Below, one piece after another: positions 1 to 64,000 of a stretch of 64,000 bases of DNA; the first letter of the stretch is position 1, and each line of letters begins with the position of its first letter. The stretch is from the NCBI GenBank assembly GCA_965213625.1, contig CBDBZU010000004.1, positions 3,008,001 to 3,072,000 on the forward strand. Direction: 5' to 3'. The notes beneath the pieces are model-generated. The model had not been told where the DNA came from. It ran no database searches and worked only from the letters and a program-made list of their open reading frames with translations. Position numbers and translations under genes: made by a program. Origin of the DNA: a bacterium. Its GTDB lineage: Bacteria; UBA8248.

Positions 1-350
1 TTTCTTATTGTTTGGGATTGTGATGCAAAAAGTATCGCTAAAAATTGGCGGATGAACTCCCTAAAGCAGCGAATGTAACAGCATTTGCATTCTCAAAGCG
101 ACAAAATACAATCGCTCCGAAAGGTATTGAGAACAAATACGATGAAAAGGACTTGGAACCGTTTTCAAATCGGACGACGAAGATGTTGACTGGCGAGGTA
201 CTTCGCATTTCGTTTGACAACGACGAAAAGACTAAATTTGCAGAACATATCTTCGCGAATGGAACAAAAGAAGACTTTCGATATTTTGATGACCTGAATG
301 CGGTTGTATGTGGAGTTCTGGAACGGCTATCAACACAACAATGCCAATAA
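1..350 (+). CDS. 3' part of a TOPRIM-domain protein (OLD-family nuclease or retron Ec67-type RT-TOPRIM C-terminus), 5' truncated by the window edge; apparent 1-nt deletion in the A-run at 40-44
   Basis: Frame 1 reads FLIVWDCDAKSIAK (hydrophobic strand then DxD). One extra A joins it to ORF 45..350 (LADELP...KGIENKYD...KTKFAEHI...EDFRYFDDL), which shows the DxD...IE...KxxFA...DFxxF pattern of OLD/Ec67 TOPRIM tails. AT-richer than the rest of the window. Confidence 0.45.
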
Positions 351-467
351 ATCATATTTCGTAATATTTTTACTTTTTCGAAAAGGTTTACCGACGAGAA
401 GCCGCTCGGTCACGGACTCGTCGCATCCGTGATACCCGAGCACGAAAGTCGTCGCTAGACGGTGCAA
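330..467 (-). pseudogene. Truncated N-terminus of a GYHGCD-motif protein (putative ADP-ribosyltransferase-like toxin)
   Basis: Manual translation from TTG at 467: MHRLATTFVLGYHGCDESVTERLLVGKPFRKSKNITKYDLLALLC*. The expected continuation YDWLGxGIYFWE is missing, and the ORF runs into the convergent AT-rich gene. Confidence 0.5.
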
Positions 468-470
468 TTT

Positions 471-668
471 CTACCTGAATCGTTCGGTGAGTTGTCCGTC
501 GGGCGTGTGGATCCCCAATTTTTGGAGGGCTTTTTGTGCGGTTTCCTTGGATTTTGTAACTTTCTTGAGATATTTCTTGCACGCAATCGAAAATCTATCG
601 GCGTCGGCTTGATTCAACACCCCTGGCCGCACAACTACGACTTTTTGTTCCGTCTTTTTCTTACCCAT
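471..668 (-). CDS. Small basic hypothetical protein (65 aa), possible partner/antitoxin of the GYHGCD protein
   Basis: ATG at 668 with an upstream AGGAAGG; MGKKKTEQ...KETAQKALQKLGIHTPDGQLTERFR; stops 3 nt before the GYHGCD ORF. Confidence 0.6.
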   Translation of the reverse strand: MGKKKTEQKVVVVRPGVLNQADADRFSIACKKYLKKVTKSKETAQKALQKLGIHTPDGQLTERFR

Positions 669-826
669 TGCGTCACCATTCCTTCCTGAAAGGTGAATAC
701 GACGAGGTGGTAAGCATGGGTCCGATATCAACTCGTGGGGTTCGATAGTATTTATTTATCGTTCGTTCAATTATAAAGATCTACTCCTGATCGCGCCTTG
801 TCAATTTCAGGCCTCTCAGGGCTCCC

Positions 827-1864
827 CTACATCCACGAGAGCGGCGTGGCGGCGTCTCCCCGGAGTCTTCTGGCGGCGTCTTTGGCGAAGTAGGTGAGGA
901 TGATGTCCGCCCCCGCGCGCTTGATCGAGATGAGCATTTCCATGAACGCGCGCTCGGGGTCGAGCCACCCGTTGCGGCACGCCGCCGCCAGCATGGCGAA
1001 CTCGCCCGAGACGTTATAAGCGGCGACTGGCAAGTCCATGATACTCCGCGCGCGGGCGATGACGTCGAGATAGACGAGTGCGGGCTTCACCATCACGATG
1101 TCCGCCCCCTCCTCGATATCGAAAGCTATCTCGCGCATGGCCTCGCGCGCATTCGCCGGGTCCATCTGGTAGGAACTCCTGTCGCCGAAGGCGGGGGCGC
1201 TCTCCGCCGCCTCTCGGAAGGGCCCGTAGTAGGCGCTCGAAAATTTCGCCGAATAAGCCATGATGGGCGTCTGGGCGAACCCGCTTTCGTCCAGCGCCAT
1301 GCGAATCGAGCCGACGCGGCCATCCATCATGTCAGACGGCGCGATGATGTCGGCCCCCGCCTCGGCGTGGCTCATCGCCGTCTGGTCGATGAGTTCGAGC
1401 GTGGGGTCGTTCAGTATCTTCTCGCCCTCGATGATGCCGCAGTGGCCGTGGTCCATGTACTCGCAAAGACAAACGTCCGTGATGACGCACAGGTCGGGGT
1501 ATGCCTCCTTGAGTGCGCGCACCGCGTTCTGCACGACGCCGTCTTCCGCATAGGCCCCGCTCGCGATGTCGTCCTTGTGATCCGGAATGCCGAACAGGAT
1601 GACGCCGGGGATGTCGAGAGCGGTAATTTCCTCACAATCGGCCACCAGACGGTCGACGGAGAGTTGGTATTGCCCGGGCATGGAGGAGATTTCCTGCTTT
1701 ACGTTCTCACCCTCGACCACGAACATCGGGTAGATGAGGTTATCCACGGAAAGTCTCGTCTCGCGCACCATGCGCCGCATAGCGGCCGTCTCCCGCGTGC
1801 GCCTCGTGCGATTTTGCACATCCCCTGCAAGAGCCGAAAGAATCAGATTGTCATCAGGCATCAT
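827..1864 (-). CDS. hemB: Porphobilinogen synthase (Zn-dependent type)
   Basis: [14 protein letters not shown] Zn-Cys motif, SDMMDGR, YGPFREA, MVKP, AYNVSGE. Confidence 0.97.
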
Positions 1865-2721
1865 GAAATATCACCCTCCATTTTCGGCGTTACGTTCGCC
1901 GTTTCCAGTTCCCGGTAAAAAGAGACGATGGCACTCGCCATGCCGGGAATCGTCGATTCGGCGGCCTCGACGTCCGGTTCGACGCCCCACTTACGCGCCG
2001 TGGCGGTGGTCGCAGGCCCGATAGAGGCCACGCGCGCTTGCGCCACCCATCCTTTCACCCTCTCCTCCCCCGCCGCTCTCATGAAGCCATCGAGCGCCGA
2101 GGAACTCGTGAATGTAAGCATATCAATTTTTCCGTCTTCAAGCTCTCCCCAGACATCGCGAAGCGCTTCGCGTCCCAGAGGCGTCGTCCGGTAGACGGCC
2201 ACGTCATCCAGCAACGCTCCCATTCCCACAAGCGCTTTGGGAATGGCGTCTCTCCCCTCTTTCGCCCGGGCCAGCAAAACACGCGCCCCGGCCAAATCTT
2301 CGTTCTCGAAAAGCGCGACGACGCCCTCGGCCACATATTTGCCGGCCACTTTTTGGGGCGTTCTTCCCAAATGCTTTTCCACCGCTGCGGCCGTGGCGGG
2401 TCCTACAGTCAGAATCGATGTTTCCGCTGGAATCGTATCGGGAGCTACGCCGAGAGCGACAAACCTTTTCGCCAGATATTTCGGCCCGTTCGCGCTCGTG
2501 AAGAGTATCCATTGATATTTGTCCAGCGCGCGAACCGCCGCATCCACTGGCGCCCAGTCTTCAGGCTCCGTGATCCGTATCATGGGCGCGACGCGCACGC
2601 ATGCGCCCAGGTCTGAGAGCATATCGCCCATACGCGATGCCCCCTCCTCTGGGCGCGTGACGAGGATTGTTTTGGCCGCGAGCGGACGCTCGCCCGAGTC
2701 TTCGTTTTCAGCTTGACTCAT
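1861..2721 (-). CDS. hemD: Uroporphyrinogen-III synthase
   Basis: ILVTRP, FTSANG, VGPATA, FTSSS, SIGPAT; overlaps hemC and hemB by 4 nt. Confidence 0.93.
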
Positions 2722-3638
2722 CGCGCGTCTCTCAATATTTCCGCCCCGCCATGTGCGAGAACGTCCTCGGCCACCTCATCGGCCATTCTCGTAGCGTCAT
2801 CGGGTGTCCCCGTTCGTTCTCGCTCCACCATCCGCTTCCCGTCGACACTCGCTAAACGGGCTTTAATGATAAACCCGCTTTTTCGAATCTCAGCGAAAAT
2901 GCCCAATGGCAATAGACACCCACCCTCCAAGCGCGCCATTACGACGCGCTCTGCCATCACGGCGCGTTTCGTCTCCTGGTGATTCAAGCCTTCCATCAGG
3001 CGGCGCGTGCCCGCATCATTCTCCCTCGTCTCGATGGCGAGCGCGCCCTGGCCCGCGGCCGGCAGCATGAGTTCGGGCGCGAGTGACTCGGTCGCTCGCT
3101 CCTCCATCCCCAGACGCTTCAGGCCCGCCAGGGCGAGAATTGCGCCTTCCACCTCCCCCGCCGCCACTTTTTCGAGGCGCGTATCCACGTTTCCGCGCAA
3201 CTCCACAATTTCCAGATCGCGCCGGTAGCGCCTGATCTGCGCGATTCGCCTTAAACTGCTCGTGCCGATTCTGCTGCCGGGCGCGAGTCCGCGGATCGAT
3301 TCCCCGCCCCGTGAGACAAGAGCGTCCCAGGGTTCTTCTCTTTCCGGAATCGAGGCGAGGATGAGGCCTTCGGGCAGTTCACTCGGCAGGTCTTTCAGGC
3401 TATGGACGGCGGCATCGATTTTACCTTGTAGAAGAGCGTCTTCGATTTCCTTTACGAAAAGACCCTTGCCCCCCAGTTCATGAATGGGGGAGCCGAGCAT
3501 GGCGTCCCCCCGCGTGCGGACGATAATTTCCTCCACGGCAAGTCCCGGATTCAGTTCCTTCAACTGTGCGGCCACCAGAGCCGTCTGCGCGCGCGCCAGC
3601 GCGCTGCCCCGCGTGCCGAGGCGTAGCGTGTCATTCAT
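2718..3638 (-). CDS. hemC: Hydroxymethylbilane synthase
   Basis: GTRGSALARAQ, GGKGLFVKEIE, VHSLKD, GTSSLRR, LRGNVDTRL, LEGGC. Confidence 0.97.
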   Translation of the reverse strand: MNDTLRLGTRGSALARAQTALVAAQLKELNPGLAVEEIIVRTRGDAMLGSPIHELGGKGLFVKEIEDALLQGKIDAAVHSLKDLPSELPEGLILASIPEREEPWDALVSRGGESIRGLAPGSRIGTSSLRRIAQIRRYRRDLEIVELRGNVDTRLEKVAAGEVEGAILALAGLKRLGMEERATESLAPELMLPAAGQGALAIETRENDAGTRRLMEGLNHQETKRAVMAERVVMARLEGGCLLPLGIFAEIRKSGFIIKARLASVDGKRMVERERTGTPDDATRMADEVAEDVLAHGGAEILRDAR

Positions 3639-3641
3639 GTA

Positions 3642-4949
3642 TCAGTCCGATTCATCCGGTGGCTCGGGCGGTCTTTCATCGCTTTCGGGTTCCACACCGA
3701 AGAGTTTCTGGACGGATTCGACGGAAATGCCCTCCACGTCTTCTTCCGCCATCTGGCGCAGGACGGCGAAGGGATGGTGGAGCAGCTTGTTGACCAGCGC
3801 CTTCGTCATGGCGTCAAGGGCATCGCGACCGTCTTCTCCCAGCTCGGGAAGACGCGGGATGGTTTTTTCGATTTCCGACTGGCGCATCGATTCGGCGAAG
3901 AAGCGAATGGCCGCAAAGGTATGCCTGAGTTCCTCTGCCTTCTGGCGTGCAAGGTAGGTCTCCACCTCGCTATCCAGGATCGCGCGCGCGTCGCGGGCCA
4001 CCTCTTCGCGGTCACGCAGGTTGTCCGCCGCGACGGACTGTAGATCGTCCACGTCATAGAGATAGGCGTCTTCGAGATCGTTCACGTCTGGCGCAACGTT
4101 TCTCGGCACGGCGATGTCGATGAGGAATACCGGCGCGTCGCGGCGGCGTTCCAATGCAGCGGCCACGGTCGGTTTGTCGAGGACAAACTCCTTCGCGGCC
4201 GTAGATGCGATGACGACGTCGGCTTCGATGAGCGCCCCTTCCAGATTATCGAAACCTACAGCGCTTCCCCCGAGCCTGGAAGCCAACTCTTGCGCACGCG
4301 CGAACGTCCTGTTCGCCACGCGGAGGGTGTCGGCCCCGCTCGCTTTGAGATGCCTTGCTGCCGCTTCGCCCATTTCGCCCGCGCCTAGCAGGAGCACGTT
4401 CTTGCTTTCGAGTGAGCCGAATATTCTTTTCGCCAGATCCACGGCGACCGAACTTACCGACACAGGCGACTCGCCAATCGGCGTTTGCTCGCGGATTTTC
4501 TTCGCCACGCGAAACGCGCGGGAGAAGAGGTTCGTGAGGGCCTTTCCGGCGTGGCCCGAGGCCTGGGCGACCCGGTAGGCTTCTTTCACCTGCCCCAAAA
4601 TCTGCGGTTCGCCCACCACCATGGAATCGAGGCTCGCCGCCACGGTGAACAGATGCCGGGTGGCTTCGGCCTCGCGGTGAACGTAAAGATGAGCATTCAA
4701 CTCCTCTACGCCGATGTCGCGCGATTCGAGGAAAAAACGATGGATCGCGTCGAGACCCTGCTCGTAATCCTCCGCCGCGCTGTAGACTTCCACCCGGTTG
4801 CACGTCGAGAGGATGAGCCGCTCCTCCAGCCCGTGGTAGCCCGCCAGACGGTCGAGCCACTCGTCCATATTGCTTTCGGGGAAATAGAGGCGCTCACGAA
4901 CGCTGAGCGGCGTATTGTGGTGGCTCACGCCGGCGAGAATGATGGACAT
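3642..4949 (-). CDS. hemA: Glutamyl-tRNA reductase
   Basis: LSTCNRVE, SLDSMVVGEPQILGQVK, GAGEMG, DIAVPRN. Confidence 0.97.
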   Translation of the reverse strand: MSIILAGVSHHNTPLSVRERLYFPESNMDEWLDRLAGYHGLEERLILSTCNRVEVYSAAEDYEQGLDAIHRFFLESRDIGVEELNAHLYVHREAEATRHLFTVAASLDSMVVGEPQILGQVKEAYRVAQASGHAGKALTNLFSRAFRVAKKIREQTPIGESPVSVSSVAVDLAKRIFGSLESKNVLLLGAGEMGEAAARHLKASGADTLRVANRTFARAQELASRLGGSAVGFDNLEGALIEADVVIASTAAKEFVLDKPTVAAALERRRDAPVFLIDIAVPRNVAPDVNDLEDAYLYDVDDLQSVAADNLRDREEVARDARAILDSEVETYLARQKAEELRHTFAAIRFFAESMRQSEIEKTIPRLPELGEDGRDALDAMTKALVNKLLHHPFAVLRQMAEEDVEGISVESVQKLFGVEPESDERPPEPPDESD

Positions 4950-4952
4950 CTT

Positions 4953-5732
4953 CTAGCCCGCCCCCTGGAAATGGACGACCAGCGCGAGGAGCGCGGCGAA
5001 AAAGGCCACCATCGAGAAAACGGCGGAGCGCTTTCCCTTCCAGCTTCTGGTGAGCCGACAGATGAGCAGGAGACCGTACGCCCCCCAGATGAGTATCAAC
5101 GGCCAGGTCCGCACCGGGTCGAGGCTCCAGTAGGCGCCGTGGCGCGACTTCGCCCACATCGACCCGAGCAGCAGGCTCGCCGTGAGGAACGCGAAGCCGA
5201 AATAGAGAATCTTGTGGTTCAAATCGTCCAGGATATCGAGCGAAGGCAGACGGTGCAGCCAGGCGCTTGGTCTTCTGGATTTTAGCTGCTGGGATTGCAC
5301 GAGGTACATCAGCGCCGAGGCGAAGAGCAGAAAGAACGCGCCCCAGCTCAGCAGCGCGAGCACGGCGTGACCTTTCAGCAGATAGCCCTGCACGGCGATC
5401 GAACCCGCGCCCCACACGCCGGGGAAAGCGGCGGCATATCCCTCGAGGATGAAGGCCGCCGGTACGGCGAAACCGCCCAGAGCGATGTCGCGGTAGCGCG
5501 CGTAGACGATCAGGTACATCAGGATGATTACCCACGCCATGCCGCTAAGCCACGGTCCCCAGCCCTCGGGCGTGCCGGAGGCGAAGCTCACCCCCAGCAT
5601 GAGGGTGTGGAGCGCGAACCCCGCGAGCAGCGCGCCAATCCCGTAGACTACGCCCGCCGTCCTGCCCGTGCAGAGCAGATACAGGTGCGTGAGCGCAGCC
5701 ACGAGATAGCAGCCGATCAATATGGCGACCAA
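4953..5732 (-). CDS. ccsA: Cytochrome c assembly protein (CcsA/HemX-like)
   Basis: Multi-TM protein with RLPSLDILDDLN and a W-rich loop (GSMWA...YWSLDP); 3 nt upstream of hemA. Confidence 0.8.
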   Translation of the reverse strand: MVAILIGCYLVAALTHLYLLCTGRTAGVVYGIGALLAGFALHTLMLGVSFASGTPEGWGPWLSGMAWVIILMYLIVYARYRDIALGGFAVPAAFILEGYAAAFPGVWGAGSIAVQGYLLKGHAVLALLSWGAFFLLFASALMYLVQSQQLKSRRPSAWLHRLPSLDILDDLNHKILYFGFAFLTASLLLGSMWAKSRHGAYWSLDPVRTWPLILIWGAYGLLLICRLTRSWKGKRSAVFSMVAFFAALLALVVHFQGAG

Positions 5733-5901
5733 GGTATTTTCCCTCTCAGCGCAAGGCGGCGCCTCGCGACAAATAATACAGCCCTATCCATCTCTATCCA
5801 TACCAAAGGGCGAGCAAAGCTATTTAGACCACCATTTCGGGCATTTTGCAATTATCCGTTGCACCACGCGGACTCGGAGCGCGGATTCTGCCCATTTCAC
5901 G

Positions 5902-5931
5902 TTGGCTTGAGGCGCTCATTCCCACTATACT
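5902..5931 (+). promoter_or_regulatory. Putative sigma70 promoter for pyrD-pyrK
   Basis: TTGGCT-18 nt-TATACT in the divergent intergenic region. Confidence 0.35.
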
Positions 5932-5985
5932 CCATTCACCAAGCCCGTCCGCCCGTATCCTCCGCCTCGGGAGGGGCAGCAGACC

Positions 5986-6921
5986 GTGATTCCGCTCCCC
6001 AAGATCGACCCGCCCCTTATCAACGCCAGCGGCATTCTGAGCTATCCGGAAGTGTTCGCCGCCTTCGAGAGCGCGGGCGCGTGCCTGGGCGGCTACGTCA
6101 CGAAATCGGTCGGCCCCCGCGAGAAGCCGGGCAACAACAACCCCGTGGTCGTATACCCCCCGGAAGGCGCTGTGCTCAACTCCCTCGCCCTGCCGACGCA
6201 AAGCGCAGAGGACTGGGAGCGCGACCTGGAAGAGATAAAGCTGAAGAAAGCGAAGCTCATCGTCTCGGTCTATGGCGGAGACACCCGGGAGTTCGCCGAC
6301 GTCACAAAACGTATGTCGAGGTTCGGCGACGCCATCGAGGTGAACCTGGGATGCCCAAACAAGGAGCCGGGCGAGCAGACCATCATGGAGAGCATCGGAC
6401 AGAACCCCGCCCTCTCCGCCGAGGTCATCGAGCGCGTGCGAGACGAGACGGACAAGCCCGTCATCGCCAAGCTCTCGCCCAACAGCGACTACCTCGCCGT
6501 GGCAGATTCATGCATGAGCGCGGGCGCGGACGCTCTTGGCTGCGGGAACACCCTGGGGCCGGGTCTTGCGGTGGACATCCAGAGCCGGGCGGCAATTCTC
6601 GCAGGCACGACGGGCGGCATCAGCGGCCCCGCGCTCAAGCCCATCAATTTGCGCATGACGTATGAGTCCTATGCGCGTTTTCGGTGTCCCATCGTCGCAT
6701 ACGGGGGTATCGAAACCTGGGAGGATGCCGTGGAATACATTCTGGCGGGAGCGAGCGTCTTGGGGATAGGCACCGCCTTCATGAGAAAGAGCACGCATGA
6801 GGCCGCCGCACTCACCCGGGATATCTGGGAGGGAATTCAGGAATATCTGGACGGAGAACCCATGTCCGGGCTCATCGGCGCGGTGCACCGCTCGGCGAAT
6901 GGGAGCGAATCGAATGCGTAG
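5986..6921 (+). CDS. pyrD: Dihydroorotate dehydrogenase family 1B catalytic subunit
   Basis: INASG, VTKS, EVNLGCPN (catalytic Cys), KLSPN, GNT, GGISGPALKP, GGI; adjacent electron-transfer subunit. Confidence 0.8.
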   Translation: MIPLPKIDPPLINASGILSYPEVFAAFESAGACLGGYVTKSVGPREKPGNNNPVVVYPPEGAVLNSLALPTQSAEDWERDLEEIKLKKAKLIVSVYGGDTREFADVTKRMSRFGDAIEVNLGCPNKEPGEQTIMESIGQNPALSAEVIERVRDETDKPVIAKLSPNSDYLAVADSCMSAGADALGCGNTLGPGLAVDIQSRAAILAGTTGGISGPALKPINLRMTYESYARFRCPIVAYGGIETWEDAVEYILAGASVLGIGTAFMRKSTHEAAALTRDIWEGIQEYLDGEPMSGLIGAVHRSANGSESNA

Positions 6922-7639
6922 CGTCTTCAAGGTCGTGGAAAATCGCCGGGAAAGCGAATGGACGCACACGATTTTCTTTGACCGGGAAATAGAGTCTCAG
7001 CCCGGCCAGTTCATGATGGTCTGGCTGCCGCGCCTGGGCGAAAAACCCTTCACCCTCTCATATCCCAACGCCGTCACCGTGAAAAAAGCGGGCGCGTTCA
7101 CCGAGAAACTGGCCGCCGTGGAGCCGGGAGACGAGATAGGGCTGCGCGGCCCTTTGGGACAAGGCTACCCGTCCCTCAAGCGGCCCGCACTCATCGGCGG
7201 CGGGGTGGGAATCGCGGAATTGAGGCTTCTTGCCCTCGCCGCAGAAGCGCCCAGTTTCGTCCTTGGGGGACGCACGGCGGATGAGATTCTCTTCTATGAA
7301 GAATTCAAGGAACTCGGCCCCATTCACGTCGCCACCGAAGACGGCGCGTTGGGCCATAAGGGTCTCGTGACCGAACTGCTGCCCGTCGAGGCGGACAGCT
7401 ACGCCGTCTGTGGTCCTGAGCGGATGATGGCCGCGTGCCTGCCGAAACTCCCCGCCGATCGGACGTATTTCGCGGTCGAGCGGTACATGAAATGCGCAGT
7501 CGGCCTGTGCGGCCAGTGTACCTGCTCGGGCTGGCGTGTATGCACGGACGGCCCCATATTCCCCGCCGCCACCGTCGCGCAGATGGATGATTTCGGAAAA
7601 CGCAGGCGCTCCAAGAGTGGCAAATGGGAAAAAGTCTAG
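6914..7639 (+). CDS. pyrK: Dihydroorotate dehydrogenase electron transfer subunit
   Basis: ATG at 6914 overlaps the pyrD end; PGQFMMVW, RGPLG, GGGVG, CGPERMM, MKCAVGLCGQC...C 2Fe-2S motif. Confidence 0.9.
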   Translation: MRSVFKVVENRRESEWTHTIFFDREIESQPGQFMMVWLPRLGEKPFTLSYPNAVTVKKAGAFTEKLAAVEPGDEIGLRGPLGQGYPSLKRPALIGGGVGIAELRLLALAAEAPSFVLGGRTADEILFYEEFKELGPIHVATEDGALGHKGLVTELLPVEADSYAVCGPERMMAACLPKLPADRTYFAVERYMKCAVGLCGQCTCSGWRVCTDGPIFPAATVAQMDDFGKRRRSKSGKWEKV

Positions 7640-7652
7640 AAAAAAGATATCT

Positions 7653-7681
7653 TTCCAAGACGTTTCTGCTGTGCCTATAAT
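7653..7681 (+). promoter_or_regulatory. Putative sigma70 promoter for the phosphodiesterase gene
   Basis: TTCCAA-17 nt-TATAAT. Confidence 0.45.
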
Positions 7682-7737
7682 CGGGCGGCTAGCGAAAGAC
7701 TTTTCACCTTCACGAGGCTTCAGGCGGAGGACAAGCC

Positions 7738-8499
7738 ATCCAATTCCGTGTGTTGGGCTGCGCAGGCGGCAAAGCCCCCGGATGTCAGTTGACCTCTTTT
7801 CTCATCAACGATGAGTTGCTGCTGGATGGCGGTTCGGCCGCTTCTGGCCTTAGCATCGAGGAGCAGGCGCGGCTCAGCGGCATCGTAGTCTCCCACGCGC
7901 ATCTGGATCATATCGCGGAACTGCCCTACCTCGCCGACAACATCTTCGGTCTTCGGGATGATTCGCTGAAAATCATCGGCGCTCGAGACGTTCTGGAAGT
8001 GATTCAGAATTCCATCTTCAACAACGCCGTCTGGCCGGATTTTTGCGAGATATGCCACGAAGATACGCCGATACTCGACTTCTCCGCCATCGAGGAGAAG
8101 GAAACACGCTCCTTGGGCGGAATACGGATTACCCCATACGCGGTCGACCACAAGGGGACCACCTTCGGTTTCATCATTCAGGACGCGGATAGCGCGCTGC
8201 TCTACACCAGCGATACGGGCCCCACGGAGACCATCTGGCGAGGCGCTTCCGAGACGAAAAACCTTCGAGCCATCATCACCGAGGTGTCGTTTCCGAACAA
8301 AATGGAAGAACTTGCGCGTATGTCCAGGCACTTGACCCCCGCCATGCTCCATGCGGAAATAAAAAAAATGCCGCCCGATGTTCCCGTCTACATATTCCAC
8401 ATCAAGGCGCAGTACGGCGATGAGACGAAGGCGGAAATCGAGGCGCTGAGCGAACCGAGAATCCAGATACTCGAAGAGGGTAAGACGTATCACCTGTAG
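7738..8499 (+). CDS. Class II 3',5'-cyclic nucleotide phosphodiesterase (MBL fold); probable ATC start at 7738 (alternative GTG at 7750)
   Basis: (I)QFRVLGCAGG, SHAHLDHI, IFNNAVWPDF, SDTGPT, EVSFPN, HLTP, HIK; GGAGG at 7726-7730. Confidence 0.85.
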   Translation: MQFRVLGCAGGKAPGCQLTSFLINDELLLDGGSAASGLSIEEQARLSGIVVSHAHLDHIAELPYLADNIFGLRDDSLKIIGARDVLEVIQNSIFNNAVWPDFCEICHEDTPILDFSAIEEKETRSLGGIRITPYAVDHKGTTFGFIIQDADSALLYTSDTGPTETIWRGASETKNLRAIITEVSFPNKMEELARMSRHLTPAMLHAEIKKMPPDVPVYIFHIKAQYGDETKAEIEALSEPRIQILEEGKTYHL

Positions 8500-8638
8500 G
8501 CTTTCATAACGCCTCATCTTCTGCTATGAGCAGGAGAGTCTTGAAAGACGAGAAAAAGCGGCGATTCCAGGGATGACAAGAAGCCATCCGGCGGATCGCC
8601 TCCCTGAAAATCACAGAAAAGGATGGGGAGACGCTTTC

Positions 8639-8884
8639 GTGGAAGACATCGAAGCGAAAAGAAAATACAGCCGCATCATGGCCGAGCGCATCAGCGGCAT
8701 TCTGGCCGGCGAGATCGAGGGCGTCGATGCCGACATCCGCTACAGCTACAAGGACAAGAGCTTCAGGCTCTGGTGGGGAGAACGGGGAGACCCCGATACC
8801 ATGGCCCTCATCACTTTCGAGCAAATCGCGTCGCTGAACGACGAGGAGTTGCGCCAGATTATACGCTCATCCGTCATCGGCTAG
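8639..8884 (+). CDS. Hypothetical protein (about 81 aa; start could be 8573)
   Basis: GC3-rich codon usage; GGGGAG upstream of GTG 8639; convergent with the next gene with a 4-nt overlap. Confidence 0.55.
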   Translation: MEDIEAKRKYSRIMAERISGILAGEIEGVDADIRYSYKDKSFRLWWGERGDPDTMALITFEQIASLNDEELRQIIRSSVIG

Positions 8885-9774
8885 GCGATATTGGCCAACT
8901 CCTGATAAATCCGGAAGATCGAGCTTCCATCCTCATGCTGCCTGCCTTTGCTGCGCTGGGCCATGAAGAAGTGCTCCAGCAACCCGCCGAGCGGCACGGG
9001 CACGTCGAGGTCCTTGGCGGAGTCGATGGCGCATTCCAGGTCCTTCAGCACTATCCATATCGGGCCGGATTCCGGGAAATTACCGGCCAGCATGTCCTTG
9101 CCGCGCACGTCGAGCACGTTCGAACCCGCAGCGCCGGAACAGAGAGTCTCGAGCATGACGTCTTTGGGGATTCCCGCCTTGAGGCCCAGCGTGAGGCCCT
9201 CGCAAGCCCCAGCCATGTTGATGAATAGCACGAGATTCACCACCAGCTTTAACTGGGCGGCGAGCCCGTTTATCTCGCTAACGTAAATCGTCTTCTTGCC
9301 GATGGCGTCGAAGGCGGGCTTGGCCTTCTCATATGCGTCCCTGGGCCCCGCCGACATCACCACCAGGTCCTTCACGGCGGCCTGCTTGCCCACGCCGCTC
9401 ACCGGGCAATCCAGCCAGCTTACACCCTTCTCGCCCGCTAATTCCGCCATTTCTTTCGAGAATCTAGGCGGAACCGTACTCATATCGGCGATGATGCCGC
9501 CCGAAGAGATTCCTTCGAGAATACCACCCTCACCCGTCACCGCCTCTCCAACGACCTTGTAGTTCGGAAGCGAGGTCATCACCAGGTCGGCTCCGCTTGC
9601 GGCGTCCGCGGGCGAAGATGCCCGGCGCAGGTTCTTGCCCTCGAATTTCTCGTACATCGCGTCCACCGGGTCGAATCCCGCCACTTCCATGCCGGCGTCC
9701 AGCATGTGGCCCGAAAAAGCACCCCCCATGACGCCCAAACCCACGACTCCCACTTTAATACTCACGGCTCTCAA
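8881..9774 (-). CDS. NAD(P)-dependent beta-hydroxyacid dehydrogenase (3-hydroxyisobutyrate DH family)
   Basis: GVVGLGVMG, DMSTV, DCPVSG, catalytic K in LKLVVN, KDL. Confidence 0.9.
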   Translation of the reverse strand: MRAVSIKVGVVGLGVMGGAFSGHMLDAGMEVAGFDPVDAMYEKFEGKNLRRASSPADAASGADLVMTSLPNYKVVGEAVTGEGGILEGISSGGIIADMSTVPPRFSKEMAELAGEKGVSWLDCPVSGVGKQAAVKDLVVMSAGPRDAYEKAKPAFDAIGKKTIYVSEINGLAAQLKLVVNLVLFINMAGACEGLTLGLKAGIPKDVMLETLCSGAAGSNVLDVRGKDMLAGNFPESGPIWIVLKDLECAIDSAKDLDVPVPLGGLLEHFFMAQRSKGRQHEDGSSIFRIYQELANIA

Positions 9775-9850
9775 GCTCCTTTTGTATTCGGCGGAGGGTA
9801 GGCCTCACCCCGCCGGTGTTGAATACGAAGAGGTTATAGTCCTTAGATGA

Positions 9851-10609
9851 TCAATGAATGATGTAGCCGCCGTCCACCACGAGGTTGTGCCCGTGCACGA
9901 AGGAGGCATCCTCTGAGGCGAGATACATGACGGCGTCCGCAATCTCGGTCGGCTCGCCAAAACGCCCCATCGGTATGTTCTCGAGGCGCTCGGCGCGTTC
10001 TTCGGGTGTTTTGTAGGCGAATTTCTTCAAGTATTCCGTCGCCGTAGGCCCGGGGCTTACGGCGTTCACCAGAATGTTCTCCCCGGCGAGTTCGAGCGCC
10101 ATCGAGCGCGTGAGCTGTATCAGCGCCGCCTTCGTCGTGCTGTAGAGCGCGGTATTAAGCGCCGCCACAGAGCCCAGTTGACTCGCGATGTGGACGATCC
10201 GTCCGCCGCCCGCTTCTCGCATAAGCGGTAGCACGGCCTGGCTCGCGAAAAATGGAGCGCGCAGGTTCACCGCGACGACACGGCCAAAATCCTCATACGA
10301 GAACGTGCCGAACGGTTGGCTCGCCCTGATCCCTGCGTTGTTCACGAGAACGTCCACGCCGCCAAGAACGTCCGCAGCGGCATCCACCATGCGCTCGGCG
10401 GCGCCCTCCGCGCTCAGATCGAAGACCCCGTAAGAAGCTGCCCCTCCGGCCGCCTCGCACTTGCGCACGACGTTTTCCAGCTCGGCTTGCGTTCCATCGG
10501 CGGCCAGATACAGGCGCGCGCCTTCAGCTGCAAAGCGAAGCGCCACGCATTCGCCGATTCCGCGCGATGCGCCCGTTATGAGCGCCCTTTTTCCATCCAA
10601 ACGGCTCAA
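9851..10609 (-). CDS. Short-chain dehydrogenase/reductase
   Basis: TGASRGIG, NNAG, YSTTK, NAVSPG, VDGG. Confidence 0.93.
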   Translation of the reverse strand: MSRLDGKRALITGASRGIGECVALRFAAEGARLYLAADGTQAELENVVRKCEAAGGAASYGVFDLSAEGAAERMVDAAADVLGGVDVLVNNAGIRASQPFGTFSYEDFGRVVAVNLRAPFFASQAVLPLMREAGGGRIVHIASQLGSVAALNTALYSTTKAALIQLTRSMALELAGENILVNAVSPGPTATEYLKKFAYKTPEERAERLENIPMGRFGEPTEIADAVMYLASEDASFVHGHNLVVDGGYIIH

Positions 10610-10704
10610 CCTGTATTTCTCCTACGGATAAGTTGCGCTAGTATTGACTCCAGCGCGACGATGCGCGCTCTGGGTGGCCTAAGACAGACAAGGAGAATCG
10701 CACG

Positions 10705-11307
10705 ATGCCCCGACCGGAAGCTTCATTTGAAGAACTGCAACATGTAGCCATCAAGGTATCGAACATCGAAGAATCCTTGAAGTTCTACACCGAGATTCTC
10801 GGCTTCTCACTTTCGGAGCGGCACGATCCCGTCGAACACCCGACCCTCAATGCGGGTCTTTGCTTCCTGCGCTGCAGCGCGTTTCATCACGATTTGAACC
10901 TAGTATACCACACCGGCGAGCAGCCCGCGCTGGAGGAGTTCAAAGTGGACGATCAAGGCCCCGTGAAGGATCTGGGGTTGCATCATTTCGCATTTCGGGT
11001 AAAAGACCGCTCCGAGTTCTTCGCCTGGAAAGACTGGCTCGAGGAATGCGGCGTCAAAATCGTGCGTGGTCCCGTGGTCCACAGCCCCACCCATCCCGAG
11101 GGTGACGGCACGTGGGGAGAGAACCGGGCCATGTACTTCTGTGACCCCGACGGCCACCGGATAGAAATCTTTTGCGACCTGGCCCGGATGGACGAGGCCA
11201 ACGGCATTGAAAAGGAATGGTATGAAGACAGGCTTCACCGGGAGGGAATCGACCCTGCCCCGCATCCGCCCGTCGGCCCTCATCCGACAGGGGCCATCAC
11301 ACGCTGA
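10705..11307 (+). CDS. VOC (glyoxalase/extradiol dioxygenase) family protein
   Basis: LQHVAI, HHDL, GLHHFAF, YFCDPDGHRIE metal triad. Confidence 0.88.
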   Translation: MPRPEASFEELQHVAIKVSNIEESLKFYTEILGFSLSERHDPVEHPTLNAGLCFLRCSAFHHDLNLVYHTGEQPALEEFKVDDQGPVKDLGLHHFAFRVKDRSEFFAWKDWLEECGVKIVRGPVVHSPTHPEGDGTWGENRAMYFCDPDGHRIEIFCDLARMDEANGIEKEWYEDRLHREGIDPAPHPPVGPHPTGAITR

Positions 11308-11346
11308 ACCATCGCCCCGGGAACGCTTCACCATGAGCAAGACGTC

Positions 11347-13110
11347 GTGAGCTGGAAAAACTTCCGCATACGCCTTCTCGGCTGGCTGCTCCACTTCGAT
11401 TTCTCAGACGACGGCATCTTCTACTTCACGACCATCATCGTGGGAGCGTTGGCCGGCTTCGTCGCCGTGTGCTTTCACGTCGCGCTGGGCTGGGCGCATT
11501 ACGTTCTCTTCGGCTCCCACGATCTGTCCCTCATCGAACGCGCCTGGTATTGGGTGGCGCTCATCCCTGCAGGGGGTGCATTTCTCTCGGCGCTACTTCT
11601 CCAGTATTTCGCTCCCGAAGCCCGTGGCAGCGGCATACCCCAGACGAAAATCGCATACGTCGCCCACAACGGCCACATCGACAAGCGCGTGTGGATAAGC
11701 AAGTTCCTCATCGGGGTCCTCAACATCGGCTCGGGTTCTAGCCTGGGCCGCGAAGGCCCCACCGTGCAGATATGCTCGGGCGCCGCTAGCTGGATAGGCG
11801 AGACTTTTTCGCTGAAAAGACGCCGCGTGCAGGCGCTCGTCCCCGTGGGCTGCGCCGCCGCCCTGGCCGCCGCGTTCAACACGCCGATCGCCGCCGTCAC
11901 CTTCACGCTCGAAGAACTCGTGGGCGATCTGAACGCACGCGTGCTCGGCTCCATCGTGTTCGCGGCGGTTTCCGCCTCGGTCGTCTCGCGCGCCATGCTC
12001 GGCAACGAACCCGTGTTCTCAGTACCCGCCTATGCTCTGGACAGTTCTCTCGAACTGTTCCTCTACGCCTTCGTAGGCGTCGTCTGCGCGCTCGTCGCCG
12101 TGGCGTTCATCAAGGGGCTGCTCTTCATACGCTCGCAGTGGAAGCGTCTGCGAGGGTTCCGTGGCGTTCTCGCCACGGGCCTCGGCGGCCTGTTCGTGGG
12201 CGTCATCGGCATCTGGTTCCCCGAGGTGTTTGCCGTGGGCTATCCCGCCGTGAGCAAGGCGCTCACGCACAGCTACACACTGCCTTTTCTTTTGTGCCTG
12301 CTCGTATTAAAGCTCATCGCCACCGCTGTTTCCTATGGTACCGGCTCACTGGGCGGCATCTTCGCGCCGACACTGTTCATGGGCGCGATGGCGGGGGGCG
12401 CCGTGGCCTCTCTCGCCGAACTCGTCTTTCCCGGCTTCGTGGCCCACCCGGGCGGATACGCCCTGGTCGGCATGGGCGCGGCATTCGCGGCTGTTATTCG
12501 CGCGCCCTTGACGTCGGTGCTCATCATCTTCGAGCTCACGCAGGATTACCACATCATCCTCGCGCTCATGGTGGCCAACGCCATATCATTGGCCCTGGCG
12601 CGATACTGGCACCCCGAGCCCATTTACAGCGCGCTATCCTCACAGGACGGGGTTGCGTTGCCAGACTATGAGACCGAGCATCTCCTGCACGAGATTCATG
12701 TATCGGACGCCATGATCGGCAACGTCGTCACCCTGCCCGAGGACATCACGATCCAGGATGCCATCGAGAGAACAAGGGGAAGCGCCATCACCGGATATCC
12801 CGTCCTGGGCCCGAGCGGGAAACTCTCCGGCATGGCGAGCAACTACGATTTCAGCCAGGCGCAGGCAGCGGGCATCCTGCAAAAGCCTCTGAGCGAGATT
12901 GCGAAGAAAAAATACATCATGCACGCGCACCCGGACCAATCGCTCGATTCGGTGATGGCCAAACTCGGCGACAGGCGCATCTCGCGCCTGCCCGTTGTGA
13001 GCCGCGAGGACCCGACAGAGCTTCTGGGTATCATCACCGCCGAGGACGTGATTCACGCTTTCGGCAAGGTCTGGCGCGAACAGGAACACCACAGGCACGA
13101 TTCCGACTAG
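11347..13110 (+). CDS. ClC-type Cl-/H+ antiporter with CBS domains
   Basis: GSGIP, GREGP gating Glu, FTLEEL proton Glu, GGIFAP; C-terminal CBS pair. Confidence 0.93.
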   Translation: MSWKNFRIRLLGWLLHFDFSDDGIFYFTTIIVGALAGFVAVCFHVALGWAHYVLFGSHDLSLIERAWYWVALIPAGGAFLSALLLQYFAPEARGSGIPQTKIAYVAHNGHIDKRVWISKFLIGVLNIGSGSSLGREGPTVQICSGAASWIGETFSLKRRRVQALVPVGCAAALAAAFNTPIAAVTFTLEELVGDLNARVLGSIVFAAVSASVVSRAMLGNEPVFSVPAYALDSSLELFLYAFVGVVCALVAVAFIKGLLFIRSQWKRLRGFRGVLATGLGGLFVGVIGIWFPEVFAVGYPAVSKALTHSYTLPFLLCLLVLKLIATAVSYGTGSLGGIFAPTLFMGAMAGGAVASLAELVFPGFVAHPGGYALVGMGAAFAAVIRAPLTSVLIIFELTQDYHIILALMVANAISLALARYWHPEPIYSALSSQDGVALPDYETEHLLHEIHVSDAMIGNVVTLPEDITIQDAIERTRGSAITGYPVLGPSGKLSGMASNYDFSQAQAAGILQKPLSEIAKKKYIMHAHPDQSLDSVMAKLGDRRISRLPVVSREDPTELLGIITAEDVIHAFGKVWREQEHHRHDSD

Positions 13111-13246
13111 AGCCGGCATCCCGAATACTTTGCAGAGAGCGCGAAGATTTTCATATGATGAATAAAATCGAGCGAGTTCTTCATCATTACGAAGTTCGCT
13201 ATTCATTGAAGGCAGAATCCGGCATCAGAATAACGGAACCACGAAT

Positions 13247-13903
13247 ATGAACGCGCAACTTCCAACCACTCTGCCACCGAGCGGCCAGCCGACCTGGCTG
13301 AAAAAAATTTTCCAGGCGGGTCTCAGGCTCGCCTACGGCGGAGTCGATGTCCTAGGCATGCACAACGTCCCGCCCGACGGCCCGTTAATCGTCGCCTCGA
13401 ACCACCGAAGCTACCTCGACCCCATGATCCTAGCCTCTTTCCTCCCGAGACGGGTGTACCACATGGCCAAGCGGGAATTGTTCCGCAACCCCCTGTTCGC
13501 GAAGCTCATCACTAACTACGGCGCCTTTCCCGTGGATAGGGAGGGAACCGCGCGCGCCAGCACTTTCCGGATGGCGCTCAGGCTCCTGAGCTTAAACGGC
13601 GCGGTGGTGATTTTTCCCGAGGGCGGTATCGTGAATTCGACGGCCGAGGTGGAAGTGAAAGAAGGCGTCGCCACCCTCGCCGCCATGAGCCGCGCACCCG
13701 TTCTTCCGGTCTTTATCTCAGGGTCGAATACGCTCATCAGCCCGAGGGGAATCTTGAACCCCTGGCTCGTCATTCGCGTGGGAGAGGTCATCCCTCCGGC
13801 GCAAGGAAGGGGCCGGGAATACCGCAGGGAATTCGCTCAAAACATCGTGGATGCGATCCTGAAACTCGAGTCGGATTATCTGGCGGCAAAAAGAGAAAGC
13901 TAG
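13247..13903 (+). CDS. plsC: 1-acyl-sn-glycerol-3-phosphate acyltransferase
   Basis: NHRSYLD (HX4D), AKRELF, FPVDR, IFPEG. Confidence 0.88.
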   Translation: MNAQLPTTLPPSGQPTWLKKIFQAGLRLAYGGVDVLGMHNVPPDGPLIVASNHRSYLDPMILASFLPRRVYHMAKRELFRNPLFAKLITNYGAFPVDREGTARASTFRMALRLLSLNGAVVIFPEGGIVNSTAEVEVKEGVATLAAMSRAPVLPVFISGSNTLISPRGILNPWLVIRVGEVIPPAQGRGREYRREFAQNIVDAILKLESDYLAAKRES

Positions 13904-13990
13904 AAACAGAGTCCTGGGGTGGATAACGCCTGGAGAGTATTCCGCCGTCATTTCGCAAAACAGGCGCATTTAGCCGAGCACGGACAAAAT

Positions 13991-14029
13991 AAAGCCCCGC
14001 CACCTGTGCAGGGTGACGGGGCTTCTTTT
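13991..14029. terminator. Probably bidirectional intrinsic terminator between plsC and the porin
   Basis: AAAGCCCCG-CCACC...GGTG-A-CGGGGCTT followed by CTTTT; A-rich 5' flank. Confidence 0.75.
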
Positions 14030-14076
14030 AAACGCACTTCATTTATACGGGGACTCTACAATCCTCGGACGAGCCC

Positions 14077-15390
14077 CTAGAAACTATACACAAACCCCAG
14101 TTGCAGGCGCGTCGCGTCGCCTTCCTCGCCGCCGTTCGTCTCGCGCCAGCCTTTGATGAGTTCCGCGCCTACCCTCACTTTGGGTGCGGGAGACCACCAG
14201 ACGGTGGCGTGCACTGTTTGGAGTGATTGGCTGAGGTTCGGGTACATCGCCATGTCAGCATCTTCAAAATCGTTCTCCACCCAGCCGTAATACAGGCCCG
14301 AACTCACGGAGCCGCTCCAGTTATGCGTGAGGCCCACGAAACCACCCATCGAGTCGAGAGCTTCCAGTTCGTTGTTTGCACTCAAGATAGCAGCGGCGGG
14401 CGCTCCCAGCATGGATTTATCCAATCCACCTTGGCCGACGTTGAACGTACCCCATAGGCGGGTGTTTGCTCCCAAGCCGAAGTTTGCACCGAGGTGGAGG
14501 GCGGAGATGGTCAGGCTCTCTTCAACTGCGCCATCTTCATAGAGTACCTGCCCCAGAAGACCCGACACGTTAATGGCGCCCCAACTCGTTTTCATTCGCA
14601 GAGCCGCCACAAAGTTCGGAATCCGCTCTTGAGAGGAGGTGCTTCCGCCGGCCATCAGGATAGTCGGGGCGTCTGGATCCTCCAGCGCGATCTGGGCGGT
14701 GAGGTTCTTTCCCATCGCCTGGCTGTAGCGCAACTGGGGCCGACGCGTGGCGACCACGCCCACAGGGCCTTCGAAATCAATCGTGTCGGCGTAGGTATTT
14801 TCATCCATCAATGTCGTCCAGGTCTGACCAGCCAGCACCCCGCCAAAAGTGGCGTAGGCGTGGCGAAGGCGCAGGGCGTTGCCTCCGCCGTAGAAATCCG
14901 TCTCGATTCTCGTCTTGAGGTTGCCTCTACTCGTCGGCGTCAGGCTGTCGAAACGCAGGCGCGTCTGCCTCGCGTGCAGAGAGGCTTTGCGCTGGCCGCT
15001 GTCATCGCCATCCAGGAGAATGCCGCTCGCGCCGCCTCCCCAGTCATAGCCGAAAAAGGAATCGCCCAGATCCTGGTCGAGGTCGTAGATGGCGTCGAGC
15101 TTGACGTAGCCGCTGAAGGAAACCGACGTGTTGCTCCCCGGCATCTTCCACGAACCCGGGAAATCGCCCGTAGCCACGGCCTTTTTCTGGGCGGCTGCCG
15201 CAGCGGCCTTCATGTCTGCCTTCATCATCTTCTCTCGGGCTTCGAGGCCTTCGAGTCGTTTCATGAGCGCCTTTATCTGCGCCTTCAGATCGTCTATTTC
15301 ACCTCCGGCAGCCGGTGCGACGAATAACGCCAAGGCTGTCACGCATCCAAGAAGCGCCAGGCCGAAACGATTCGTCCGTTTTCTCTTCAT
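14077..15390 (-). CDS. DcaP-family outer membrane porin
   Basis: Signal peptide, N-terminal coiled coil, GYVKLD, HARQTRL, RLRHAY, LAGQTWT, C-terminal YSF; start ATG 15390 (MKRKRT). Confidence 0.88.
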   Translation of the reverse strand: MKRKRTNRFGLALLGCVTALALFVAPAAGGEIDDLKAQIKALMKRLEGLEAREKMMKADMKAAAAAAQKKAVATGDFPGSWKMPGSNTSVSFSGYVKLDAIYDLDQDLGDSFFGYDWGGGASGILLDGDDSGQRKASLHARQTRLRFDSLTPTSRGNLKTRIETDFYGGGNALRLRHAYATFGGVLAGQTWTTLMDENTYADTIDFEGPVGVVATRRPQLRYSQAMGKNLTAQIALEDPDAPTILMAGGSTSSQERIPNFVAALRMKTSWGAINVSGLLGQVLYEDGAVEESLTISALHLGANFGLGANTRLWGTFNVGQGGLDKSMLGAPAAAILSANNELEALDSMGGFVGLTHNWSGSVSSGLYYGWVENDFEDADMAMYPNLSQSLQTVHATVWWSPAPKVRVGAELIKGWRETNGGEEGDATRLQLGFVYSF

Positions 15391-15641
15391 ATCTCTGTCC
15401 CCCCGTGAGAAGTTCGGCAAAAAGTACACTTCACATGAAGAGGTGGTTGCATGAACAACGACCTCTTCCAGATTTATGTCTCCCCTGCAGAGCGAACAAT
15501 CGGTCGGATGTCTCGCTCATCCTCGCTAAAGCATATGAATTCCCACTTCCTGCTCTTCAGAATATCGTATGTACACCTACTACGTTTCCATGGTGTTACA
15601 TGGACTCCGAAAATACAAGAAAAAAGAACGAAGCCGGAAAG

Positions 15642-16508
15642 TCAGGACGCGCCTAACGCCTTCAGAATAGTTCTGCGGATCAGGACGGGCGCAACCTGAC
15701 GTCTGTAGTCGGCGCTCGCGCGGATGTCGGTCAAGGGATCGAGGTCATCGAGCGCGCCTGCGAGTACGGCGTCGATATTCTCCTGGTTGAGCTCCTTGCC
15801 CTGGAGGCCTTCTTCCACCGCCGTGAGGCGCCTGAACACGGCTTCCACGCCGCCCAGGCCGATTCTCACCTCTTTGGCCGTGTTGCCGTCTTCTTCGGTG
15901 AGAACAGCCGTGGAAATGGAGACGCACGGCTTATCCTCTTTGGAACGCGTTGTGAAGCGCGTGCACGCCGTCCGGAAACCATCGAGCAGCGGGTCGACCT
16001 CAATCGAGCACAGCAACTCATCCTCATCCAGTGCGCACTCGTAATATCCCGTCCAGAACTCCGTCGCCGGAATCACGCGTTCCGTTCCGTTCGCCTTCCT
16101 GGTGTTCATGCGGGCCTCAAGAGCCAGGAAAGCGCCCGGCGGGTCCGAGGCCGGTTCCGCAAAACACAGGTTGCCGCCTATCGTACCCTGGTTACGGATG
16201 CGTATGGTCGCCACGTTGTGAAAAATTTCCCCGAGAAGCGGGAAGCGCTCCTGGACCAGAGGAGAAGTCTCTATTTTGCGGTGCACCGTCTTCGCCCCGA
16301 TGCGGACCCCGCCGTTTTCGGTCTCCTCGATGAAATCCAGATCGCCCGCGCCCGCAATGTCGATTAACACGTCTGGTTCGTACACACCCGATTTCATGAG
16401 AATCGAGAGGGCGACGCCGCCGGCGAACACTTTCCCGTCCTCGCCATGCTCCTTCATGGCGGCGAGCGTTTCCTCCGCGCTGTTCGCGGGTAAATGCCGA
16501 AAAGCCAT
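15642..16508 (-). CDS. Xanthine dehydrogenase family FAD-binding subunit (CoxM/HcrB-like)
   Basis: FAGG, IRNQGTIGGNLC, DIRASADYR. Confidence 0.92.
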   Translation of the reverse strand: MAFRHLPANSAEETLAAMKEHGEDGKVFAGGVALSILMKSGVYEPDVLIDIAGAGDLDFIEETENGGVRIGAKTVHRKIETSPLVQERFPLLGEIFHNVATIRIRNQGTIGGNLCFAEPASDPPGAFLALEARMNTRKANGTERVIPATEFWTGYYECALDEDELLCSIEVDPLLDGFRTACTRFTTRSKEDKPCVSISTAVLTEEDGNTAKEVRIGLGGVEAVFRRLTAVEEGLQGKELNQENIDAVLAGALDDLDPLTDIRASADYRRQVAPVLIRRTILKALGAS

Positions 16509-16527
16509 TTTTTCTCCCCTCTCCTCG

Positions 16528-18813
16528 TTAGTCGCCGTTTTTCTCGTTCAACGCGGCCAGCACCTTCTCCGGCGTAATCGGCAGCGACGTGATACGCACG
16601 CCCACGGCGTTATAAATTGCGTTGCCAATCGCAGCCGAGGTCCCCAACTGCGCCATCTCGCCCAATCCTTTCGCTCCATAGGGCCCCGTGGGGTTTTCCG
16701 TCTCGATGAGAACGGATTCGAGTTCGGGCAAATCCTGGGTGGTGGGCAACTTGTAATCGAGCCAGTTCGCGTTCACCGGTTGGCCGTCTTCGACCTCGAA
16801 ATCTTCCATCATGGCGTAGCCCACGCCCATGAGCGCACCGCCGTCCAATTGTCCCTGCGCGCCAGCCGGGTTCACTATGGTTCCGCAGTCGTTCGTGCTG
16901 ATCACGCGCAACACTTCGAACGCGCCGGTCTCTGTGTCGACTTCCACCTCCGCCACCTTAGCGCCGTAGGCGTAGGCGGCTGACCAGTTCCCATAACCCG
17001 TCACGGGGTCCGGCGTCTCGCTAGGCGAGTCATAAGAAGATGCCGTGTAGACGGCCTCGCTGCCCTCTTTTTCGTATAATTTCATATAGGCTTCGCTGTG
17101 AGTCACCTGCCTCTCGGGAGAACTGGTGACGAATATTTTGCCTTCGCGCGCGTCTAGGTCGTTCGGGTCGCACTCGAGCAGTTCCGCCGCTCCCTTGAAG
17201 AGCATGTTCTTCGCCTGAACAGACGCCAGGCGCGTAGCTTCGCCGTCGATGGTGGTCGTGCGGCTTCCGCGAACGCCCCACCCGTAGGGGTTCACCGCTG
17301 TATCGCCGTTGATGATCCGCACGTCCTCCACGCGTATGCCTATCGCATCGGCGCAAATCTGCGCGAGCGTGGTGTCCGAGCCGTTACCCATTTCGATCGT
17401 GCCCGAGAGCAACTGCACCGTGCCGTCCTTGTTCATCTTGATGAACGCGCCCGCCGTCTCCGGCCCCATCGCGCGCGCGCCTGTGAAGTGGACCGCCGCG
17501 GCCAACCCGAAGCCGCGCTTTTTGCCGTTGCTGCTCGGCTGCTCCTCCCGCCAGGGCACGCGTTTGACCGCCTCCTGCACGCATTCGGAAACACCGCAAC
17601 TCGTAATTTTCGCGCCGATGATTGTAGTGTCGCCCTTTCTCACGAAGTTCCTGATGCGAAACTCCGCCGGGTCCATTCCGATTTCCTCGGCGTGCTTCTC
17701 CATCGCAAGTTCCGAGCCGAATGAATAGCCGCCGTTGCCTATTCCGCGCATCGCGCCGCCGGGCGGTACGTTCGTACAGACGACGTCGGCGTGGTGGCGA
17801 TAGGCCTTGTAGTTGTAGATGCTCCCGCCCATGTGCGCCGTGATGCCGCCGACCGCCGGGCTGTAATCCGAATAACCACCGTTTTCCACCACCATCTTGG
17901 TGTCGCGCGCGAGCAGCATACCGTTTTTGTCGGTGGCAATGCGCCAGACGTGGAACTGCTTCGTCCGGTGCGTGCCGAGGAGAAACTCCTCTTCTCGCGT
18001 GTAGTAGAATTTTACGGGGAGGTCCAGTTTTTTCGCCGCGATGATGGAGAGGAAATCGATGTTGAACTTGCTCGTCGCCTTTCCGCCGAAACCCCCGCCC
18101 ACGTAATTCGTGACAACACGAATCTGGGCTTCGGGAATCTTGAGCAGTTTGGCGAAATACTGGCTCGAAAGACTCGGGCATTGCGAGGAGTTGTAGACGG
18201 TTACGTCGCCCTTCTGCGACCACTCGGCGATAGAGACGTGCGCCTCCAGGGAGCCGTGCATCTGGCGCGAGGACGAGGTGGCCAGTTCACTCACGTGATG
18301 GGCTTCGTCGAACATGCGGTCCACGTCGCCGAATTCCATGTGCTTGGTGAAGGCGATGTTGTCCGGGTACCTGTCGTGGATGACGGGGGCGCCCTCTTGC
18401 ATCGCCTCGTGCGGGTCGAAGACGGCCGGAAGCTCCTCGTAGTCCACGTCTATCAAATCAAGCGCTTCTACCGCGATATCTTCAGATGTCGCGATGACGG
18501 CGGCCACCGAATCGCCCACGTGACGCACCTTGTCAGAGGCGAGGGGACGCTGATCGTAGCAAACGGGCACGACGCCCCATTCCACTTCCTCGGGGATGTC
18601 CCCGGACGTCAATATGAGCTTGACGCCGGGGAGCTTCTCGGCGCGGCTGGTGTCGATGTTCTTGATTCGCGCGTGCGGCAGGGGACTTCCCAGCAGCCTT
18701 CCGTGAAGCATTTTGGGCAACTGAAGGTCGAGGGTAAACATGGCCCGGCCCGTCACCTTTTCCGGCCCATCGACGCGAGGCACGCTTTTTCCGACGTATG
18801 AGAGTTCAGCCAT
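16528..18813 (-). CDS. Xanthine dehydrogenase family molybdopterin-binding subunit (HcrA-like)
   Basis: KVTGRA, VGGGFGGK, AMRGIG, EMGNG, GQLDGG, GAKGLGE; start ATG 18813. Confidence 0.92.
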   Translation of the reverse strand: MAELSYVGKSVPRVDGPEKVTGRAMFTLDLQLPKMLHGRLLGSPLPHARIKNIDTSRAEKLPGVKLILTSGDIPEEVEWGVVPVCYDQRPLASDKVRHVGDSVAAVIATSEDIAVEALDLIDVDYEELPAVFDPHEAMQEGAPVIHDRYPDNIAFTKHMEFGDVDRMFDEAHHVSELATSSSRQMHGSLEAHVSIAEWSQKGDVTVYNSSQCPSLSSQYFAKLLKIPEAQIRVVTNYVGGGFGGKATSKFNIDFLSIIAAKKLDLPVKFYYTREEEFLLGTHRTKQFHVWRIATDKNGMLLARDTKMVVENGGYSDYSPAVGGITAHMGGSIYNYKAYRHHADVVCTNVPPGGAMRGIGNGGYSFGSELAMEKHAEEIGMDPAEFRIRNFVRKGDTTIIGAKITSCGVSECVQEAVKRVPWREEQPSSNGKKRGFGLAAAVHFTGARAMGPETAGAFIKMNKDGTVQLLSGTIEMGNGSDTTLAQICADAIGIRVEDVRIINGDTAVNPYGWGVRGSRTTTIDGEATRLASVQAKNMLFKGAAELLECDPNDLDAREGKIFVTSSPERQVTHSEAYMKLYEKEGSEAVYTASSYDSPSETPDPVTGYGNWSAAYAYGAKVAEVEVDTETGAFEVLRVISTNDCGTIVNPAGAQGQLDGGALMGVGYAMMEDFEVEDGQPVNANWLDYKLPTTQDLPELESVLIETENPTGPYGAKGLGEMAQLGTSAAIGNAIYNAVGVRITSLPITPEKVLAALNEKNGD

Positions 18814-19159
18814 CACAACCTCCACTCGTTCGCGGCATAAAAGCGCATACCGCAGGGCGATTTATATTCTTAATCCTTAACATGAAAATTGGATAGGTAT
18901 ACTGCTTCGAGCACATCGCAATCCCTTCGGGACCCGATAGAATGCGATGGTGTTTCGCTTGCATTCGATGAAGCTATCATAACAACTCAATGAGCAAAAT
19001 AAAACCCCAAAAATCGGCGTATGAGAACCCCTTTCGGCATTTCAGGAAATGGCAGCCTTCCACTTTCTCCTCTACGTTTTGTGGTGTATCATCCGCCGTT
19101 ACGAGAAGCTCAAGACGGACATTCCGTTCATCACAAAACACCAGAACTGGAGTAGCGCA

Positions 19160-19906
19160 ATGCCCATTCGTTTTGATTTTCAGGGCCGCAAGGTCATCCT
19201 CACGGGCGCGGCGGGCGCGATGGGAAGCCGTATTCTGCAAGGATACATCGAGGCCGGCGCCAGGGTTTTCGCCACCGACAGGGAAGGCGAGGCCTTTGAC
19301 GCGATCGATGGCCCATCCGATCAACTCTTCAAGCTGCCCTGCGATCTGGCCGACGTGGACGCAATCCGCACCACCATGCGCTCTGCGCTCGAATGGCTGG
19401 GCGGCTGCGACGTGCTGGCGAACGTGGCCGGCTACATGCCGATTCGCCCGCCTCTCGAACTCGAAGAAGAAGACTGGAACGTCGTACTGAACGTGAACCT
19501 GCTGGCTCCCTACTTCTGCATCCAGGAAACCATCGAGGCGCTCAAGGCCTCGGGCACGGGGCGCATCATCAGCTTCGCGTCCATCGCGGGTAAAATGGGG
19601 GGTATCGGCCCCAACCTCACCTATTCCGCCGCCAAGGCGGGCCTGCTCGCCATGACGTTCAACCTGGCGCGTGAACTCGCCAAGACGGGCGTGACGATCA
19701 ACACCATACAGCCGGGACCCGCCGATACGGGCCTTCACTTCCAGTCCCCGCCAGATATGCTCGTGAACGCCGCAAACGCCCATCCCATGGGCAGGCTCAC
19801 GACTCCTGAGGACGTGTGGCACACCGTCTTGTTCCTCTCGAGCGAGGAGGCTGCCCACATCAACGGCGAGGCGGTGGACGTGAACGGCGGCTTCTGGACG
19901 GATTAG
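19160..19906 (+). CDS. Short-chain dehydrogenase/reductase
   Basis: ATG at 19160 after GGAG; TGAAGAMG, NVAG, YSAAK, DVNGG. Confidence 0.92.
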   Translation: MPIRFDFQGRKVILTGAAGAMGSRILQGYIEAGARVFATDREGEAFDAIDGPSDQLFKLPCDLADVDAIRTTMRSALEWLGGCDVLANVAGYMPIRPPLELEEEDWNVVLNVNLLAPYFCIQETIEALKASGTGRIISFASIAGKMGGIGPNLTYSAAKAGLLAMTFNLARELAKTGVTINTIQPGPADTGLHFQSPPDMLVNAANAHPMGRLTTPEDVWHTVLFLSSEEAAHINGEAVDVNGGFWTD

Positions 19907-19922
19907 CCCGAAGGAGAACACC

Positions 19923-20759
19923 ATGTCGAGCGACAACCCGAAAGGCTATGCGAACCCCGACCTGCTCTGGTCGGTCGAACAACTCAATGTGCGCATGGAC
20001 GACCCTGGCTTAAGAATCATCGACACGCGCCCCGGCGAGCGCTACACAATGGGCCACATTCCCGGCGCGCGGCATTTCGACGTCTACGGCGTGAACAGCG
20101 ATGACTCCGACGAGGCGCCGCTCAGGAATTTTTTCTCCATGTGGGCGTTCTTGCTGGGAAACCGGGGGGTATCCTTCGAGAACACCATCATCTTCTACGA
20201 CGATTTCGTCGGCAACACGAGCGTGCGCGGCTTCTGGATGCTGGAGCTTTTCGGCCACAAGGACGTCCACGTGCTGGACGGCGGCTACGGCGCATGGGAG
20301 CGGGCGGGCTATGAGACGACGCGCGACGCCGAGGTGCCCAAAGCCGCTTCTTTCCAGATGGCGTTCGAGCCGCACCGCCTCGCCACGCGCGAGGACGTAC
20401 TGACGGCCATCGAGGATGACAACCACATGCTCCTCGACACGCGCTCGATTGAGGAGTGGGAGGGACGGGGCAAGAGGGCCAAACGGGACGGAATCATCCC
20501 CGGAGCGGTCTGGCAGGAATGGCTCCAGCACCTGACGCCCGAGGGCGAGATGAAGCCCGCGGATGAGCTTCGCGCGCAGTTCGAGGCCATCGGAATCACT
20601 CCCGAGAAAGAAGTGACCGCCTACTGACAGACGGGCTACCGTGCGGCGCACGGTTATTTCGCTCTCCGTCTTCTGGATTATCCAAAGGTGAGAAACTACA
20701 TGAGCTCCTGGAAAGAATGGGGGAACCGGGAGGATACGCCCATCGTGCAGGCGCAATAG
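19923..20759 (+). CDS. Tandem-rhodanese sulfurtransferase (SseA/CysA-type), probable selenoprotein with Sec at TGA 20625-20627 (278 aa)
   Basis: GHIPGA, VLDGG, LLDTR, GIIPGA. Reading through the TGA gives [48 protein letters not shown], restoring the active-site loop and the C-terminal rhodanese signature. TAG stop at 20757-20759. Confidence 0.9.
20638..20654 (+). promoter_or_regulatory. Candidate bacterial SECIS element
   Basis: ACCGTGC-GGC-GCACGGT perfect 7-bp stem; G-led apical loop starting 18 nt after the UGA. Confidence 0.75.
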
Positions 20760-20898
20760 CGCAGACGCAGCGGTAAATTGAAGGCGCTTGCCTCTATCAT
20801 TCTAATAGTCGATACAGGTTCACGAAATAAACTATCACGGCCACGACATCTTCTGGATGGGGCCATTATCTATCATCATGGACTCTTGGAGGTTTACC

Positions 20899-21914
20899 AT
20901 GAAGAGTAATTTCGTTCGTAATATCCTTGCCGTTGCGCTCGTTTATGCGCTCTCGCCGGCGGGACTCGCCTCGGCTGCGCCCACGCTCAAGCTCGGCGCT
21001 GCCAGCAACACCGGCGGCATGATTGTCTTTGTCGGTGTCGACAAGGGTTTCTTTGCCAAAAACGGGCTGGACGGGAAAGTCGTCGTACGCAACACGGGCG
21101 CCCAGCTCACCAAATCGCTCAAGGCCGGGCAGATCGACTTCGCTCCCGCCGCTTTCACCAACCTGCCGGCGGCTCTGGAGCGCGGCATCAAGGTGCGCGG
21201 CGTAGTAGGCTATGTTGGCGGCTCGTACACGAAATCCACCACGGATGAGATGGTGGGCATCGCCGTGCGCCCCGGAACGGGCGTAAAGAGCATCAAGGAC
21301 TTGAAAGGCAAGAAAATCGGGGCCACCTTCGGCTCCACCGGCGACCTCTACCTCCGCACCCTGCTGGAGAGAAACGGCATCGGCGTGGGCGGCGTGCGCC
21401 GCATCAACGTGCGTCCGCCGAGTCTCGTCTCGCTGTTCGATTCGGGGGCGTGGACGCCATGGTCGCGTGGGAGCCCTACCTCACACGCATGACCGACAAG
21501 GTGAAAGGCTCCTCCATCGTGTCGCGCGGCGGCGACTACGTGTGCTTCTGCGCGGGTATGCACGGCGTGCCGGATCGCGTCTACAAAGACAAAAAGGCGA
21601 CCCAGGCGTTCGTGAACGGCATGTCCGAGGCGGCCGCTTATGTGCGCGACCCCAAGAACATAGACGAGATCTCGAAAATCGGCGCGCGCTACGTCCGCGG
21701 CATGGACGCCGCCCTCATCAAGCGCACCATCAAGTGGTGGACGTATGACACGCGTCTGGGCGAGAACACGCTCAAGGCCTTCAACTTCTCGGTGAAGCAG
21801 CTTATCGCCCAGAAGAAGATGAAGCGCCCCTACGACCCCAAGAAATACTTCGACTTCCAGTTCATCAACCGGACCATGAAGGAACATCCCGAGTGGTTCA
21901 AGGATCTCAAATAG
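20899..21914 (+). CDS. ABC transporter substrate-binding protein (TauA/SsuA/NMT1 family), frameshifted in the G-run at 21444-21448
   Basis: Signal peptide, DLKGKKIG. Adding one G gives DSGGVDAMVAWEPY and joins ORFs 20857..21492 and 21450..21914. Confidence 0.85.
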
Positions 21915-21929
21915 TCGAATACGCCTGAC

Positions 21930-21963
21930 ATCCGCGCTCCGCGCCATCCGCCGGGGCGCGGAT
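21930..21963 (+). terminator. Intercistronic hairpin after the binding-protein gene (mRNA stabiliser or attenuator)
   Basis: ATCCGCGCTCCG...CGGGGCGCGGAT inverted repeat. Confidence 0.5.
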
Positions 21964-21989
21964 TGCGCTTTGAAAGGAAACGGTGAGAA

Positions 21990-22778
21990 ATGCCGGCGAA
22001 ACTGGTCGTAGACAGACTATCGCACCACTATCCGGACGAATACACGGGAGAGGACGTTCACGCGCTCGATCAGGTGAGCCTATCGGTGGAGGACGGCGAG
22101 TTTTCCGCCGTCGTCGGACCGAGCGGCTGCGGCAAGACCACACTGCTCAACATTCTCGCGGGGCTACTTCCCCACACCGAGGGCAGCGTAAAGGTGGACG
22201 ACAAGGAGGTGCAGGGACCGGGACCGGACCGGGGAGTCGTGTTTCAGGAACACGCCATTCTCCCCTGGCGCACCGTGGCAAGAAACATCGGCCACGGCCT
22301 GGAGATTCAGGGCATCGCCAGGAGCGAGCGGGAGCAAAGGGTGCAGGAGTTCGTGGACCTGGTCGGCCTGTCGGGCTTTGAGGATCGCTATCCGCACGAA
22401 CTCTCGGGCGGCATGAAGCAACGCTGCGCCCTCGCGCGGACGCTGTGCGCGAACCCGGTGGTGATGCTCATGGACGAGCCCTTCGCCGCCGTGGACGCAC
22501 AGACGAGAATCACCTTGCAGGAAGAGCTGAATCGCATCGCCATCGCGACGAAGAAGACCATTCTCTTCATCACGCACAACGTGGATGAGGCCGCGTTCCT
22601 GGGCGATCGGTGCTTCATCTTCTCGCGCCGCCCTGGGAAGCTCAAGGCCACTGTCAAGATCAACGTTCCGCGCGAGAATCGCATCTGGAAGGACTTGCTC
22701 TCCGAGAAAACCTACACCGACCCGCGCGATGAAATTCTCCGCCTCGTGCGCGAGGAGGTGTTCGATGACGAGGAGTAG
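21990..22778 (+). CDS. ABC transporter ATP-binding protein (TauB/SsuB/NrtD-like)
   Basis: GPSGCGKT, LSGGMKQR, MDEPFAAVD, ITHNVDEA. Confidence 0.95.
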   Translation: MPAKLVVDRLSHHYPDEYTGEDVHALDQVSLSVEDGEFSAVVGPSGCGKTTLLNILAGLLPHTEGSVKVDDKEVQGPGPDRGVVFQEHAILPWRTVARNIGHGLEIQGIARSEREQRVQEFVDLVGLSGFEDRYPHELSGGMKQRCALARTLCANPVVMLMDEPFAAVDAQTRITLQEELNRIAIATKKTILFITHNVDEAAFLGDRCFIFSRRPGKLKATVKINVPRENRIWKDLLSEKTYTDPRDEILRLVREEVFDDEE

Positions 22779-23589
22779 CGAGACGGCTCCAAGAGGAAAA
22801 GTACGATCGAGGCGCTGGAGGAGTTTCATCAAGGGAGGCGGCATCGAACTCGTGCTCCTCATCGCGGGGATTCTCGTCTTGTGGAGCGTTATTTCCGAGA
22901 ACATCCCCAACCCGAGCCGCTACCTCCCCTCTCCCCTTTCGGTCGTCCTGTCTTCTACCGACGTCATCTGGAAGGGTTTATTGCCAAACTACATCGGCCA
23001 GACGCTCTGGCGGCTCGTCATCGGCAGCGCCATCGGCCTGTTGCTCGGCATCCCGTTCGGCATCGCCCTGGGGCTGAACCGCACCGTTTCGGACATGTTC
23101 TATCCCATCATGAATTTCTTTCAGTCCATATCGGGTATCGCCATTCTTCCGATCATCGTCGTCTGGTGGGGCAACAGCGAGAAGACGGTGTTCGTCGTCA
23201 TTCTATATACCTGCTTTTTCCCGATAGCCTTCAACGTCCTGACGGGCGTTCGCAGCACCCCGATGATTCTGGTGAACGCCCTGAGAACACTCGGGGCTTC
23301 GCGCCTGAGAATCGTAAAGGACGTACTGATACCAAGCGCCATGCCCCACATCGCCACAGGCGCCCGGCTGGGGATCGGTTACGCATGGCGGGCCGTCATC
23401 GCGGGCGAAATGCTCGCCGGCAGGCGCGGTCTGGGGTGGATGATCTTCACCTCGCAGGATGCGGACCTCACCGCCCAGGTCATCCTCGGCATGGTGATGA
23501 TCGGCGTCATCTGGATCATGATCGATCGCTTCGCCCTGCGTCCCATCGAGGCGGACACCATTCAAAGGTGGGGGCTCGTTCAACGATGA
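22765..23589 (+). CDS. ABC transporter permease (TauC/SsuC-like)
   Basis: LPSP, NALRTLGAS loop, WRAVIAGEM. Confidence 0.92.
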   Translation: MTRSSETAPRGKVRSRRWRSFIKGGGIELVLLIAGILVLWSVISENIPNPSRYLPSPLSVVLSSTDVIWKGLLPNYIGQTLWRLVIGSAIGLLLGIPFGIALGLNRTVSDMFYPIMNFFQSISGIAILPIIVVWWGNSEKTVFVVILYTCFFPIAFNVLTGVRSTPMILVNALRTLGASRLRIVKDVLIPSAMPHIATGARLGIGYAWRAVIAGEMLAGRRGLGWMIFTSQDADLTAQVILGMVMIGVIWIMIDRFALRPIEADTIQRWGLVQR

Positions 23590-24446
23590 GTGTACTCCAG
23601 ACGGCCGCCATCGGCATTCAAAAACGCTTCGGCCGCCAGCGGCTGCGGAGAATCATGCTGGGGAGCATCCCCTTCGTCGTGCTGCTGGCCTTCTGGCAGA
23701 TGAACACCTCGATGGAATGGCTCCCGCCTGTCTTCATCCCGCCCATCGGCACCATTTGGGAGGCGATTTACACGCTTTCAGATGGTTGTACAGGGGCGAG
23801 CGCGGTGCTCTCGATGCAGTACGAGTGCATGTTCACCAACCACATTCTCTCGAGCCTGGGCCGCGTGGGGCTGAGCCTCGTCATCGGCATTCCATCGGGA
23901 ATCGCCCTCGGCGTGCTGGCGGGCATGAGCCGCCGCTTCGCCCATGCGCTCGAGCCCATCGGCGTGTTCGCGAACGCCATATCGGGCATCGCATGGGTGC
24001 CGCTCGCCATCGTGTGGTTCGGAACCGGCTGGCTGACGACGCTCTTCATCCTGTTGAACACCGTATTCTGGCTTATCTTCTTCAACACGCTTTTGGGCGT
24101 GCGGGGCGTGCCCCGGGTGTATGAGAACTCCGTCATGACGATGGGCGGCGGGCGGTGGGCCATCATCACCCAGGTTTATATTCCCGGCGCCCTTCCCAGT
24201 ATCGTCACCGGCGTGCGCATGAGCATGGGCTTCGGCTGGCGCGCGCTCATCGCCGCGGAGATGATAGGCGGCGACAGCGGCCTGGGCTTCATGATCTTCG
24301 TCTCCGCGGCAGAATACAAGATTGAAGAGGTGTTCCTTGGCGTGCTCGTCATCGCCATCATGTGGATGATCACCGACAGGCTGCTTCTCATCCCGCTCGA
24401 GAGATGGACCATTCAGAGGTGGGGCATGGTCTGGAGGCCGGACTAA
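23586..24446 (+). CDS. Second ABC transporter permease (TauC/SsuC-like)
   Basis: ATGA overlap; IAWVPLAIVWFG, GALPSIVTG, WRALIAAEM. Confidence 0.92.
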   Translation: MSVLQTAAIGIQKRFGRQRLRRIMLGSIPFVVLLAFWQMNTSMEWLPPVFIPPIGTIWEAIYTLSDGCTGASAVLSMQYECMFTNHILSSLGRVGLSLVIGIPSGIALGVLAGMSRRFAHALEPIGVFANAISGIAWVPLAIVWFGTGWLTTLFILLNTVFWLIFFNTLLGVRGVPRVYENSVMTMGGGRWAIITQVYIPGALPSIVTGVRMSMGFGWRALIAAEMIGGDSGLGFMIFVSAAEYKIEEVFLGVLVIAIMWMITDRLLLIPLERWTIQRWGMVWRPD

Positions 24447-24449
24447 AAG

Positions 24450-24815
24450 ATGGACGATTCCGCAACCACTCCCAAGAGCGACCAAAGCGAACGCCGCTGG
24501 ACGCAGCATCCCACCGTGCGCTTCCTGGCGGCCGCGGCGCTTCTGTTCGCCCTCTATTACGGATACGGCTACGCGACGGCCCCCTCGCGCCTCACGCCCG
24601 CGCTTAAGGCGCACCTTGCGACCGGCCCCGAAAGGCTCGCACTACTCGTCACGGCGAAATTCCCGCCCGAGGAGTTCCACATCCGCATCTACCAGAACCT
24701 AGGCAGCATGCGCGGCGTGAAAGGCTCCACGGCCGAGCTCGTCTCCGTCACGCCCTCAGGCCTGAGCACGCTTTCGCAGTATTACTGGATCGAGAAGATT
24801 GACTTGAAGAAATAA
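24450..24815 (+). CDS. Hypothetical single-TM protein in the ABC operon
   Basis: 3 nt after the permease stop; one N-terminal TM, then a small soluble domain (KFPPEEFH...YWIEKID). Confidence 0.75.
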   Translation: MDDSATTPKSDQSERRWTQHPTVRFLAAAALLFALYYGYGYATAPSRLTPALKAHLATGPERLALLVTAKFPPEEFHIRIYQNLGSMRGVKGSTAELVSVTPSGLSTLSQYYWIEKIDLKK

Positions 24816-24871
24816 CGGGAGAGCTAGGCGCGCTCCCCATACGCATCAAACTCTTGCACGTCTGAGTCGGT

Positions 24872-25297
24872 CTACACCTGCCTCGGGTGCAGTTCTTCGT
24901 ATTTTCCGTGGTCCGTGTCGATATCCGCCATGTGGCGGAAAATCTCTTCATACCCCGGCGGTGAAAATATCCACAGGAGTTTCAGAGGAACGTCGCCGGT
25001 GTTTCTTAAGCCGTGTGTTACCCCCACAGGCAGAAACGCAGTCATGCCCGCCTTGACTTGATAAACCTCGCCGTCAACTTCCACATCGGCCTCGCCTTCG
25101 TGGAAGAACAGGATTTCTTCTTCTTTTTCATGCAGATGAACGGGGATTCCGCCGCCGACGGGGATGTCCTGATTCCCCATGCTGAGTTTTCGGGAGTTCG
25201 TGTTCCGGGGGTCGATGAGGATACGCCATCCCCGGGGAAGTTCTATGTCCACCATCTCGATCTTTTCGCCGTCGTCCCAATCGAACACGTATGACAT
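24872..25297 (-). CDS. Cupin domain protein
   Basis: IPVHLHEKEEE and PVGVTHGLRN cupin motifs; ATG 25297. Confidence 0.88.
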   Translation of the reverse strand: MSYVFDWDDGEKIEMVDIELPRGWRILIDPRNTNSRKLSMGNQDIPVGGGIPVHLHEKEEEILFFHEGEADVEVDGEVYQVKAGMTAFLPVGVTHGLRNTGDVPLKLLWIFSPPGYEEIFRHMADIDTDHGKYEELHPRQV

Positions 25298-25358
25298 TTT
25301 GAAACCCTCCCCAGCCTTGCGCGCGCGAAGGCGTGGGCCGCGCCGACTGAGCGGCGCG

Positions 25359-26396
25359 TCAGGCCATCGCGGGCGCGACCTCATTGGCGAATCTTTCCAA
25401 AAGTTTGAGAGACTCCTCGTGCTTCATCCCGTCGCCGTAAACGCCGAGAATCACGTGGTTCAGACCAAAATCATCCCTCAACCGATAAAGCTCCTGAATG
25501 TTTTCTTCTGCTGAGCCGATAACCCCGCCTCCGTTCAGGAACTCGCGCACGTCGAGCTTGTAGCTCCAGTTGCGCTGGAGGTGCCTGCCCTCCTCGTCCG
25601 TAAACTCCACCTCGTTCACCCTGGCGCGGTATTCGAGGTAGGAAGAAAGGCCTCGCTCGAAGTTGTTTAGATAATCGGTCTGCTCGCCCTCCTCACAGAC
25701 GTAGAAGCGATGCGTCATGGTGTAGTCGACCTCGGACAGGTCGCCCCCGACCTTCGCCACGGCTTCCTCGTAGAGTTTCATCTTCTCGCGGTAGACCTGT
25801 GGACCCTTGAAGCCGGCCGAGGCCATGATCTTGAAGCCGTTCTCGCCTGCGTAAGTGTATGTCTCGGGACTCGTGCCGGCCAGCCAGATGGGCGGCCTAG
25901 GTTTCTGGAGGGGTTTGGGAAAGATTTCAACATTCTTGCACTGATAAAACTCGCCCTCGAAGGTTACCTGCTCACCTTCCAGGAGCCTCGAGATTATCTC
26001 CATGCCCTCGACGAGCCGCTTTCTGCTCTCTGAAGGCTTCGCGCCGAACGTCTTGAACTCCTTGGGCTGGGAACCACGACCCACGCCGAGTTCGAGCCTT
26101 CCGCCGCTCAGGAGATCTACCACCGCCGCCTGCTCGGCCAGACGCACCGGATTGTGGAAGGGCAAAATGGAAATCGCCGTCCCCAGGCGGATGGTCTTCG
26201 TCTTTTGCGCAAGCGCCGCGCACCAGAGCAAGGGGTCCGGGCACATACCGACCTTCGAAAAGTGATGCTCCGCGAACCAGGCGCAATGGTAACCGAGTTC
26301 ATCCGCCGCCTGGCATTGCTCCATCACCTTCTGATAGGCGTCGGCTTCCGATTCGTCCCCCTCGGGACAGATCACGTAAAAAATCGAGAATTTCAC
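25359..26396 (-). CDS. LLM class flavin-dependent monooxygenase (luciferase-like)
   Basis: WFAEHHFS, HNPVRLAE, LSGGRLELGVGRG, PKPLQKPRPP. Confidence 0.93.
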   Translation of the reverse strand: MKFSIFYVICPEGDESEADAYQKVMEQCQAADELGYHCAWFAEHHFSKVGMCPDPLLWCAALAQKTKTIRLGTAISILPFHNPVRLAEQAAVVDLLSGGRLELGVGRGSQPKEFKTFGAKPSESRKRLVEGMEIISRLLEGEQVTFEGEFYQCKNVEIFPKPLQKPRPPIWLAGTSPETYTYAGENGFKIMASAGFKGPQVYREKMKLYEEAVAKVGGDLSEVDYTMTHRFYVCEEGEQTDYLNNFERGLSSYLEYRARVNEVEFTDEEGRHLQRNWSYKLDVREFLNGGGVIGSAEENIQELYRLRDDFGLNHVILGVYGDGMKHEESLKLLERFANEVAPAMA

Positions 26397-26585
26397 GTCA
26401 CTTCATCCTTCGTCTTCTTTTTTCATTCGTGGAATCGACATCGTCCCCCCCTTCTCGGGCGATTTCGTCTATTGAGCTGAATCATTAAATTAGCATCTTC
26501 TTCAGGGTCTGAGAAGCGTTCCAGCCTTGGGCGACAATTTTTTCGACCTGGGCTAGGATGCGGCATTATCCAAAGGAGGAAAGTC

Positions 26586-27335
26586 ATGCGTTTCGAGAAT
26601 AAGACCATCATCATCACGGGCGCGGGCGGGGGTATCGGACGGGCAAGCGCGCTCAGGCTCGCGCGAGAGGGCGCGCACGTCGTCTGCATGGACATCGCCG
26701 AATCTCGCGAGGAAACCGTCAAGCTCATCAAAGAAGACGACGGGGGCGACGCGAGCTCAGTGGCCTATGACGCATTGAACTCAGAAGGCGTGAAGGAAGT
26801 CTTCCGGGAGACGATTTCAACGCACGGACCCATCGACTGCCTCGTGAACTGCGTCGGGGCGGGTCTTCCTCTTTCAGCGCTTGAGATCGACGAAGAGGCC
26901 TTCGACAAGATGTTCGACATGAACGTCAAGACCACCTACCGCGCCTGCTGGGCGGTGCTGCCCCACATGCAGGAGAGAAGGAGCGGCAGAATCATCAATT
27001 TCTCCTCCGTCGCGGGCCGCTCCGCCAGCGTGCTCCAGGGACCGCATTATTCGAGCGCCAAGGCCGCCGTTATCGGCCTGACGCGCCACCTGGCGCGCGA
27101 GTTCGGCCCCCACAACATCAACGTGAACGCGATTGCGCCCGGCGTCATCGGCACCGATCGAATCCTCGAACAAATGAGCGACTCACAAAGGCAAAGAACC
27201 GAAGGCGCCACGCCCCTGGGGCGCATCGGCAGCCCTGATGATATCGCGGGCGTCGTCGCCTTTCTCGCCTCCGAGGATGCGCGCCACGTCACCGGCGTCA
27301 CCATCGACGTGAACGGCGGATTCTTTTTGGCTTAG
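26586..27335 (+). CDS. Short-chain dehydrogenase/reductase (FabG-like)
   Basis: TGAGGGIG, YSSAK, NAIAPG, DVNGG. Confidence 0.93.
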   Translation: MRFENKTIIITGAGGGIGRASALRLAREGAHVVCMDIAESREETVKLIKEDDGGDASSVAYDALNSEGVKEVFRETISTHGPIDCLVNCVGAGLPLSALEIDEEAFDKMFDMNVKTTYRACWAVLPHMQERRSGRIINFSSVAGRSASVLQGPHYSSAKAAVIGLTRHLAREFGPHNINVNAIAPGVIGTDRILEQMSDSQRQRTEGATPLGRIGSPDDIAGVVAFLASEDARHVTGVTIDVNGGFFLA

Positions 27336-27365
27336 TCGGCAAGGATTTTGTCAGGCGACACAAGG

Positions 27366-27526
27366 GGGGTTGTTGAAAACCTCCCTGAAGGAGCGCGCTA
27401 AATTTCACACCCCCTTGAGTGGCTGTAGAAAAACCCCCTGAGAGGGTAAAGGCAACTCCATTGAAAGGGAAGCCCCATAAAGGCACCCCCCCCTACCCCC
27501 TAAAAGCGGACTTTTACAACAACCCC
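27366..27526. mobile_element. MITE-like 161-bp element with terminal inverted repeats
   Basis: GGGGTTGTTGAAAA...TTTACAACAACCCC (13/14 match); the same termini and internal motifs recur at 55355-55847. Confidence 0.55.
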
Positions 27527-27531
27527 AAATG

Positions 27532-29670
27532 CTAACCCTCGGGAGACTCCGCCTCAAATGGCACGGGGGTCACGAAATCCTTTGGCCGCATGAGCTGCAT
27601 GACGACCGAGACGATCAGCAGCGCAAGCCCCGTCGTCTTGTACCACATGCCGTTCCAGAACAGGGCTACACCGGCTACACCCATGAGGACGCGGTCGAAC
27701 ACCGTCAGGATGCGCAGGAAATAGCCTTCCAGAGCCGCAGAGGTGCATATGAAGCCAAGGGCAGCGCTCACCCACACCAGGATTACCTGATCCCAGGGCC
27801 CGTTGATCAGGATCGGCGTGTAAGCCATCAAGAGCGGGACGACGTAGAGCGGCTTCGCCAGCTTGAGCGAAATGAAGCCCGTCCGCATGGGGTCGCACTG
27901 CGCGACGCCCGCCGCCACGAAGGCGCCGAGAGCGAAGGGCGGCGTCAGGGCCGCGTCCTGACTCAGCCAGAGGATGATCATGTGCGCGGCGAACATCGAG
28001 AGACCGAAGTCCATCAGCGCGGGTCCGGCCAGTATGGCGATGAGGATGTAGCTCGCCGTGATCGTCATCCCCATGCCCAGGATGTAGCTGGCGAGCGCCA
28101 CCAGAGCCACCGCCAGCCAGAGCATGTTGTTCGAATAGGAGAGGATGATGGCCGTCATCTTCTGGGCCAGATCGGGATGCGTGACGCCCGTGAGCACGAG
28201 GCCCATGACGCCCGCCGTCGCGCCGATGACGAGCGAATTCACAGAACCCGTAACGAACGCGTCCCCAATTTCGGACATGATGCGCCGCGCCTCCTGATGC
28301 CGCCACGACAGGAAGCATGCGATCAGCACGTAGAAATACACCGCGTCGCCGCCGTAAATGATGCTGGCGAAGAATACAGCCGCCTGCAGCCCCAGGAGAT
28401 ACCAGCATTTCTGCTTGAACGTACTCACCACCACGGAGGCGACGATGGCCCAGAAGCCCGCGAAAAACGGTGAAAACTGAAGGATGAGGAGCATGATGAG
28501 GAGCACGATGGGGATGAGCAATATCCCGTCTTTTTTCATCACGCCCCAGAAATCGGGCAACTCATCCTTGGTAAGACCTTGTAAGTTGTTCTTGCTCGCG
28601 TAGTAGTGGACCGACATGAAGACGGAGAGATAATAGAGCAGCGCGGGCACGAGGCTCACGAGCGCGACCTTGTAGTAGGGCGTCTCGGTCATCGCGGCGA
28701 GGATGAAGGCGGCGGACGCCATGATGGGCGGCATGAGGTGGCCGCCGATGCTGGCCACCGCCTCTGTCGCCGCGGCGTAAGTGGCCTTGAATCCCGCGCG
28801 CTTCATGAGGGGGATAGTAAACGTGCCGGTGATGACGATGTTCGCCGCCCCGCTTCCTACGATAGAGCCAACGAGGCCGCTCGACACAACGGACGCCTTC
28901 GCCGCCCCGCCCTTGAAACGGCCCACGAGCGCGAAGGCGAGATCGACGAACACGTCCCCCACCCTCGTGGCCTGGAGCAGCGCGCCGAATATCAGGAAGA
29001 GGAACACAACTTGCGCGTAGACGCGGGTGATGACCCCGTAGATACCCGACTGGCTGTAGAGGTAGCCCATCACGTAGCCGAACTCCGCACCCTTGTGCGA
29101 GAGCAGACCGGGAAACATCGGTCCCGCCCAGTCGTAGAACAGGAATACGATGGCGACTATCGGCAAAACCAGACCAAGCACGCGGCGGCACGTTTCCCAG
29201 ACGAGACATGCGGCGGCGAAGCCGAACACCACGTCGTTCCATTCCACGATGCCCGCCCGTGCGCCCCGATCGTCGTAGTAATACATGAACTCGCACATCA
29301 CGACGAAGCTGAGTACGCACCAGAGCAAGTCGAAACCAGAGGGCCTGTCTTTAGGCGAACTCGCCCTGCAAGGGTACAGCATAAAAGTAAGAACGGATGT
29401 AAAGCAGATGAAGATGGGAAGAGAGAACTGTTCGCCGTAATACGGTATGTAGGGAAATTCGAGTTGCATCAGTTTCAATGCTCTGGGGCCGAAGACCGTA
29501 AAACTTCCGTTCACCGCGCCGAAGAGAAAATATACGGCGAAGATGAAACCCAGCACGCGCAGCGCCCAGAGGGAATTACCGCTCAGCGTCCTCGTCGTGG
29601 AGAGACCCGCCCCGAGGAAGCTGCCGATTTTGTCCAAAACGCCGCGAAAACCCAATACGTGACCCCCCAA
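27532..29670 (-). CDS. TRAP transporter fused 4TM/12TM permease (TAXI type)
   Basis: GGAAKASVVSS, GSGAAN, TGTFTIPLMKR, EAVASIGG..MPPIM, LTPP. Confidence 0.93.
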   Translation of the reverse strand: MGGHVLGFRGVLDKIGSFLGAGLSTTRTLSGNSLWALRVLGFIFAVYFLFGAVNGSFTVFGPRALKLMQLEFPYIPYYGEQFSLPIFICFTSVLTFMLYPCRASSPKDRPSGFDLLWCVLSFVVMCEFMYYYDDRGARAGIVEWNDVVFGFAAACLVWETCRRVLGLVLPIVAIVFLFYDWAGPMFPGLLSHKGAEFGYVMGYLYSQSGIYGVITRVYAQVVFLFLIFGALLQATRVGDVFVDLAFALVGRFKGGAAKASVVSSGLVGSIVGSGAANIVITGTFTIPLMKRAGFKATYAAATEAVASIGGHLMPPIMASAAFILAAMTETPYYKVALVSLVPALLYYLSVFMSVHYYASKNNLQGLTKDELPDFWGVMKKDGILLIPIVLLIMLLILQFSPFFAGFWAIVASVVVSTFKQKCWYLLGLQAAVFFASIIYGGDAVYFYVLIACFLSWRHQEARRIMSEIGDAFVTGSVNSLVIGATAGVMGLVLTGVTHPDLAQKMTAIILSYSNNMLWLAVALVALASYILGMGMTITASYILIAILAGPALMDFGLSMFAAHMIILWLSQDAALTPPFALGAFVAAGVAQCDPMRTGFISLKLAKPLYVVPLLMAYTPILINGPWDQVILVWVSAALGFICTSAALEGYFLRILTVFDRVLMGVAGVALFWNGMWYKTTGLALLIVSVVMQLMRPKDFVTPVPFEAESPEG

Positions 29671-29729
29671 GAACGATGCCGCATTTCCGGCAAGGCTCCA
29701 TCAACGAGAAGAAATGCCTCGCTGGAAAT

Positions 29730-29760
29730 ACCGGCCGGGAGATTGCCTCCCCCGGCCGGT
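29730..29760 (-). terminator. Intercistronic hairpin between the TAXI and permease genes
   Basis: ACCGGCCGGG...CCCGGCCGGT perfect 10-bp stem. Confidence 0.55.
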
Positions 29761-29777
29761 GAGATGCGCGAGTTCTT

Positions 29778-30758
29778 CTATTTCATCGGCAGCTTGTTGC
29801 CGACATCTTTCCAGTAACGCGCCGCACCCGGGTGCACCTTCAGGTTGATGGCGGCCATCCCTTTCAGATCCGGAGCCGTTACGAAGCCCGAAGCCCAGCC
29901 CTTGTGCACTTTCAGCAGGAACTCACGGCCCTTCTTCGAGAAGTTGATGCGTGCGACTTCATACACGACATCGTTGGGCACGTTGCAGCCTACGATGGTC
30001 CACGCGGCGTAGCCGATGGTGGGCACCGGCTTGTCGACGCCGTTGTAGGCATTCTTGACGATGGTTGTATTGAAATAAGCCGCATTCGACTTGAGTAGGC
30101 CTTCGCCCACTTTCCCGTCCACCGGAACGAGGGTGATGGGCAGCGAGGTCGCCAGCTTCAAGACGGCCGGCGAGGGCACGGGGTTCGGGATGGTGAAGGC
30201 GTCCAGACGACCGTCCTTGATGGCGTCGGCCGCCACGTTCCAGTTCAGGTTCTCCTCGCGCACCTTGATGCCGGCGAGCGACACAATGGTGCGCGTCATG
30301 AAGTGCGTGCTGCTGCCCCGGCGGGCGAAGCTGACGCGCTTGCCGTTCAGATCGGCGACAGTCTTGATGCCCGAGTCCTTCCGCACGGCGATGTGGAACT
30401 GCGAGACCGTGCCGGGTCCAAAACCGCACACATTTTTGTAGGGCTTTTTGAACATCTTCTTGCCCTTAAGCGCCAAATCCACGAGCGTGGCCACGCCCAG
30501 AGCAAACTCGGCTTTACCGTTTTCGACCAGCCGGATGTCTTCCACCGCGCCGCGCGTGGTGAGGTTGCTCATTTCGACGGTCTTCGATTCCTTGGAAACC
30601 AAAGCCGCGAGACCGCCCCAGATCACGTAGGCGGCGGCGCCCGGCGCAGCGCCGGCGACAGAGGTCTTGATGCGGGCGGCTTCGGCGCTCGAGAACGACA
30701 GGCCGACCGCCAGCGTGAACGCGACTGCTGCAATCGCAGCGTTTTTCAGATACTTCAT
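29778..30758 (-). CDS. TAXI-family TRAP solute-binding protein
   Basis: Signal peptide, TRGAVED, DLNGKRVS, HPGAARYW; ATG 30758. Confidence 0.92.
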   Translation of the reverse strand: MKYLKNAAIAAVAFTLAVGLSFSSAEAARIKTSVAGAAPGAAAYVIWGGLAALVSKESKTVEMSNLTTRGAVEDIRLVENGKAEFALGVATLVDLALKGKKMFKKPYKNVCGFGPGTVSQFHIAVRKDSGIKTVADLNGKRVSFARRGSSTHFMTRTIVSLAGIKVREENLNWNVAADAIKDGRLDAFTIPNPVPSPAVLKLATSLPITLVPVDGKVGEGLLKSNAAYFNTTIVKNAYNGVDKPVPTIGYAAWTIVGCNVPNDVVYEVARINFSKKGREFLLKVHKGWASGFVTAPDLKGMAAINLKVHPGAARYWKDVGNKLPMK

Positions 30759-30833
30759 CTGTTTCTCCTCCTTGGTGAATAGTGTGTTGCAAGAAATAAA
30801 ACGATTCCCGGGATAATTGCCCAAAAACGAGAA

Positions 30834-31322
30834 TCAGGAACTCTCCTCTTCTTCGCGAAATTCGTCGATATCGCAATAGAGCTCGATGTAGTTTCCATCC
30901 GGGTCGCAGAAATAAAAGGCGCGGTTGCCGCTGCCCTGCTCGAACCCGTCTCCCTCGGGGCCATGGACTAGCGGACCATACTCGATCCTTACACCGCATT
31001 CTTTCAGGTGTCGAAGCGCCTTGAGCCACTCTCCCCGGTTCGGCAGTTCAAAAGCCAGGTGCTGAAACCCCGGCTTGGCTTCCGCCATGGAATTGCCTGA
31101 TTCGGGATAAAGCACCGAGGCATCCTCCGGGGCCTGAAAGAAGACGACCTCATGATGGGTGACATTGCATCGCAAAAATACAGAAGCCCCTCCCGGCACC
31201 ATTGCTCCCGGGCCGCTTCTGCTCGTTACCTTGAAGCCCAGCACGCGGGTGTAGAAATCCTCCATCCGGGCGAGGTCTTTCGTCCAGAATCCAACGTGCC
31301 CTATTTTCGTCGTTTTGAACAT
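30834..31322 (-). CDS. VOC family protein
   Basis: IGHVG, HHEV, FQHLAFE, YFCDPDGNYIE. Confidence 0.88.
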   Translation of the reverse strand: MFKTTKIGHVGFWTKDLARMEDFYTRVLGFKVTSRSGPGAMVPGGASVFLRCNVTHHEVVFFQAPEDASVLYPESGNSMAEAKPGFQHLAFELPNRGEWLKALRHLKECGVRIEYGPLVHGPEGDGFEQGSGNRAFYFCDPDGNYIELYCDIDEFREEEESS

Positions 31323-31521
31323 AAAAAACCGGTTCACTGTCAGCAGAGGCGTCGGAGGGAAAATAAATGGAATAGTCCCGCCTTCTCGTCCTCTCAGCCA
31401 CCTCTTGAAATAAAATATCTGTAAGACAAAATCTTAAACCATACCGGAGAACAAAAAGCAACAAACCTCGTCGTCTTGCGATGAAAATCAAAGCCTGCCA
31501 CGCGATTGTACTGAGGAAGAA

Positions 31522-32886
31522 TCAGCTTCCCGATTCGATTTCTGGAAATTCTGCAATCCAGCCCAGTTCCGCCTCGCACCAGCGGGCGGCGGAGAGTAGA
31601 GCGGCCTCGCCGAAGCGGCGTCCACCCAGTTGAATCCCGATGGGCAGATTCTCATCCCCCTTCCCTACAGGAAGGCTTATGGCCGGAAAACCGATTTGCG
31701 TGAAGGGTTCGTTGAACAGAGCGTTTCCGGTGGATTCCTCGGCGATGGGGGGACGCTCCACATGGGAAGGCAGAATGACGATGTCGAAACCCTGGAAGAA
31801 ATCCTCCATCCGCTGAATGAAGCGTGCGCGAAAGCGCAGGGCGTTCACATAGTGAACAGCAGGCGTCATGAGGCCCGTGGAGATGTTTTTCCGAATATGG
31901 GAAGCATAGGCGTCCTGATTCTCCAGGAACATCTTGTCGTGATAGGCGGCTGACTCCACGCGCATGATGATGCGGTGCGCCGCGTGCATCTCGTCCACAT
32001 CCACGGGCAGCCTTGCCTCCTCCACCTCCACGCCTTTGGCCTTCAAGCTCGCGACGCACTCCTCGATTCGTCCGGCCACCTCCTCGCTCGCATGCGGGAG
32101 AAGATCCTCTTTCCAGAAACACGCCCGTTTCGGTCTCACCGGCGCAGAGGCTTCGGCGTAATCAGGCACGGCTATGTCGGGCGCTTGCGCGTCTATTCCA
32201 TCCGCACCCGCGATGGCCGTGAGCACGCGCGCCGCATCCTCCGTGCTCCTCGTGATCACGCCCACATGGTCCAGAATCCAGGACACCGAAATCAGTCCAC
32301 TCCTCGGTATCCGCCCATAGCTGGGCTTGAGACCCACCACGCCGCAAAACGCAGCAGGCCGCAAGGTCGAGCCGCCCGTCTGGCTGCCGAGCGCCGCCGG
32401 GACCATCCCCACCGCCACGGAGGCTGCGGAACCGCTGCTCGAACCGCCGGGGCTATGCTTCAGATTCCATGGATTTCGCGTCTGTGAGGGATCGGAGGTG
32501 GCGAACTGCGTGGTGACCGTCTTGCCGAGGCAAATCGCGCCCGCATTTTTCAGGCGCGTCGTGACGGTGGCGTCCCTATCCGCTATATGGCCTTTCAGCA
32601 AAGGAGAGTTCGCCTCGCGCGGCAGACCGGCGACGTCCACGATGTCCTTATACCCGATGGCGGCGCCCCCGAGCGGCCCACTCCCCTCACCGCTCGCAAG
32701 TCTTTCGTCGATAGCTTTCGAACTGGCGAGCGCACCCTCCCTGTCCACGTGCGCCCACGCCAGTATTATTTCCTCCAGCGCGTCGATTCGCTCCAGCAAC
32801 GAGCGCGTCCATTCAGATGCGGACAAGTTGCCTTCGGTGATTTTTCTCAGCCCATCAGAGAGGCTCAAGCGCCAGTGTTCACTCAT
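31522..32886 (-). CDS. Amidase signature family amidase
   Basis: GYKD, GKTVTTQFA, PGGSSSGSAA, QTGGSTLRPA (Ser-cisSer-Lys triad). Confidence 0.93.
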   Translation of the reverse strand: MSEHWRLSLSDGLRKITEGNLSASEWTRSLLERIDALEEIILAWAHVDREGALASSKAIDERLASGEGSGPLGGAAIGYKDIVDVAGLPREANSPLLKGHIADRDATVTTRLKNAGAICLGKTVTTQFATSDPSQTRNPWNLKHSPGGSSSGSAASVAVGMVPAALGSQTGGSTLRPAAFCGVVGLKPSYGRIPRSGLISVSWILDHVGVITRSTEDAARVLTAIAGADGIDAQAPDIAVPDYAEASAPVRPKRACFWKEDLLPHASEEVAGRIEECVASLKAKGVEVEEARLPVDVDEMHAAHRIIMRVESAAYHDKMFLENQDAYASHIRKNISTGLMTPAVHYVNALRFRARFIQRMEDFFQGFDIVILPSHVERPPIAEESTGNALFNEPFTQIGFPAISLPVGKGDENLPIGIQLGGRRFGEAALLSAARWCEAELGWIAEFPEIESGS

Positions 32887-32920
32887 TTTTCACTCCCTTG
32901 TTCCGCGTAACCCGCATAAT

Positions 32921-33094
32921 TTATTTATCGAGTTCTTCGAGCTTCTCCAATATTTCGAGCAAATGAGGCTTCCCGCCCGCAGGTGGACGCCAGCGCACGT
33001 GCATCACGGGCACGCTCTGGTTTTTTAACTCTTCCTCGAATATCTCAAGCCCGACATTCACGACCCGGAGCGGTTTCCGGCCTAATTCTTTCAT
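32921..33094 (-). CDS. Small FdrA-domain protein (57 aa; below the ORF-track cutoff)
   Basis: Manual translation MKELGRKPLRVVNVGLEIFEEELKNQSVPVMHVRWRPPAGGKPHLLEILEKLEELDK*; resembles the C-terminal tail of E. coli FdrA (VINAGL.SF...VVH.QW.P.AGG); starts 3 nt after the fdrA stop. Confidence 0.85.
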   Translation of the reverse strand: MKELGRKPLRVVNVGLEIFEEELKNQSVPVMHVRWRPPAGGKPHLLEILEKLEELDK

Positions 33095-33097
33095 GGC

Positions 33098-34597
33098 TCA
33101 CCCAACACCCAGCAGTTCCGGTTTCACAAGCGCAGCTGCGAAGCGCGCCGCCTGCGCGTTGGAGGGAAGCACGACCACGCCGGCATCTTCGAGAATCCCA
33201 ACCTGCGCATCCAGCCCTTGCGGGTCATCCATCGTACCCACTACCGAGGCGACGAAAACAGGACGACTCCCCTTCCCTCTCGCGTCTTTTATCGCCCGCA
33301 CGAGAGGCCCCGCCGGGTCCTGTGAACTTGCCCTGCCCAGCATCAGGTCGAACAAGACGACGCCAACGCGGTCACTCGCTGCAGATGCCGCAATCATCTC
33401 CGCGCGGGACTCGGGGTCTATCATCGGGTGGGGCTTGCCGACCGTATAGCGATCATCCCCCAGGTCGAGAATCCGGTGACGGCCTGCATTCTCGTTCCAG
33501 GACACGTCGCCCAGCAACCCCTCGAGAATGAGACGGCTCTCATGGGCGAGCGTGCCGCCCGAGAAAAGCCCCAGCACGCTCGCGCCATCAAGCGCGTCAA
33601 CCTTTCCCAGGGAGGCAATTTTTTCTTTCAGCCCCGCTTGGGCGAAAAAATTTTCAGGCTCGTAGCTCTCGCCTTTCAAAATCGCCGCTACGGCGTGGCC
33701 TGCATCCTCCAGGGTCTCGGCCCAATCGGGATTTTCGGCGCCCAGAAAGCAAACGACGTACGGCTTGTTGAAGTTTTCAAGCGCCTCTTCGATTCTTGGC
33801 AGCACTTCTTCGTCAGGCGGCTTGGAAATGAGCGCCACGATTTCCGTCGCGGGATCACTCGACAGGAAATCGAGCGCGTGGAGCGTCATCAAGCCACCCA
33901 CTTCGGCGGACAGATCGCGTCCGCCCACGCCGATTCCGTGGGAAATCCCCTCGCCCAGGGCATCGAGTTGCGAAGCCACGGCCTGAAGACCCGTGCCCGA
34001 AGCGGCGATGCAGCCCACGCACCCCGGCTTTACAACGTTAGTGAAACCGAGCCCCACGCCCCCGATGTACGCCGTTCCGCAATCGGGGCCCATCAGGAGC
34101 AGATCGCGATCAATGGCCTCTCGCTTGAGCGCCACCTCATCAGCTATGGATACGTTGTCGCTGAAGAGAAACACGTGAAGCCCGCCCCGCAGGGCATCCA
34201 TGGCTTCTTTTGCGGCAAAGGCGCCGGGCACGGAAATCATCGCCAGGTTGGAATCAGGCGCTGCGGCAAGCGCTCCCGCCAGACTCGATGACGTAAAATC
34301 GCTCGCGTCACCATCGCCGACCCGCCCTTGCGTGAGAAAGGCTTTTGCCTCCTCGATCGCATCGAGTGCAAGCGCTCCTGAATCCGCCTCCACGGCCAGC
34401 ACCAGATCATTCGGTCCGGCCTCGACTTCGCTCTCCTCAAACAATCCCGCCTGAGCCAGGATCGCGTGATTCGCGGGCGTGCCCATGAGCGCCGCCATCT
34501 CGGAGACGCCCGGCCTTTTACGAATCTCACGCGCCAGGCGCATGAGTTTTACGGAATCCTGATAAAACGAAGGCAGTACGGCGCTTGCAAGCGGCAA
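33098..34597 (-). CDS. fdrA: FdrA/AllF family protein (succinyl-CoA synthetase alpha-like fold)
   Basis: YQDSVKLM, MGTPAN, FSDNV, MGPDCGTA, ASGTGLQ, GGRDLS, SGGTLA, GKPHPMIDP. Confidence 0.9.
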   Translation of the reverse strand: MPLASAVLPSFYQDSVKLMRLAREIRKRPGVSEMAALMGTPANHAILAQAGLFEESEVEAGPNDLVLAVEADSGALALDAIEEAKAFLTQGRVGDGDASDFTSSSLAGALAAAPDSNLAMISVPGAFAAKEAMDALRGGLHVFLFSDNVSIADEVALKREAIDRDLLLMGPDCGTAYIGGVGLGFTNVVKPGCVGCIAASGTGLQAVASQLDALGEGISHGIGVGGRDLSAEVGGLMTLHALDFLSSDPATEIVALISKPPDEEVLPRIEEALENFNKPYVVCFLGAENPDWAETLEDAGHAVAAILKGESYEPENFFAQAGLKEKIASLGKVDALDGASVLGLFSGGTLAHESRLILEGLLGDVSWNENAGRHRILDLGDDRYTVGKPHPMIDPESRAEMIAASAASDRVGVVLFDLMLGRASSQDPAGPLVRAIKDARGKGSRPVFVASVVGTMDDPQGLDAQVGILEDAGVVVLPSNAQAARFAAALVKPELLGVG

Positions 34598-34598
34598 T

Positions 34599-34784
34599 TT
34601 ATTTCGCTTCTTTGGCGGGTGGAGCGAAGGGCTCCAGCGTTTTCTCGAGTGAGGCGGACGATAGCGTCTGCATCATCTCCGCGACCTCATCGGCATACCC
34701 GGCAATGCGCTCTTCATCTTCCAAGCCGAAGACGTCCCGCCCCATCCGTACGAGTTGTGAGGCAACTTCTGCTTTTTCATTCAT
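34599..34784 (-). CDS. Small acidic helical protein (61 aa), possibly a GatC/AtzG-like amidase partner
   Basis: ATGA overlap with the ubiX stop; MNEKAEV...RIAGYADEVAEMMQTLSSASLEKTLEPFAPP. The helix-helix-EP tail resembles GatC-like proteins. Confidence 0.6.
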   Translation of the reverse strand: MNEKAEVASQLVRMGRDVFGLEDEERIAGYADEVAEMMQTLSSASLEKTLEPFAPPAKEAK

Positions 34785-35395
34785 TCGTTCATCTCCCCAT
34801 CCTGACGCGCCGCGAGGCTCTTTCGCTCCGGGTGCTGGCCACGCCATTGCTCGAAAAGGTTTTGTTCGAGCCCCAGGCAGGTGAGCGTCTTGCCCACCAC
34901 GTGATCGATCAAATCTTCCATCGTCTGCGGTTTGAAGTAGAACCCCGGCGACGCCGGAAGGATGAAAACCCCCATCAGCGCGAGTTTGTGCATATTTTCC
35001 AGATGAATCGCCGAGAGCGGCATCTCGCGCGGCAGGAGAACGAGTTTTTTCTGCTCCTTGAGCATCACGTCCGCCGCGCGGCAGATGAGGTTATCGCCCG
35101 TGCCTGTAGCTATCAACCCCAGCGTCTTGAGCGAGCATGGCGCTATCACCATCGCGTCGAAGCCCGCGCTGCCGCTTGCGGGCCTTGCGCCGATGTCGCT
35201 CTCGGGATGAACGACGCTCGCCCACGAAGAGAGCTTTGCGATATCCACATCCGTCTCATAGCTCAGAACGCGGATGCCCGCCTTGGAGACGACCAAGTGG
35301 GTCTCCACTTCGGGATACGCATCGTGCAAAACTTCCATCAGGCGCGCGCCGTATATCGAACCGGAAGCGCCCGTAATACCCACAACCATTTTCAT
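34781..35395 (-). CDS. ubiX: Flavin prenyltransferase
   Basis: VGITGASGSIYG, ASGS, PCSLKTL, RAADVMLKE, REMPL, PGFY. Confidence 0.93.
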   Translation of the reverse strand: MKMVVGITGASGSIYGARLMEVLHDAYPEVETHLVVSKAGIRVLSYETDVDIAKLSSWASVVHPESDIGARPASGSAGFDAMVIAPCSLKTLGLIATGTGDNLICRAADVMLKEQKKLVLLPREMPLSAIHLENMHKLALMGVFILPASPGFYFKPQTMEDLIDHVVGKTLTCLGLEQNLFEQWRGQHPERKSLAARQDGEMNE

Positions 35396-35420
35396 CGGAA
35401 AACTCCAGCCGCAAGCGAAG

Positions 35421-36311
35421 CTACAAGCGCGTCTTCGATACCTTCTCGTAATCACGATACAACAAGGTGAAATCTTTTTCGATCATCCCGCGTTTGACGG
35501 CTTTCTCCAAAAACTCGAGCGTGGCCTCTCCGTGCTCGGTATGCGCCCTGTGCTTCTTGCCCATCTTCACGGCCATGCCGACGTCTTTGATCATGTTGTA
35601 GACGCGCGATTTGCCGTCCCACTTTTCCGACAATATGTGGTTCGGAAAACGGAACTGGCTCGCGTAGCTCCGCGCGTTCGATACGTTGAACACGTCAATC
35701 ATGTCCTCCACCTTGAGGCCCACTTTTTCGGCGAGTTTTCCTCCCTCGCAGGTCGCCATGAAGATGGAATGGCAGACCATGTTGTGGATGAGCTTCATGG
35801 CGTGGCCCGCGCCGCTCTCGCCCAGGTAGAAAAGATCGTCTGCTATCGGCTTCAAAAATCTTTTCGTGCGGCGGTAGGCCTTCTCGTCACCGCCTATCAT
35901 GAGCGTCAGCGTGCCTGCGGCGGCGCCCGTAGCTCCGCCGCTCATGCCCGCGTCGAGATAAGCCACTCCTTTCGCCTTCGCGCGGCGGGCGATCTTCCGG
36001 CTCACCGCGGGGTCTGAACTCGTGAAGTCATAGAGCACCAGATTCTTTTTCGCGTTCGCCAGAACGCCATTCCTTCCCTTGAGGGCTTCCTCGATTTCAG
36101 GCGATCCCGGCACCACGAAGAAGATGATGCCCGCCTGCCCCACCATCTCGCCAGGCTCAAGAATCTCCACGCCCCGTTTTCTCTCCCAGGGTTCCCTCGC
36201 CTCGGGGACCACGTCCCAAACCATCAAGGGGATTTTCGCCTTGTGCAGATTGCCCGCGACGCCTCGCCCCATGTTCCCCAATCCGACCACGCCTACTTTC
36301 GCTTGCGCCAT
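35421..36311 (-). CDS. NAD(P)-dependent beta-hydroxyacid dehydrogenase family protein
   Basis: GLGNMG, DAGMSGG, GHAMKLIHN, KD. Confidence 0.9.
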   Translation of the reverse strand: MAQAKVGVVGLGNMGRGVAGNLHKAKIPLMVWDVVPEAREPWERKRGVEILEPGEMVGQAGIIFFVVPGSPEIEEALKGRNGVLANAKKNLVLYDFTSSDPAVSRKIARRAKAKGVAYLDAGMSGGATGAAAGTLTLMIGGDEKAYRRTKRFLKPIADDLFYLGESGAGHAMKLIHNMVCHSIFMATCEGGKLAEKVGLKVEDMIDVFNVSNARSYASQFRFPNHILSEKWDGKSRVYNMIKDVGMAVKMGKKHRAHTEHGEATLEFLEKAVKRGMIEKDFTLLYRDYEKVSKTRL

Positions 36312-36346
36312 ATCTGGTTACTCTCCTTCCTGTCCCTTCCCGCTTT

Positions 36347-38071
36347 CTATTTTTGGGCCGCCATGGGCGTATACGTCTTGAGCGGGTCTATATCGAATAA
36401 AATCTCATTGTCAGCCCCGTGGGTGAGGCGCGTCACGAAACTGCAATCCGCCTCGTTCGTCTCGGGATAATCGAGCCTGAAATGCGCGCCCCGGCTCTCG
36501 TTCCTGTTCAGTGCGGCTGTGGCGAGGAGTTTACCCAGAAGCGCCAGATTCCGGACCGAGAGCGCGCTTTCGAGTTCCTGGCCTTTTGTTTTCGCCGACG
36601 TACGCGCGCCCTCATCCAGCCGCATTTCTGGAATATCCTCGTTCTCGATGCGCGCATATTCTTCCAGCGCGTTACGGCAGCCCTCGGCGTCTCGTATGGG
36701 GCCGAGTTTCTCGTGCGCGAGCATCCGGCAGCGCATGCGCACGTCCTTCTGAAGCGGCCCCTCATCGCGTTCGATGAGCGTTTCCAGCCAGGCGCGCTCG
36801 GTCTCGGGGATTCCGCCGAAAACAGCAGGCGCGTCACGCCCGCTCTCTTTCACCTGTACGGAGACCGCCTGCCCCGCACGTCTCCCGTAGACTAAAGATG
36901 CCGAAAGCGCAGAGCCGCCGATTCGGTTGCCGCCGTGAATGCCGCCCCCCGTCTCGCCCGCGGCCCAAAGACCCGGCACGCGCGTTCTGCCGTCGACGTC
37001 GATCTCGAGACCGCCGAGCCAGGTATGGCTGCCCGGCGCCACCTCGAGCGGCGTTTTCGTGATGTCGATGCCGCGCGAGAGGCACGTTTTGTATACATGG
37101 GGAATCTGTTTCTGGATCGTCTCCATGGGGACCCGGGTGGCGTCCATATAAATGCCGCCCGTGAGGCCTGCGCGGCCCGCGTGAATCTCCTTCGCCATGG
37201 CGAGGATGACCTCGCTGCGCGTGCTCTTTTCCGCCGTGTCCGGGAAATAGCGCTTCAAGAACGCCTCTCCCTCCTGGTTCAGGAAAATGGCGCCCGCGTT
37301 GATGAAGCCGGTGGGATGCGGCGCGAAGCCGAACAACTCCTCGGGCGCACAGCACATGGCCTGAAAGTCGATCATCTCGATGCCCAGGAGTGAAGCGCCC
37401 GCGCGAAAGCCCAACACGTAGCCGTCGCCCGTCACCTGCGGGGGATTGTCGTTCACGTAGAAAAGGCCGCTGCCGCCCCCAGTGGCGAGAATCACCTCGC
37501 GCGCGGCGTAGACCATGAGGCAGCCGCGCGAGTAATCCACTCCCCATGCGCCGATGACGCGGCCCCCTTCGGTGATGAGGTCCACGATGGCCGTATGAGG
37601 ATGCTGCCCGATGCGGGCGTCACCCCGGAGTCTCTTTGAGAGTACCTTGGTAACCATGTTGCCCGTGGTGTCGTGGTGATGCAGAGCGCGGGGATAGGTG
37701 TGGCTCGGGAACATCTTGAGGTCGAGGTCGCCGTTATCATCCGTGATGAACTCCGCTCCCCACTCGCGCAAGTCGTGCACGACGTCGATGATGTCGTACA
37801 CCCAGGTTTTAGCCAGTTCGGGGTCGATGAGTTCTCCGCCGTATTTCAGGATTTCCTGTAAGTGAAGCTCGGGACTGTCGTCCGGCGCCATCGCCGCGGC
37901 GAAACCGCCCCTCGCCACGGTGGTCGTGCCGCTGGTGGCCCTGCCTTTGGTCGCCTGGATAACGCTCACGCCCGCCTGCGCGCACTCGAAGGCGGCCATC
38001 GTGCCCGCCGCACCCCCGCCCACGATCAACACATCGGTCTCGTGGCGTTCTTCCGTGATGTTTCCCACCAT
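36347..38071 (-). CDS. FAD-dependent oxidoreductase, SdhA/FrdA/NadB family
   Basis: GGGAAG, LATGG, TGDG, HTWLGG, GIHGGNRIGG, RNESRGAHFRLDYP. Confidence 0.88.
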   Translation of the reverse strand: MVGNITEERHETDVLIVGGGAAGTMAAFECAQAGVSVIQATKGRATSGTTTVARGGFAAAMAPDDSPELHLQEILKYGGELIDPELAKTWVYDIIDVVHDLREWGAEFITDDNGDLDLKMFPSHTYPRALHHHDTTGNMVTKVLSKRLRGDARIGQHPHTAIVDLITEGGRVIGAWGVDYSRGCLMVYAAREVILATGGGSGLFYVNDNPPQVTGDGYVLGFRAGASLLGIEMIDFQAMCCAPEELFGFAPHPTGFINAGAIFLNQEGEAFLKRYFPDTAEKSTRSEVILAMAKEIHAGRAGLTGGIYMDATRVPMETIQKQIPHVYKTCLSRGIDITKTPLEVAPGSHTWLGGLEIDVDGRTRVPGLWAAGETGGGIHGGNRIGGSALSASLVYGRRAGQAVSVQVKESGRDAPAVFGGIPETERAWLETLIERDEGPLQKDVRMRCRMLAHEKLGPIRDAEGCRNALEEYARIENEDIPEMRLDEGARTSAKTKGQELESALSVRNLALLGKLLATAALNRNESRGAHFRLDYPETNEADCSFVTRLTHGADNEILFDIDPLKTYTPMAAQK

Positions 38072-38174
38072 CTGAATCGTCCTTTCGCGCCTATCATTTG
38101 AAAAGAATCAAGATTTACGGGCGCATCTTAAAACATTTGAGGGCAAAAGACTCCCCGCCAAGGAGCGCCCCGGT

Positions 38175-39422
38175 TTATTCGCCCCGCGCAAGCATTTCGA
38201 TCATCTTATCCGCGCACGCATCGGCAAAAGCCTCATCGTTGATGTGCATATCGAGCGTGACGATCTCCCCCGTCCTCAGGTGTTCCTTTAACGAGGCGGC
38301 AAAGGCGGCGTCCACCTCGGGCTGACGCCAATCGCCCACCTCGCGTCCTTCCAGGTCGTGGGCCTTGCGCTTCGTATGCTCGCTGTAGCCTCGCGTGGGT
38401 ATCAAAACGGATAGAGGCCCCCTGGCGCGGTTGAGCTTATCCGCCATCAGGACGCCGAGCGCCTCGAATTCCTCCTGGTTCGTGCGCATGAGGAGGTTTT
38501 GTGCGTTGTACTGGAAAAACGCCCTGTTTTGATATTTCTCGGGCACTTGGCCCGTCCAGAAATTCGCGTGATCGAGCGCGCCCGGCACGACGACCTGCGG
38601 AATGCCCGCTGCGCCCGCCTCCTCGAGCCTCCCCGCACCCGCGCTGTAGACCCCGTCCACGAGCAGGTCCGTGAGCTCGTGCGTTGTGACGTCCACCACG
38701 CCGGCCAGCTCGCCCAGCCCGGCCAGCGACTCGAGCGCGCGGCCGCCGGGCCCCGAGGCATGAAAGAAAATGACCTCATAGCCCGCCTCGGTAAGCCTTG
38801 TCTCTACACGCTCGATACACGCCGCCGTGCCGCCGAAAGAAGATACTCCGATGAGGGGCGGCGCAGTTTCATCACTCTCTCCGACCGCTTCCTCTCGCTT
38901 CACCATGCCCGCAAGAGCGAGAGCGGCGTTCGTGAGCACCCCGCGTGTGATTCGGTTCAAGGATATATCGCCGATCGAGGGGAACATCATGATGTCGCTC
39001 TCGGCCACGTACCACTGCACGGCCGCCGTTGCGGCCACGACGCTCACCATCACCTTGGGCGCGAGGGGAGGCAGCGCGCGCATGATGGCGCAGGCCATCG
39101 AGGTGCCGTTCGCCCCGCCGAGGCCGACCGCACCCTGTATCTCACCTGCTTGAAATTTATTGACCAAAATACGCCTGCCACCTACCATCATTATTTCCGA
39201 GGCGGCGTTTCTCTCCATACGGGCCAGATCGTCCCAACTCCGCCCACCTTCGCCAGCCACTTCGGCGCCGGTGACGTCCGCACCGCCTGCTTCATGCGGC
39301 TTGCAGGAAAGATCCACCAGAAGGGGCTTTACACCCGATTCTGCTAGCACATCCGCCAGAAAGCGCGCCTCTCCACCCTTGCTGTCCATCGTCACCAATA
39401 TGGCTACACTCGGAATCGACAT
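38175..39422 (-). CDS. Tm-1-like ATP-binding protein (UPF0261)
   Basis: TMDSKG, GGANGT, PKVMVS, FHASGPGG, D.TTHE, VPGALD, HIND.AFA. Confidence 0.88.
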   Translation of the reverse strand: MSIPSVAILVTMDSKGGEARFLADVLAESGVKPLLVDLSCKPHEAGGADVTGAEVAGEGGRSWDDLARMERNAASEIMMVGGRRILVNKFQAGEIQGAVGLGGANGTSMACAIMRALPPLAPKVMVSVVAATAAVQWYVAESDIMMFPSIGDISLNRITRGVLTNAALALAGMVKREEAVGESDETAPPLIGVSSFGGTAACIERVETRLTEAGYEVIFFHASGPGGRALESLAGLGELAGVVDVTTHELTDLLVDGVYSAGAGRLEEAGAAGIPQVVVPGALDHANFWTGQVPEKYQNRAFFQYNAQNLLMRTNQEEFEALGVLMADKLNRARGPLSVLIPTRGYSEHTKRKAHDLEGREVGDWRQPEVDAAFAASLKEHLRTGEIVTLDMHINDEAFADACADKMIEMLARGE

Positions 39423-39491
39423 TTTCTCCTTACCCGGTGAAATCACTCTTCTCAAAGACCGTCACAATAATAGGTTCGTCGCGTCTGCGCC

Positions 39492-40328
39492 CTATTTCCG
39501 CAGTCGAACCGACTTGAAGCCCTGCGCCGCCTTCGGCACGGCATCCTCCACCGGAAAACGCTCGGCGGAGGAGCCGCCCACGTAGCCATCGAAGCGGCTC
39601 TCCAAGTCGAGGAGTCTCTCGAAGTCAGCGGGTGTCTCTATCGCGCCCCCATGACAGGTGAATATTCTCTCTTCATATTTCGGCAAAAGCGCGTCGAAGA
39701 TGGCTGCCGCCCGCTGTGCAGCCTGTTCCAGCGGCATCACCGTTTTTGAACCAATGGAGCCGCCTGAACTGTTCCCGAAGTGGATGATAATGTTGTCCAC
39801 ACCTGCTTCGGCCATGGCGAGGGCTTCAATCGGCGTTGTCGTGAAAGCCTTGGTGAACAGGCCTTTGCGGCTCGCGTATCCCAGCACGTCGACTTCTTTT
39901 GTGAAACCCATGCCGGTTTCTTCTAAATCTTTTCTGAAATTCCCGTCAATAAGAGCGACCGTAGGACAATTCATTACCCCGTGGAAGCCCACCGCATCGA
40001 TTTTGTCCACAAACCTGAACATGTTCCTCGTTGGATCCGCGCCCAGAAGACCCGCGATGACCGGGCATTCCCGAACCACGTTCAAGATGGATCGCTCGCC
40101 CAGTTCGAGCGTAATGGCGTTCGCGTCTCCGATGGGCAGATACCCCGCCATCGAGCTCAGACCCTGCATCCGGTAGTATGCGAGATTGAATGTAGTGACA
40201 AGGTCCGCTCCGCCGCGCGCAGCGAATTTCGCCGTGATGCCGCTTCCGCAAAGCGCGTCGTAAACGGCGCGTCCAGCGTCCCTCTCCGCATTCAAGCGAG
40301 CCACGATTTCATCCCGAGATAAGCTCAT
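39492..40328 (-). CDS. TIM-barrel PEP-hydrolase family protein (UPF0261-associated)
   Basis: GSGITAK, GDAN, NCPTVALIDG.FR..LEETGMG, CHGG, GGSSAER.PVE. Confidence 0.88.
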   Translation of the reverse strand: MSLSRDEIVARLNAERDAGRAVYDALCGSGITAKFAARGGADLVTTFNLAYYRMQGLSSMAGYLPIGDANAITLELGERSILNVVRECPVIAGLLGADPTRNMFRFVDKIDAVGFHGVMNCPTVALIDGNFRKDLEETGMGFTKEVDVLGYASRKGLFTKAFTTTPIEALAMAEAGVDNIIIHFGNSSGGSIGSKTVMPLEQAAQRAAAIFDALLPKYEERIFTCHGGAIETPADFERLLDLESRFDGYVGGSSAERFPVEDAVPKAAQGFKSVRLRK

Positions 40329-40540
40329 GACGATGTTACCCTCCAAATATCAATGATTTGCCTCTCATTTTCGAGAGGATACTCAATATAACAGCACATA
40401 AGCGCTTATGGAAAAGCGGTTAGTGTGCGCAAAAAACATTTTTCACTTGATACGATGCCAGTCTTTGTGTGAAAATAGGGTATTGAAAAGGCAGGCGATG
40501 TATCGCCTTAAAAATCATATTGTTCCAAGGATAAGTTCCA

Positions 40541-40598
40541 GTGGTCCCGTCCGCCCGAGCCGCTCCGCCCCTTAGTGGGTGGAGCGGCACGGGGCCAC
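40541..40598. other. Strong bulged stem-loop in an intergenic region (terminator-like or structured RNA)
   Basis: GTGGTCCCGT/ACGGGGCCAC lower stem, 8-nt bulge, GCCGCTCCGCCC/GGGTGGAGCGGC upper stem, 6-nt loop; no U-tract. Confidence 0.5.
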
Positions 40599-40662
40599 GC
40601 AAGTCCATAGAATCGAACGATTCAATCCTTCTGAGCAAAATCGAATAGATTGTCTGGAATCT

Positions 40663-42795
40663 TCAGGTCCTGTCCGCCAGGAACGCCTCGGCTACAAATA
40701 TCCCTCCCAACACGAGGAAAAGAAGCGCGCCCAAGTCGATGAGCCTCAAGATTGAATCCAGCGGGTCCGAGTCGTTCGCAGGCAAATCGCGCACGTCGAG
40801 TTTCTCGAGTTTTTCCTTGAAGGTGCTCATCTCCACGGGGGAGATGTTCACTTCCGAGGCGGGCGCGTTCACAGCCACGAAATGTTTTTCATCGGGCGTG
40901 AGAACACGGTAATACCCTGCGCGATATGCGTCCCGGTAATAGGCGACTGCGGCGCCGCTTCCTGTTTTGCCCAGCCTGAGACTATCGGCAGGTGCTGCTT
41001 CGGAGTCCGGTGTTTTTTCCATAAATTGAATCGCGCGCTCTTCCTGATCAGGCCCGCGTATCTGAATCGCTTCCCCCACCCGCAGAATGGGCGCCCTGAT
41101 TTCAAACGTGTCGCCAGCATTCGCGGATGAAGACACTCCTTTTCGGGTGCCGCCGAGAAAGTCCGAAACGCCCCGCATGAAGGGGACGAAAACGGGCCGC
41201 ACGGCGAGGTCCGTCCAGTCCCGATCGCATGTGGAGCCCCACACCATCACCTGTCCCGAACCCACCGTGCCGACCACCAGGGCGGGGGCGCCGTCTGGAA
41301 GCTCCAGCAAGGTCCGTCCACCTCTCGCAGGTTCAAGCGGCGTGACCCGCGCCAGACGCAAAGCGGAGAAAAACCGCCCGCCGTTCGCCCCCAGCAAAGA
41401 GAAGGCCGGGTGTGCTTCTTCTCCCTGTGCGATCTTGAGGCTTTGTGACGGGCGCAGCGTTTCGGGTTCTCCCGGCGTGGCCGGCATCCAACCGGGTCCA
41501 GCGGATTTTTCACTCGACAACTCGCCGGTGGCCCAGAAAAGCCCGCCGCCTTTTTCAACGAAATTCCTAAGCCCCTGCTTTCCCTGCTCGGGCCAACGAC
41601 CCAGGTTGCAGGCGATGACGAAGTCGTACTCCTCCCATGGCACGTTGTTTAGTTCATAAGACGCCACGACGCGCGTCAGCACAGGGGATTCTCCGCCCAA
41701 CGGGGCGGCGCTCAGGGCGTTGACGATGAAAAACGTCTCACTGTCCTGGAGTCCGCGCTTCGGGTCCCCGTCGATGACCAGCGCACGCAGGCGCTTCCCG
41801 ATACCCGCCGCGAAGTAGAACCGATTCGTCGCCGAGAGGTTGTCCTCCGGCAACTCGAGGCGTCCGTAGAGTACGCCCTTTTCAGGCGCGTTCACCCGAA
41901 AACTCAGTGGACTCGCTCCATTCGGCTCAAGGTCCACTTCTATCGTTTCCTGTAATTCTTCGCCCACGTACAACTGCACGGGCACTTTGGATTTCTTCTC
42001 CTCACCCCGGTTGAAGACACGCGCGCCGATGGTGAAGGAAAAACCCGCCTTGGGAGGCCACGGCTTCATCTTCACGCCCTGAAGACTCAGATCTTCCACC
42101 CCCGCTTCGGGGGCCACACGAACCAATTGAAGATGCACGTGCGGGTTCCATTGCTTTAGATTCCGAATCTGAAACGATTCCCAATCGCCCCGGGCGAAAT
42201 CGCTGAAAACGACGATGTTCCTCCGCCCCGCCTTGGGCGATGCGCTCTCGAGCGCATGCTGGACGATTCGGCCTGGCGCACCCATACCGTCGGTCTGGTG
42301 GACGCGCTCCAGGGCCGCGAGCGCATCCTCGCGCTTCAATTTCTTGAGTGTCGCGGCGGTCGATTCTCCGACGGTCGTCATGATGCTCATGCGATCCGCA
42401 TCGGACATGTCCTCGATCATCCGCCTCACGGCGCGACTGGCCACGTCGAATCGACTGCCCTTTTCCGTTGAAAACGCCATACTCGCCGAATTATCGATCA
42501 CGGCGACGGTGTGAACGGGAAACCATCCGACACCCGCTACGCCGCCTTCGGTCTCAAGGAGAGGGCGCGACGCCAGGAAGATGATGATCCCCACGGCGCA
42601 TACCCGCAGAAACAAGAGTATCCAGTTTCTGAGCCTGCTGCGGTTCGTGATGCGGCGTTGCGTTCTGAGTAAAAACTCGAAAGTGGGAAGCCGATGCCTG
42701 CGGACAAGGCGCCTCCTCAGCAGATGGATCAGGATGGGAAGAAAGACGAGTCCCATCCCCCAGAGAAGCGCTGCGTGTAAAAACTGGAAATTCAA
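40663..42795 (-). CDS. BatA-domain/vWA membrane protein with Ig-like and GATase-like domains
   Basis: LPILIHLL BatA motif, DNSASM MIDAS, FSDF, DNLSATN, FVEKGGGL, C-terminal TM. Confidence 0.85.
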   Translation of the reverse strand: MNFQFLHAALLWGMGLVFLPILIHLLRRRLVRRHRLPTFEFLLRTQRRITNRSRLRNWILLFLRVCAVGIIIFLASRPLLETEGGVAGVGWFPVHTVAVIDNSASMAFSTEKGSRFDVASRAVRRMIEDMSDADRMSIMTTVGESTAATLKKLKREDALAALERVHQTDGMGAPGRIVQHALESASPKAGRRNIVVFSDFARGDWESFQIRNLKQWNPHVHLQLVRVAPEAGVEDLSLQGVKMKPWPPKAGFSFTIGARVFNRGEEKKSKVPVQLYVGEELQETIEVDLEPNGASPLSFRVNAPEKGVLYGRLELPEDNLSATNRFYFAAGIGKRLRALVIDGDPKRGLQDSETFFIVNALSAAPLGGESPVLTRVVASYELNNVPWEEYDFVIACNLGRWPEQGKQGLRNFVEKGGGLFWATGELSSEKSAGPGWMPATPGEPETLRPSQSLKIAQGEEAHPAFSLLGANGGRFFSALRLARVTPLEPARGGRTLLELPDGAPALVVGTVGSGQVMVWGSTCDRDWTDLAVRPVFVPFMRGVSDFLGGTRKGVSSSANAGDTFEIRAPILRVGEAIQIRGPDQEERAIQFMEKTPDSEAAPADSLRLGKTGSGAAVAYYRDAYRAGYYRVLTPDEKHFVAVNAPASEVNISPVEMSTFKEKLEKLDVRDLPANDSDPLDSILRLIDLGALLFLVLGGIFVAEAFLADRT

Positions 42796-42819
42796 GACCC
42801 CTTCCCCCCAAACACCTCT

Positions 42820-43713
42820 CTACACCTTCGAGCGGCTGCGCCACGCCAGAAAGCGGATGAGGCCCCTGTCCAGCGGCTCCGCCGTCGAGACGAGATGATA
42901 GTCTACGCCCAGGTCCGCGCACCGCTCGCGCGTTTGCTCGAGAAATTCTTCCAACAGGCCGAGATAGGGCCTCTTCACCACCTCGCATTCCACGGTGATG
43001 TTCCTGTCCGTCTCGACGTCGTCCATCCTGGCGAGTCCTTCGAAGGGAAACTCGAGCTCCACGCTGTCGAGAATATGGAATACGATGACGTCGTTTCCCT
43101 TGAGACAAAGCAGTTTGAGCGATTTTTCCACAGCTTCGGGGTCATCGAGCAAATCGGAAACGATGACGACGAGCTCCCTTCTCTTCAAGCGCTCCGCCAG
43201 GGCAAGCATCGAACGGGCGATTCCCGTACCCCCGCCGGGCGATGCCGCCTGAAGACCCGCCAACAGGGTCAGCAGATGCTTTCTGATGGATTTGGGCGGA
43301 ACCTGCGTATCTTCGTCCTCACGGGAGACCACCAGGCCCACCGAATCGGACTGGCCCAGCAGCAAATGCGCCATCGCCGAGGAGAGTGTGGCCGCATACG
43401 CCCATTTGCTCAGGGAGCCGTCGCCGAAATCCATCGAGGCGCTGGCGTCGATAACGAGATGCGCATATAGGTTCGTCTCGTCCTCATATTGCTTCACAAG
43501 ATAGCGATCGAATTTACCGTACGCCTTCCAGTCGATGTGCCGGAGTTCGTCGCCCGGGCAGTACGCCCTGTGTTCCTCGAAATCGACGCTGAAACCCCGC
43601 GAGCGGCTCCTGTGCACGCCGCTCATCAACCCCTCGACCACGTGGCGGGCGCGCAACTGGAGGTTGGACAATCTTGAGATGACGAGAGGGTCGAAATACA
43701 GATCCGTGTTCAA
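42820..43713 (-). CDS. DUF58 domain protein
   Basis: GVHRS, F.EHR.Y.PGDELRHIDWK, VKQYEDE, DASASM, SDL. Confidence 0.92.
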   Translation of the reverse strand: MNTDLYFDPLVISRLSNLQLRARHVVEGLMSGVHRSRSRGFSVDFEEHRAYCPGDELRHIDWKAYGKFDRYLVKQYEDETNLYAHLVIDASASMDFGDGSLSKWAYAATLSSAMAHLLLGQSDSVGLVVSREDEDTQVPPKSIRKHLLTLLAGLQAASPGGGTGIARSMLALAERLKRRELVVIVSDLLDDPEAVEKSLKLLCLKGNDVIVFHILDSVELEFPFEGLARMDDVETDRNITVECEVVKRPYLGLLEEFLEQTRERCADLGVDYHLVSTAEPLDRGLIRFLAWRSRSKV

Positions 43714-43736
43714 ACCGATTCCCTTTGAGCAGGCGT

Positions 43737-44789
43737 TTACGCGGCTTCCGTGGCCTCCACCGGGGGCACGATGACATCGAGCAGTTGTCGTATCAGGGAT
43801 ACGGAGTCGTGGCCTTCCGCCTGACCGCGAAAGTTCACCAGAATCCGGTGGCGAAGAACGGGCTCAGCCAGCGCCCGTACGTCCTCGATGGTGGCGGCGT
43901 AACGTCCCCGTAGCAGCGCCCGCGCCCGCGCTCCCAGAATCAGATACTGGCTCGCCCTCGGGCCTGCGCCCCACTCCACGTAATTGCGAACGAAATCGGG
44001 AGCGCTTTCATCGTCGGGGCGGGATGCGCGCGCGAGCGAGACCGCGTATTCCACCACGTAGGGAGCCGCCGGCACGCGGCGCACCAGTTCCTGAAACGCC
44101 AGAATCTGCTCGTTGTCCAAAATTTCTTCGAGCTTGGGGTCGTAGTTCGAGGTCGTCTGCGCGACGATTTCCTTCTCCTCCGCCAGACTCGGGTATGACA
44201 CCCCGATCTCGAACATGAACCTGTCCAACTGCGCTTCGGGCAGCGGGTAAGTGCCTTCCTGCTCCACGGGGTTCTGGGTCGCGAGAACGAAAAACGGCGG
44301 GTTCAGATAGTGCGCCTGTCCACCGGCCGTCACGTGCAATTCCTGCATGGCCTGGAGCAGAGCCGCCTGTGTTTTTGGCGATGTGCGGTTGATCTCATCC
44401 GCCAGCAGTATCTGCGTGAAGATGGGCCCGCGAATAAAGCGGAACGAGCGCCTCCCCTCCATGGTGTCGTCCAGTATGTCCGTACCCGTGATGTCCGACG
44501 GCATCAGATCGGGCGTGAACTGGATGCGGTTGAAGTCGAGCTGCAGCACGCGGGCCAGGGTGCGAATGAGCAAGGTTTTCGCCAGGCCCGGCACGCCGAC
44601 CAGCAGACAGTGGCCCTTCGAGAGCAGGGCTATCAGAACAAGATCGATAACCTCCGCCTGACCGACGATGATCTTGTGCACCTGCTCGAGAATGGCGTCG
44701 CGCTTCACGCCTATCTCGCGCGCTATCTCCACATCCACCTCGTTCATGCCCGTCTCTTCGTTTCCCACACTACTCGTTACGTCGTCCAT
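43737..44789 (-). CDS. moxR: MoxR-family AAA+ ATPase
   Basis: [47 protein letters not shown]. Confidence 0.95.
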
Positions 44790-44810
44790 TCGTATCGCCT
44801 CTCGATGGGA

Positions 44811-46532
44811 TCAACGGGTAGACATGAGGCGAAGGGCTTCACGCTCCCGTTTCGCCTTTTCCGCCTCGCCCGTTCTTTCGTAATGCGCCAGCAGGCGCTC
44901 ATGAACCACTCGAATGAAGGGATTGATCTCCAGCACTTCCTCCCACGCCCTGAGGGCACGCCCGGGCTTTCCGCCCATCTCGCTCGCCAGCGCCCGATGC
45001 ACGTGCGTCATCGCGTAATCAGGGTCCACCTCCAGCGCCTTTTTAATGTGGCGCTCCGCCTGGGGAATCATGCCCAGATGAATCTCGATCTGGGCCGCGC
45101 GGTTGAGCAGGGGCTGGGAGTGCGGCTCATCGCGCAGGGCGCGGCGGTACTCAATGAGCGCCGCCCGCATTCTTCCCCGGAACGAGAGCCTGTCGCCCAG
45201 CCGCATGCGCCTTCTGGCCACAGCGCTCTTGAGCGCCGCCAGATCGATCGATCTCTCGCTCATCGGCCCTTTGGGCTTGAGTTTCGGCAGGGTAACCTGC
45301 GAGCCCGCATGCTTGCGTAGGGGGAGTTTCTTAAGGTCCTCAATCCAGAGTCTTTCGAACCCGCCCAGATCGACTCCGGCGAGGAGGCGAAGCCCGGACT
45401 CGGCGCTCTGGGGCGGACCGGTGGATTCGAGTTCGACGAGGCTCGCCCGCCTTTTGTGACGCATGCCGGGATTCTCCTCCCCGAGCGCCGGCGCGCCTTG
45501 CGACCTTTGCGCAGGCGGACCGTTGCGAATGCCCGACAGCAGGCGAACGAGCGCATTCTCACCCATTTTGCGCTGGATGAAATCTACGGCCGAAGCCGCC
45601 TCCGCATAGGCCAGATGCACCTCCTGCGGGGTATCGAGATAGATGAGGCTCGGCTCCATTTTCTTGAAGGGGACATAGTTGTTCGTCTGTCTCGCATTGA
45701 ACAGCAAGGCCTCCTCGCCCGGGTGGAGAAAACCGGTTTCCTCGCCTCGCCATTTTTTCTCCATATACTTGGCGATTCCCTCGTGCAGCCAGATGGGCGC
45801 GCGGTTCTTCGTCGCCAGCACGATGAGATAGTGGACGTACTCGTGCGCCGCGGTGTCGAGCCAGCGGTAGCCCCGAAGGAGCGCGCCAGGGGATAAAAAC
45901 ATCACCTTGTTGAACTTGCAGACCCCGACTGCGCCCTTCTCCTCGATGTCGCGCCTCGAGAGCGTGGATGAGCGATGAAAACGGACCGTGTCCGAAAACA
46001 ACTCCACGCGAATCCGTTGCGCGGGCCGCACGCCCAAAATTTCGCCATAGCGCGTATAGGCCTTCTCCAGCGCATCGCCCAGATAAGGCAGCAATACGGC
46101 GTCTTCCCCCGGCTCGTACCAGATGTCGAAATGCTCCGTTTTATACGCCTGGAACCCCTTGAGCGCCGTTTGAGTCTGGCGTACGTGGAGTCTCAGTTCG
46201 AGCCATTCGCCATCACCGGGTTTTTTCTTGAGCGCCGCGTTGAGGTTGGCGAGCGACTCAGAATATTTGCCTTCGAGATAATCCGCAGCCCCCGAGAGCG
46301 CCCGCCATTCTCCCAAACCGGGAGATTTGGCCGCTAGCGATGCGATCTTCTTCCTCGCGGCTGTGAGATTCCACGCCCGAAGTTCATCCACCACGGCGCG
46401 ATAGCCATCGGGCCGCTCCACGGCCTGGGAGAGAGGCACCGCGCGGTTGACGGTATGCGCCCATGAAGTCGGGGCGAACGCCACCGCCAAAAGAACACAA
46501 ACGCATATAGAAAGAAATTTTCTCGCCATCAC
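44811..46532 (-). CDS. Secreted TPR protein with a peptidase MA (gluzincin-like) domain
   Basis: Signal peptide, HEYVH...WLHEGIA zinc motif, TPR-like repeats on both sides. Confidence 0.82.
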   Translation of the reverse strand: MMARKFLSICVCVLLAVAFAPTSWAHTVNRAVPLSQAVERPDGYRAVVDELRAWNLTAARKKIASLAAKSPGLGEWRALSGAADYLEGKYSESLANLNAALKKKPGDGEWLELRLHVRQTQTALKGFQAYKTEHFDIWYEPGEDAVLLPYLGDALEKAYTRYGEILGVRPAQRIRVELFSDTVRFHRSSTLSRRDIEEKGAVGVCKFNKVMFLSPGALLRGYRWLDTAAHEYVHYLIVLATKNRAPIWLHEGIAKYMEKKWRGEETGFLHPGEEALLFNARQTNNYVPFKKMEPSLIYLDTPQEVHLAYAEAASAVDFIQRKMGENALVRLLSGIRNGPPAQRSQGAPALGEENPGMRHKRRASLVELESTGPPQSAESGLRLLAGVDLGGFERLWIEDLKKLPLRKHAGSQVTLPKLKPKGPMSERSIDLAALKSAVARRRMRLGDRLSFRGRMRAALIEYRRALRDEPHSQPLLNRAAQIEIHLGMIPQAERHIKKALEVDPDYAMTHVHRALASEMGGKPGRALRAWEEVLEINPFIRVVHERLLAHYERTGEAEKAKREREALRLMSTR

Positions 46533-49500
46533 TTGGTCAGCCTGTCAAAATAATCTTCGATTTCGCCGCGCATCCCCTTCGGGAGGCCTTCCTTCATCGC
46601 TTCCATAATCTCTTCCCGGTACTTTGCGGGCACCTTGTATTGCTCCCGGTCAGGGATGAGAACCTCGCTGAACTGGGTGCCGAGATTGCCGTCCTCCTCC
46701 CTGCCTCGCTGGTTCGAACCGCGCGGCTGGGGAAAATTCGGGTTCCGCGACCACCAGGGCCTCTGCCCGCCCCGGCCCGGCCCCAAGGCGCCGAACCCCC
46801 TGGGCGTGCCCAGACCCACGTTGCCCCGCTGGGCCATCTGCTGCATGGCCTGCTGCATGGAGTTCTGCCCTTGGGCAAGCTTGCGTATCGCCTCCTCCTC
46901 AGGGGGCACCGCACGGGAAGAACTACGCTTCGCCAAAGAAGCGGTGGCCTCTTCCATCGCTTTTCCAGCCTCGCTGATTCTATGCAGAATGCTGGGGTTG
47001 ATGAAGGGGTACACCTGCATCATCTGACGCAAGTTCCGCTCGAAATCCCCCAACTTCTTGCGCAGGATATCCTGCCTGTCGCGCAAGCCGTCGAGCTTGG
47101 CGATTTCCGTGCCGCCTGCGTCTTTTTCAGATTTATCCAGGAGCCCTTCAAGATTCTTGACCAGCCCTTTCCAGGGCGCGGCTTCGGCTACTTCCGCGGA
47201 CTTCGACGCTCCCTTCTCCAATGACGCGGCGCCTGAATCTTTCGAACCCTTATCCTCTACCAACGCGTCCGCCTTGTTGCTCGCCACGCTGTCGTCAACT
47301 TGTTTTTTCGCTGTTTGCGCGGGAGCGACGCAGGGCGATTCGGCAATCGTCGCCGCCCATTCCGGCAATCGCTGGAAGATGATTCCCCACTCTCCCCGCT
47401 TGATCATGGTGTCGAACTCAGAGAGCGCCCGCACCTTCTCGCGCTGAATTTTTTCCGCGCGCGCCTGGGGAGAGAGTTTCTTCTTTGCGGGCGGGCCCAG
47501 CATCGAAATCTCAGGCTCTGCAGGCCCGGTTTTCTTCTCGGGCTCGGCCCCCACGAAACAATCGGTTGGGAGCGGCTTTGCGACAAAATCGCTTTTTTCC
47601 TTCCAATACGCCCGCGTGTTTTGCGAAACGTCGGTTATTTCTTCGGGCCACTTCTTCTTGAGGCGGTCCACCACGTTCTCCAGCACGCCCACCGTCTCGC
47701 CAAGTATGGCTTGCTGCTTCTCCACGATTTTGGCCAGTTCACTCTGCTGACGCCTGATGGGTCTGCCCCCGCGCTGGCTCATCATCTGCCGGCGCTGCAT
47801 CCCGCGCAGCGCCATGCGCATTCTCTGCAGCTGGCTCATCAGGCGTCTGAGTTGTTCCAGCGCACCCTGGAAATTGTTCTGGCGCATCATCTCGCGAATC
47901 CGCTCGAAGGAACGCATCATGTCCTGCATGGGCATCTCGCGCATACTGCGCTGATTCATGAACTCAGCAGGCATGCGCTGGGCCAGCGAAGCCATCTGCT
48001 GCATCAGCTCACCCAGCTGCTCCCTGAGTTTCCTCAACTCCTTCTCCACCCGCCGGAGCGCTTCTTGATCCGCGCCCATACTGCGCATCTTCTCCAGCGC
48101 CTGCTCGATAGACCTTTGCCTTTGAATCATCGATTCCGTCGTGCGGCCAGCCCTGTCCACCCGGATGTTGCGCTGTATCTCCTCGCTCATCGTAGCGAGG
48201 CGCTCCAGCGTTTCCGTCGCCTCCTCTTGCCGGGCGGCAATCTCGCGGTTCAGCCTTTCTCGTTCTTTTTTCGCATTCTCCCCCAATTTCGACAGCCGAG
48301 AGAGGGGGTTCAGGTATTGCGAAATCGCATTCCGCAGTTGCCGCTCGAGATTAGATAAATCCATGTCGGAGAGCGTCTCGCGCGGATTCTTGGGCCTGAG
48401 CATTGCCCTGGTTCGCTTGATACGCTCCAGAATTTTTGTGGCCCTCGCCTCGATGGCACCGCTTTTTCCCGCAAGTTTCCCGGGTTCTTTCGCCTCTTTC
48501 GTACTTTCTTCCGGCGGAAGGTCCTTCTCCAGGTAATCACCCAGCAAGTCGAGGAGTTCGTTTGATATTTCGCCCAGGTTCCTGTCCAACCCGGCCATCA
48601 CGGCTTCCCTGTCGCGAATGCTGATACGGTAGATTTTGCTCGTACCGACTTTGGGGCCGCTCACCGTATCCACGTCGGGCGCGACGAAACGATAGGAGAG
48701 AACTCCCCCCGGCCGTATGCCCATAGCGCTGAGCTCGAACTCGTAGCGGCCAAGTACATCTTTCTGGGGCTTCTCGCCGCTCCACACCTTGATTCTCCTC
48801 GGACGGCCGCTCCCGAGCCTGACTTCGAGATACACGTTCCTGACGCCGAAATCATCGGACGCGCGGTACTTAACGGTCACCCGCTCGTCGGCCTCCACCG
48901 TGAGGTCCTTGTCCGGGTGGGTAACCATCACATCGGGATAGGCATCAGGGATAATATCGATCTGGTATCGCTGGGGCGCCAGATTCGAAAAGCCGTGCGC
49001 ATCCTTCAGGCGAACCTGATAGGAACCCGCGCCGCCCAGGATCATCTTGCCATTCAGCGAATCGCCGCTTTCCGAAGGGTTGAGCGGCAATCGCCAGCCG
49101 TCGGCCAACGCAATGAGCGCCTCCTGTACCGGCTTGTTCGTCTTCACGGCCAATTGAACTTCGGACCCCATATAGGCCCGGATGTGGCCTCCCTTTTTCC
49201 CACCGCCGGGTTTTAAGTTCGTGTATTCCGGCGGATACTGTACAACTTCTATGGATTCCACCTTCGGCGGGGCGACCACGCGAACCTCGATCGTCCGGGA
49301 ACGGAACCTGCCCGTACGCGCCGTGATGCGCGCACCAGATCCCGCAGCAAGCCAACGGGCGCGAAAATGGTGAGGAGCCACTTTCTCCATGGCGATGCTC
49401 GCCTTGGATTCGGCGCTTTGGCGCACTTCCAGCTCCACGGAATCCGTCTCACGCCCCCTTGTTCTGACTTCGAGCGTCGTAGGCATCCCGGGAAGCAGCG

Positions 49501-50116
49501 TCGTGCGCTCCGCCCAAAGCTCCATATGGGTGATGCGCGAGGGCATGAGGTCCGCCGCGTTCGCCAGAAGATAACCCGCGCGCGGATAGAGCCCCGGCCA
49601 GATGAAAGCCATGAGCATGACGACGACAGCCAGAGCGCCGGCGAGCCGACCCAGCCTTTGAAATCCGGCGTGTGAAACGTAAGACTCCGGGTCGAGCGAT
49701 TCCACTTCCCGGCTGGTGTCGTTCACCAGCGCATCGATGAGCGCGGGCGATGTCGGGTCGTCGTCGCCGAGATCACCTTTGCGCGGGAAAAGCTGCAGCG
49801 AACTGATGAGATTACTGCCCAGGTCCGGATGGGTTTCCTCGATGTCGAGGGCGATTCTCTCGCGCCTCGGTCGACGGGTCGCCAGCCACCAGGATCGGAT
49901 GAGCGCTGCAGCCAAGAGTAGAACCGTCATCCCAACGTATACGATAGCCGAATATCCAAAGCGGATCTGGGAGACGACCGCCGCAGGAGCAAGCAGCAGT
50001 ACGGCCAGGACGCCCAACAGTAGAACCATCCCTGCTTCGAGACGCCTCACTTTGAGGCGAGCGCGAATTACGGAGTCGAGAAACTCGGTTATTTTCCTGA
50101 AAGATCGATCGGCCAT
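46529..50116 (-). CDS. Large membrane-anchored coiled-coil protein (DUF4175-like)
   Basis: Three N-terminal TMs, YPPEYT and DDFGV Ig-like segments, M/Q/R-rich coiled coil, C-terminal IEDYFDRL. Confidence 0.8.
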   Translation of the reverse strand: MADRSFRKITEFLDSVIRARLKVRRLEAGMVLLLGVLAVLLLAPAAVVSQIRFGYSAIVYVGMTVLLLAAALIRSWWLATRRPRRERIALDIEETHPDLGSNLISSLQLFPRKGDLGDDDPTSPALIDALVNDTSREVESLDPESYVSHAGFQRLGRLAGALAVVVMLMAFIWPGLYPRAGYLLANAADLMPSRITHMELWAERTTLLPGMPTTLEVRTRGRETDSVELEVRQSAESKASIAMEKVAPHHFRARWLAAGSGARITARTGRFRSRTIEVRVVAPPKVESIEVVQYPPEYTNLKPGGGKKGGHIRAYMGSEVQLAVKTNKPVQEALIALADGWRLPLNPSESGDSLNGKMILGGAGSYQVRLKDAHGFSNLAPQRYQIDIIPDAYPDVMVTHPDKDLTVEADERVTVKYRASDDFGVRNVYLEVRLGSGRPRRIKVWSGEKPQKDVLGRYEFELSAMGIRPGGVLSYRFVAPDVDTVSGPKVGTSKIYRISIRDREAVMAGLDRNLGEISNELLDLLGDYLEKDLPPEESTKEAKEPGKLAGKSGAIEARATKILERIKRTRAMLRPKNPRETLSDMDLSNLERQLRNAISQYLNPLSRLSKLGENAKKERERLNREIAARQEEATETLERLATMSEEIQRNIRVDRAGRTTESMIQRQRSIEQALEKMRSMGADQEALRRVEKELRKLREQLGELMQQMASLAQRMPAEFMNQRSMREMPMQDMMRSFERIREMMRQNNFQGALEQLRRLMSQLQRMRMALRGMQRRQMMSQRGGRPIRRQQSELAKIVEKQQAILGETVGVLENVVDRLKKKWPEEITDVSQNTRAYWKEKSDFVAKPLPTDCFVGAEPEKKTGPAEPEISMLGPPAKKKLSPQARAEKIQREKVRALSEFDTMIKRGEWGIIFQRLPEWAATIAESPCVAPAQTAKKQVDDSVASNKADALVEDKGSKDSGAASLEKGASKSAEVAEAAPWKGLVKNLEGLLDKSEKDAGGTEIAKLDGLRDRQDILRKKLGDFERNLRQMMQVYPFINPSILHRISEAGKAMEEATASLAKRSSSRAVPPEEEAIRKLAQGQNSMQQAMQQMAQRGNVGLGTPRGFGALGPGRGGQRPWWSRNPNFPQPRGSNQRGREEDGNLGTQFSEVLIPDREQYKVPAKYREEIMEAMKEGLPKGMRGEIEDYFDRLTK

Positions 50117-50226
50117 CTCCCGTTTCCCTTATATGAGTGAACGGCGAGGAGCAGAAAATGAATTGTAGTACATGACTCAAATTACCGCACGTTCGTTAAA
50201 TTTACCGCACGCCGACTCCTGCGCGC

Positions 50227-52569
50227 TCAAGCCAGCCCCCAAAGCCTCCGGGCGGTCCATTCCAGAGCAGGCAACAAAATGAGAATCATCCCAATCCAGG
50301 GGATGCTCCAGAGCCTCACGTCGCGCACCTCCATCACCCTGTGCGGCACCTTGCCCTTCAAGGCCTCCAGGACGCGGGCGGTCAAATCTTCCTCCCCCAC
50401 CGCGTCTGCGCGGAAAAACAACCCGCCCGTGTGCTTCGCCAGCGTTTGCAAATTCTCCCAGCGCGGGCTGACGTCGGCCCACTCCGCTTTGCCTGCTTCG
50501 CGGCCGATGCCGATCGTGCGCACCGCCTCGCCAATTACTTCTCCGCCCTGGACGGCCGTCATCCTCGCCCGATAGCTCCCGTTCCCGCGTGGGCGGAAGC
50601 GAACCTCGAATTCCCGGGAATCCGGGCGGTAGGCCGCGCTATACCGGCTGGTGACGCCATAGGGATCGCGAAGTTGCACACGCACCTGCGCCGCCTGAGC
50701 AGGCTGGTAGGATTCGTCCCTCACCTGCATCCTGAGAACGTAGGTTCCGTCTTTGCTTTGTTCCGCCTCGGGAAGTATCTGGACCTGGGAGCTTCCGGGG
50801 TCGCCCGAGAGCCACCTGATCATCTGCGCCACCAGGCGGATATAGAGACGGTTCGTCTTCTCCGCCGCCACCATCCCGAAATTCCACCGCCAGATATCAT
50901 CGGAGAAGATGCTCACGACCCTTCCCTCGCCTATCCGCTTCGTGGCGAGCAAGGGAACCCCGCCGTCTTTCGTCGATACGAGGATCTGCCCCTTCCCGAA
51001 CGGCGTCGTCGAATTGACGCGCCTCAAGGCGGGTAAAGCAGTCCAGAGCTTTTTGTTTTCCTCAATATCCGTGGAGAGTTGCGTGATGGGATGCCTGCCG
51101 CCGGTGGGTGTAAGCTGAGCGAGCAGGCGCCTTTGATCCTGATAATCATTCTGCTGCTGCAAGCGCACGGGCAAAAGATCCTCGATGGGGCTGCGGTAAT
51201 ACCCGCCCGCGCTGAAGGATTGCCTGCCGCCGAACTTGAGTAGCGCGCCGCCTTTGCGAACGTATTCCCCCACGCGCTCGAGGTAGTAGTTGCTGAAATA
51301 CTCCTGAGCGGAAAAATTATCGAAAACCACGATCTCGAAATTCTTGAGTTCTTCCAAAAACAGCTTGTCCACCGGAAAGGGCACGAGGCTCAGATGCCTG
51401 GTCGGAACGCCCGGGTCGTCCTCTGAGGTCCTCAGGAAAACGAACGACACGAGGTCGATGGCGGGGTCCCGCTTGAGCGCCATGCGCAAGAACCGATAGT
51501 TCCATGTGGGAGAACCCGAAATCGTCAACACACGAATCTTGTCCCGCCTTACCTCCAGGGGAATCTCGACGCGATTGTTCGACTCCACGATTTCGCCGCG
51601 CTGAACGGGTGTGACCACGCTGAGCACCTGGCTCCCTACTTCATTCGGCGTAAATCTGAATTTCACGAGACGGCGCAATGGACTGCGCCTGACGTCTATA
51701 GATTGCGTTCTGATGATGCGGCCCTCGCGCGTCAGGGCAACTGGCAGCTTGCGGCCTGAATAGCCCTTCACCGAAAGCGATACTTCCAGACTCATCTCCT
51801 TTCCCTGAAAGGCGATGCGCGGGGCCTGGATGTCCTGAATGGCGATATCGCGAAAAGAATCCGGCGCCCCGAAGCCCACTCCGATGAGGGGCGGAAAGGA
51901 TTTCACGTCCCCGGGCGGAAGAGCCGTCTCGGTGGTATCGCCGCCGTCAGTGAGCATCAAAACGCCGAGAGGGCCGTCCTGATGCTTACGCTCTACCTCC
52001 CCCGCCGTAACTCTTGACTCCCGGGCGCTGCGCAAAGCGCTGCGGATTGCGCCCAAGGGGTCGCTGCCCACCCCCTGGGCTTTCAGGTTTTCAAGCTCCT
52101 GTTCTCCCATGGGGGTTCTTCGAGCATCGTAGCGAGCGAGTTGCACGTCGTAGAGCTGCCTGAGGCCAGCGAGCAGGCTCGTGGGCGCATCTCCCTCATC
52201 CTCCTCTACCGGGGTTTGCGATTTTCCGAACTTTTTCGGGACCAGCAAAAAATCTTTTGCCAATTCGATGCGCGTTTTCTTGCTGTTTACGTCCTGAACG
52301 CTCATGCTCGCCGAACTGTCGAGGAGAACGAGCAGCTTCGGCGGCAGGGAACGCTCGCGCTTGTCGATCAGCGTGGGGCCCGAGAGGAAGAAGACGACCG
52401 CCGCATACAGCAGACCCCTCAGAATCTGAAGAAACCAGACGCGTCTCATGGGGAGTTTTTCGGCCAGATCGCGGTGCCTGCGCACGAGCGCCCAGCCCAG
52501 CCCGGCTGAGACGATGACGAGCACCCACCAGGGCGCGCCGCCGGGCCAATGGAGTGTGGACCAGTCCAT
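50227..52569 (-). CDS. Membrane protein with vWA and glutamine amidotransferase-like domains
   Basis: DSSASM, LTDG, NN-Ig repeat, W.YRFLR, LIPFP-like LVPFP, GGALL, WRW, EW..RR..GL C-terminus. Confidence 0.82.
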   Translation of the reverse strand: MDWSTLHWPGGAPWWVLVIVSAGLGWALVRRHRDLAEKLPMRRVWFLQILRGLLYAAVVFFLSGPTLIDKRERSLPPKLLVLLDSSASMSVQDVNSKKTRIELAKDFLLVPKKFGKSQTPVEEDEGDAPTSLLAGLRQLYDVQLARYDARRTPMGEQELENLKAQGVGSDPLGAIRSALRSARESRVTAGEVERKHQDGPLGVLMLTDGGDTTETALPPGDVKSFPPLIGVGFGAPDSFRDIAIQDIQAPRIAFQGKEMSLEVSLSVKGYSGRKLPVALTREGRIIRTQSIDVRRSPLRRLVKFRFTPNEVGSQVLSVVTPVQRGEIVESNNRVEIPLEVRRDKIRVLTISGSPTWNYRFLRMALKRDPAIDLVSFVFLRTSEDDPGVPTRHLSLVPFPVDKLFLEELKNFEIVVFDNFSAQEYFSNYYLERVGEYVRKGGALLKFGGRQSFSAGGYYRSPIEDLLPVRLQQQNDYQDQRRLLAQLTPTGGRHPITQLSTDIEENKKLWTALPALRRVNSTTPFGKGQILVSTKDGGVPLLATKRIGEGRVVSIFSDDIWRWNFGMVAAEKTNRLYIRLVAQMIRWLSGDPGSSQVQILPEAEQSKDGTYVLRMQVRDESYQPAQAAQVRVQLRDPYGVTSRYSAAYRPDSREFEVRFRPRGNGSYRARMTAVQGGEVIGEAVRTIGIGREAGKAEWADVSPRWENLQTLAKHTGGLFFRADAVGEEDLTARVLEALKGKVPHRVMEVRDVRLWSIPWIGMILILLPALEWTARRLWGLA

Positions 52570-52572
52570 CGT

Positions 52573-53421
52573 CTAGCCCTGGTTCAGCCTGCGCTGGATG
52601 AAGGGGTGGTGTATGAGGTCTTGCTTGTAGTTGCCCGTCATCGCGTAGAGAGAGATGTTGACGGCGAGTTGAAAGGCCGCGAGACGCTGGGGTTCCCCGC
52701 CGGGCGTGCACTCTTCGAGCCATCCGCCACCGGGACCCCTCGCCCACGCGCCGCCCAGGTCGTTTCGGCAGAAGATGACGGGGGTGAACATTCCCACATG
52801 GATACCCTGCAAGTCCTGGCTGACGGCCTGTCGCCCGCCAATGGAGCGGATCAGGTAATAACTCTTGAAAACGGCGTGTTCGCGCTGGAGCGCCTCGAAA
52901 GAAGTTCTCGGGAAGACCAGACGCATGAGATTCTCGACGGCGCCGCCAAAGGCTTCCCCCTCGAGCCCGAGCCCATCGTCGATGAGCAAAAATCCCCCGT
53001 AGGTGAGGTGGCGCCTCAGATTTTCAATCGCCCTCGAGTCAGGCATCTCGAACTCGTAGCGTCCCGACATATACAGGAAAGGATATTCGAAAATTTCGGG
53101 TGAGGAGATATCCACCACCTGCGCATCCCCTGCGGTTTCTATGCTCGTGCGCTTTCTCACCTCTCCGAGAAAAGAAGCCATCGCCGTGGCGTATTCCTGC
53201 CAGCGTCCGCCGGAATAGCGTAATTGGGCCGGCGTGAAATCGGGAAGTAGCGGCTTCTCCTCCTCGGAGGAGCGCGGGAAAAGATTTTTTTGCCACTCGC
53301 TCAGGGGTGAAGGGGATTGCGCGCTCACTCCACCGGGGAGGCCGAGCACCGCGGCCGCAGCCATTGCAGTGCGCGCGATGAACGCGCGGCGGCTCAAGAA
53401 TAAATTATGGGACATTGACAT
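52573..53421 (-). CDS. DUF4159 domain protein with Tat-like signal
   Basis: SRRAFI, YPFLYMSG, GGFLLIDD, NDLGGAW, N..LYAMTGNYKQD. Confidence 0.88.
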   Translation of the reverse strand: MSMSHNLFLSRRAFIARTAMAAAAVLGLPGGVSAQSPSPLSEWQKNLFPRSSEEEKPLLPDFTPAQLRYSGGRWQEYATAMASFLGEVRKRTSIETAGDAQVVDISSPEIFEYPFLYMSGRYEFEMPDSRAIENLRRHLTYGGFLLIDDGLGLEGEAFGGAVENLMRLVFPRTSFEALQREHAVFKSYYLIRSIGGRQAVSQDLQGIHVGMFTPVIFCRNDLGGAWARGPGGGWLEECTPGGEPQRLAAFQLAVNISLYAMTGNYKQDLIHHPFIQRRLNQG

Positions 53422-54229
53422 CGGGCAACACCACGTAGGTCGTGGGCGGCGGCAGTCTTTTTCGCGTTAGCACGAGCTCGGTTTCCTGCGGGCGAAGGAC
53501 TCTCGTGATTCCCTCCGCCTTCAGGGCCTTTTCGAACTCGCCGGTCAATTCGGGACCGAAATAGTGCATCGGAATCACGATGTTGGGACCGATGCGCTTG
53601 ACGATCTTGGCCGCCACATCGTGAGGCACGGTGAAAGAGCCGTCAATCGAAAGCAAAAGCACGTGGATCTTCCCCAGGGCGCGAATCTGCCCGGGCGATG
53701 GTCCGAAGCGCGCGTTCCCGAAATGCGCGACGCATAGCCCGCCCGCCTGAAAAACGTGAATGGTGTTGAGGACGAAGGGATTGTTCTCGTCCCCGTCCAC
53801 CTGGGGGAAAGAGGCGATTCGCAGGTTCCCGAATTTCTCGTCGATGGCGTTGGGCTTTCCCTCCTGCGTCACGCCGAAAAAAATCTCCGATTTGCCCACG
53901 TAGGGTCCCGTCATGGAGTGGGTTTCGTGGAAATTGCTCACTGTGACGGCATCCGGCGGCGGGTCCAGAACAGGGATGACGTAGGGGTCCATGACGGCCC
54001 GCCCGCCGCCCGGGGCATCAATCAGAAAGCTCGAATGCCCTAAAAATTTAAGCCGTACTTCACGCGTTTGCCGAACGCTCTCCCATCCGCCTCTCATCGA
54101 GACGGGGATGAAACGCCCGTCGCGCTGGACGATTCCAGGTTTGCAGATGCCGTCCACCGCCCACGCGAGCGTTGACGAAAAGATGACGGACAAGAAGACG
54201 AACAGACTCAGCGAGATGATTTTTCTCAC
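53405..54229 (-). CDS. Exported MBL-fold metallo-hydrolase-like protein (Lactamase_B_3 type)
   Basis: GTG 54229 with signal peptide; FLGHSSFLI, DPY, SNFHETH, IPMHYF; overlaps the DUF4159 gene. Confidence 0.78.
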   Translation of the reverse strand: MRKIISLSLFVFLSVIFSSTLAWAVDGICKPGIVQRDGRFIPVSMRGGWESVRQTREVRLKFLGHSSFLIDAPGGGRAVMDPYVIPVLDPPPDAVTVSNFHETHSMTGPYVGKSEIFFGVTQEGKPNAIDEKFGNLRIASFPQVDGDENNPFVLNTIHVFQAGGLCVAHFGNARFGPSPGQIRALGKIHVLLLSIDGSFTVPHDVAAKIVKRIGPNIVIPMHYFGPELTGEFEKALKAEGITRVLRPQETELVLTRKRLPPPTTYVVLPDVNVP

Positions 54230-54425
54230 CGGAGAACGAACTTCCCAGCGCGGGAATGAGCGACACTTCTCATAGGTGGGGTTCAATATACCGTCCCCCG
54301 AAATGAAATCGCTACTCAAAGATAGCGACAGCGCGGCGGCGCGAATGGGAAATTCTAGCGCATTTATCCACCCTGTGGATAGTCGCGCGCCGCTATCGGG
54401 TAATATATCGAAAGTAGCGGCATTC

Positions 54426-54965
54426 TCATCCGCGCGACGGTTCCCCCTGAGCGCTTCTGCGCCAAGGGGAAATCCATATCGCCGCGGCCAGGAGGCACGC
54501 CTTGAGCACGTCCGTGATGACATAGGCGCCGTGGTAGCGCCCGAATTCGCTCTGCACGGCGGGCGTTCCCGCAGAAGCTTCCCCGCTCGTGAGGATTCTA
54601 CCGAGCGCTTCTATTTTCGGCGAGAACCAAAAGACGTGCATACCCACGATGAGAAGCAGACACCCTGCCAGAACGGGCGATAAGCCGCGCATCCGCCCTG
54701 AGCGCCAGAGGAGGATAAACAGCAAGACACAGAAAACGATTTGCAGCCGGTTCCAGGCCTCGAATATGCGGGCGTTCACCTCTCGCGCGGCCATGCGGCC
54801 CTTGAGCTTCGTCTTCGAGGCGGGCTCGAACAGTTTCGACGCTACCGGGTTCTTCTGCGCATCGAACGTATCGAAGGAATTCGTCGCGGCCCACCAGACG
54901 CCCAGCGTGAGTGCGAGCCACGATACAAGAAGAGCAAAATGTAACGAGCGAACCAAAGCGGCCAA
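54426..54965 (-). CDS. DUF4149/TMEM205-like membrane protein
   Basis: Four TM segments, C-terminal F..YH motif; start uncertain. Confidence 0.6.
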   Translation of the reverse strand: MAALVRSLHFALLVSWLALTLGVWWAATNSFDTFDAQKNPVASKLFEPASKTKLKGRMAAREVNARIFEAWNRLQIVFCVLLFILLWRSGRMRGLSPVLAGCLLLIVGMHVFWFSPKIEALGRILTSGEASAGTPAVQSEFGRYHGAYVITDVLKACLLAAAIWISPWRRSAQGEPSRG

Positions 54966-55162
54966 ACCAGACTCCTCGAAACGAAAAGAGATATCCCCTC
55001 GTGAAGGTCCTCAATTTACTCGACAAGCCCCGCGCCTCACAAGCCGCAGGCGCAAGATGGGGCGGTTGAAAACGTTCCACGTCGCTCGGGATTGACCACC
55101 GACGTCATGACGAATAAAAAAACAATTTCGTCGTGGGTTCCGAGAAGAGAACGCCGCCTACA

Positions 55163-55784
55163 GTAAGGACAGGCCCCCGTGCCTGTCCGCCGCCGCCGCC
55201 CCCCGGACCTTCATCCTGAGTAGGCCCGCCAGGGCCGTATCGAAGGATGGACCCGACTGGGGAGAGAGCGCCCCTTCGACAGGCTCAGGACAGGCCCTTC
55301 GATACGCGGCTTCGCCGCTACTCAGGGTGAGGGGTTCTGTGGACGCCTGGAAAACCACCCCCTACCCCCCTTTTGACAGGGGGGGCAAGAAAAGCCTTCC
55401 TGACAAGGGATTGTTGAAAAGTCCCGGGAAACGGATTTTGATCGCGCGTACGCCTTTGAAGTTCACTCCCTCTTGTTGAAAAAGCCCGGTGATGGAGAAA
55501 TTGAAGTGTAGGGACAACCCCTCCTCGGGGTTGTCCTGCCCTCCGTGGTTGTCCTTTTGCAGGATAGTTACAATCAGGACAGGCACGGAGGCCTGTCCCT
55601 ACGGGAGCATCATGTCGCCGACCGGAAGAAACAAGGTCTTTTTCAACAGACCCTTGAGGGGGGAGTGAAAAACCTTGGGGGTCATCTACCGAATAGCGAA
55701 GCCGGAGCATTTTCAACAGCCCGCGCGGCGCGGGTGTGCGCGGTGGTTTTGTAGCCGTAGGGACAGGTCGCGACCTGTCCTTAC
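55163..55784. repeat. GTAG-type REP palindromes (4 copies: 55163-55188, 55508-55536, 55577-55602, 55757-55784)
   Basis: GTA(G/A)GGACA-x-TGTCC hairpins, e.g. GTAGGGACAGGTCGCGACCTGTCCTTAC. Confidence 0.75.
55210..55332. repeat. Second REP-like family as an inverted pair with an inner copy
   Basis: TCATCCTGAGTAG...CGTATCGAAGG pairs with CCTTCGATACG...CTACTCAGGGTGA; inner CCCTTCGACAGGCTCAGG. Confidence 0.7.
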
Positions 55785-55847
55785 CGACTCCCTCCCCGAT
55801 CAACTCCATATGCCGAATCACACTGTAAATGGTTTTTCAACAACCCC
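55407..55847. mobile_element. Nested MITE-like elements with TGTTGAAAA/TTTTCAACA termini
   Basis: Left ends at about 55407 and 55472; right ends at about 55653, 55722 and 55847; related to 27366-27526. Confidence 0.55.
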
Positions 55848-55951
55848 AAGGAGCGTCGCCCCGTCGCCATCCGAGGAAGTTATGCTGGACACTTCGCGTG
55901 GCGAACACTTAGAATGATTTGCGAGGCACCGCGGCTCACGGGGAGATTGCC

Positions 55952-57601
<1,650 letters not shown>

Positions 57602-57616
57602 AGCCGGAGCAGGAAA

Positions 57617-60358
57617 ATGCCTGACGATAAAGCGATCGCCATTACCATCGACGGCCGGGAAATCAAGGCCCGGGACGGCGCGACCATCTGGGAGGTGGCC
57701 CAGTCGATGGGCGTCGATATCCCCAGGCTATGCCATCAGCCCGGCATGGAGCCCGTGGGCGTATGCCGCGTATGCGCCATCGAGGTTAAAGGCGCGCGAA
57801 CGCTGGTTCCCTCCTGCCACCGGAAGATTGAACCCGGCATGGTGATCCGCACGGGAAGCGAGCGCGTCGTGCGCGCCCAGAAAACCCTGGTGGCCATGCT
57901 GATGGCGGACCACGGCGCGGAGTCCGAGTCCCAAAACTGCGAACTCACAGCACTCGCCGAGCAGATGAAAATCCAAAACGGCGTGAGCACCTTGCCGCCC
58001 AAGGAGACGGTGCGCGAGCGCGATCTCTCATCCGCCGTCATCGCCGTGGACCACAGCGCGTGCATCCTTTGCGACCGCTGCATCCGCGCCTGCACGGACG
58101 TTCAGGGCAACAACGTCATCGGACGCGGTGGTAAAGGCACGCATGCCGGCATCGTGTTCGACACCGATCTGCCCATGGGAGAATCCACCTGCGTCTCCTG
58201 CGGGGAGTGCATGGCCGCCTGCCCCACGGACGCGCTCACGAACAAATCCCTCACGCTGCAAATCGCCCCCGACAAGACCAAGGAGGTGGATTCCGTCTGC
58301 CCCTACTGCGGCGTGGGATGTTCCATCACCTATCAGGTGGCGGGCAACACGCTCCTGAGCGTCAGTGGGGATGAAACCAGTCCCGTGAACCAGGGAAGGC
58401 TCTGCGTGAAGGGGCGCTACGGGTTCGACTACGCGCATCACCCGGACAGGCTGACGACCCCCCTCATCCGAATAGAAGGCGCGCCCAAGACGAAGGAACT
58501 GCCCGGCAATCCGCTCTCCCTGTTCCGTGAGGCGAGTTGGGATGAAGCCATGGAACTCGCCGCAAGTTCGCTCCAGAAAATCCATGAGGACCACGGCCCC
58601 TCGAGCATGGCCGGCTTCGGTTCGGCGAAATGCTCGAACGAGGACAACTATCTTTTTCAGAAACTCATCCGCGCCGTGTTCGGCACGAACAACGTGGATC
58701 ACTGCACGAGGCTTTGCCACGCGAGCTCGGTGGCCGCTCTTTACCAGACCATCGGGTCGAGCGCGGTGAGCAACCCCTTCTCGGATGCGCTCAAGGCGGA
58801 TTTCATCCTCGTGGCGGGCGCGAACGCCACCGAAAACCACCCCGTGGCGGCCACCTTCATCAAGCAGGCCTCTACTGCGGGCGCCACGCTGGCCGTCGCG
58901 GACCCGAGGCGAATCGACCTCGTCGATCATGCGGACACCTTCGTGCAGTTCCGCCCCGGTACGGACGTGGCGCTGTTCAACGGGCTTTTGAACGTGGTGA
59001 TCGATGAAAAACTCTACGACGTCGATTTCGTCGCCGCGCGCACCGAGGGGTTCAATGAACTCGCAGAGAACGTAAAGCCCTATACGCCCCAAAACGTCGC
59101 CAAACTCACAGGCGTTGCCCCGGAAACGCTCCGGGCATTGGCCAGAGGGTATGCGACGGCTGAGCGCAGCATCATCTTCTGGGGCATGGGCCTCTCCCAG
59201 CACACCCACGGCACGGACAACTGCCGCGCGCTCATCGCGCTTTGCCTGATATGCGGGCAAATCGGGCGTGAGGGAACCGGCCTGCACCCCCTGCGCGGCC
59301 AGAACAACGTGCAGGGCGCATCGGACGTGGGCCTGATTCCCATGGTCTATTCCGCCTATCAGGACGTGGCCTCTCCCAGTATCCGCAGGAAATTCGAAAA
59401 AGCCTGGGGCCGGAAACTCGACCCAGTACCGGGCCTCACCGTGATGGAAATCGCCGACGCAGCCAACCGGGGCGAGATAAAGGGCATGTACATCATGGGC
59501 GAGAACCCGGCCATGAGCGATCCCAATCTCAATCATTCGCGGGGCGCGCTCGCCAACCTGGAATTCCTCGTCGTCCAGGACATTTTTCTCACGGAAACCG
59601 CCTATTTCGCAGACGTGGTGCTCCCTTCCACGGCGTTCCCGGAGAAAACGGGCACCTATACGAACACGGACAGGAGGGTGCAGATAGGAAGGCGGGCCAT
59701 CGACCCGCCAGGCCAAGCGCGCGAGGACTGGCGCATCGTGGCCGAACTCTCGGGTCGGCTGGGCTACCCGATGAAATATAAATCTGAAGCCGCCATTTTC
59801 GATGAAATCGCATCGCTGACACCGTTCATGGCAGGTATGTCTTATAAGCGCCTGGGGGAGCACGGACTCGTCTGGCCGTGCGCCAGACCCGATCGCCAGG
59901 GCACGGAAATCCTGTTCTCGAGATCATTCCCGTCAGGCCGAGGAAAGCTCATTCCCGTCCAGTATGCCCCCGCCAGGGAGATGCCGGACGAGGACTACCC
60001 TTTCGTGCTCAACACGGGTCGCAACATCTACCACTGGCATACGGGGGCCATCACCAGAAGGGCGCAGGCGTTAGAAGCCGCGGAGCCCGGCCCCTACGTG
60101 GAAATGTCGCCCGATGACCTGAAACGCCTGAAGATCAAAGACGGCTCGGACGTCCGCGTGGAATCGAGACGTGGTAATATCACCCTGCCCGCCCGGTCTT
60201 CATCGCGCGTGAGGCCAGGGCAGGTGTTCATCCCCTTCCACTATGTCGAGGCCGCCGCGAACCTGCTCACCGTAGACGACCTCGACCCCTACGGAAAAAT
60301 TCCCGAGTTCAAGTTCTGCGCCGTGCGGGTGAGGAAGACGAGGAGACAGCGGGGGTGA
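57617..60358 (+). CDS. fdhF: Formate dehydrogenase alpha subunit (Mo/W-bisPGD, Cys ligand)
   Basis: N-terminal Fe-S domains, CPYCGVGC, CTRLCHAS, LRGQNNVQG, PEFK. Confidence 0.93.
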   Translation: MPDDKAIAITIDGREIKARDGATIWEVAQSMGVDIPRLCHQPGMEPVGVCRVCAIEVKGARTLVPSCHRKIEPGMVIRTGSERVVRAQKTLVAMLMADHGAESESQNCELTALAEQMKIQNGVSTLPPKETVRERDLSSAVIAVDHSACILCDRCIRACTDVQGNNVIGRGGKGTHAGIVFDTDLPMGESTCVSCGECMAACPTDALTNKSLTLQIAPDKTKEVDSVCPYCGVGCSITYQVAGNTLLSVSGDETSPVNQGRLCVKGRYGFDYAHHPDRLTTPLIRIEGAPKTKELPGNPLSLFREASWDEAMELAASSLQKIHEDHGPSSMAGFGSAKCSNEDNYLFQKLIRAVFGTNNVDHCTRLCHASSVAALYQTIGSSAVSNPFSDALKADFILVAGANATENHPVAATFIKQASTAGATLAVADPRRIDLVDHADTFVQFRPGTDVALFNGLLNVVIDEKLYDVDFVAARTEGFNELAENVKPYTPQNVAKLTGVAPETLRALARGYATAERSIIFWGMGLSQHTHGTDNCRALIALCLICGQIGREGTGLHPLRGQNNVQGASDVGLIPMVYSAYQDVASPSIRRKFEKAWGRKLDPVPGLTVMEIADAANRGEIKGMYIMGENPAMSDPNLNHSRGALANLEFLVVQDIFLTETAYFADVVLPSTAFPEKTGTYTNTDRRVQIGRRAIDPPGQAREDWRIVAELSGRLGYPMKYKSEAAIFDEIASLTPFMAGMSYKRLGEHGLVWPCARPDRQGTEILFSRSFPSGRGKLIPVQYAPAREMPDEDYPFVLNTGRNIYHWHTGAITRRAQALEAAEPGPYVEMSPDDLKRLKIKDGSDVRVESRRGNITLPARSSSRVRPGQVFIPFHYVEAAANLLTVDDLDPYGKIPEFKFCAVRVRKTRRQRG

Positions 60359-60523
60359 GCGTATGACCGTCGGGTGTTCAACAAGAGCCAAACATCAAGT
60401 GTTACATTAGATTCAATACCAACACTTCCGACCAAGCAAGGCAAATATCCGCAAGCGGCGCATCCGGAGATACGGGGGTGGCCCACTCAGAGCGCAGGAA
60501 TGGTCCAGAGGCCAAGCCGTTCT

Positions 60524-60970
60524 CTAACGTACCGTCACCTTGAAGCTCTGCGTAACAGTGAGGCCAAAGGGGTCCGATGCTTCTACCGTGACGACCGTCG
60601 TGCCGGCTCTTATCGTTCTCACTGTCAAGTAGTTCGGACCACTTCCCCCGATCGCGGCGCTGGCAACGCCTTGACGGCTCGTGGATGAGCTGTAGGCCAG
60701 ACTGTCGAGGTCCGGGTCCGTAAAATAGGTGTCAAAACCTTCGGACCTCCATCGCTGCGGATTGCCGGGTTCATGCGTCAAGGTAATATCCGAGAAGGCC
60801 CGCAAGGTCGTGGGAGCGCCGTTTCTTGGCGGGGTGATCATCACTTCTGTTCCAGAACCACCTCCACCGCCGCCGCAGCCCGGCAGCGTCAAAGTGAGTA
60901 CCAGCGCAAACAAAAGCGCCAGGCATGAAAAAGGGGTTTCTATGAGGAATCGCTGCTTGAATCGAGACAT
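60524..60970 (-). CDS. Lipoprotein with a cadherin/Ig-like domain
   Basis: Lipobox LPGC then GGGGGGSG; NGAP...FTDPDLDSLAY...TVTVEASDP-like..QSFKVTV. Confidence 0.72.
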   Translation of the reverse strand: MSRFKQRFLIETPFSCLALLFALVLTLTLPGCGGGGGGSGTEVMITPPRNGAPTTLRAFSDITLTHEPGNPQRWRSEGFDTYFTDPDLDSLAYSSSTSRQGVASAAIGGSGPNYLTVRTIRAGTTVVTVEASDPFGLTVTQSFKVTVR

Positions 60971-61268
60971 ACACTTTCTCCTCGTGGCGAAAGCAGCTAT
61001 CCGTCCACCCACAGACAACTTCTCTCATGATTTCGTCATAAAACCTGGATGAATCGCAGGATTTACACTTCCATCCCAGGCCGGGGCCTTTTGGAATTCG
61101 GCGTGCGCCAAATTGACCGCTTATGGTTTTCGGCGAGAAATATAATTTCATATGGTGTAACTAAATAATAATAAAAATACATGAAGCAGTAAAGCGATTC
61201 GCGCCCGCAAAATTTTTTGCTTTTTCTTCACCGATGAAAAATCGAGAGGGGTTCAGCCTTGTGGTTGC

Positions 61269-62174
61269 TCACCGAAAACTCGTGATCAGGAATCCCCCGA
61301 GCACGACGAGGCCAGCCGCGCCGAAAAGGCGCGCGTTCACGCGCTCCATATCGCCCATGAAGATGAGGCTCAGGAGCACCACCCAAATCGGGGCGGTGCG
61401 GCTTAAGGGCAGGACGACGGTGACGTCCGAGAACGTGAGGGTGTACCACAAAAGCCCCGTGGCGGTGGCGGAGAATAGTGAGCCCAGCAGTATCCAGCTG
61501 ACGTCGCGCCGGTCCGCCCGTATCTTGCCGCTCGCGCCCAGAAACGGCTTCGCCACCAGCAAAAAGAGAAAACCCGCCAGAAAGGCGAATCCCACCGCCG
61601 CGAAAGGCGTCCGCTGCTCGGCGTAGCCGATTTTCGCGATGACCGGCATGGCGGCGTACATGAACGAGGCGAAGACGGGGAACATCAGCGCGCGGCGGAA
61701 TTCGGGACCCATGCCGCCCTTGGCGACGTCCTTGCCCTCCCCCATCGAGATGAGCGCCACGCCCCCGACGATGGAGAGCGTGCCGAGCACGACCGCCACA
61801 CCCGGCTCTTCCCCCAGAAAGAAGGCGGCGAAAAAAACCGCCCATATTGGAGCCGAAGCCTGCACGGGGCTCGTCCGGCTCGCGCCGATGCGCTGGATGG
61901 CCGTATAGGAAGCCAGATGGCCCATTCCCTGCCCCAGACACCCCGCCAGCATGAACCACAGGACGGGCCTGAGGGATGAAGTCTGCAGCGTGCCCAGGGA
62001 AAAGGCGATGCTCAAGAGGAGCGCGCTCGCCACGGCGTTCGTGATGAGCACCCCTGTGATGGGAGAGGCGCTCCTCAGCCCCCGGCGGAAGGAAATGAGC
62101 GCCGCCGAGTAGATGAAAGACGATGAGAGAGCGAGGATTTCGCCCGCCATGAAAAAAGGAGCTTGCGCGTTCAT
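61269..62174 (-). CDS. DMT/EamA family transporter
   Basis: Ten-TM two-repeat pattern; FLGE motif. Confidence 0.88.
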   Translation of the reverse strand: MNAQAPFFMAGEILALSSSFIYSAALISFRRGLRSASPITGVLITNAVASALLLSIAFSLGTLQTSSLRPVLWFMLAGCLGQGMGHLASYTAIQRIGASRTSPVQASAPIWAVFFAAFFLGEEPGVAVVLGTLSIVGGVALISMGEGKDVAKGGMGPEFRRALMFPVFASFMYAAMPVIAKIGYAEQRTPFAAVGFAFLAGFLFLLVAKPFLGASGKIRADRRDVSWILLGSLFSATATGLLWYTLTFSDVTVVLPLSRTAPIWVVLLSLIFMGDMERVNARLFGAAGLVVLGGFLITSFR

Positions 62175-62225
62175 GCGCGCGACTATACACGCCCCGAAGT
62201 ATTCACGCGAGAAAGGGTGAGTCTT

Positions 62226-63125
62226 TTACTTGAAAGCGGTAATGAGCACGCCACCCGCCACGACCATCCCCGCCGCGAATACGATGCGCGAGGTGATGCG
62301 CTCGAGCCCGCCCAGGAAGAGGTAGGTCCAAAGCACCACCCACAGGGGCACGAGGCGGCTGAGCGGCAGCACCGTCGAGACGGGCGCGATGCTCATCGCC
62401 GTCCAGAACATTATGGCCGCCAGCGTCGTGGTGACGCCTGCGCCGAGAAAAAGGTAGACGGCCCTCCTGTCGGCTTCGAGCTTGCCGCCGCCGGGCAGGA
62501 GGGGGCGCGTTACCGCGAGCAGGAGGGTTCCCGCCGTGAAGGCGCATGCGAAGCCCAGGATGGGGGTTTTCTGGTAGGAGAACGCGACGTTCGCCAGCAC
62601 GGGCAGCAGCGCATAGGAGAGCGACGATGTGAGCGGGTAGACCAGCCCGCCCTGAAAGAAGCTCTTGAAGCTCTGACCGCTGCGCCGCTCGCCGAGTGAG
62701 AGCAGGCAGACGCCCGCCACGATGAGAACCGTCCCCATCGCCACACCGACGCCGGGCCGCTCGCCCAGGAATATCATCGCGAAGGTGACCGAGAAAATGG
62801 GGGTGGAGGATTGAATCGGCACCGAGCGGCTCACGCCCATCTTCTCGATGCCGATGGCGTTCGTGAGCTGTCCCACGCCCTGCCCCAGGCAGCCGCCGAG
62901 CATGAATATCAACACCGGCGTGAGCATGGATTCCTGGAGCGTTCCGCGAGCAGCCGCGATGGTGAGGCCCAGAACGGAAACCGTCGCACTTAAGATAAGC
63001 ACGCCGGCTATCGGCGTCGCACTCCTCACTCCCTGGCGGATGGCGATCAGAGACGTCGAATAAGACAAAGACGCCCCTACCGCGAGTAATTCCCCCAAGC
63101 CTGCTTGTGCGAAAAGTCCCGACAT
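62226..63125 (-). CDS. DMT/EamA family transporter
   Basis: Paralog of its neighbours; FLGERP, VLPLSR. Confidence 0.88.
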   Translation of the reverse strand: MSGLFAQAGLGELLAVGASLSYSTSLIAIRQGVRSATPIAGVLILSATVSVLGLTIAAARGTLQESMLTPVLIFMLGGCLGQGVGQLTNAIGIEKMGVSRSVPIQSSTPIFSVTFAMIFLGERPGVGVAMGTVLIVAGVCLLSLGERRSGQSFKSFFQGGLVYPLTSSLSYALLPVLANVAFSYQKTPILGFACAFTAGTLLLAVTRPLLPGGGKLEADRRAVYLFLGAGVTTTLAAIMFWTAMSIAPVSTVLPLSRLVPLWVVLWTYLFLGGLERITSRIVFAAGMVVAGGVLITAFK

Positions 63126-63173
63126 TTTATGACTTACTGCTCCCCGATGATGCGCATCGCCGTCTTCAGGCGG

Positions 63174-64000
63174 CTAGCGGAACAGGGTGATCATCACCCC
63201 GCCGGACACGACGAGGCACGCTGCGAGGACCGTTCTTGCGGCAACGCGCTCTATTTTCCCCAGAAACAAGAAACTGAACAGGATCACCCAAAGGGGCGTC
63301 ATCCGGCTCAGCGGCAATACGCTCGACACCATGCCCGCCACGAACGCCGTCCACATCAGAAAAGCGGCGATGATGTTGAACGGAAGTCCCACGAGGAGGG
63401 CTTTCACCGTCTGGGCGTTGCCTCTTATCACCCCGCCGTCGGGCGTCATGCGCCTCGCCGCCAGCATCAGCAAAAGCCCTGAGCCGAACGCCACGCCGAA
63501 TCCCAGATAGGGCGCCTGCTGCTCGGCGAGACCCAGCTTGGCGAACACAGGCACCATCGCATAGCACAAAGAAGAGAAAAGCGGCAGGAGGTAATCCTTC
63601 CGGCTCCAGTTTGGAGACTCGCCTCCCGCGCGTTTTCGCTCCGGCCAGGAGAGCAGAAAGACGCCACCCACGATCCCGAGCGTCCCCAGGAGCACATAGA
63701 CGCCCGGCTGCTCGCCCAGGATGATGATGGCGAAAACCACGCCCCAAAGAGGCGCGGACGAGTGTACCGCCGTGGCCCGGTTCACGCCCAGACGCTCGAT
63801 GGCCGAGAAGAAGATGAGGCTCCCCGTACCGTGGCCGGCCACGCCCGTAAGAGCGAACCAGCCGAGCGCCCGCACGTTGGTGGACGCCAGGGTGCCGAGC
63901 ACGAGGGCGGTCGTCAGCCCCACGATGCTCACCAGCGAATTGAGGACGATGATGCTCATCAGGGGGCTTCCGGTCGTCATCGCCCGGCGCACCGTTATGA
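63174..64000 (-). CDS. DMT/EamA family transporter, 5' end beyond the window
   Basis: Paralog of its neighbours; ILGEQP, VLPLSR; frame open to the edge. Confidence 0.85.
   Translation of the reverse strand, partial: ITVRRAMTTGSPLMSIIVLNSLVSIVGLTTALVLGTLASTNVRALGWFALTGVAGHGTGSLIFFSAIERLGVNRATAVHSSAPLWGVVFAIIILGEQPGVYVLLGTLGIVGGVFLLSWPERKRAGGESPNWSRKDYLLPLFSSLCYAMVPVFAKLGLAEQQAPYLGFGVAFGSGLLLMLAARRMTPDGGVIRGNAQTVKALLVGLPFNIIAAFLMWTAFVAGMVSSVLPLSRMTPLWVILFSFLFLGKIERVAARTVLAACLVVSGGVMITLFR

Follow-up and report, generated by a model that had tools for sequence, protein, structure and literature searches.

Selenocysteine (Sec) forms of COG2897 sulfurtransferases have been catalogued since 2005, and a reading of the present DNA from its sequence alone (the sequence-only reading) was right in stating that they had been predicted computationally before. 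In the accessible portions of the published accounts, the Sargasso Sea selenoproteome of 2005 (PMC1088965) contains three Sec-COG2897 sequences, with a SECIS element drawn for AACY01016424; the 2007 study of Olavius symbionts (PMC1976440) counts three Sec and four Cys forms of COG2897; and the GOS study of 2008 (PMC2398784) counts one Sec and eight Cys forms. A 2022 review (PMC9312934) has a COG2897 row, which is taken to belong to its 'Predicted (71)' list, and a 2026 review (PMC13188914) names a 'Rhodanese-like form 4' with the motif UxxG. Single-domain seleno-rhodaneses, as far as the accessible text describes them, comprise form 1 (UxxS), form 2 (COG0607, UxxG) and form 3 (NF041203, rhodanese_LYCAU, CxU), in which Sec likewise sits at or next to the catalytic position. 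Azotobacter vinelandii RhdA (1E0C) and Thermus thermophilus rhodanese (1UAR) are Cys-type tandem-domain thiosulfate sulfurtransferases. Among recoding signals, the SECIS element of E. coli fdhF serves as a reference, as its short upper stem-loop, located about 11 nt after the UGA and carrying an apical G, suffices for SelB binding.

The DNA analyzed here (the window, meaning the whole stretch of 64,000 bases, 59.8% G+C) contains a gene at 19923–20759 on the forward strand that is a further, mis-annotated member of this group as the accessible accounts delimit it. Comparison with relatives indicates that the gene very probably encodes a tandem-domain rhodanese in which Sec, inserted at the UGA at 20625–20627, would be the catalytic nucleophile. 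If the gene is read with translation table 11, the open reading frame (ORF) beginning with the ATG at 19923 ends at this TGA after 234 codons. If the TGA is read as U, residue 235 is followed by 43 sense codons and the TAG at 20757–20759, resulting in a protein of 278 residues. Both readings were found as the sequence-only reading had given them. A Shine-Dalgarno-like GAAGGAG (19910–19916, +) was read from the sequence 6 nt 5' of the start codon and may function as such. Like the published Sec-COG2897 proteins (form 4) in the accessible text, the predicted protein is of the two-domain COG2897/SseA type and has its catalytic Cys replaced by Sec, its UQTG matches the UxxG of form 4 (PMC13188914), and the gene has a stem-loop with a G in a small apical loop right after the UGA; the window protein is likened to the published representatives MCY3690685.1, MQG53192.1, and AACY01016424 by their descriptions alone.

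The read-through protein matched the Pfam model for Rhodanese (PF00581) in two stretches (E = 1.5e-32), corresponding to two domains in one chain, and the 234-amino acid form of one relative (L023) retains a single such stretch. Within NCBIfam release 20.0, no model reached its cut-off for the read-through protein; the best-scoring model, the 3-mercaptopyruvate sulfurtransferase equivalog NF008557, gave 138.9 bits against a cut-off of 250. The score for NF041203 was 30.1 bits against a cut-off of 115, and the window protein was therefore rejected as a member of that family; seleno-rhodaneses of forms 1–3 have one domain, whereas the window protein has two. The best sequence matches in the PDB were 1UAR (4e-41) and 1E0C (2e-40), which share the fold and have the catalytic residue in the same column, but are only about 30–33% identical to the window protein, carry Cys rather than Sec, and have no recoding signal. 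U235 aligns with the catalytic Cys of both (CRIAERS in 1UAR, CQTHHRS in 1E0C, and UQTGYRA in the window protein), and the loop of 1E0C resembles that of the window protein. An AlphaFold2 model built on an alignment of relatives (alignment A1) has a pLDDT of 90.3 and a pTM of 0.91, and a Foldseek search with this model recovered tandem-domain rhodaneses over the whole length, with TM scores of 0.86 to 1UAR and 0.82 to 1E0C. In the model, U235 is located at a strand-to-loop junction, immediately after the strand of residues 230–234 and before the helix of residues 239–250. Given this placement, a 234-residue protein would end before the nucleophile and would also be missing the cradle loop, one helix, and one strand, and the rhodanese fold of the model is complete only with the tail after the UGA. 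The 34 C-terminal codons 3' of the hairpin (20655–20756, +) are annotated, from the secondary structure of the model and from dN/dS, with the helix 239–250, the strand 256–259, and an 11-residue motif; the residues directly 3' of the U form a stretch of 10, and the 11-residue motif lies further on. Alignment and model together assign the predicted product to the tandem-domain rhodaneses of the thiosulfate-sulfurtransferase type with an RhdA-like active-site loop. The loop appears RhdA-like rather than 3-MST-like, by comparison with what we take to be the 3-MST loop motif.

Relatives of the window protein were collected by a search of protein collections, and 120 of the 632 matches were listed. 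Among the 120 matches listed, 25 are exactly 234 amino acids long, at 70–93% identity, and every match listed with more than 72% identity has this length, bearing out the expectation that standard annotation truncates the gene. Where named by their source, the 234-amino acid relatives are Nitrospinota sulfurtransferases or rhodanese-like proteins, and the 13 truncated rows in alignment A1 all end at ...TAY. In the full-length forms, which are about 279 amino acids long and at most 72% identical, the column of U235 holds a C in 16/16 rows of alignment A1. The same 16 relatives have C[QN]TGYRSAHAY in the active-loop columns (one row has CQSGGRSSHAY) and NY.GSW.EW[GA]N in the columns of the downstream motif, in agreement with the UQTGYR loop and the YxGSWxEW-type signature noticed in the sequence-only reading. 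The in-frame UGA (20625–20627, +), read as Sec, is thus located where the C-terminal rhodanese domain has its catalytic Cys, whether judged by the comparison with relatives, by the alignment with 1E0C and 1UAR, or by the model, and this is where the sequence-only reading had placed it.

The codon at this column was then read directly from genomic DNA, for which 80 loci were fetched and mapped. All 28 loci with 73–95% identity to the window protein (L001–L028) have TGA at the column, followed by 42–52 open codons; these loci come from metagenome-assembled genomes (MAGs) labeled Nitrospinota, Nitrospinae, Tectomicrobia, or plain 'bacterium'. The remaining 52 loci have TGC or TGT in 49 cases and GAC in two distant cases, and one locus (L030) is cut by the end of a contig. 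A maximum-likelihood tree of 59 rows was calculated with the Sec/Cys column masked and the root not inferred. The 29 TGA rows occupy one side of a branch with an SH-aLRT support of 99, so that one state change suffices; they are nested within Cys forms, and their nearest neighbor is the Cys locus L029 (support 81). If the distant Cys rows are taken as the outgroup, a single Cys-to-Sec switch would be the simplest reading of these sequences.

A hairpin with a perfect stem of seven base pairs (ACCGUGC/GCACGGU) and an apical loop of 3 nt, GGC, is present at 20638–20654 (+), with the first stem base being the 11th base after the UGA and 10 nt lying between, as had been claimed for a G-led loop. 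Folding and conservation suggest that it is a putative bacterial SECIS minihelix. It resembles the fdhF SECIS in spacing and loop, but the likeness is by shape alone, as there is no sequence similarity, the loop has 3 nt (GGC), and a bulged U is missing. By itself, the hairpin carries little weight. Perfect stems of at least 7 bp in this placement follow 649 of 63,940 positions in the window (1.0%) and 11 of the 899 TGA trinucleotides on its forward strand, and the region 20625–20684 folds in RNAfold with −19.8 kcal/mol (z = −1.9), marginally better than shuffled sequences, 9 of 200 of which fold as well. It is conservation in relatives that lifts the hairpin above chance. A search of 20400–20900 against Rfam gave two chance-level matches (E about 9), neither of them relevant. 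A longer SECIS that would include the lower stem proposed by RNAfold in the window was rejected because the 3' partner region of that stem varies freely in relatives.

The 30 nt 3' of the UGA are almost identical across the 29 sequences, third codon positions included. Synonymous heterozygosity reaches its minimum for the gene, 0.03, in the windows of 10 codons that begin at codons −2 and −1, compared with a gene mean of 0.30, and marks a zone of suppressed synonymous change that covers the UGA context, the 10-nt spacer, and the hairpin (codons −2 to +9; 20619–20654, +). For codons +1 to +10 the value is 0.081 versus 0.314 elsewhere, and 100,000 random codon sets yielded no value this low. Variation returns at codon +10 (TAC in 17 sequences and TAT in 12), which is the first codon past the 3' end of the hairpin. 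In the 23 Cys orthologs L029 and L031–L052, by contrast, the same codons show ordinary synonymous variation (0.23–0.73), and the hairpin is formed by none of them. The mean folding energy over 36 nt is −11.6 kcal/mol in the 28 Sec loci versus −8.0 kcal/mol in these 23 orthologs. The hairpin region is thus under a constraint that the alignments place at the RNA level and that is absent from the Cys orthologs. Two amino acid changes distinguish the Sec forms: at position +6, A replaces S (TCN to GCG), and at position +9, G replaces A (GCC to GGT). It is these changes that make the stem arms complementary. The Sec forms accordingly have RAAHG, whereas the 23 closest Cys orthologs have RSAHA; an RAAH stretch also occurs in L053 and L055, two Cys loci that are more distant. 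Among 18 distinct sequences, 97.6% of stem cells are paired, five of the seven pairs are invariant, and the other two depart only by unpaired cells, namely a C.A mismatch in mid-stem in L016 and L017 and an A.C at the stem base in L018, none of which is repaired. Compensatory base changes were not found in these 18 sequences, and the covariation score is 0.

The TGA could be a true stop. The product would then have 234 residues, made up of an intact rhodanese domain that is non-catalytic and part of a second one, and the downstream sequence would be untranslated. Public annotation follows this reading, as the 25 entries of 234 amino acids among the 120 matches listed attest, and TGA works as a normal stop in the window, where it ends 24 of the 53 picked ORFs, including genes with complete Pfam matches. 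The same count led us to reject a lineage-wide reassignment of TGA, as it is an ordinary stop for these 24 ORFs. Sec machinery was not seen in the window either: SelA, SelB, or SelD domains were absent from the 52 window ORFs scanned, and scans for tRNA-Sec found none in the 64-kb window or in L001–L028, which hold no tRNA gene of any kind. The tail itself, however, bears the marks of a translated sequence. When substitutions were pooled over the 29 sequences (Nei-Gojobori; 67.5–98% amino acid identity to one another), the codons upstream of the UGA (−225 to −1) gave pS 0.441, pN 0.104, and dN/dS 0.169, and the 33 codons past the hairpin (+10 to +42) gave pS 0.529, pN 0.115, and dN/dS 0.137; from the UGA to the end of the hairpin (+1 to +9), pS is 0.048 and pN 0, values for which dN/dS has no meaning. 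In-frame stops are absent from the 42 codons 3' of the UGA in all 29 sequences, whereas 26 of 29 have one in frame +1. These values show purifying selection to be as strong on the codons past the hairpin as on the upstream part and, on this comparative basis, argue that the tail is translated. In the model, moreover, the tail contributes the loop of the active site together with one helix and one strand, and a stop conserved exactly at the catalytic column in 28/28 species is not what truncation would be expected to produce. We therefore regard termination at this codon as extremely improbable. One might also suppose that a TGC or TGT codon was misread in sequencing or assembly or has recently undergone a pseudogenizing mutation, since the window has at least one likely indel, in the neighboring frameshifted substrate-binding protein gene; with the same TGA in 28/28 independent assemblies of related species and a tail under purifying selection, the probability of such an origin is vanishing.

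The comparative data speak for translation through the UGA and for RNA constraint and do not themselves name the inserted residue, so that near-cognate or suppressor decoding, which the hairpin might stimulate, could place Cys or Trp at the site and yield a full-length Cys or Trp enzyme. The position is that of the catalytic nucleophile, however, and to our knowledge only Cys or Sec works there in the rhodanese fold. If Cys were wanted, a single-base change to TGC or TGT would be simpler, as in the 49 relatives with these codons. The position of the hairpin and its small, G-bearing loop also fit bacterial SECIS elements as the accessible literature describes them, and the MAG of the relative L022 appears in Table 2 of BSepDB (PMC13326102) with 54 selenoprotein genes, among the most selenoprotein-rich bacteria. 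According to the accessible parts of that article, BSepDB screened genomes for SelA, SelB, and SelD, and two further Nitrospinae-labeled MAGs stand in its top-ten table; the accessible part of a sponge-symbiont study (PMC5649159) likewise reports COGs for SelA and SelB in the majority of its bins. Read-through with Cys or Trp is, on this evidence, very improbable, and the Sec-rhodanese proposed in the sequence-only reading is supported by the TGA in 28/28 close relatives, by purifying selection on the tail, and by a hairpin constraint that Cys orthologs lack. Other hidden selenoprotein genes were also sought in the window, by extending all picked ORFs through TGA and by examining the uncovered stretches, and no convincing case was found; the apparent candidates proved to be neighboring genes that share a frame, meaningless extensions, or ordinary genes whose start lies past the TGA.

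For the Sec-rhodanese, dependence on SelB, incorporation of selenium, and the substrates are what we infer, and the mechanism would run as follows. The hairpin at 20638–20654, beginning at the 11th nucleotide after the UGA and bearing G residues in its small apical loop, would act as a bacterial SECIS that brings SelB, with GTP and Sec-tRNA(Sec), to the ribosome while the UGA is in the A site. Translation would then go on for 43 codons, from which the domain would gain its last strand as well as the cradle loop of the active site and the helix of that loop. The chemistry would presumably be the double displacement of rhodaneses with a selenolate in place of the thiolate, in which Sec-Se(−) would accept the sulfane sulfur of a donor, giving an Se-S(−) intermediate, and would pass the sulfur to an acceptor.

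The genomic context of the gene was also examined. A gene for an SDR-family oxidoreductase (19049–19906, +; Pfam adh_short_C2, E = 4.5e-45) ends 16 nt before the rhodanese start codon, and an ortholog with 75–97% identity is located directly upstream in 28/28 Sec-type loci, making it a probable operon partner of the Sec-rhodanese. Downstream of the rhodanese, the window encodes an ABC importer of the sulfonate/taurine/nitrate family, for which all NCBIfam matches are below their cut-offs; among the 28 Sec-type loci, its binding protein is present in 18, its ATPase in 15, and its permease in 14. The importer cassette is missing in 10 of the 28 (L002–L005, L007, L009–L012, and L027, the last of which is cut by a contig end), and, L027 apart, the loci without it have a gene for a luciferase-like monooxygenase 1–2.5 kb after the rhodanese. 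In the window, the gene for the SsuA/TauA-family substrate-binding protein (20857–21914, +) is split into 20857–21492 and 21450–21914, with the break near 21446. The split results from a 1-nt deletion relative to L001 and L025; in L019 and L026, the ORF is intact and has 357–360 amino acids. Either the gene is a genuine pseudogene or the assembly carries an indel here.

A divergently encoded Mo enzyme of the xanthine-dehydrogenase family is present in 23 of the 28 Sec-type loci. In the window, its large subunit and an FAD subunit are encoded at 15642–18825 (−); the best NCBIfam match is the 4-hydroxybenzoyl-CoA reductase alpha model (609 bits, below the cut-off of 994), and no ORF for a 2Fe-2S small subunit was seen beside these genes. 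None of six Cys-type loci examined has SDR, XDH-family, or NMT1 neighbors. As these six loci share none of the neighbors, the gene context of Cys orthologs was rejected as a guide to function, and no function can be transferred from it. The Sec-rhodanese and the upstream SDR may be the two enzymes of a module specific to their lineage, which would be selenoprotein-rich and Nitrospinota/Tectomicrobia-like. Beside the taurine/sulfonate-type ABC importer, this module could serve the handling of organosulfonates or sulfite, or else it could supply the divergently encoded Mo enzyme with sulfur or selenium. As a separate point, creation of the SECIS would have needed two amino acid changes in the active-site helix, so that the RNA element would have shaped the enzyme. 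We consider this whole reading rather improbable.

Several other features of the window were recorded. At 55919–60358 (+), a gene for a NuoF-like subunit precedes one for an FdsA-like molybdopterin formate dehydrogenase (57617–60358, 913 amino acids), and by eye the latter has Cys (..HCTRLCHASS..) where Sec-type enzymes have U. Two long ORFs without a Pfam match, 5295–6665 (+) and 34466–35470 (+), look spurious by eye from their translations, and these stretches are filled, again by eye, by frames resembling dihydroorotate dehydrogenase (about 5990–6918, +) and UbiX (about 34790–35400, −). A protein-like ORF of 57 residues (about 32922–33095, −) starts 3 nt after the TGA stop of an FdrA-like (Ligase_CoA) gene. 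An ordinary heme biosynthesis cluster encoding GlutR, porphobilinogen deaminase, HemD, and ALAD is located at 827–4949 (−), and a block of MoxR, DUF58, BatA-VWA, TPR, DUF4175, and DUF4159 genes is located at 40663–54523 (−).

In their accessible portions, the published accounts of Sec-COG2897 do not describe the Nitrospinota/Tectomicrobia clade, its frozen hairpin, the SDR partner, or a partner function. A search of the literature on Nitrospina, Nitrospinota, or UBA8248 together with selenocysteine or selenoprotein gave BSepDB as the only relevant source, with supplements and the database itself lying outside the search; the clade may already be catalogued in BSepDB or in the supplements of selenoproteome studies. 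The family has been a predicted selenoprotein since 2005, and the gene represents no new kind of biology. For the organisms concerned, public protein sets carry this gene of the clade as a 234-residue fragment without an active site. With the gene annotated as a fragment and no NCBIfam model reaching its cut-off, metabolic reconstructions therefore miss or mis-score a functional sulfurtransferase. For the family, the 29 sequences and the one state change on the tree represent a well-supported, deeply conserved, single Cys-to-Sec switch in a sulfur-trafficking enzyme. The value of the locus lies in clean comparative evidence, in a frozen minimal hairpin with Cys controls, and in a conserved SDR partner. 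With a recoding hairpin that is unusually clean and frozen in sequence, and with matched Cys orthologs for comparison, the clade lends itself to studying what a rhodanese gains from selenium.
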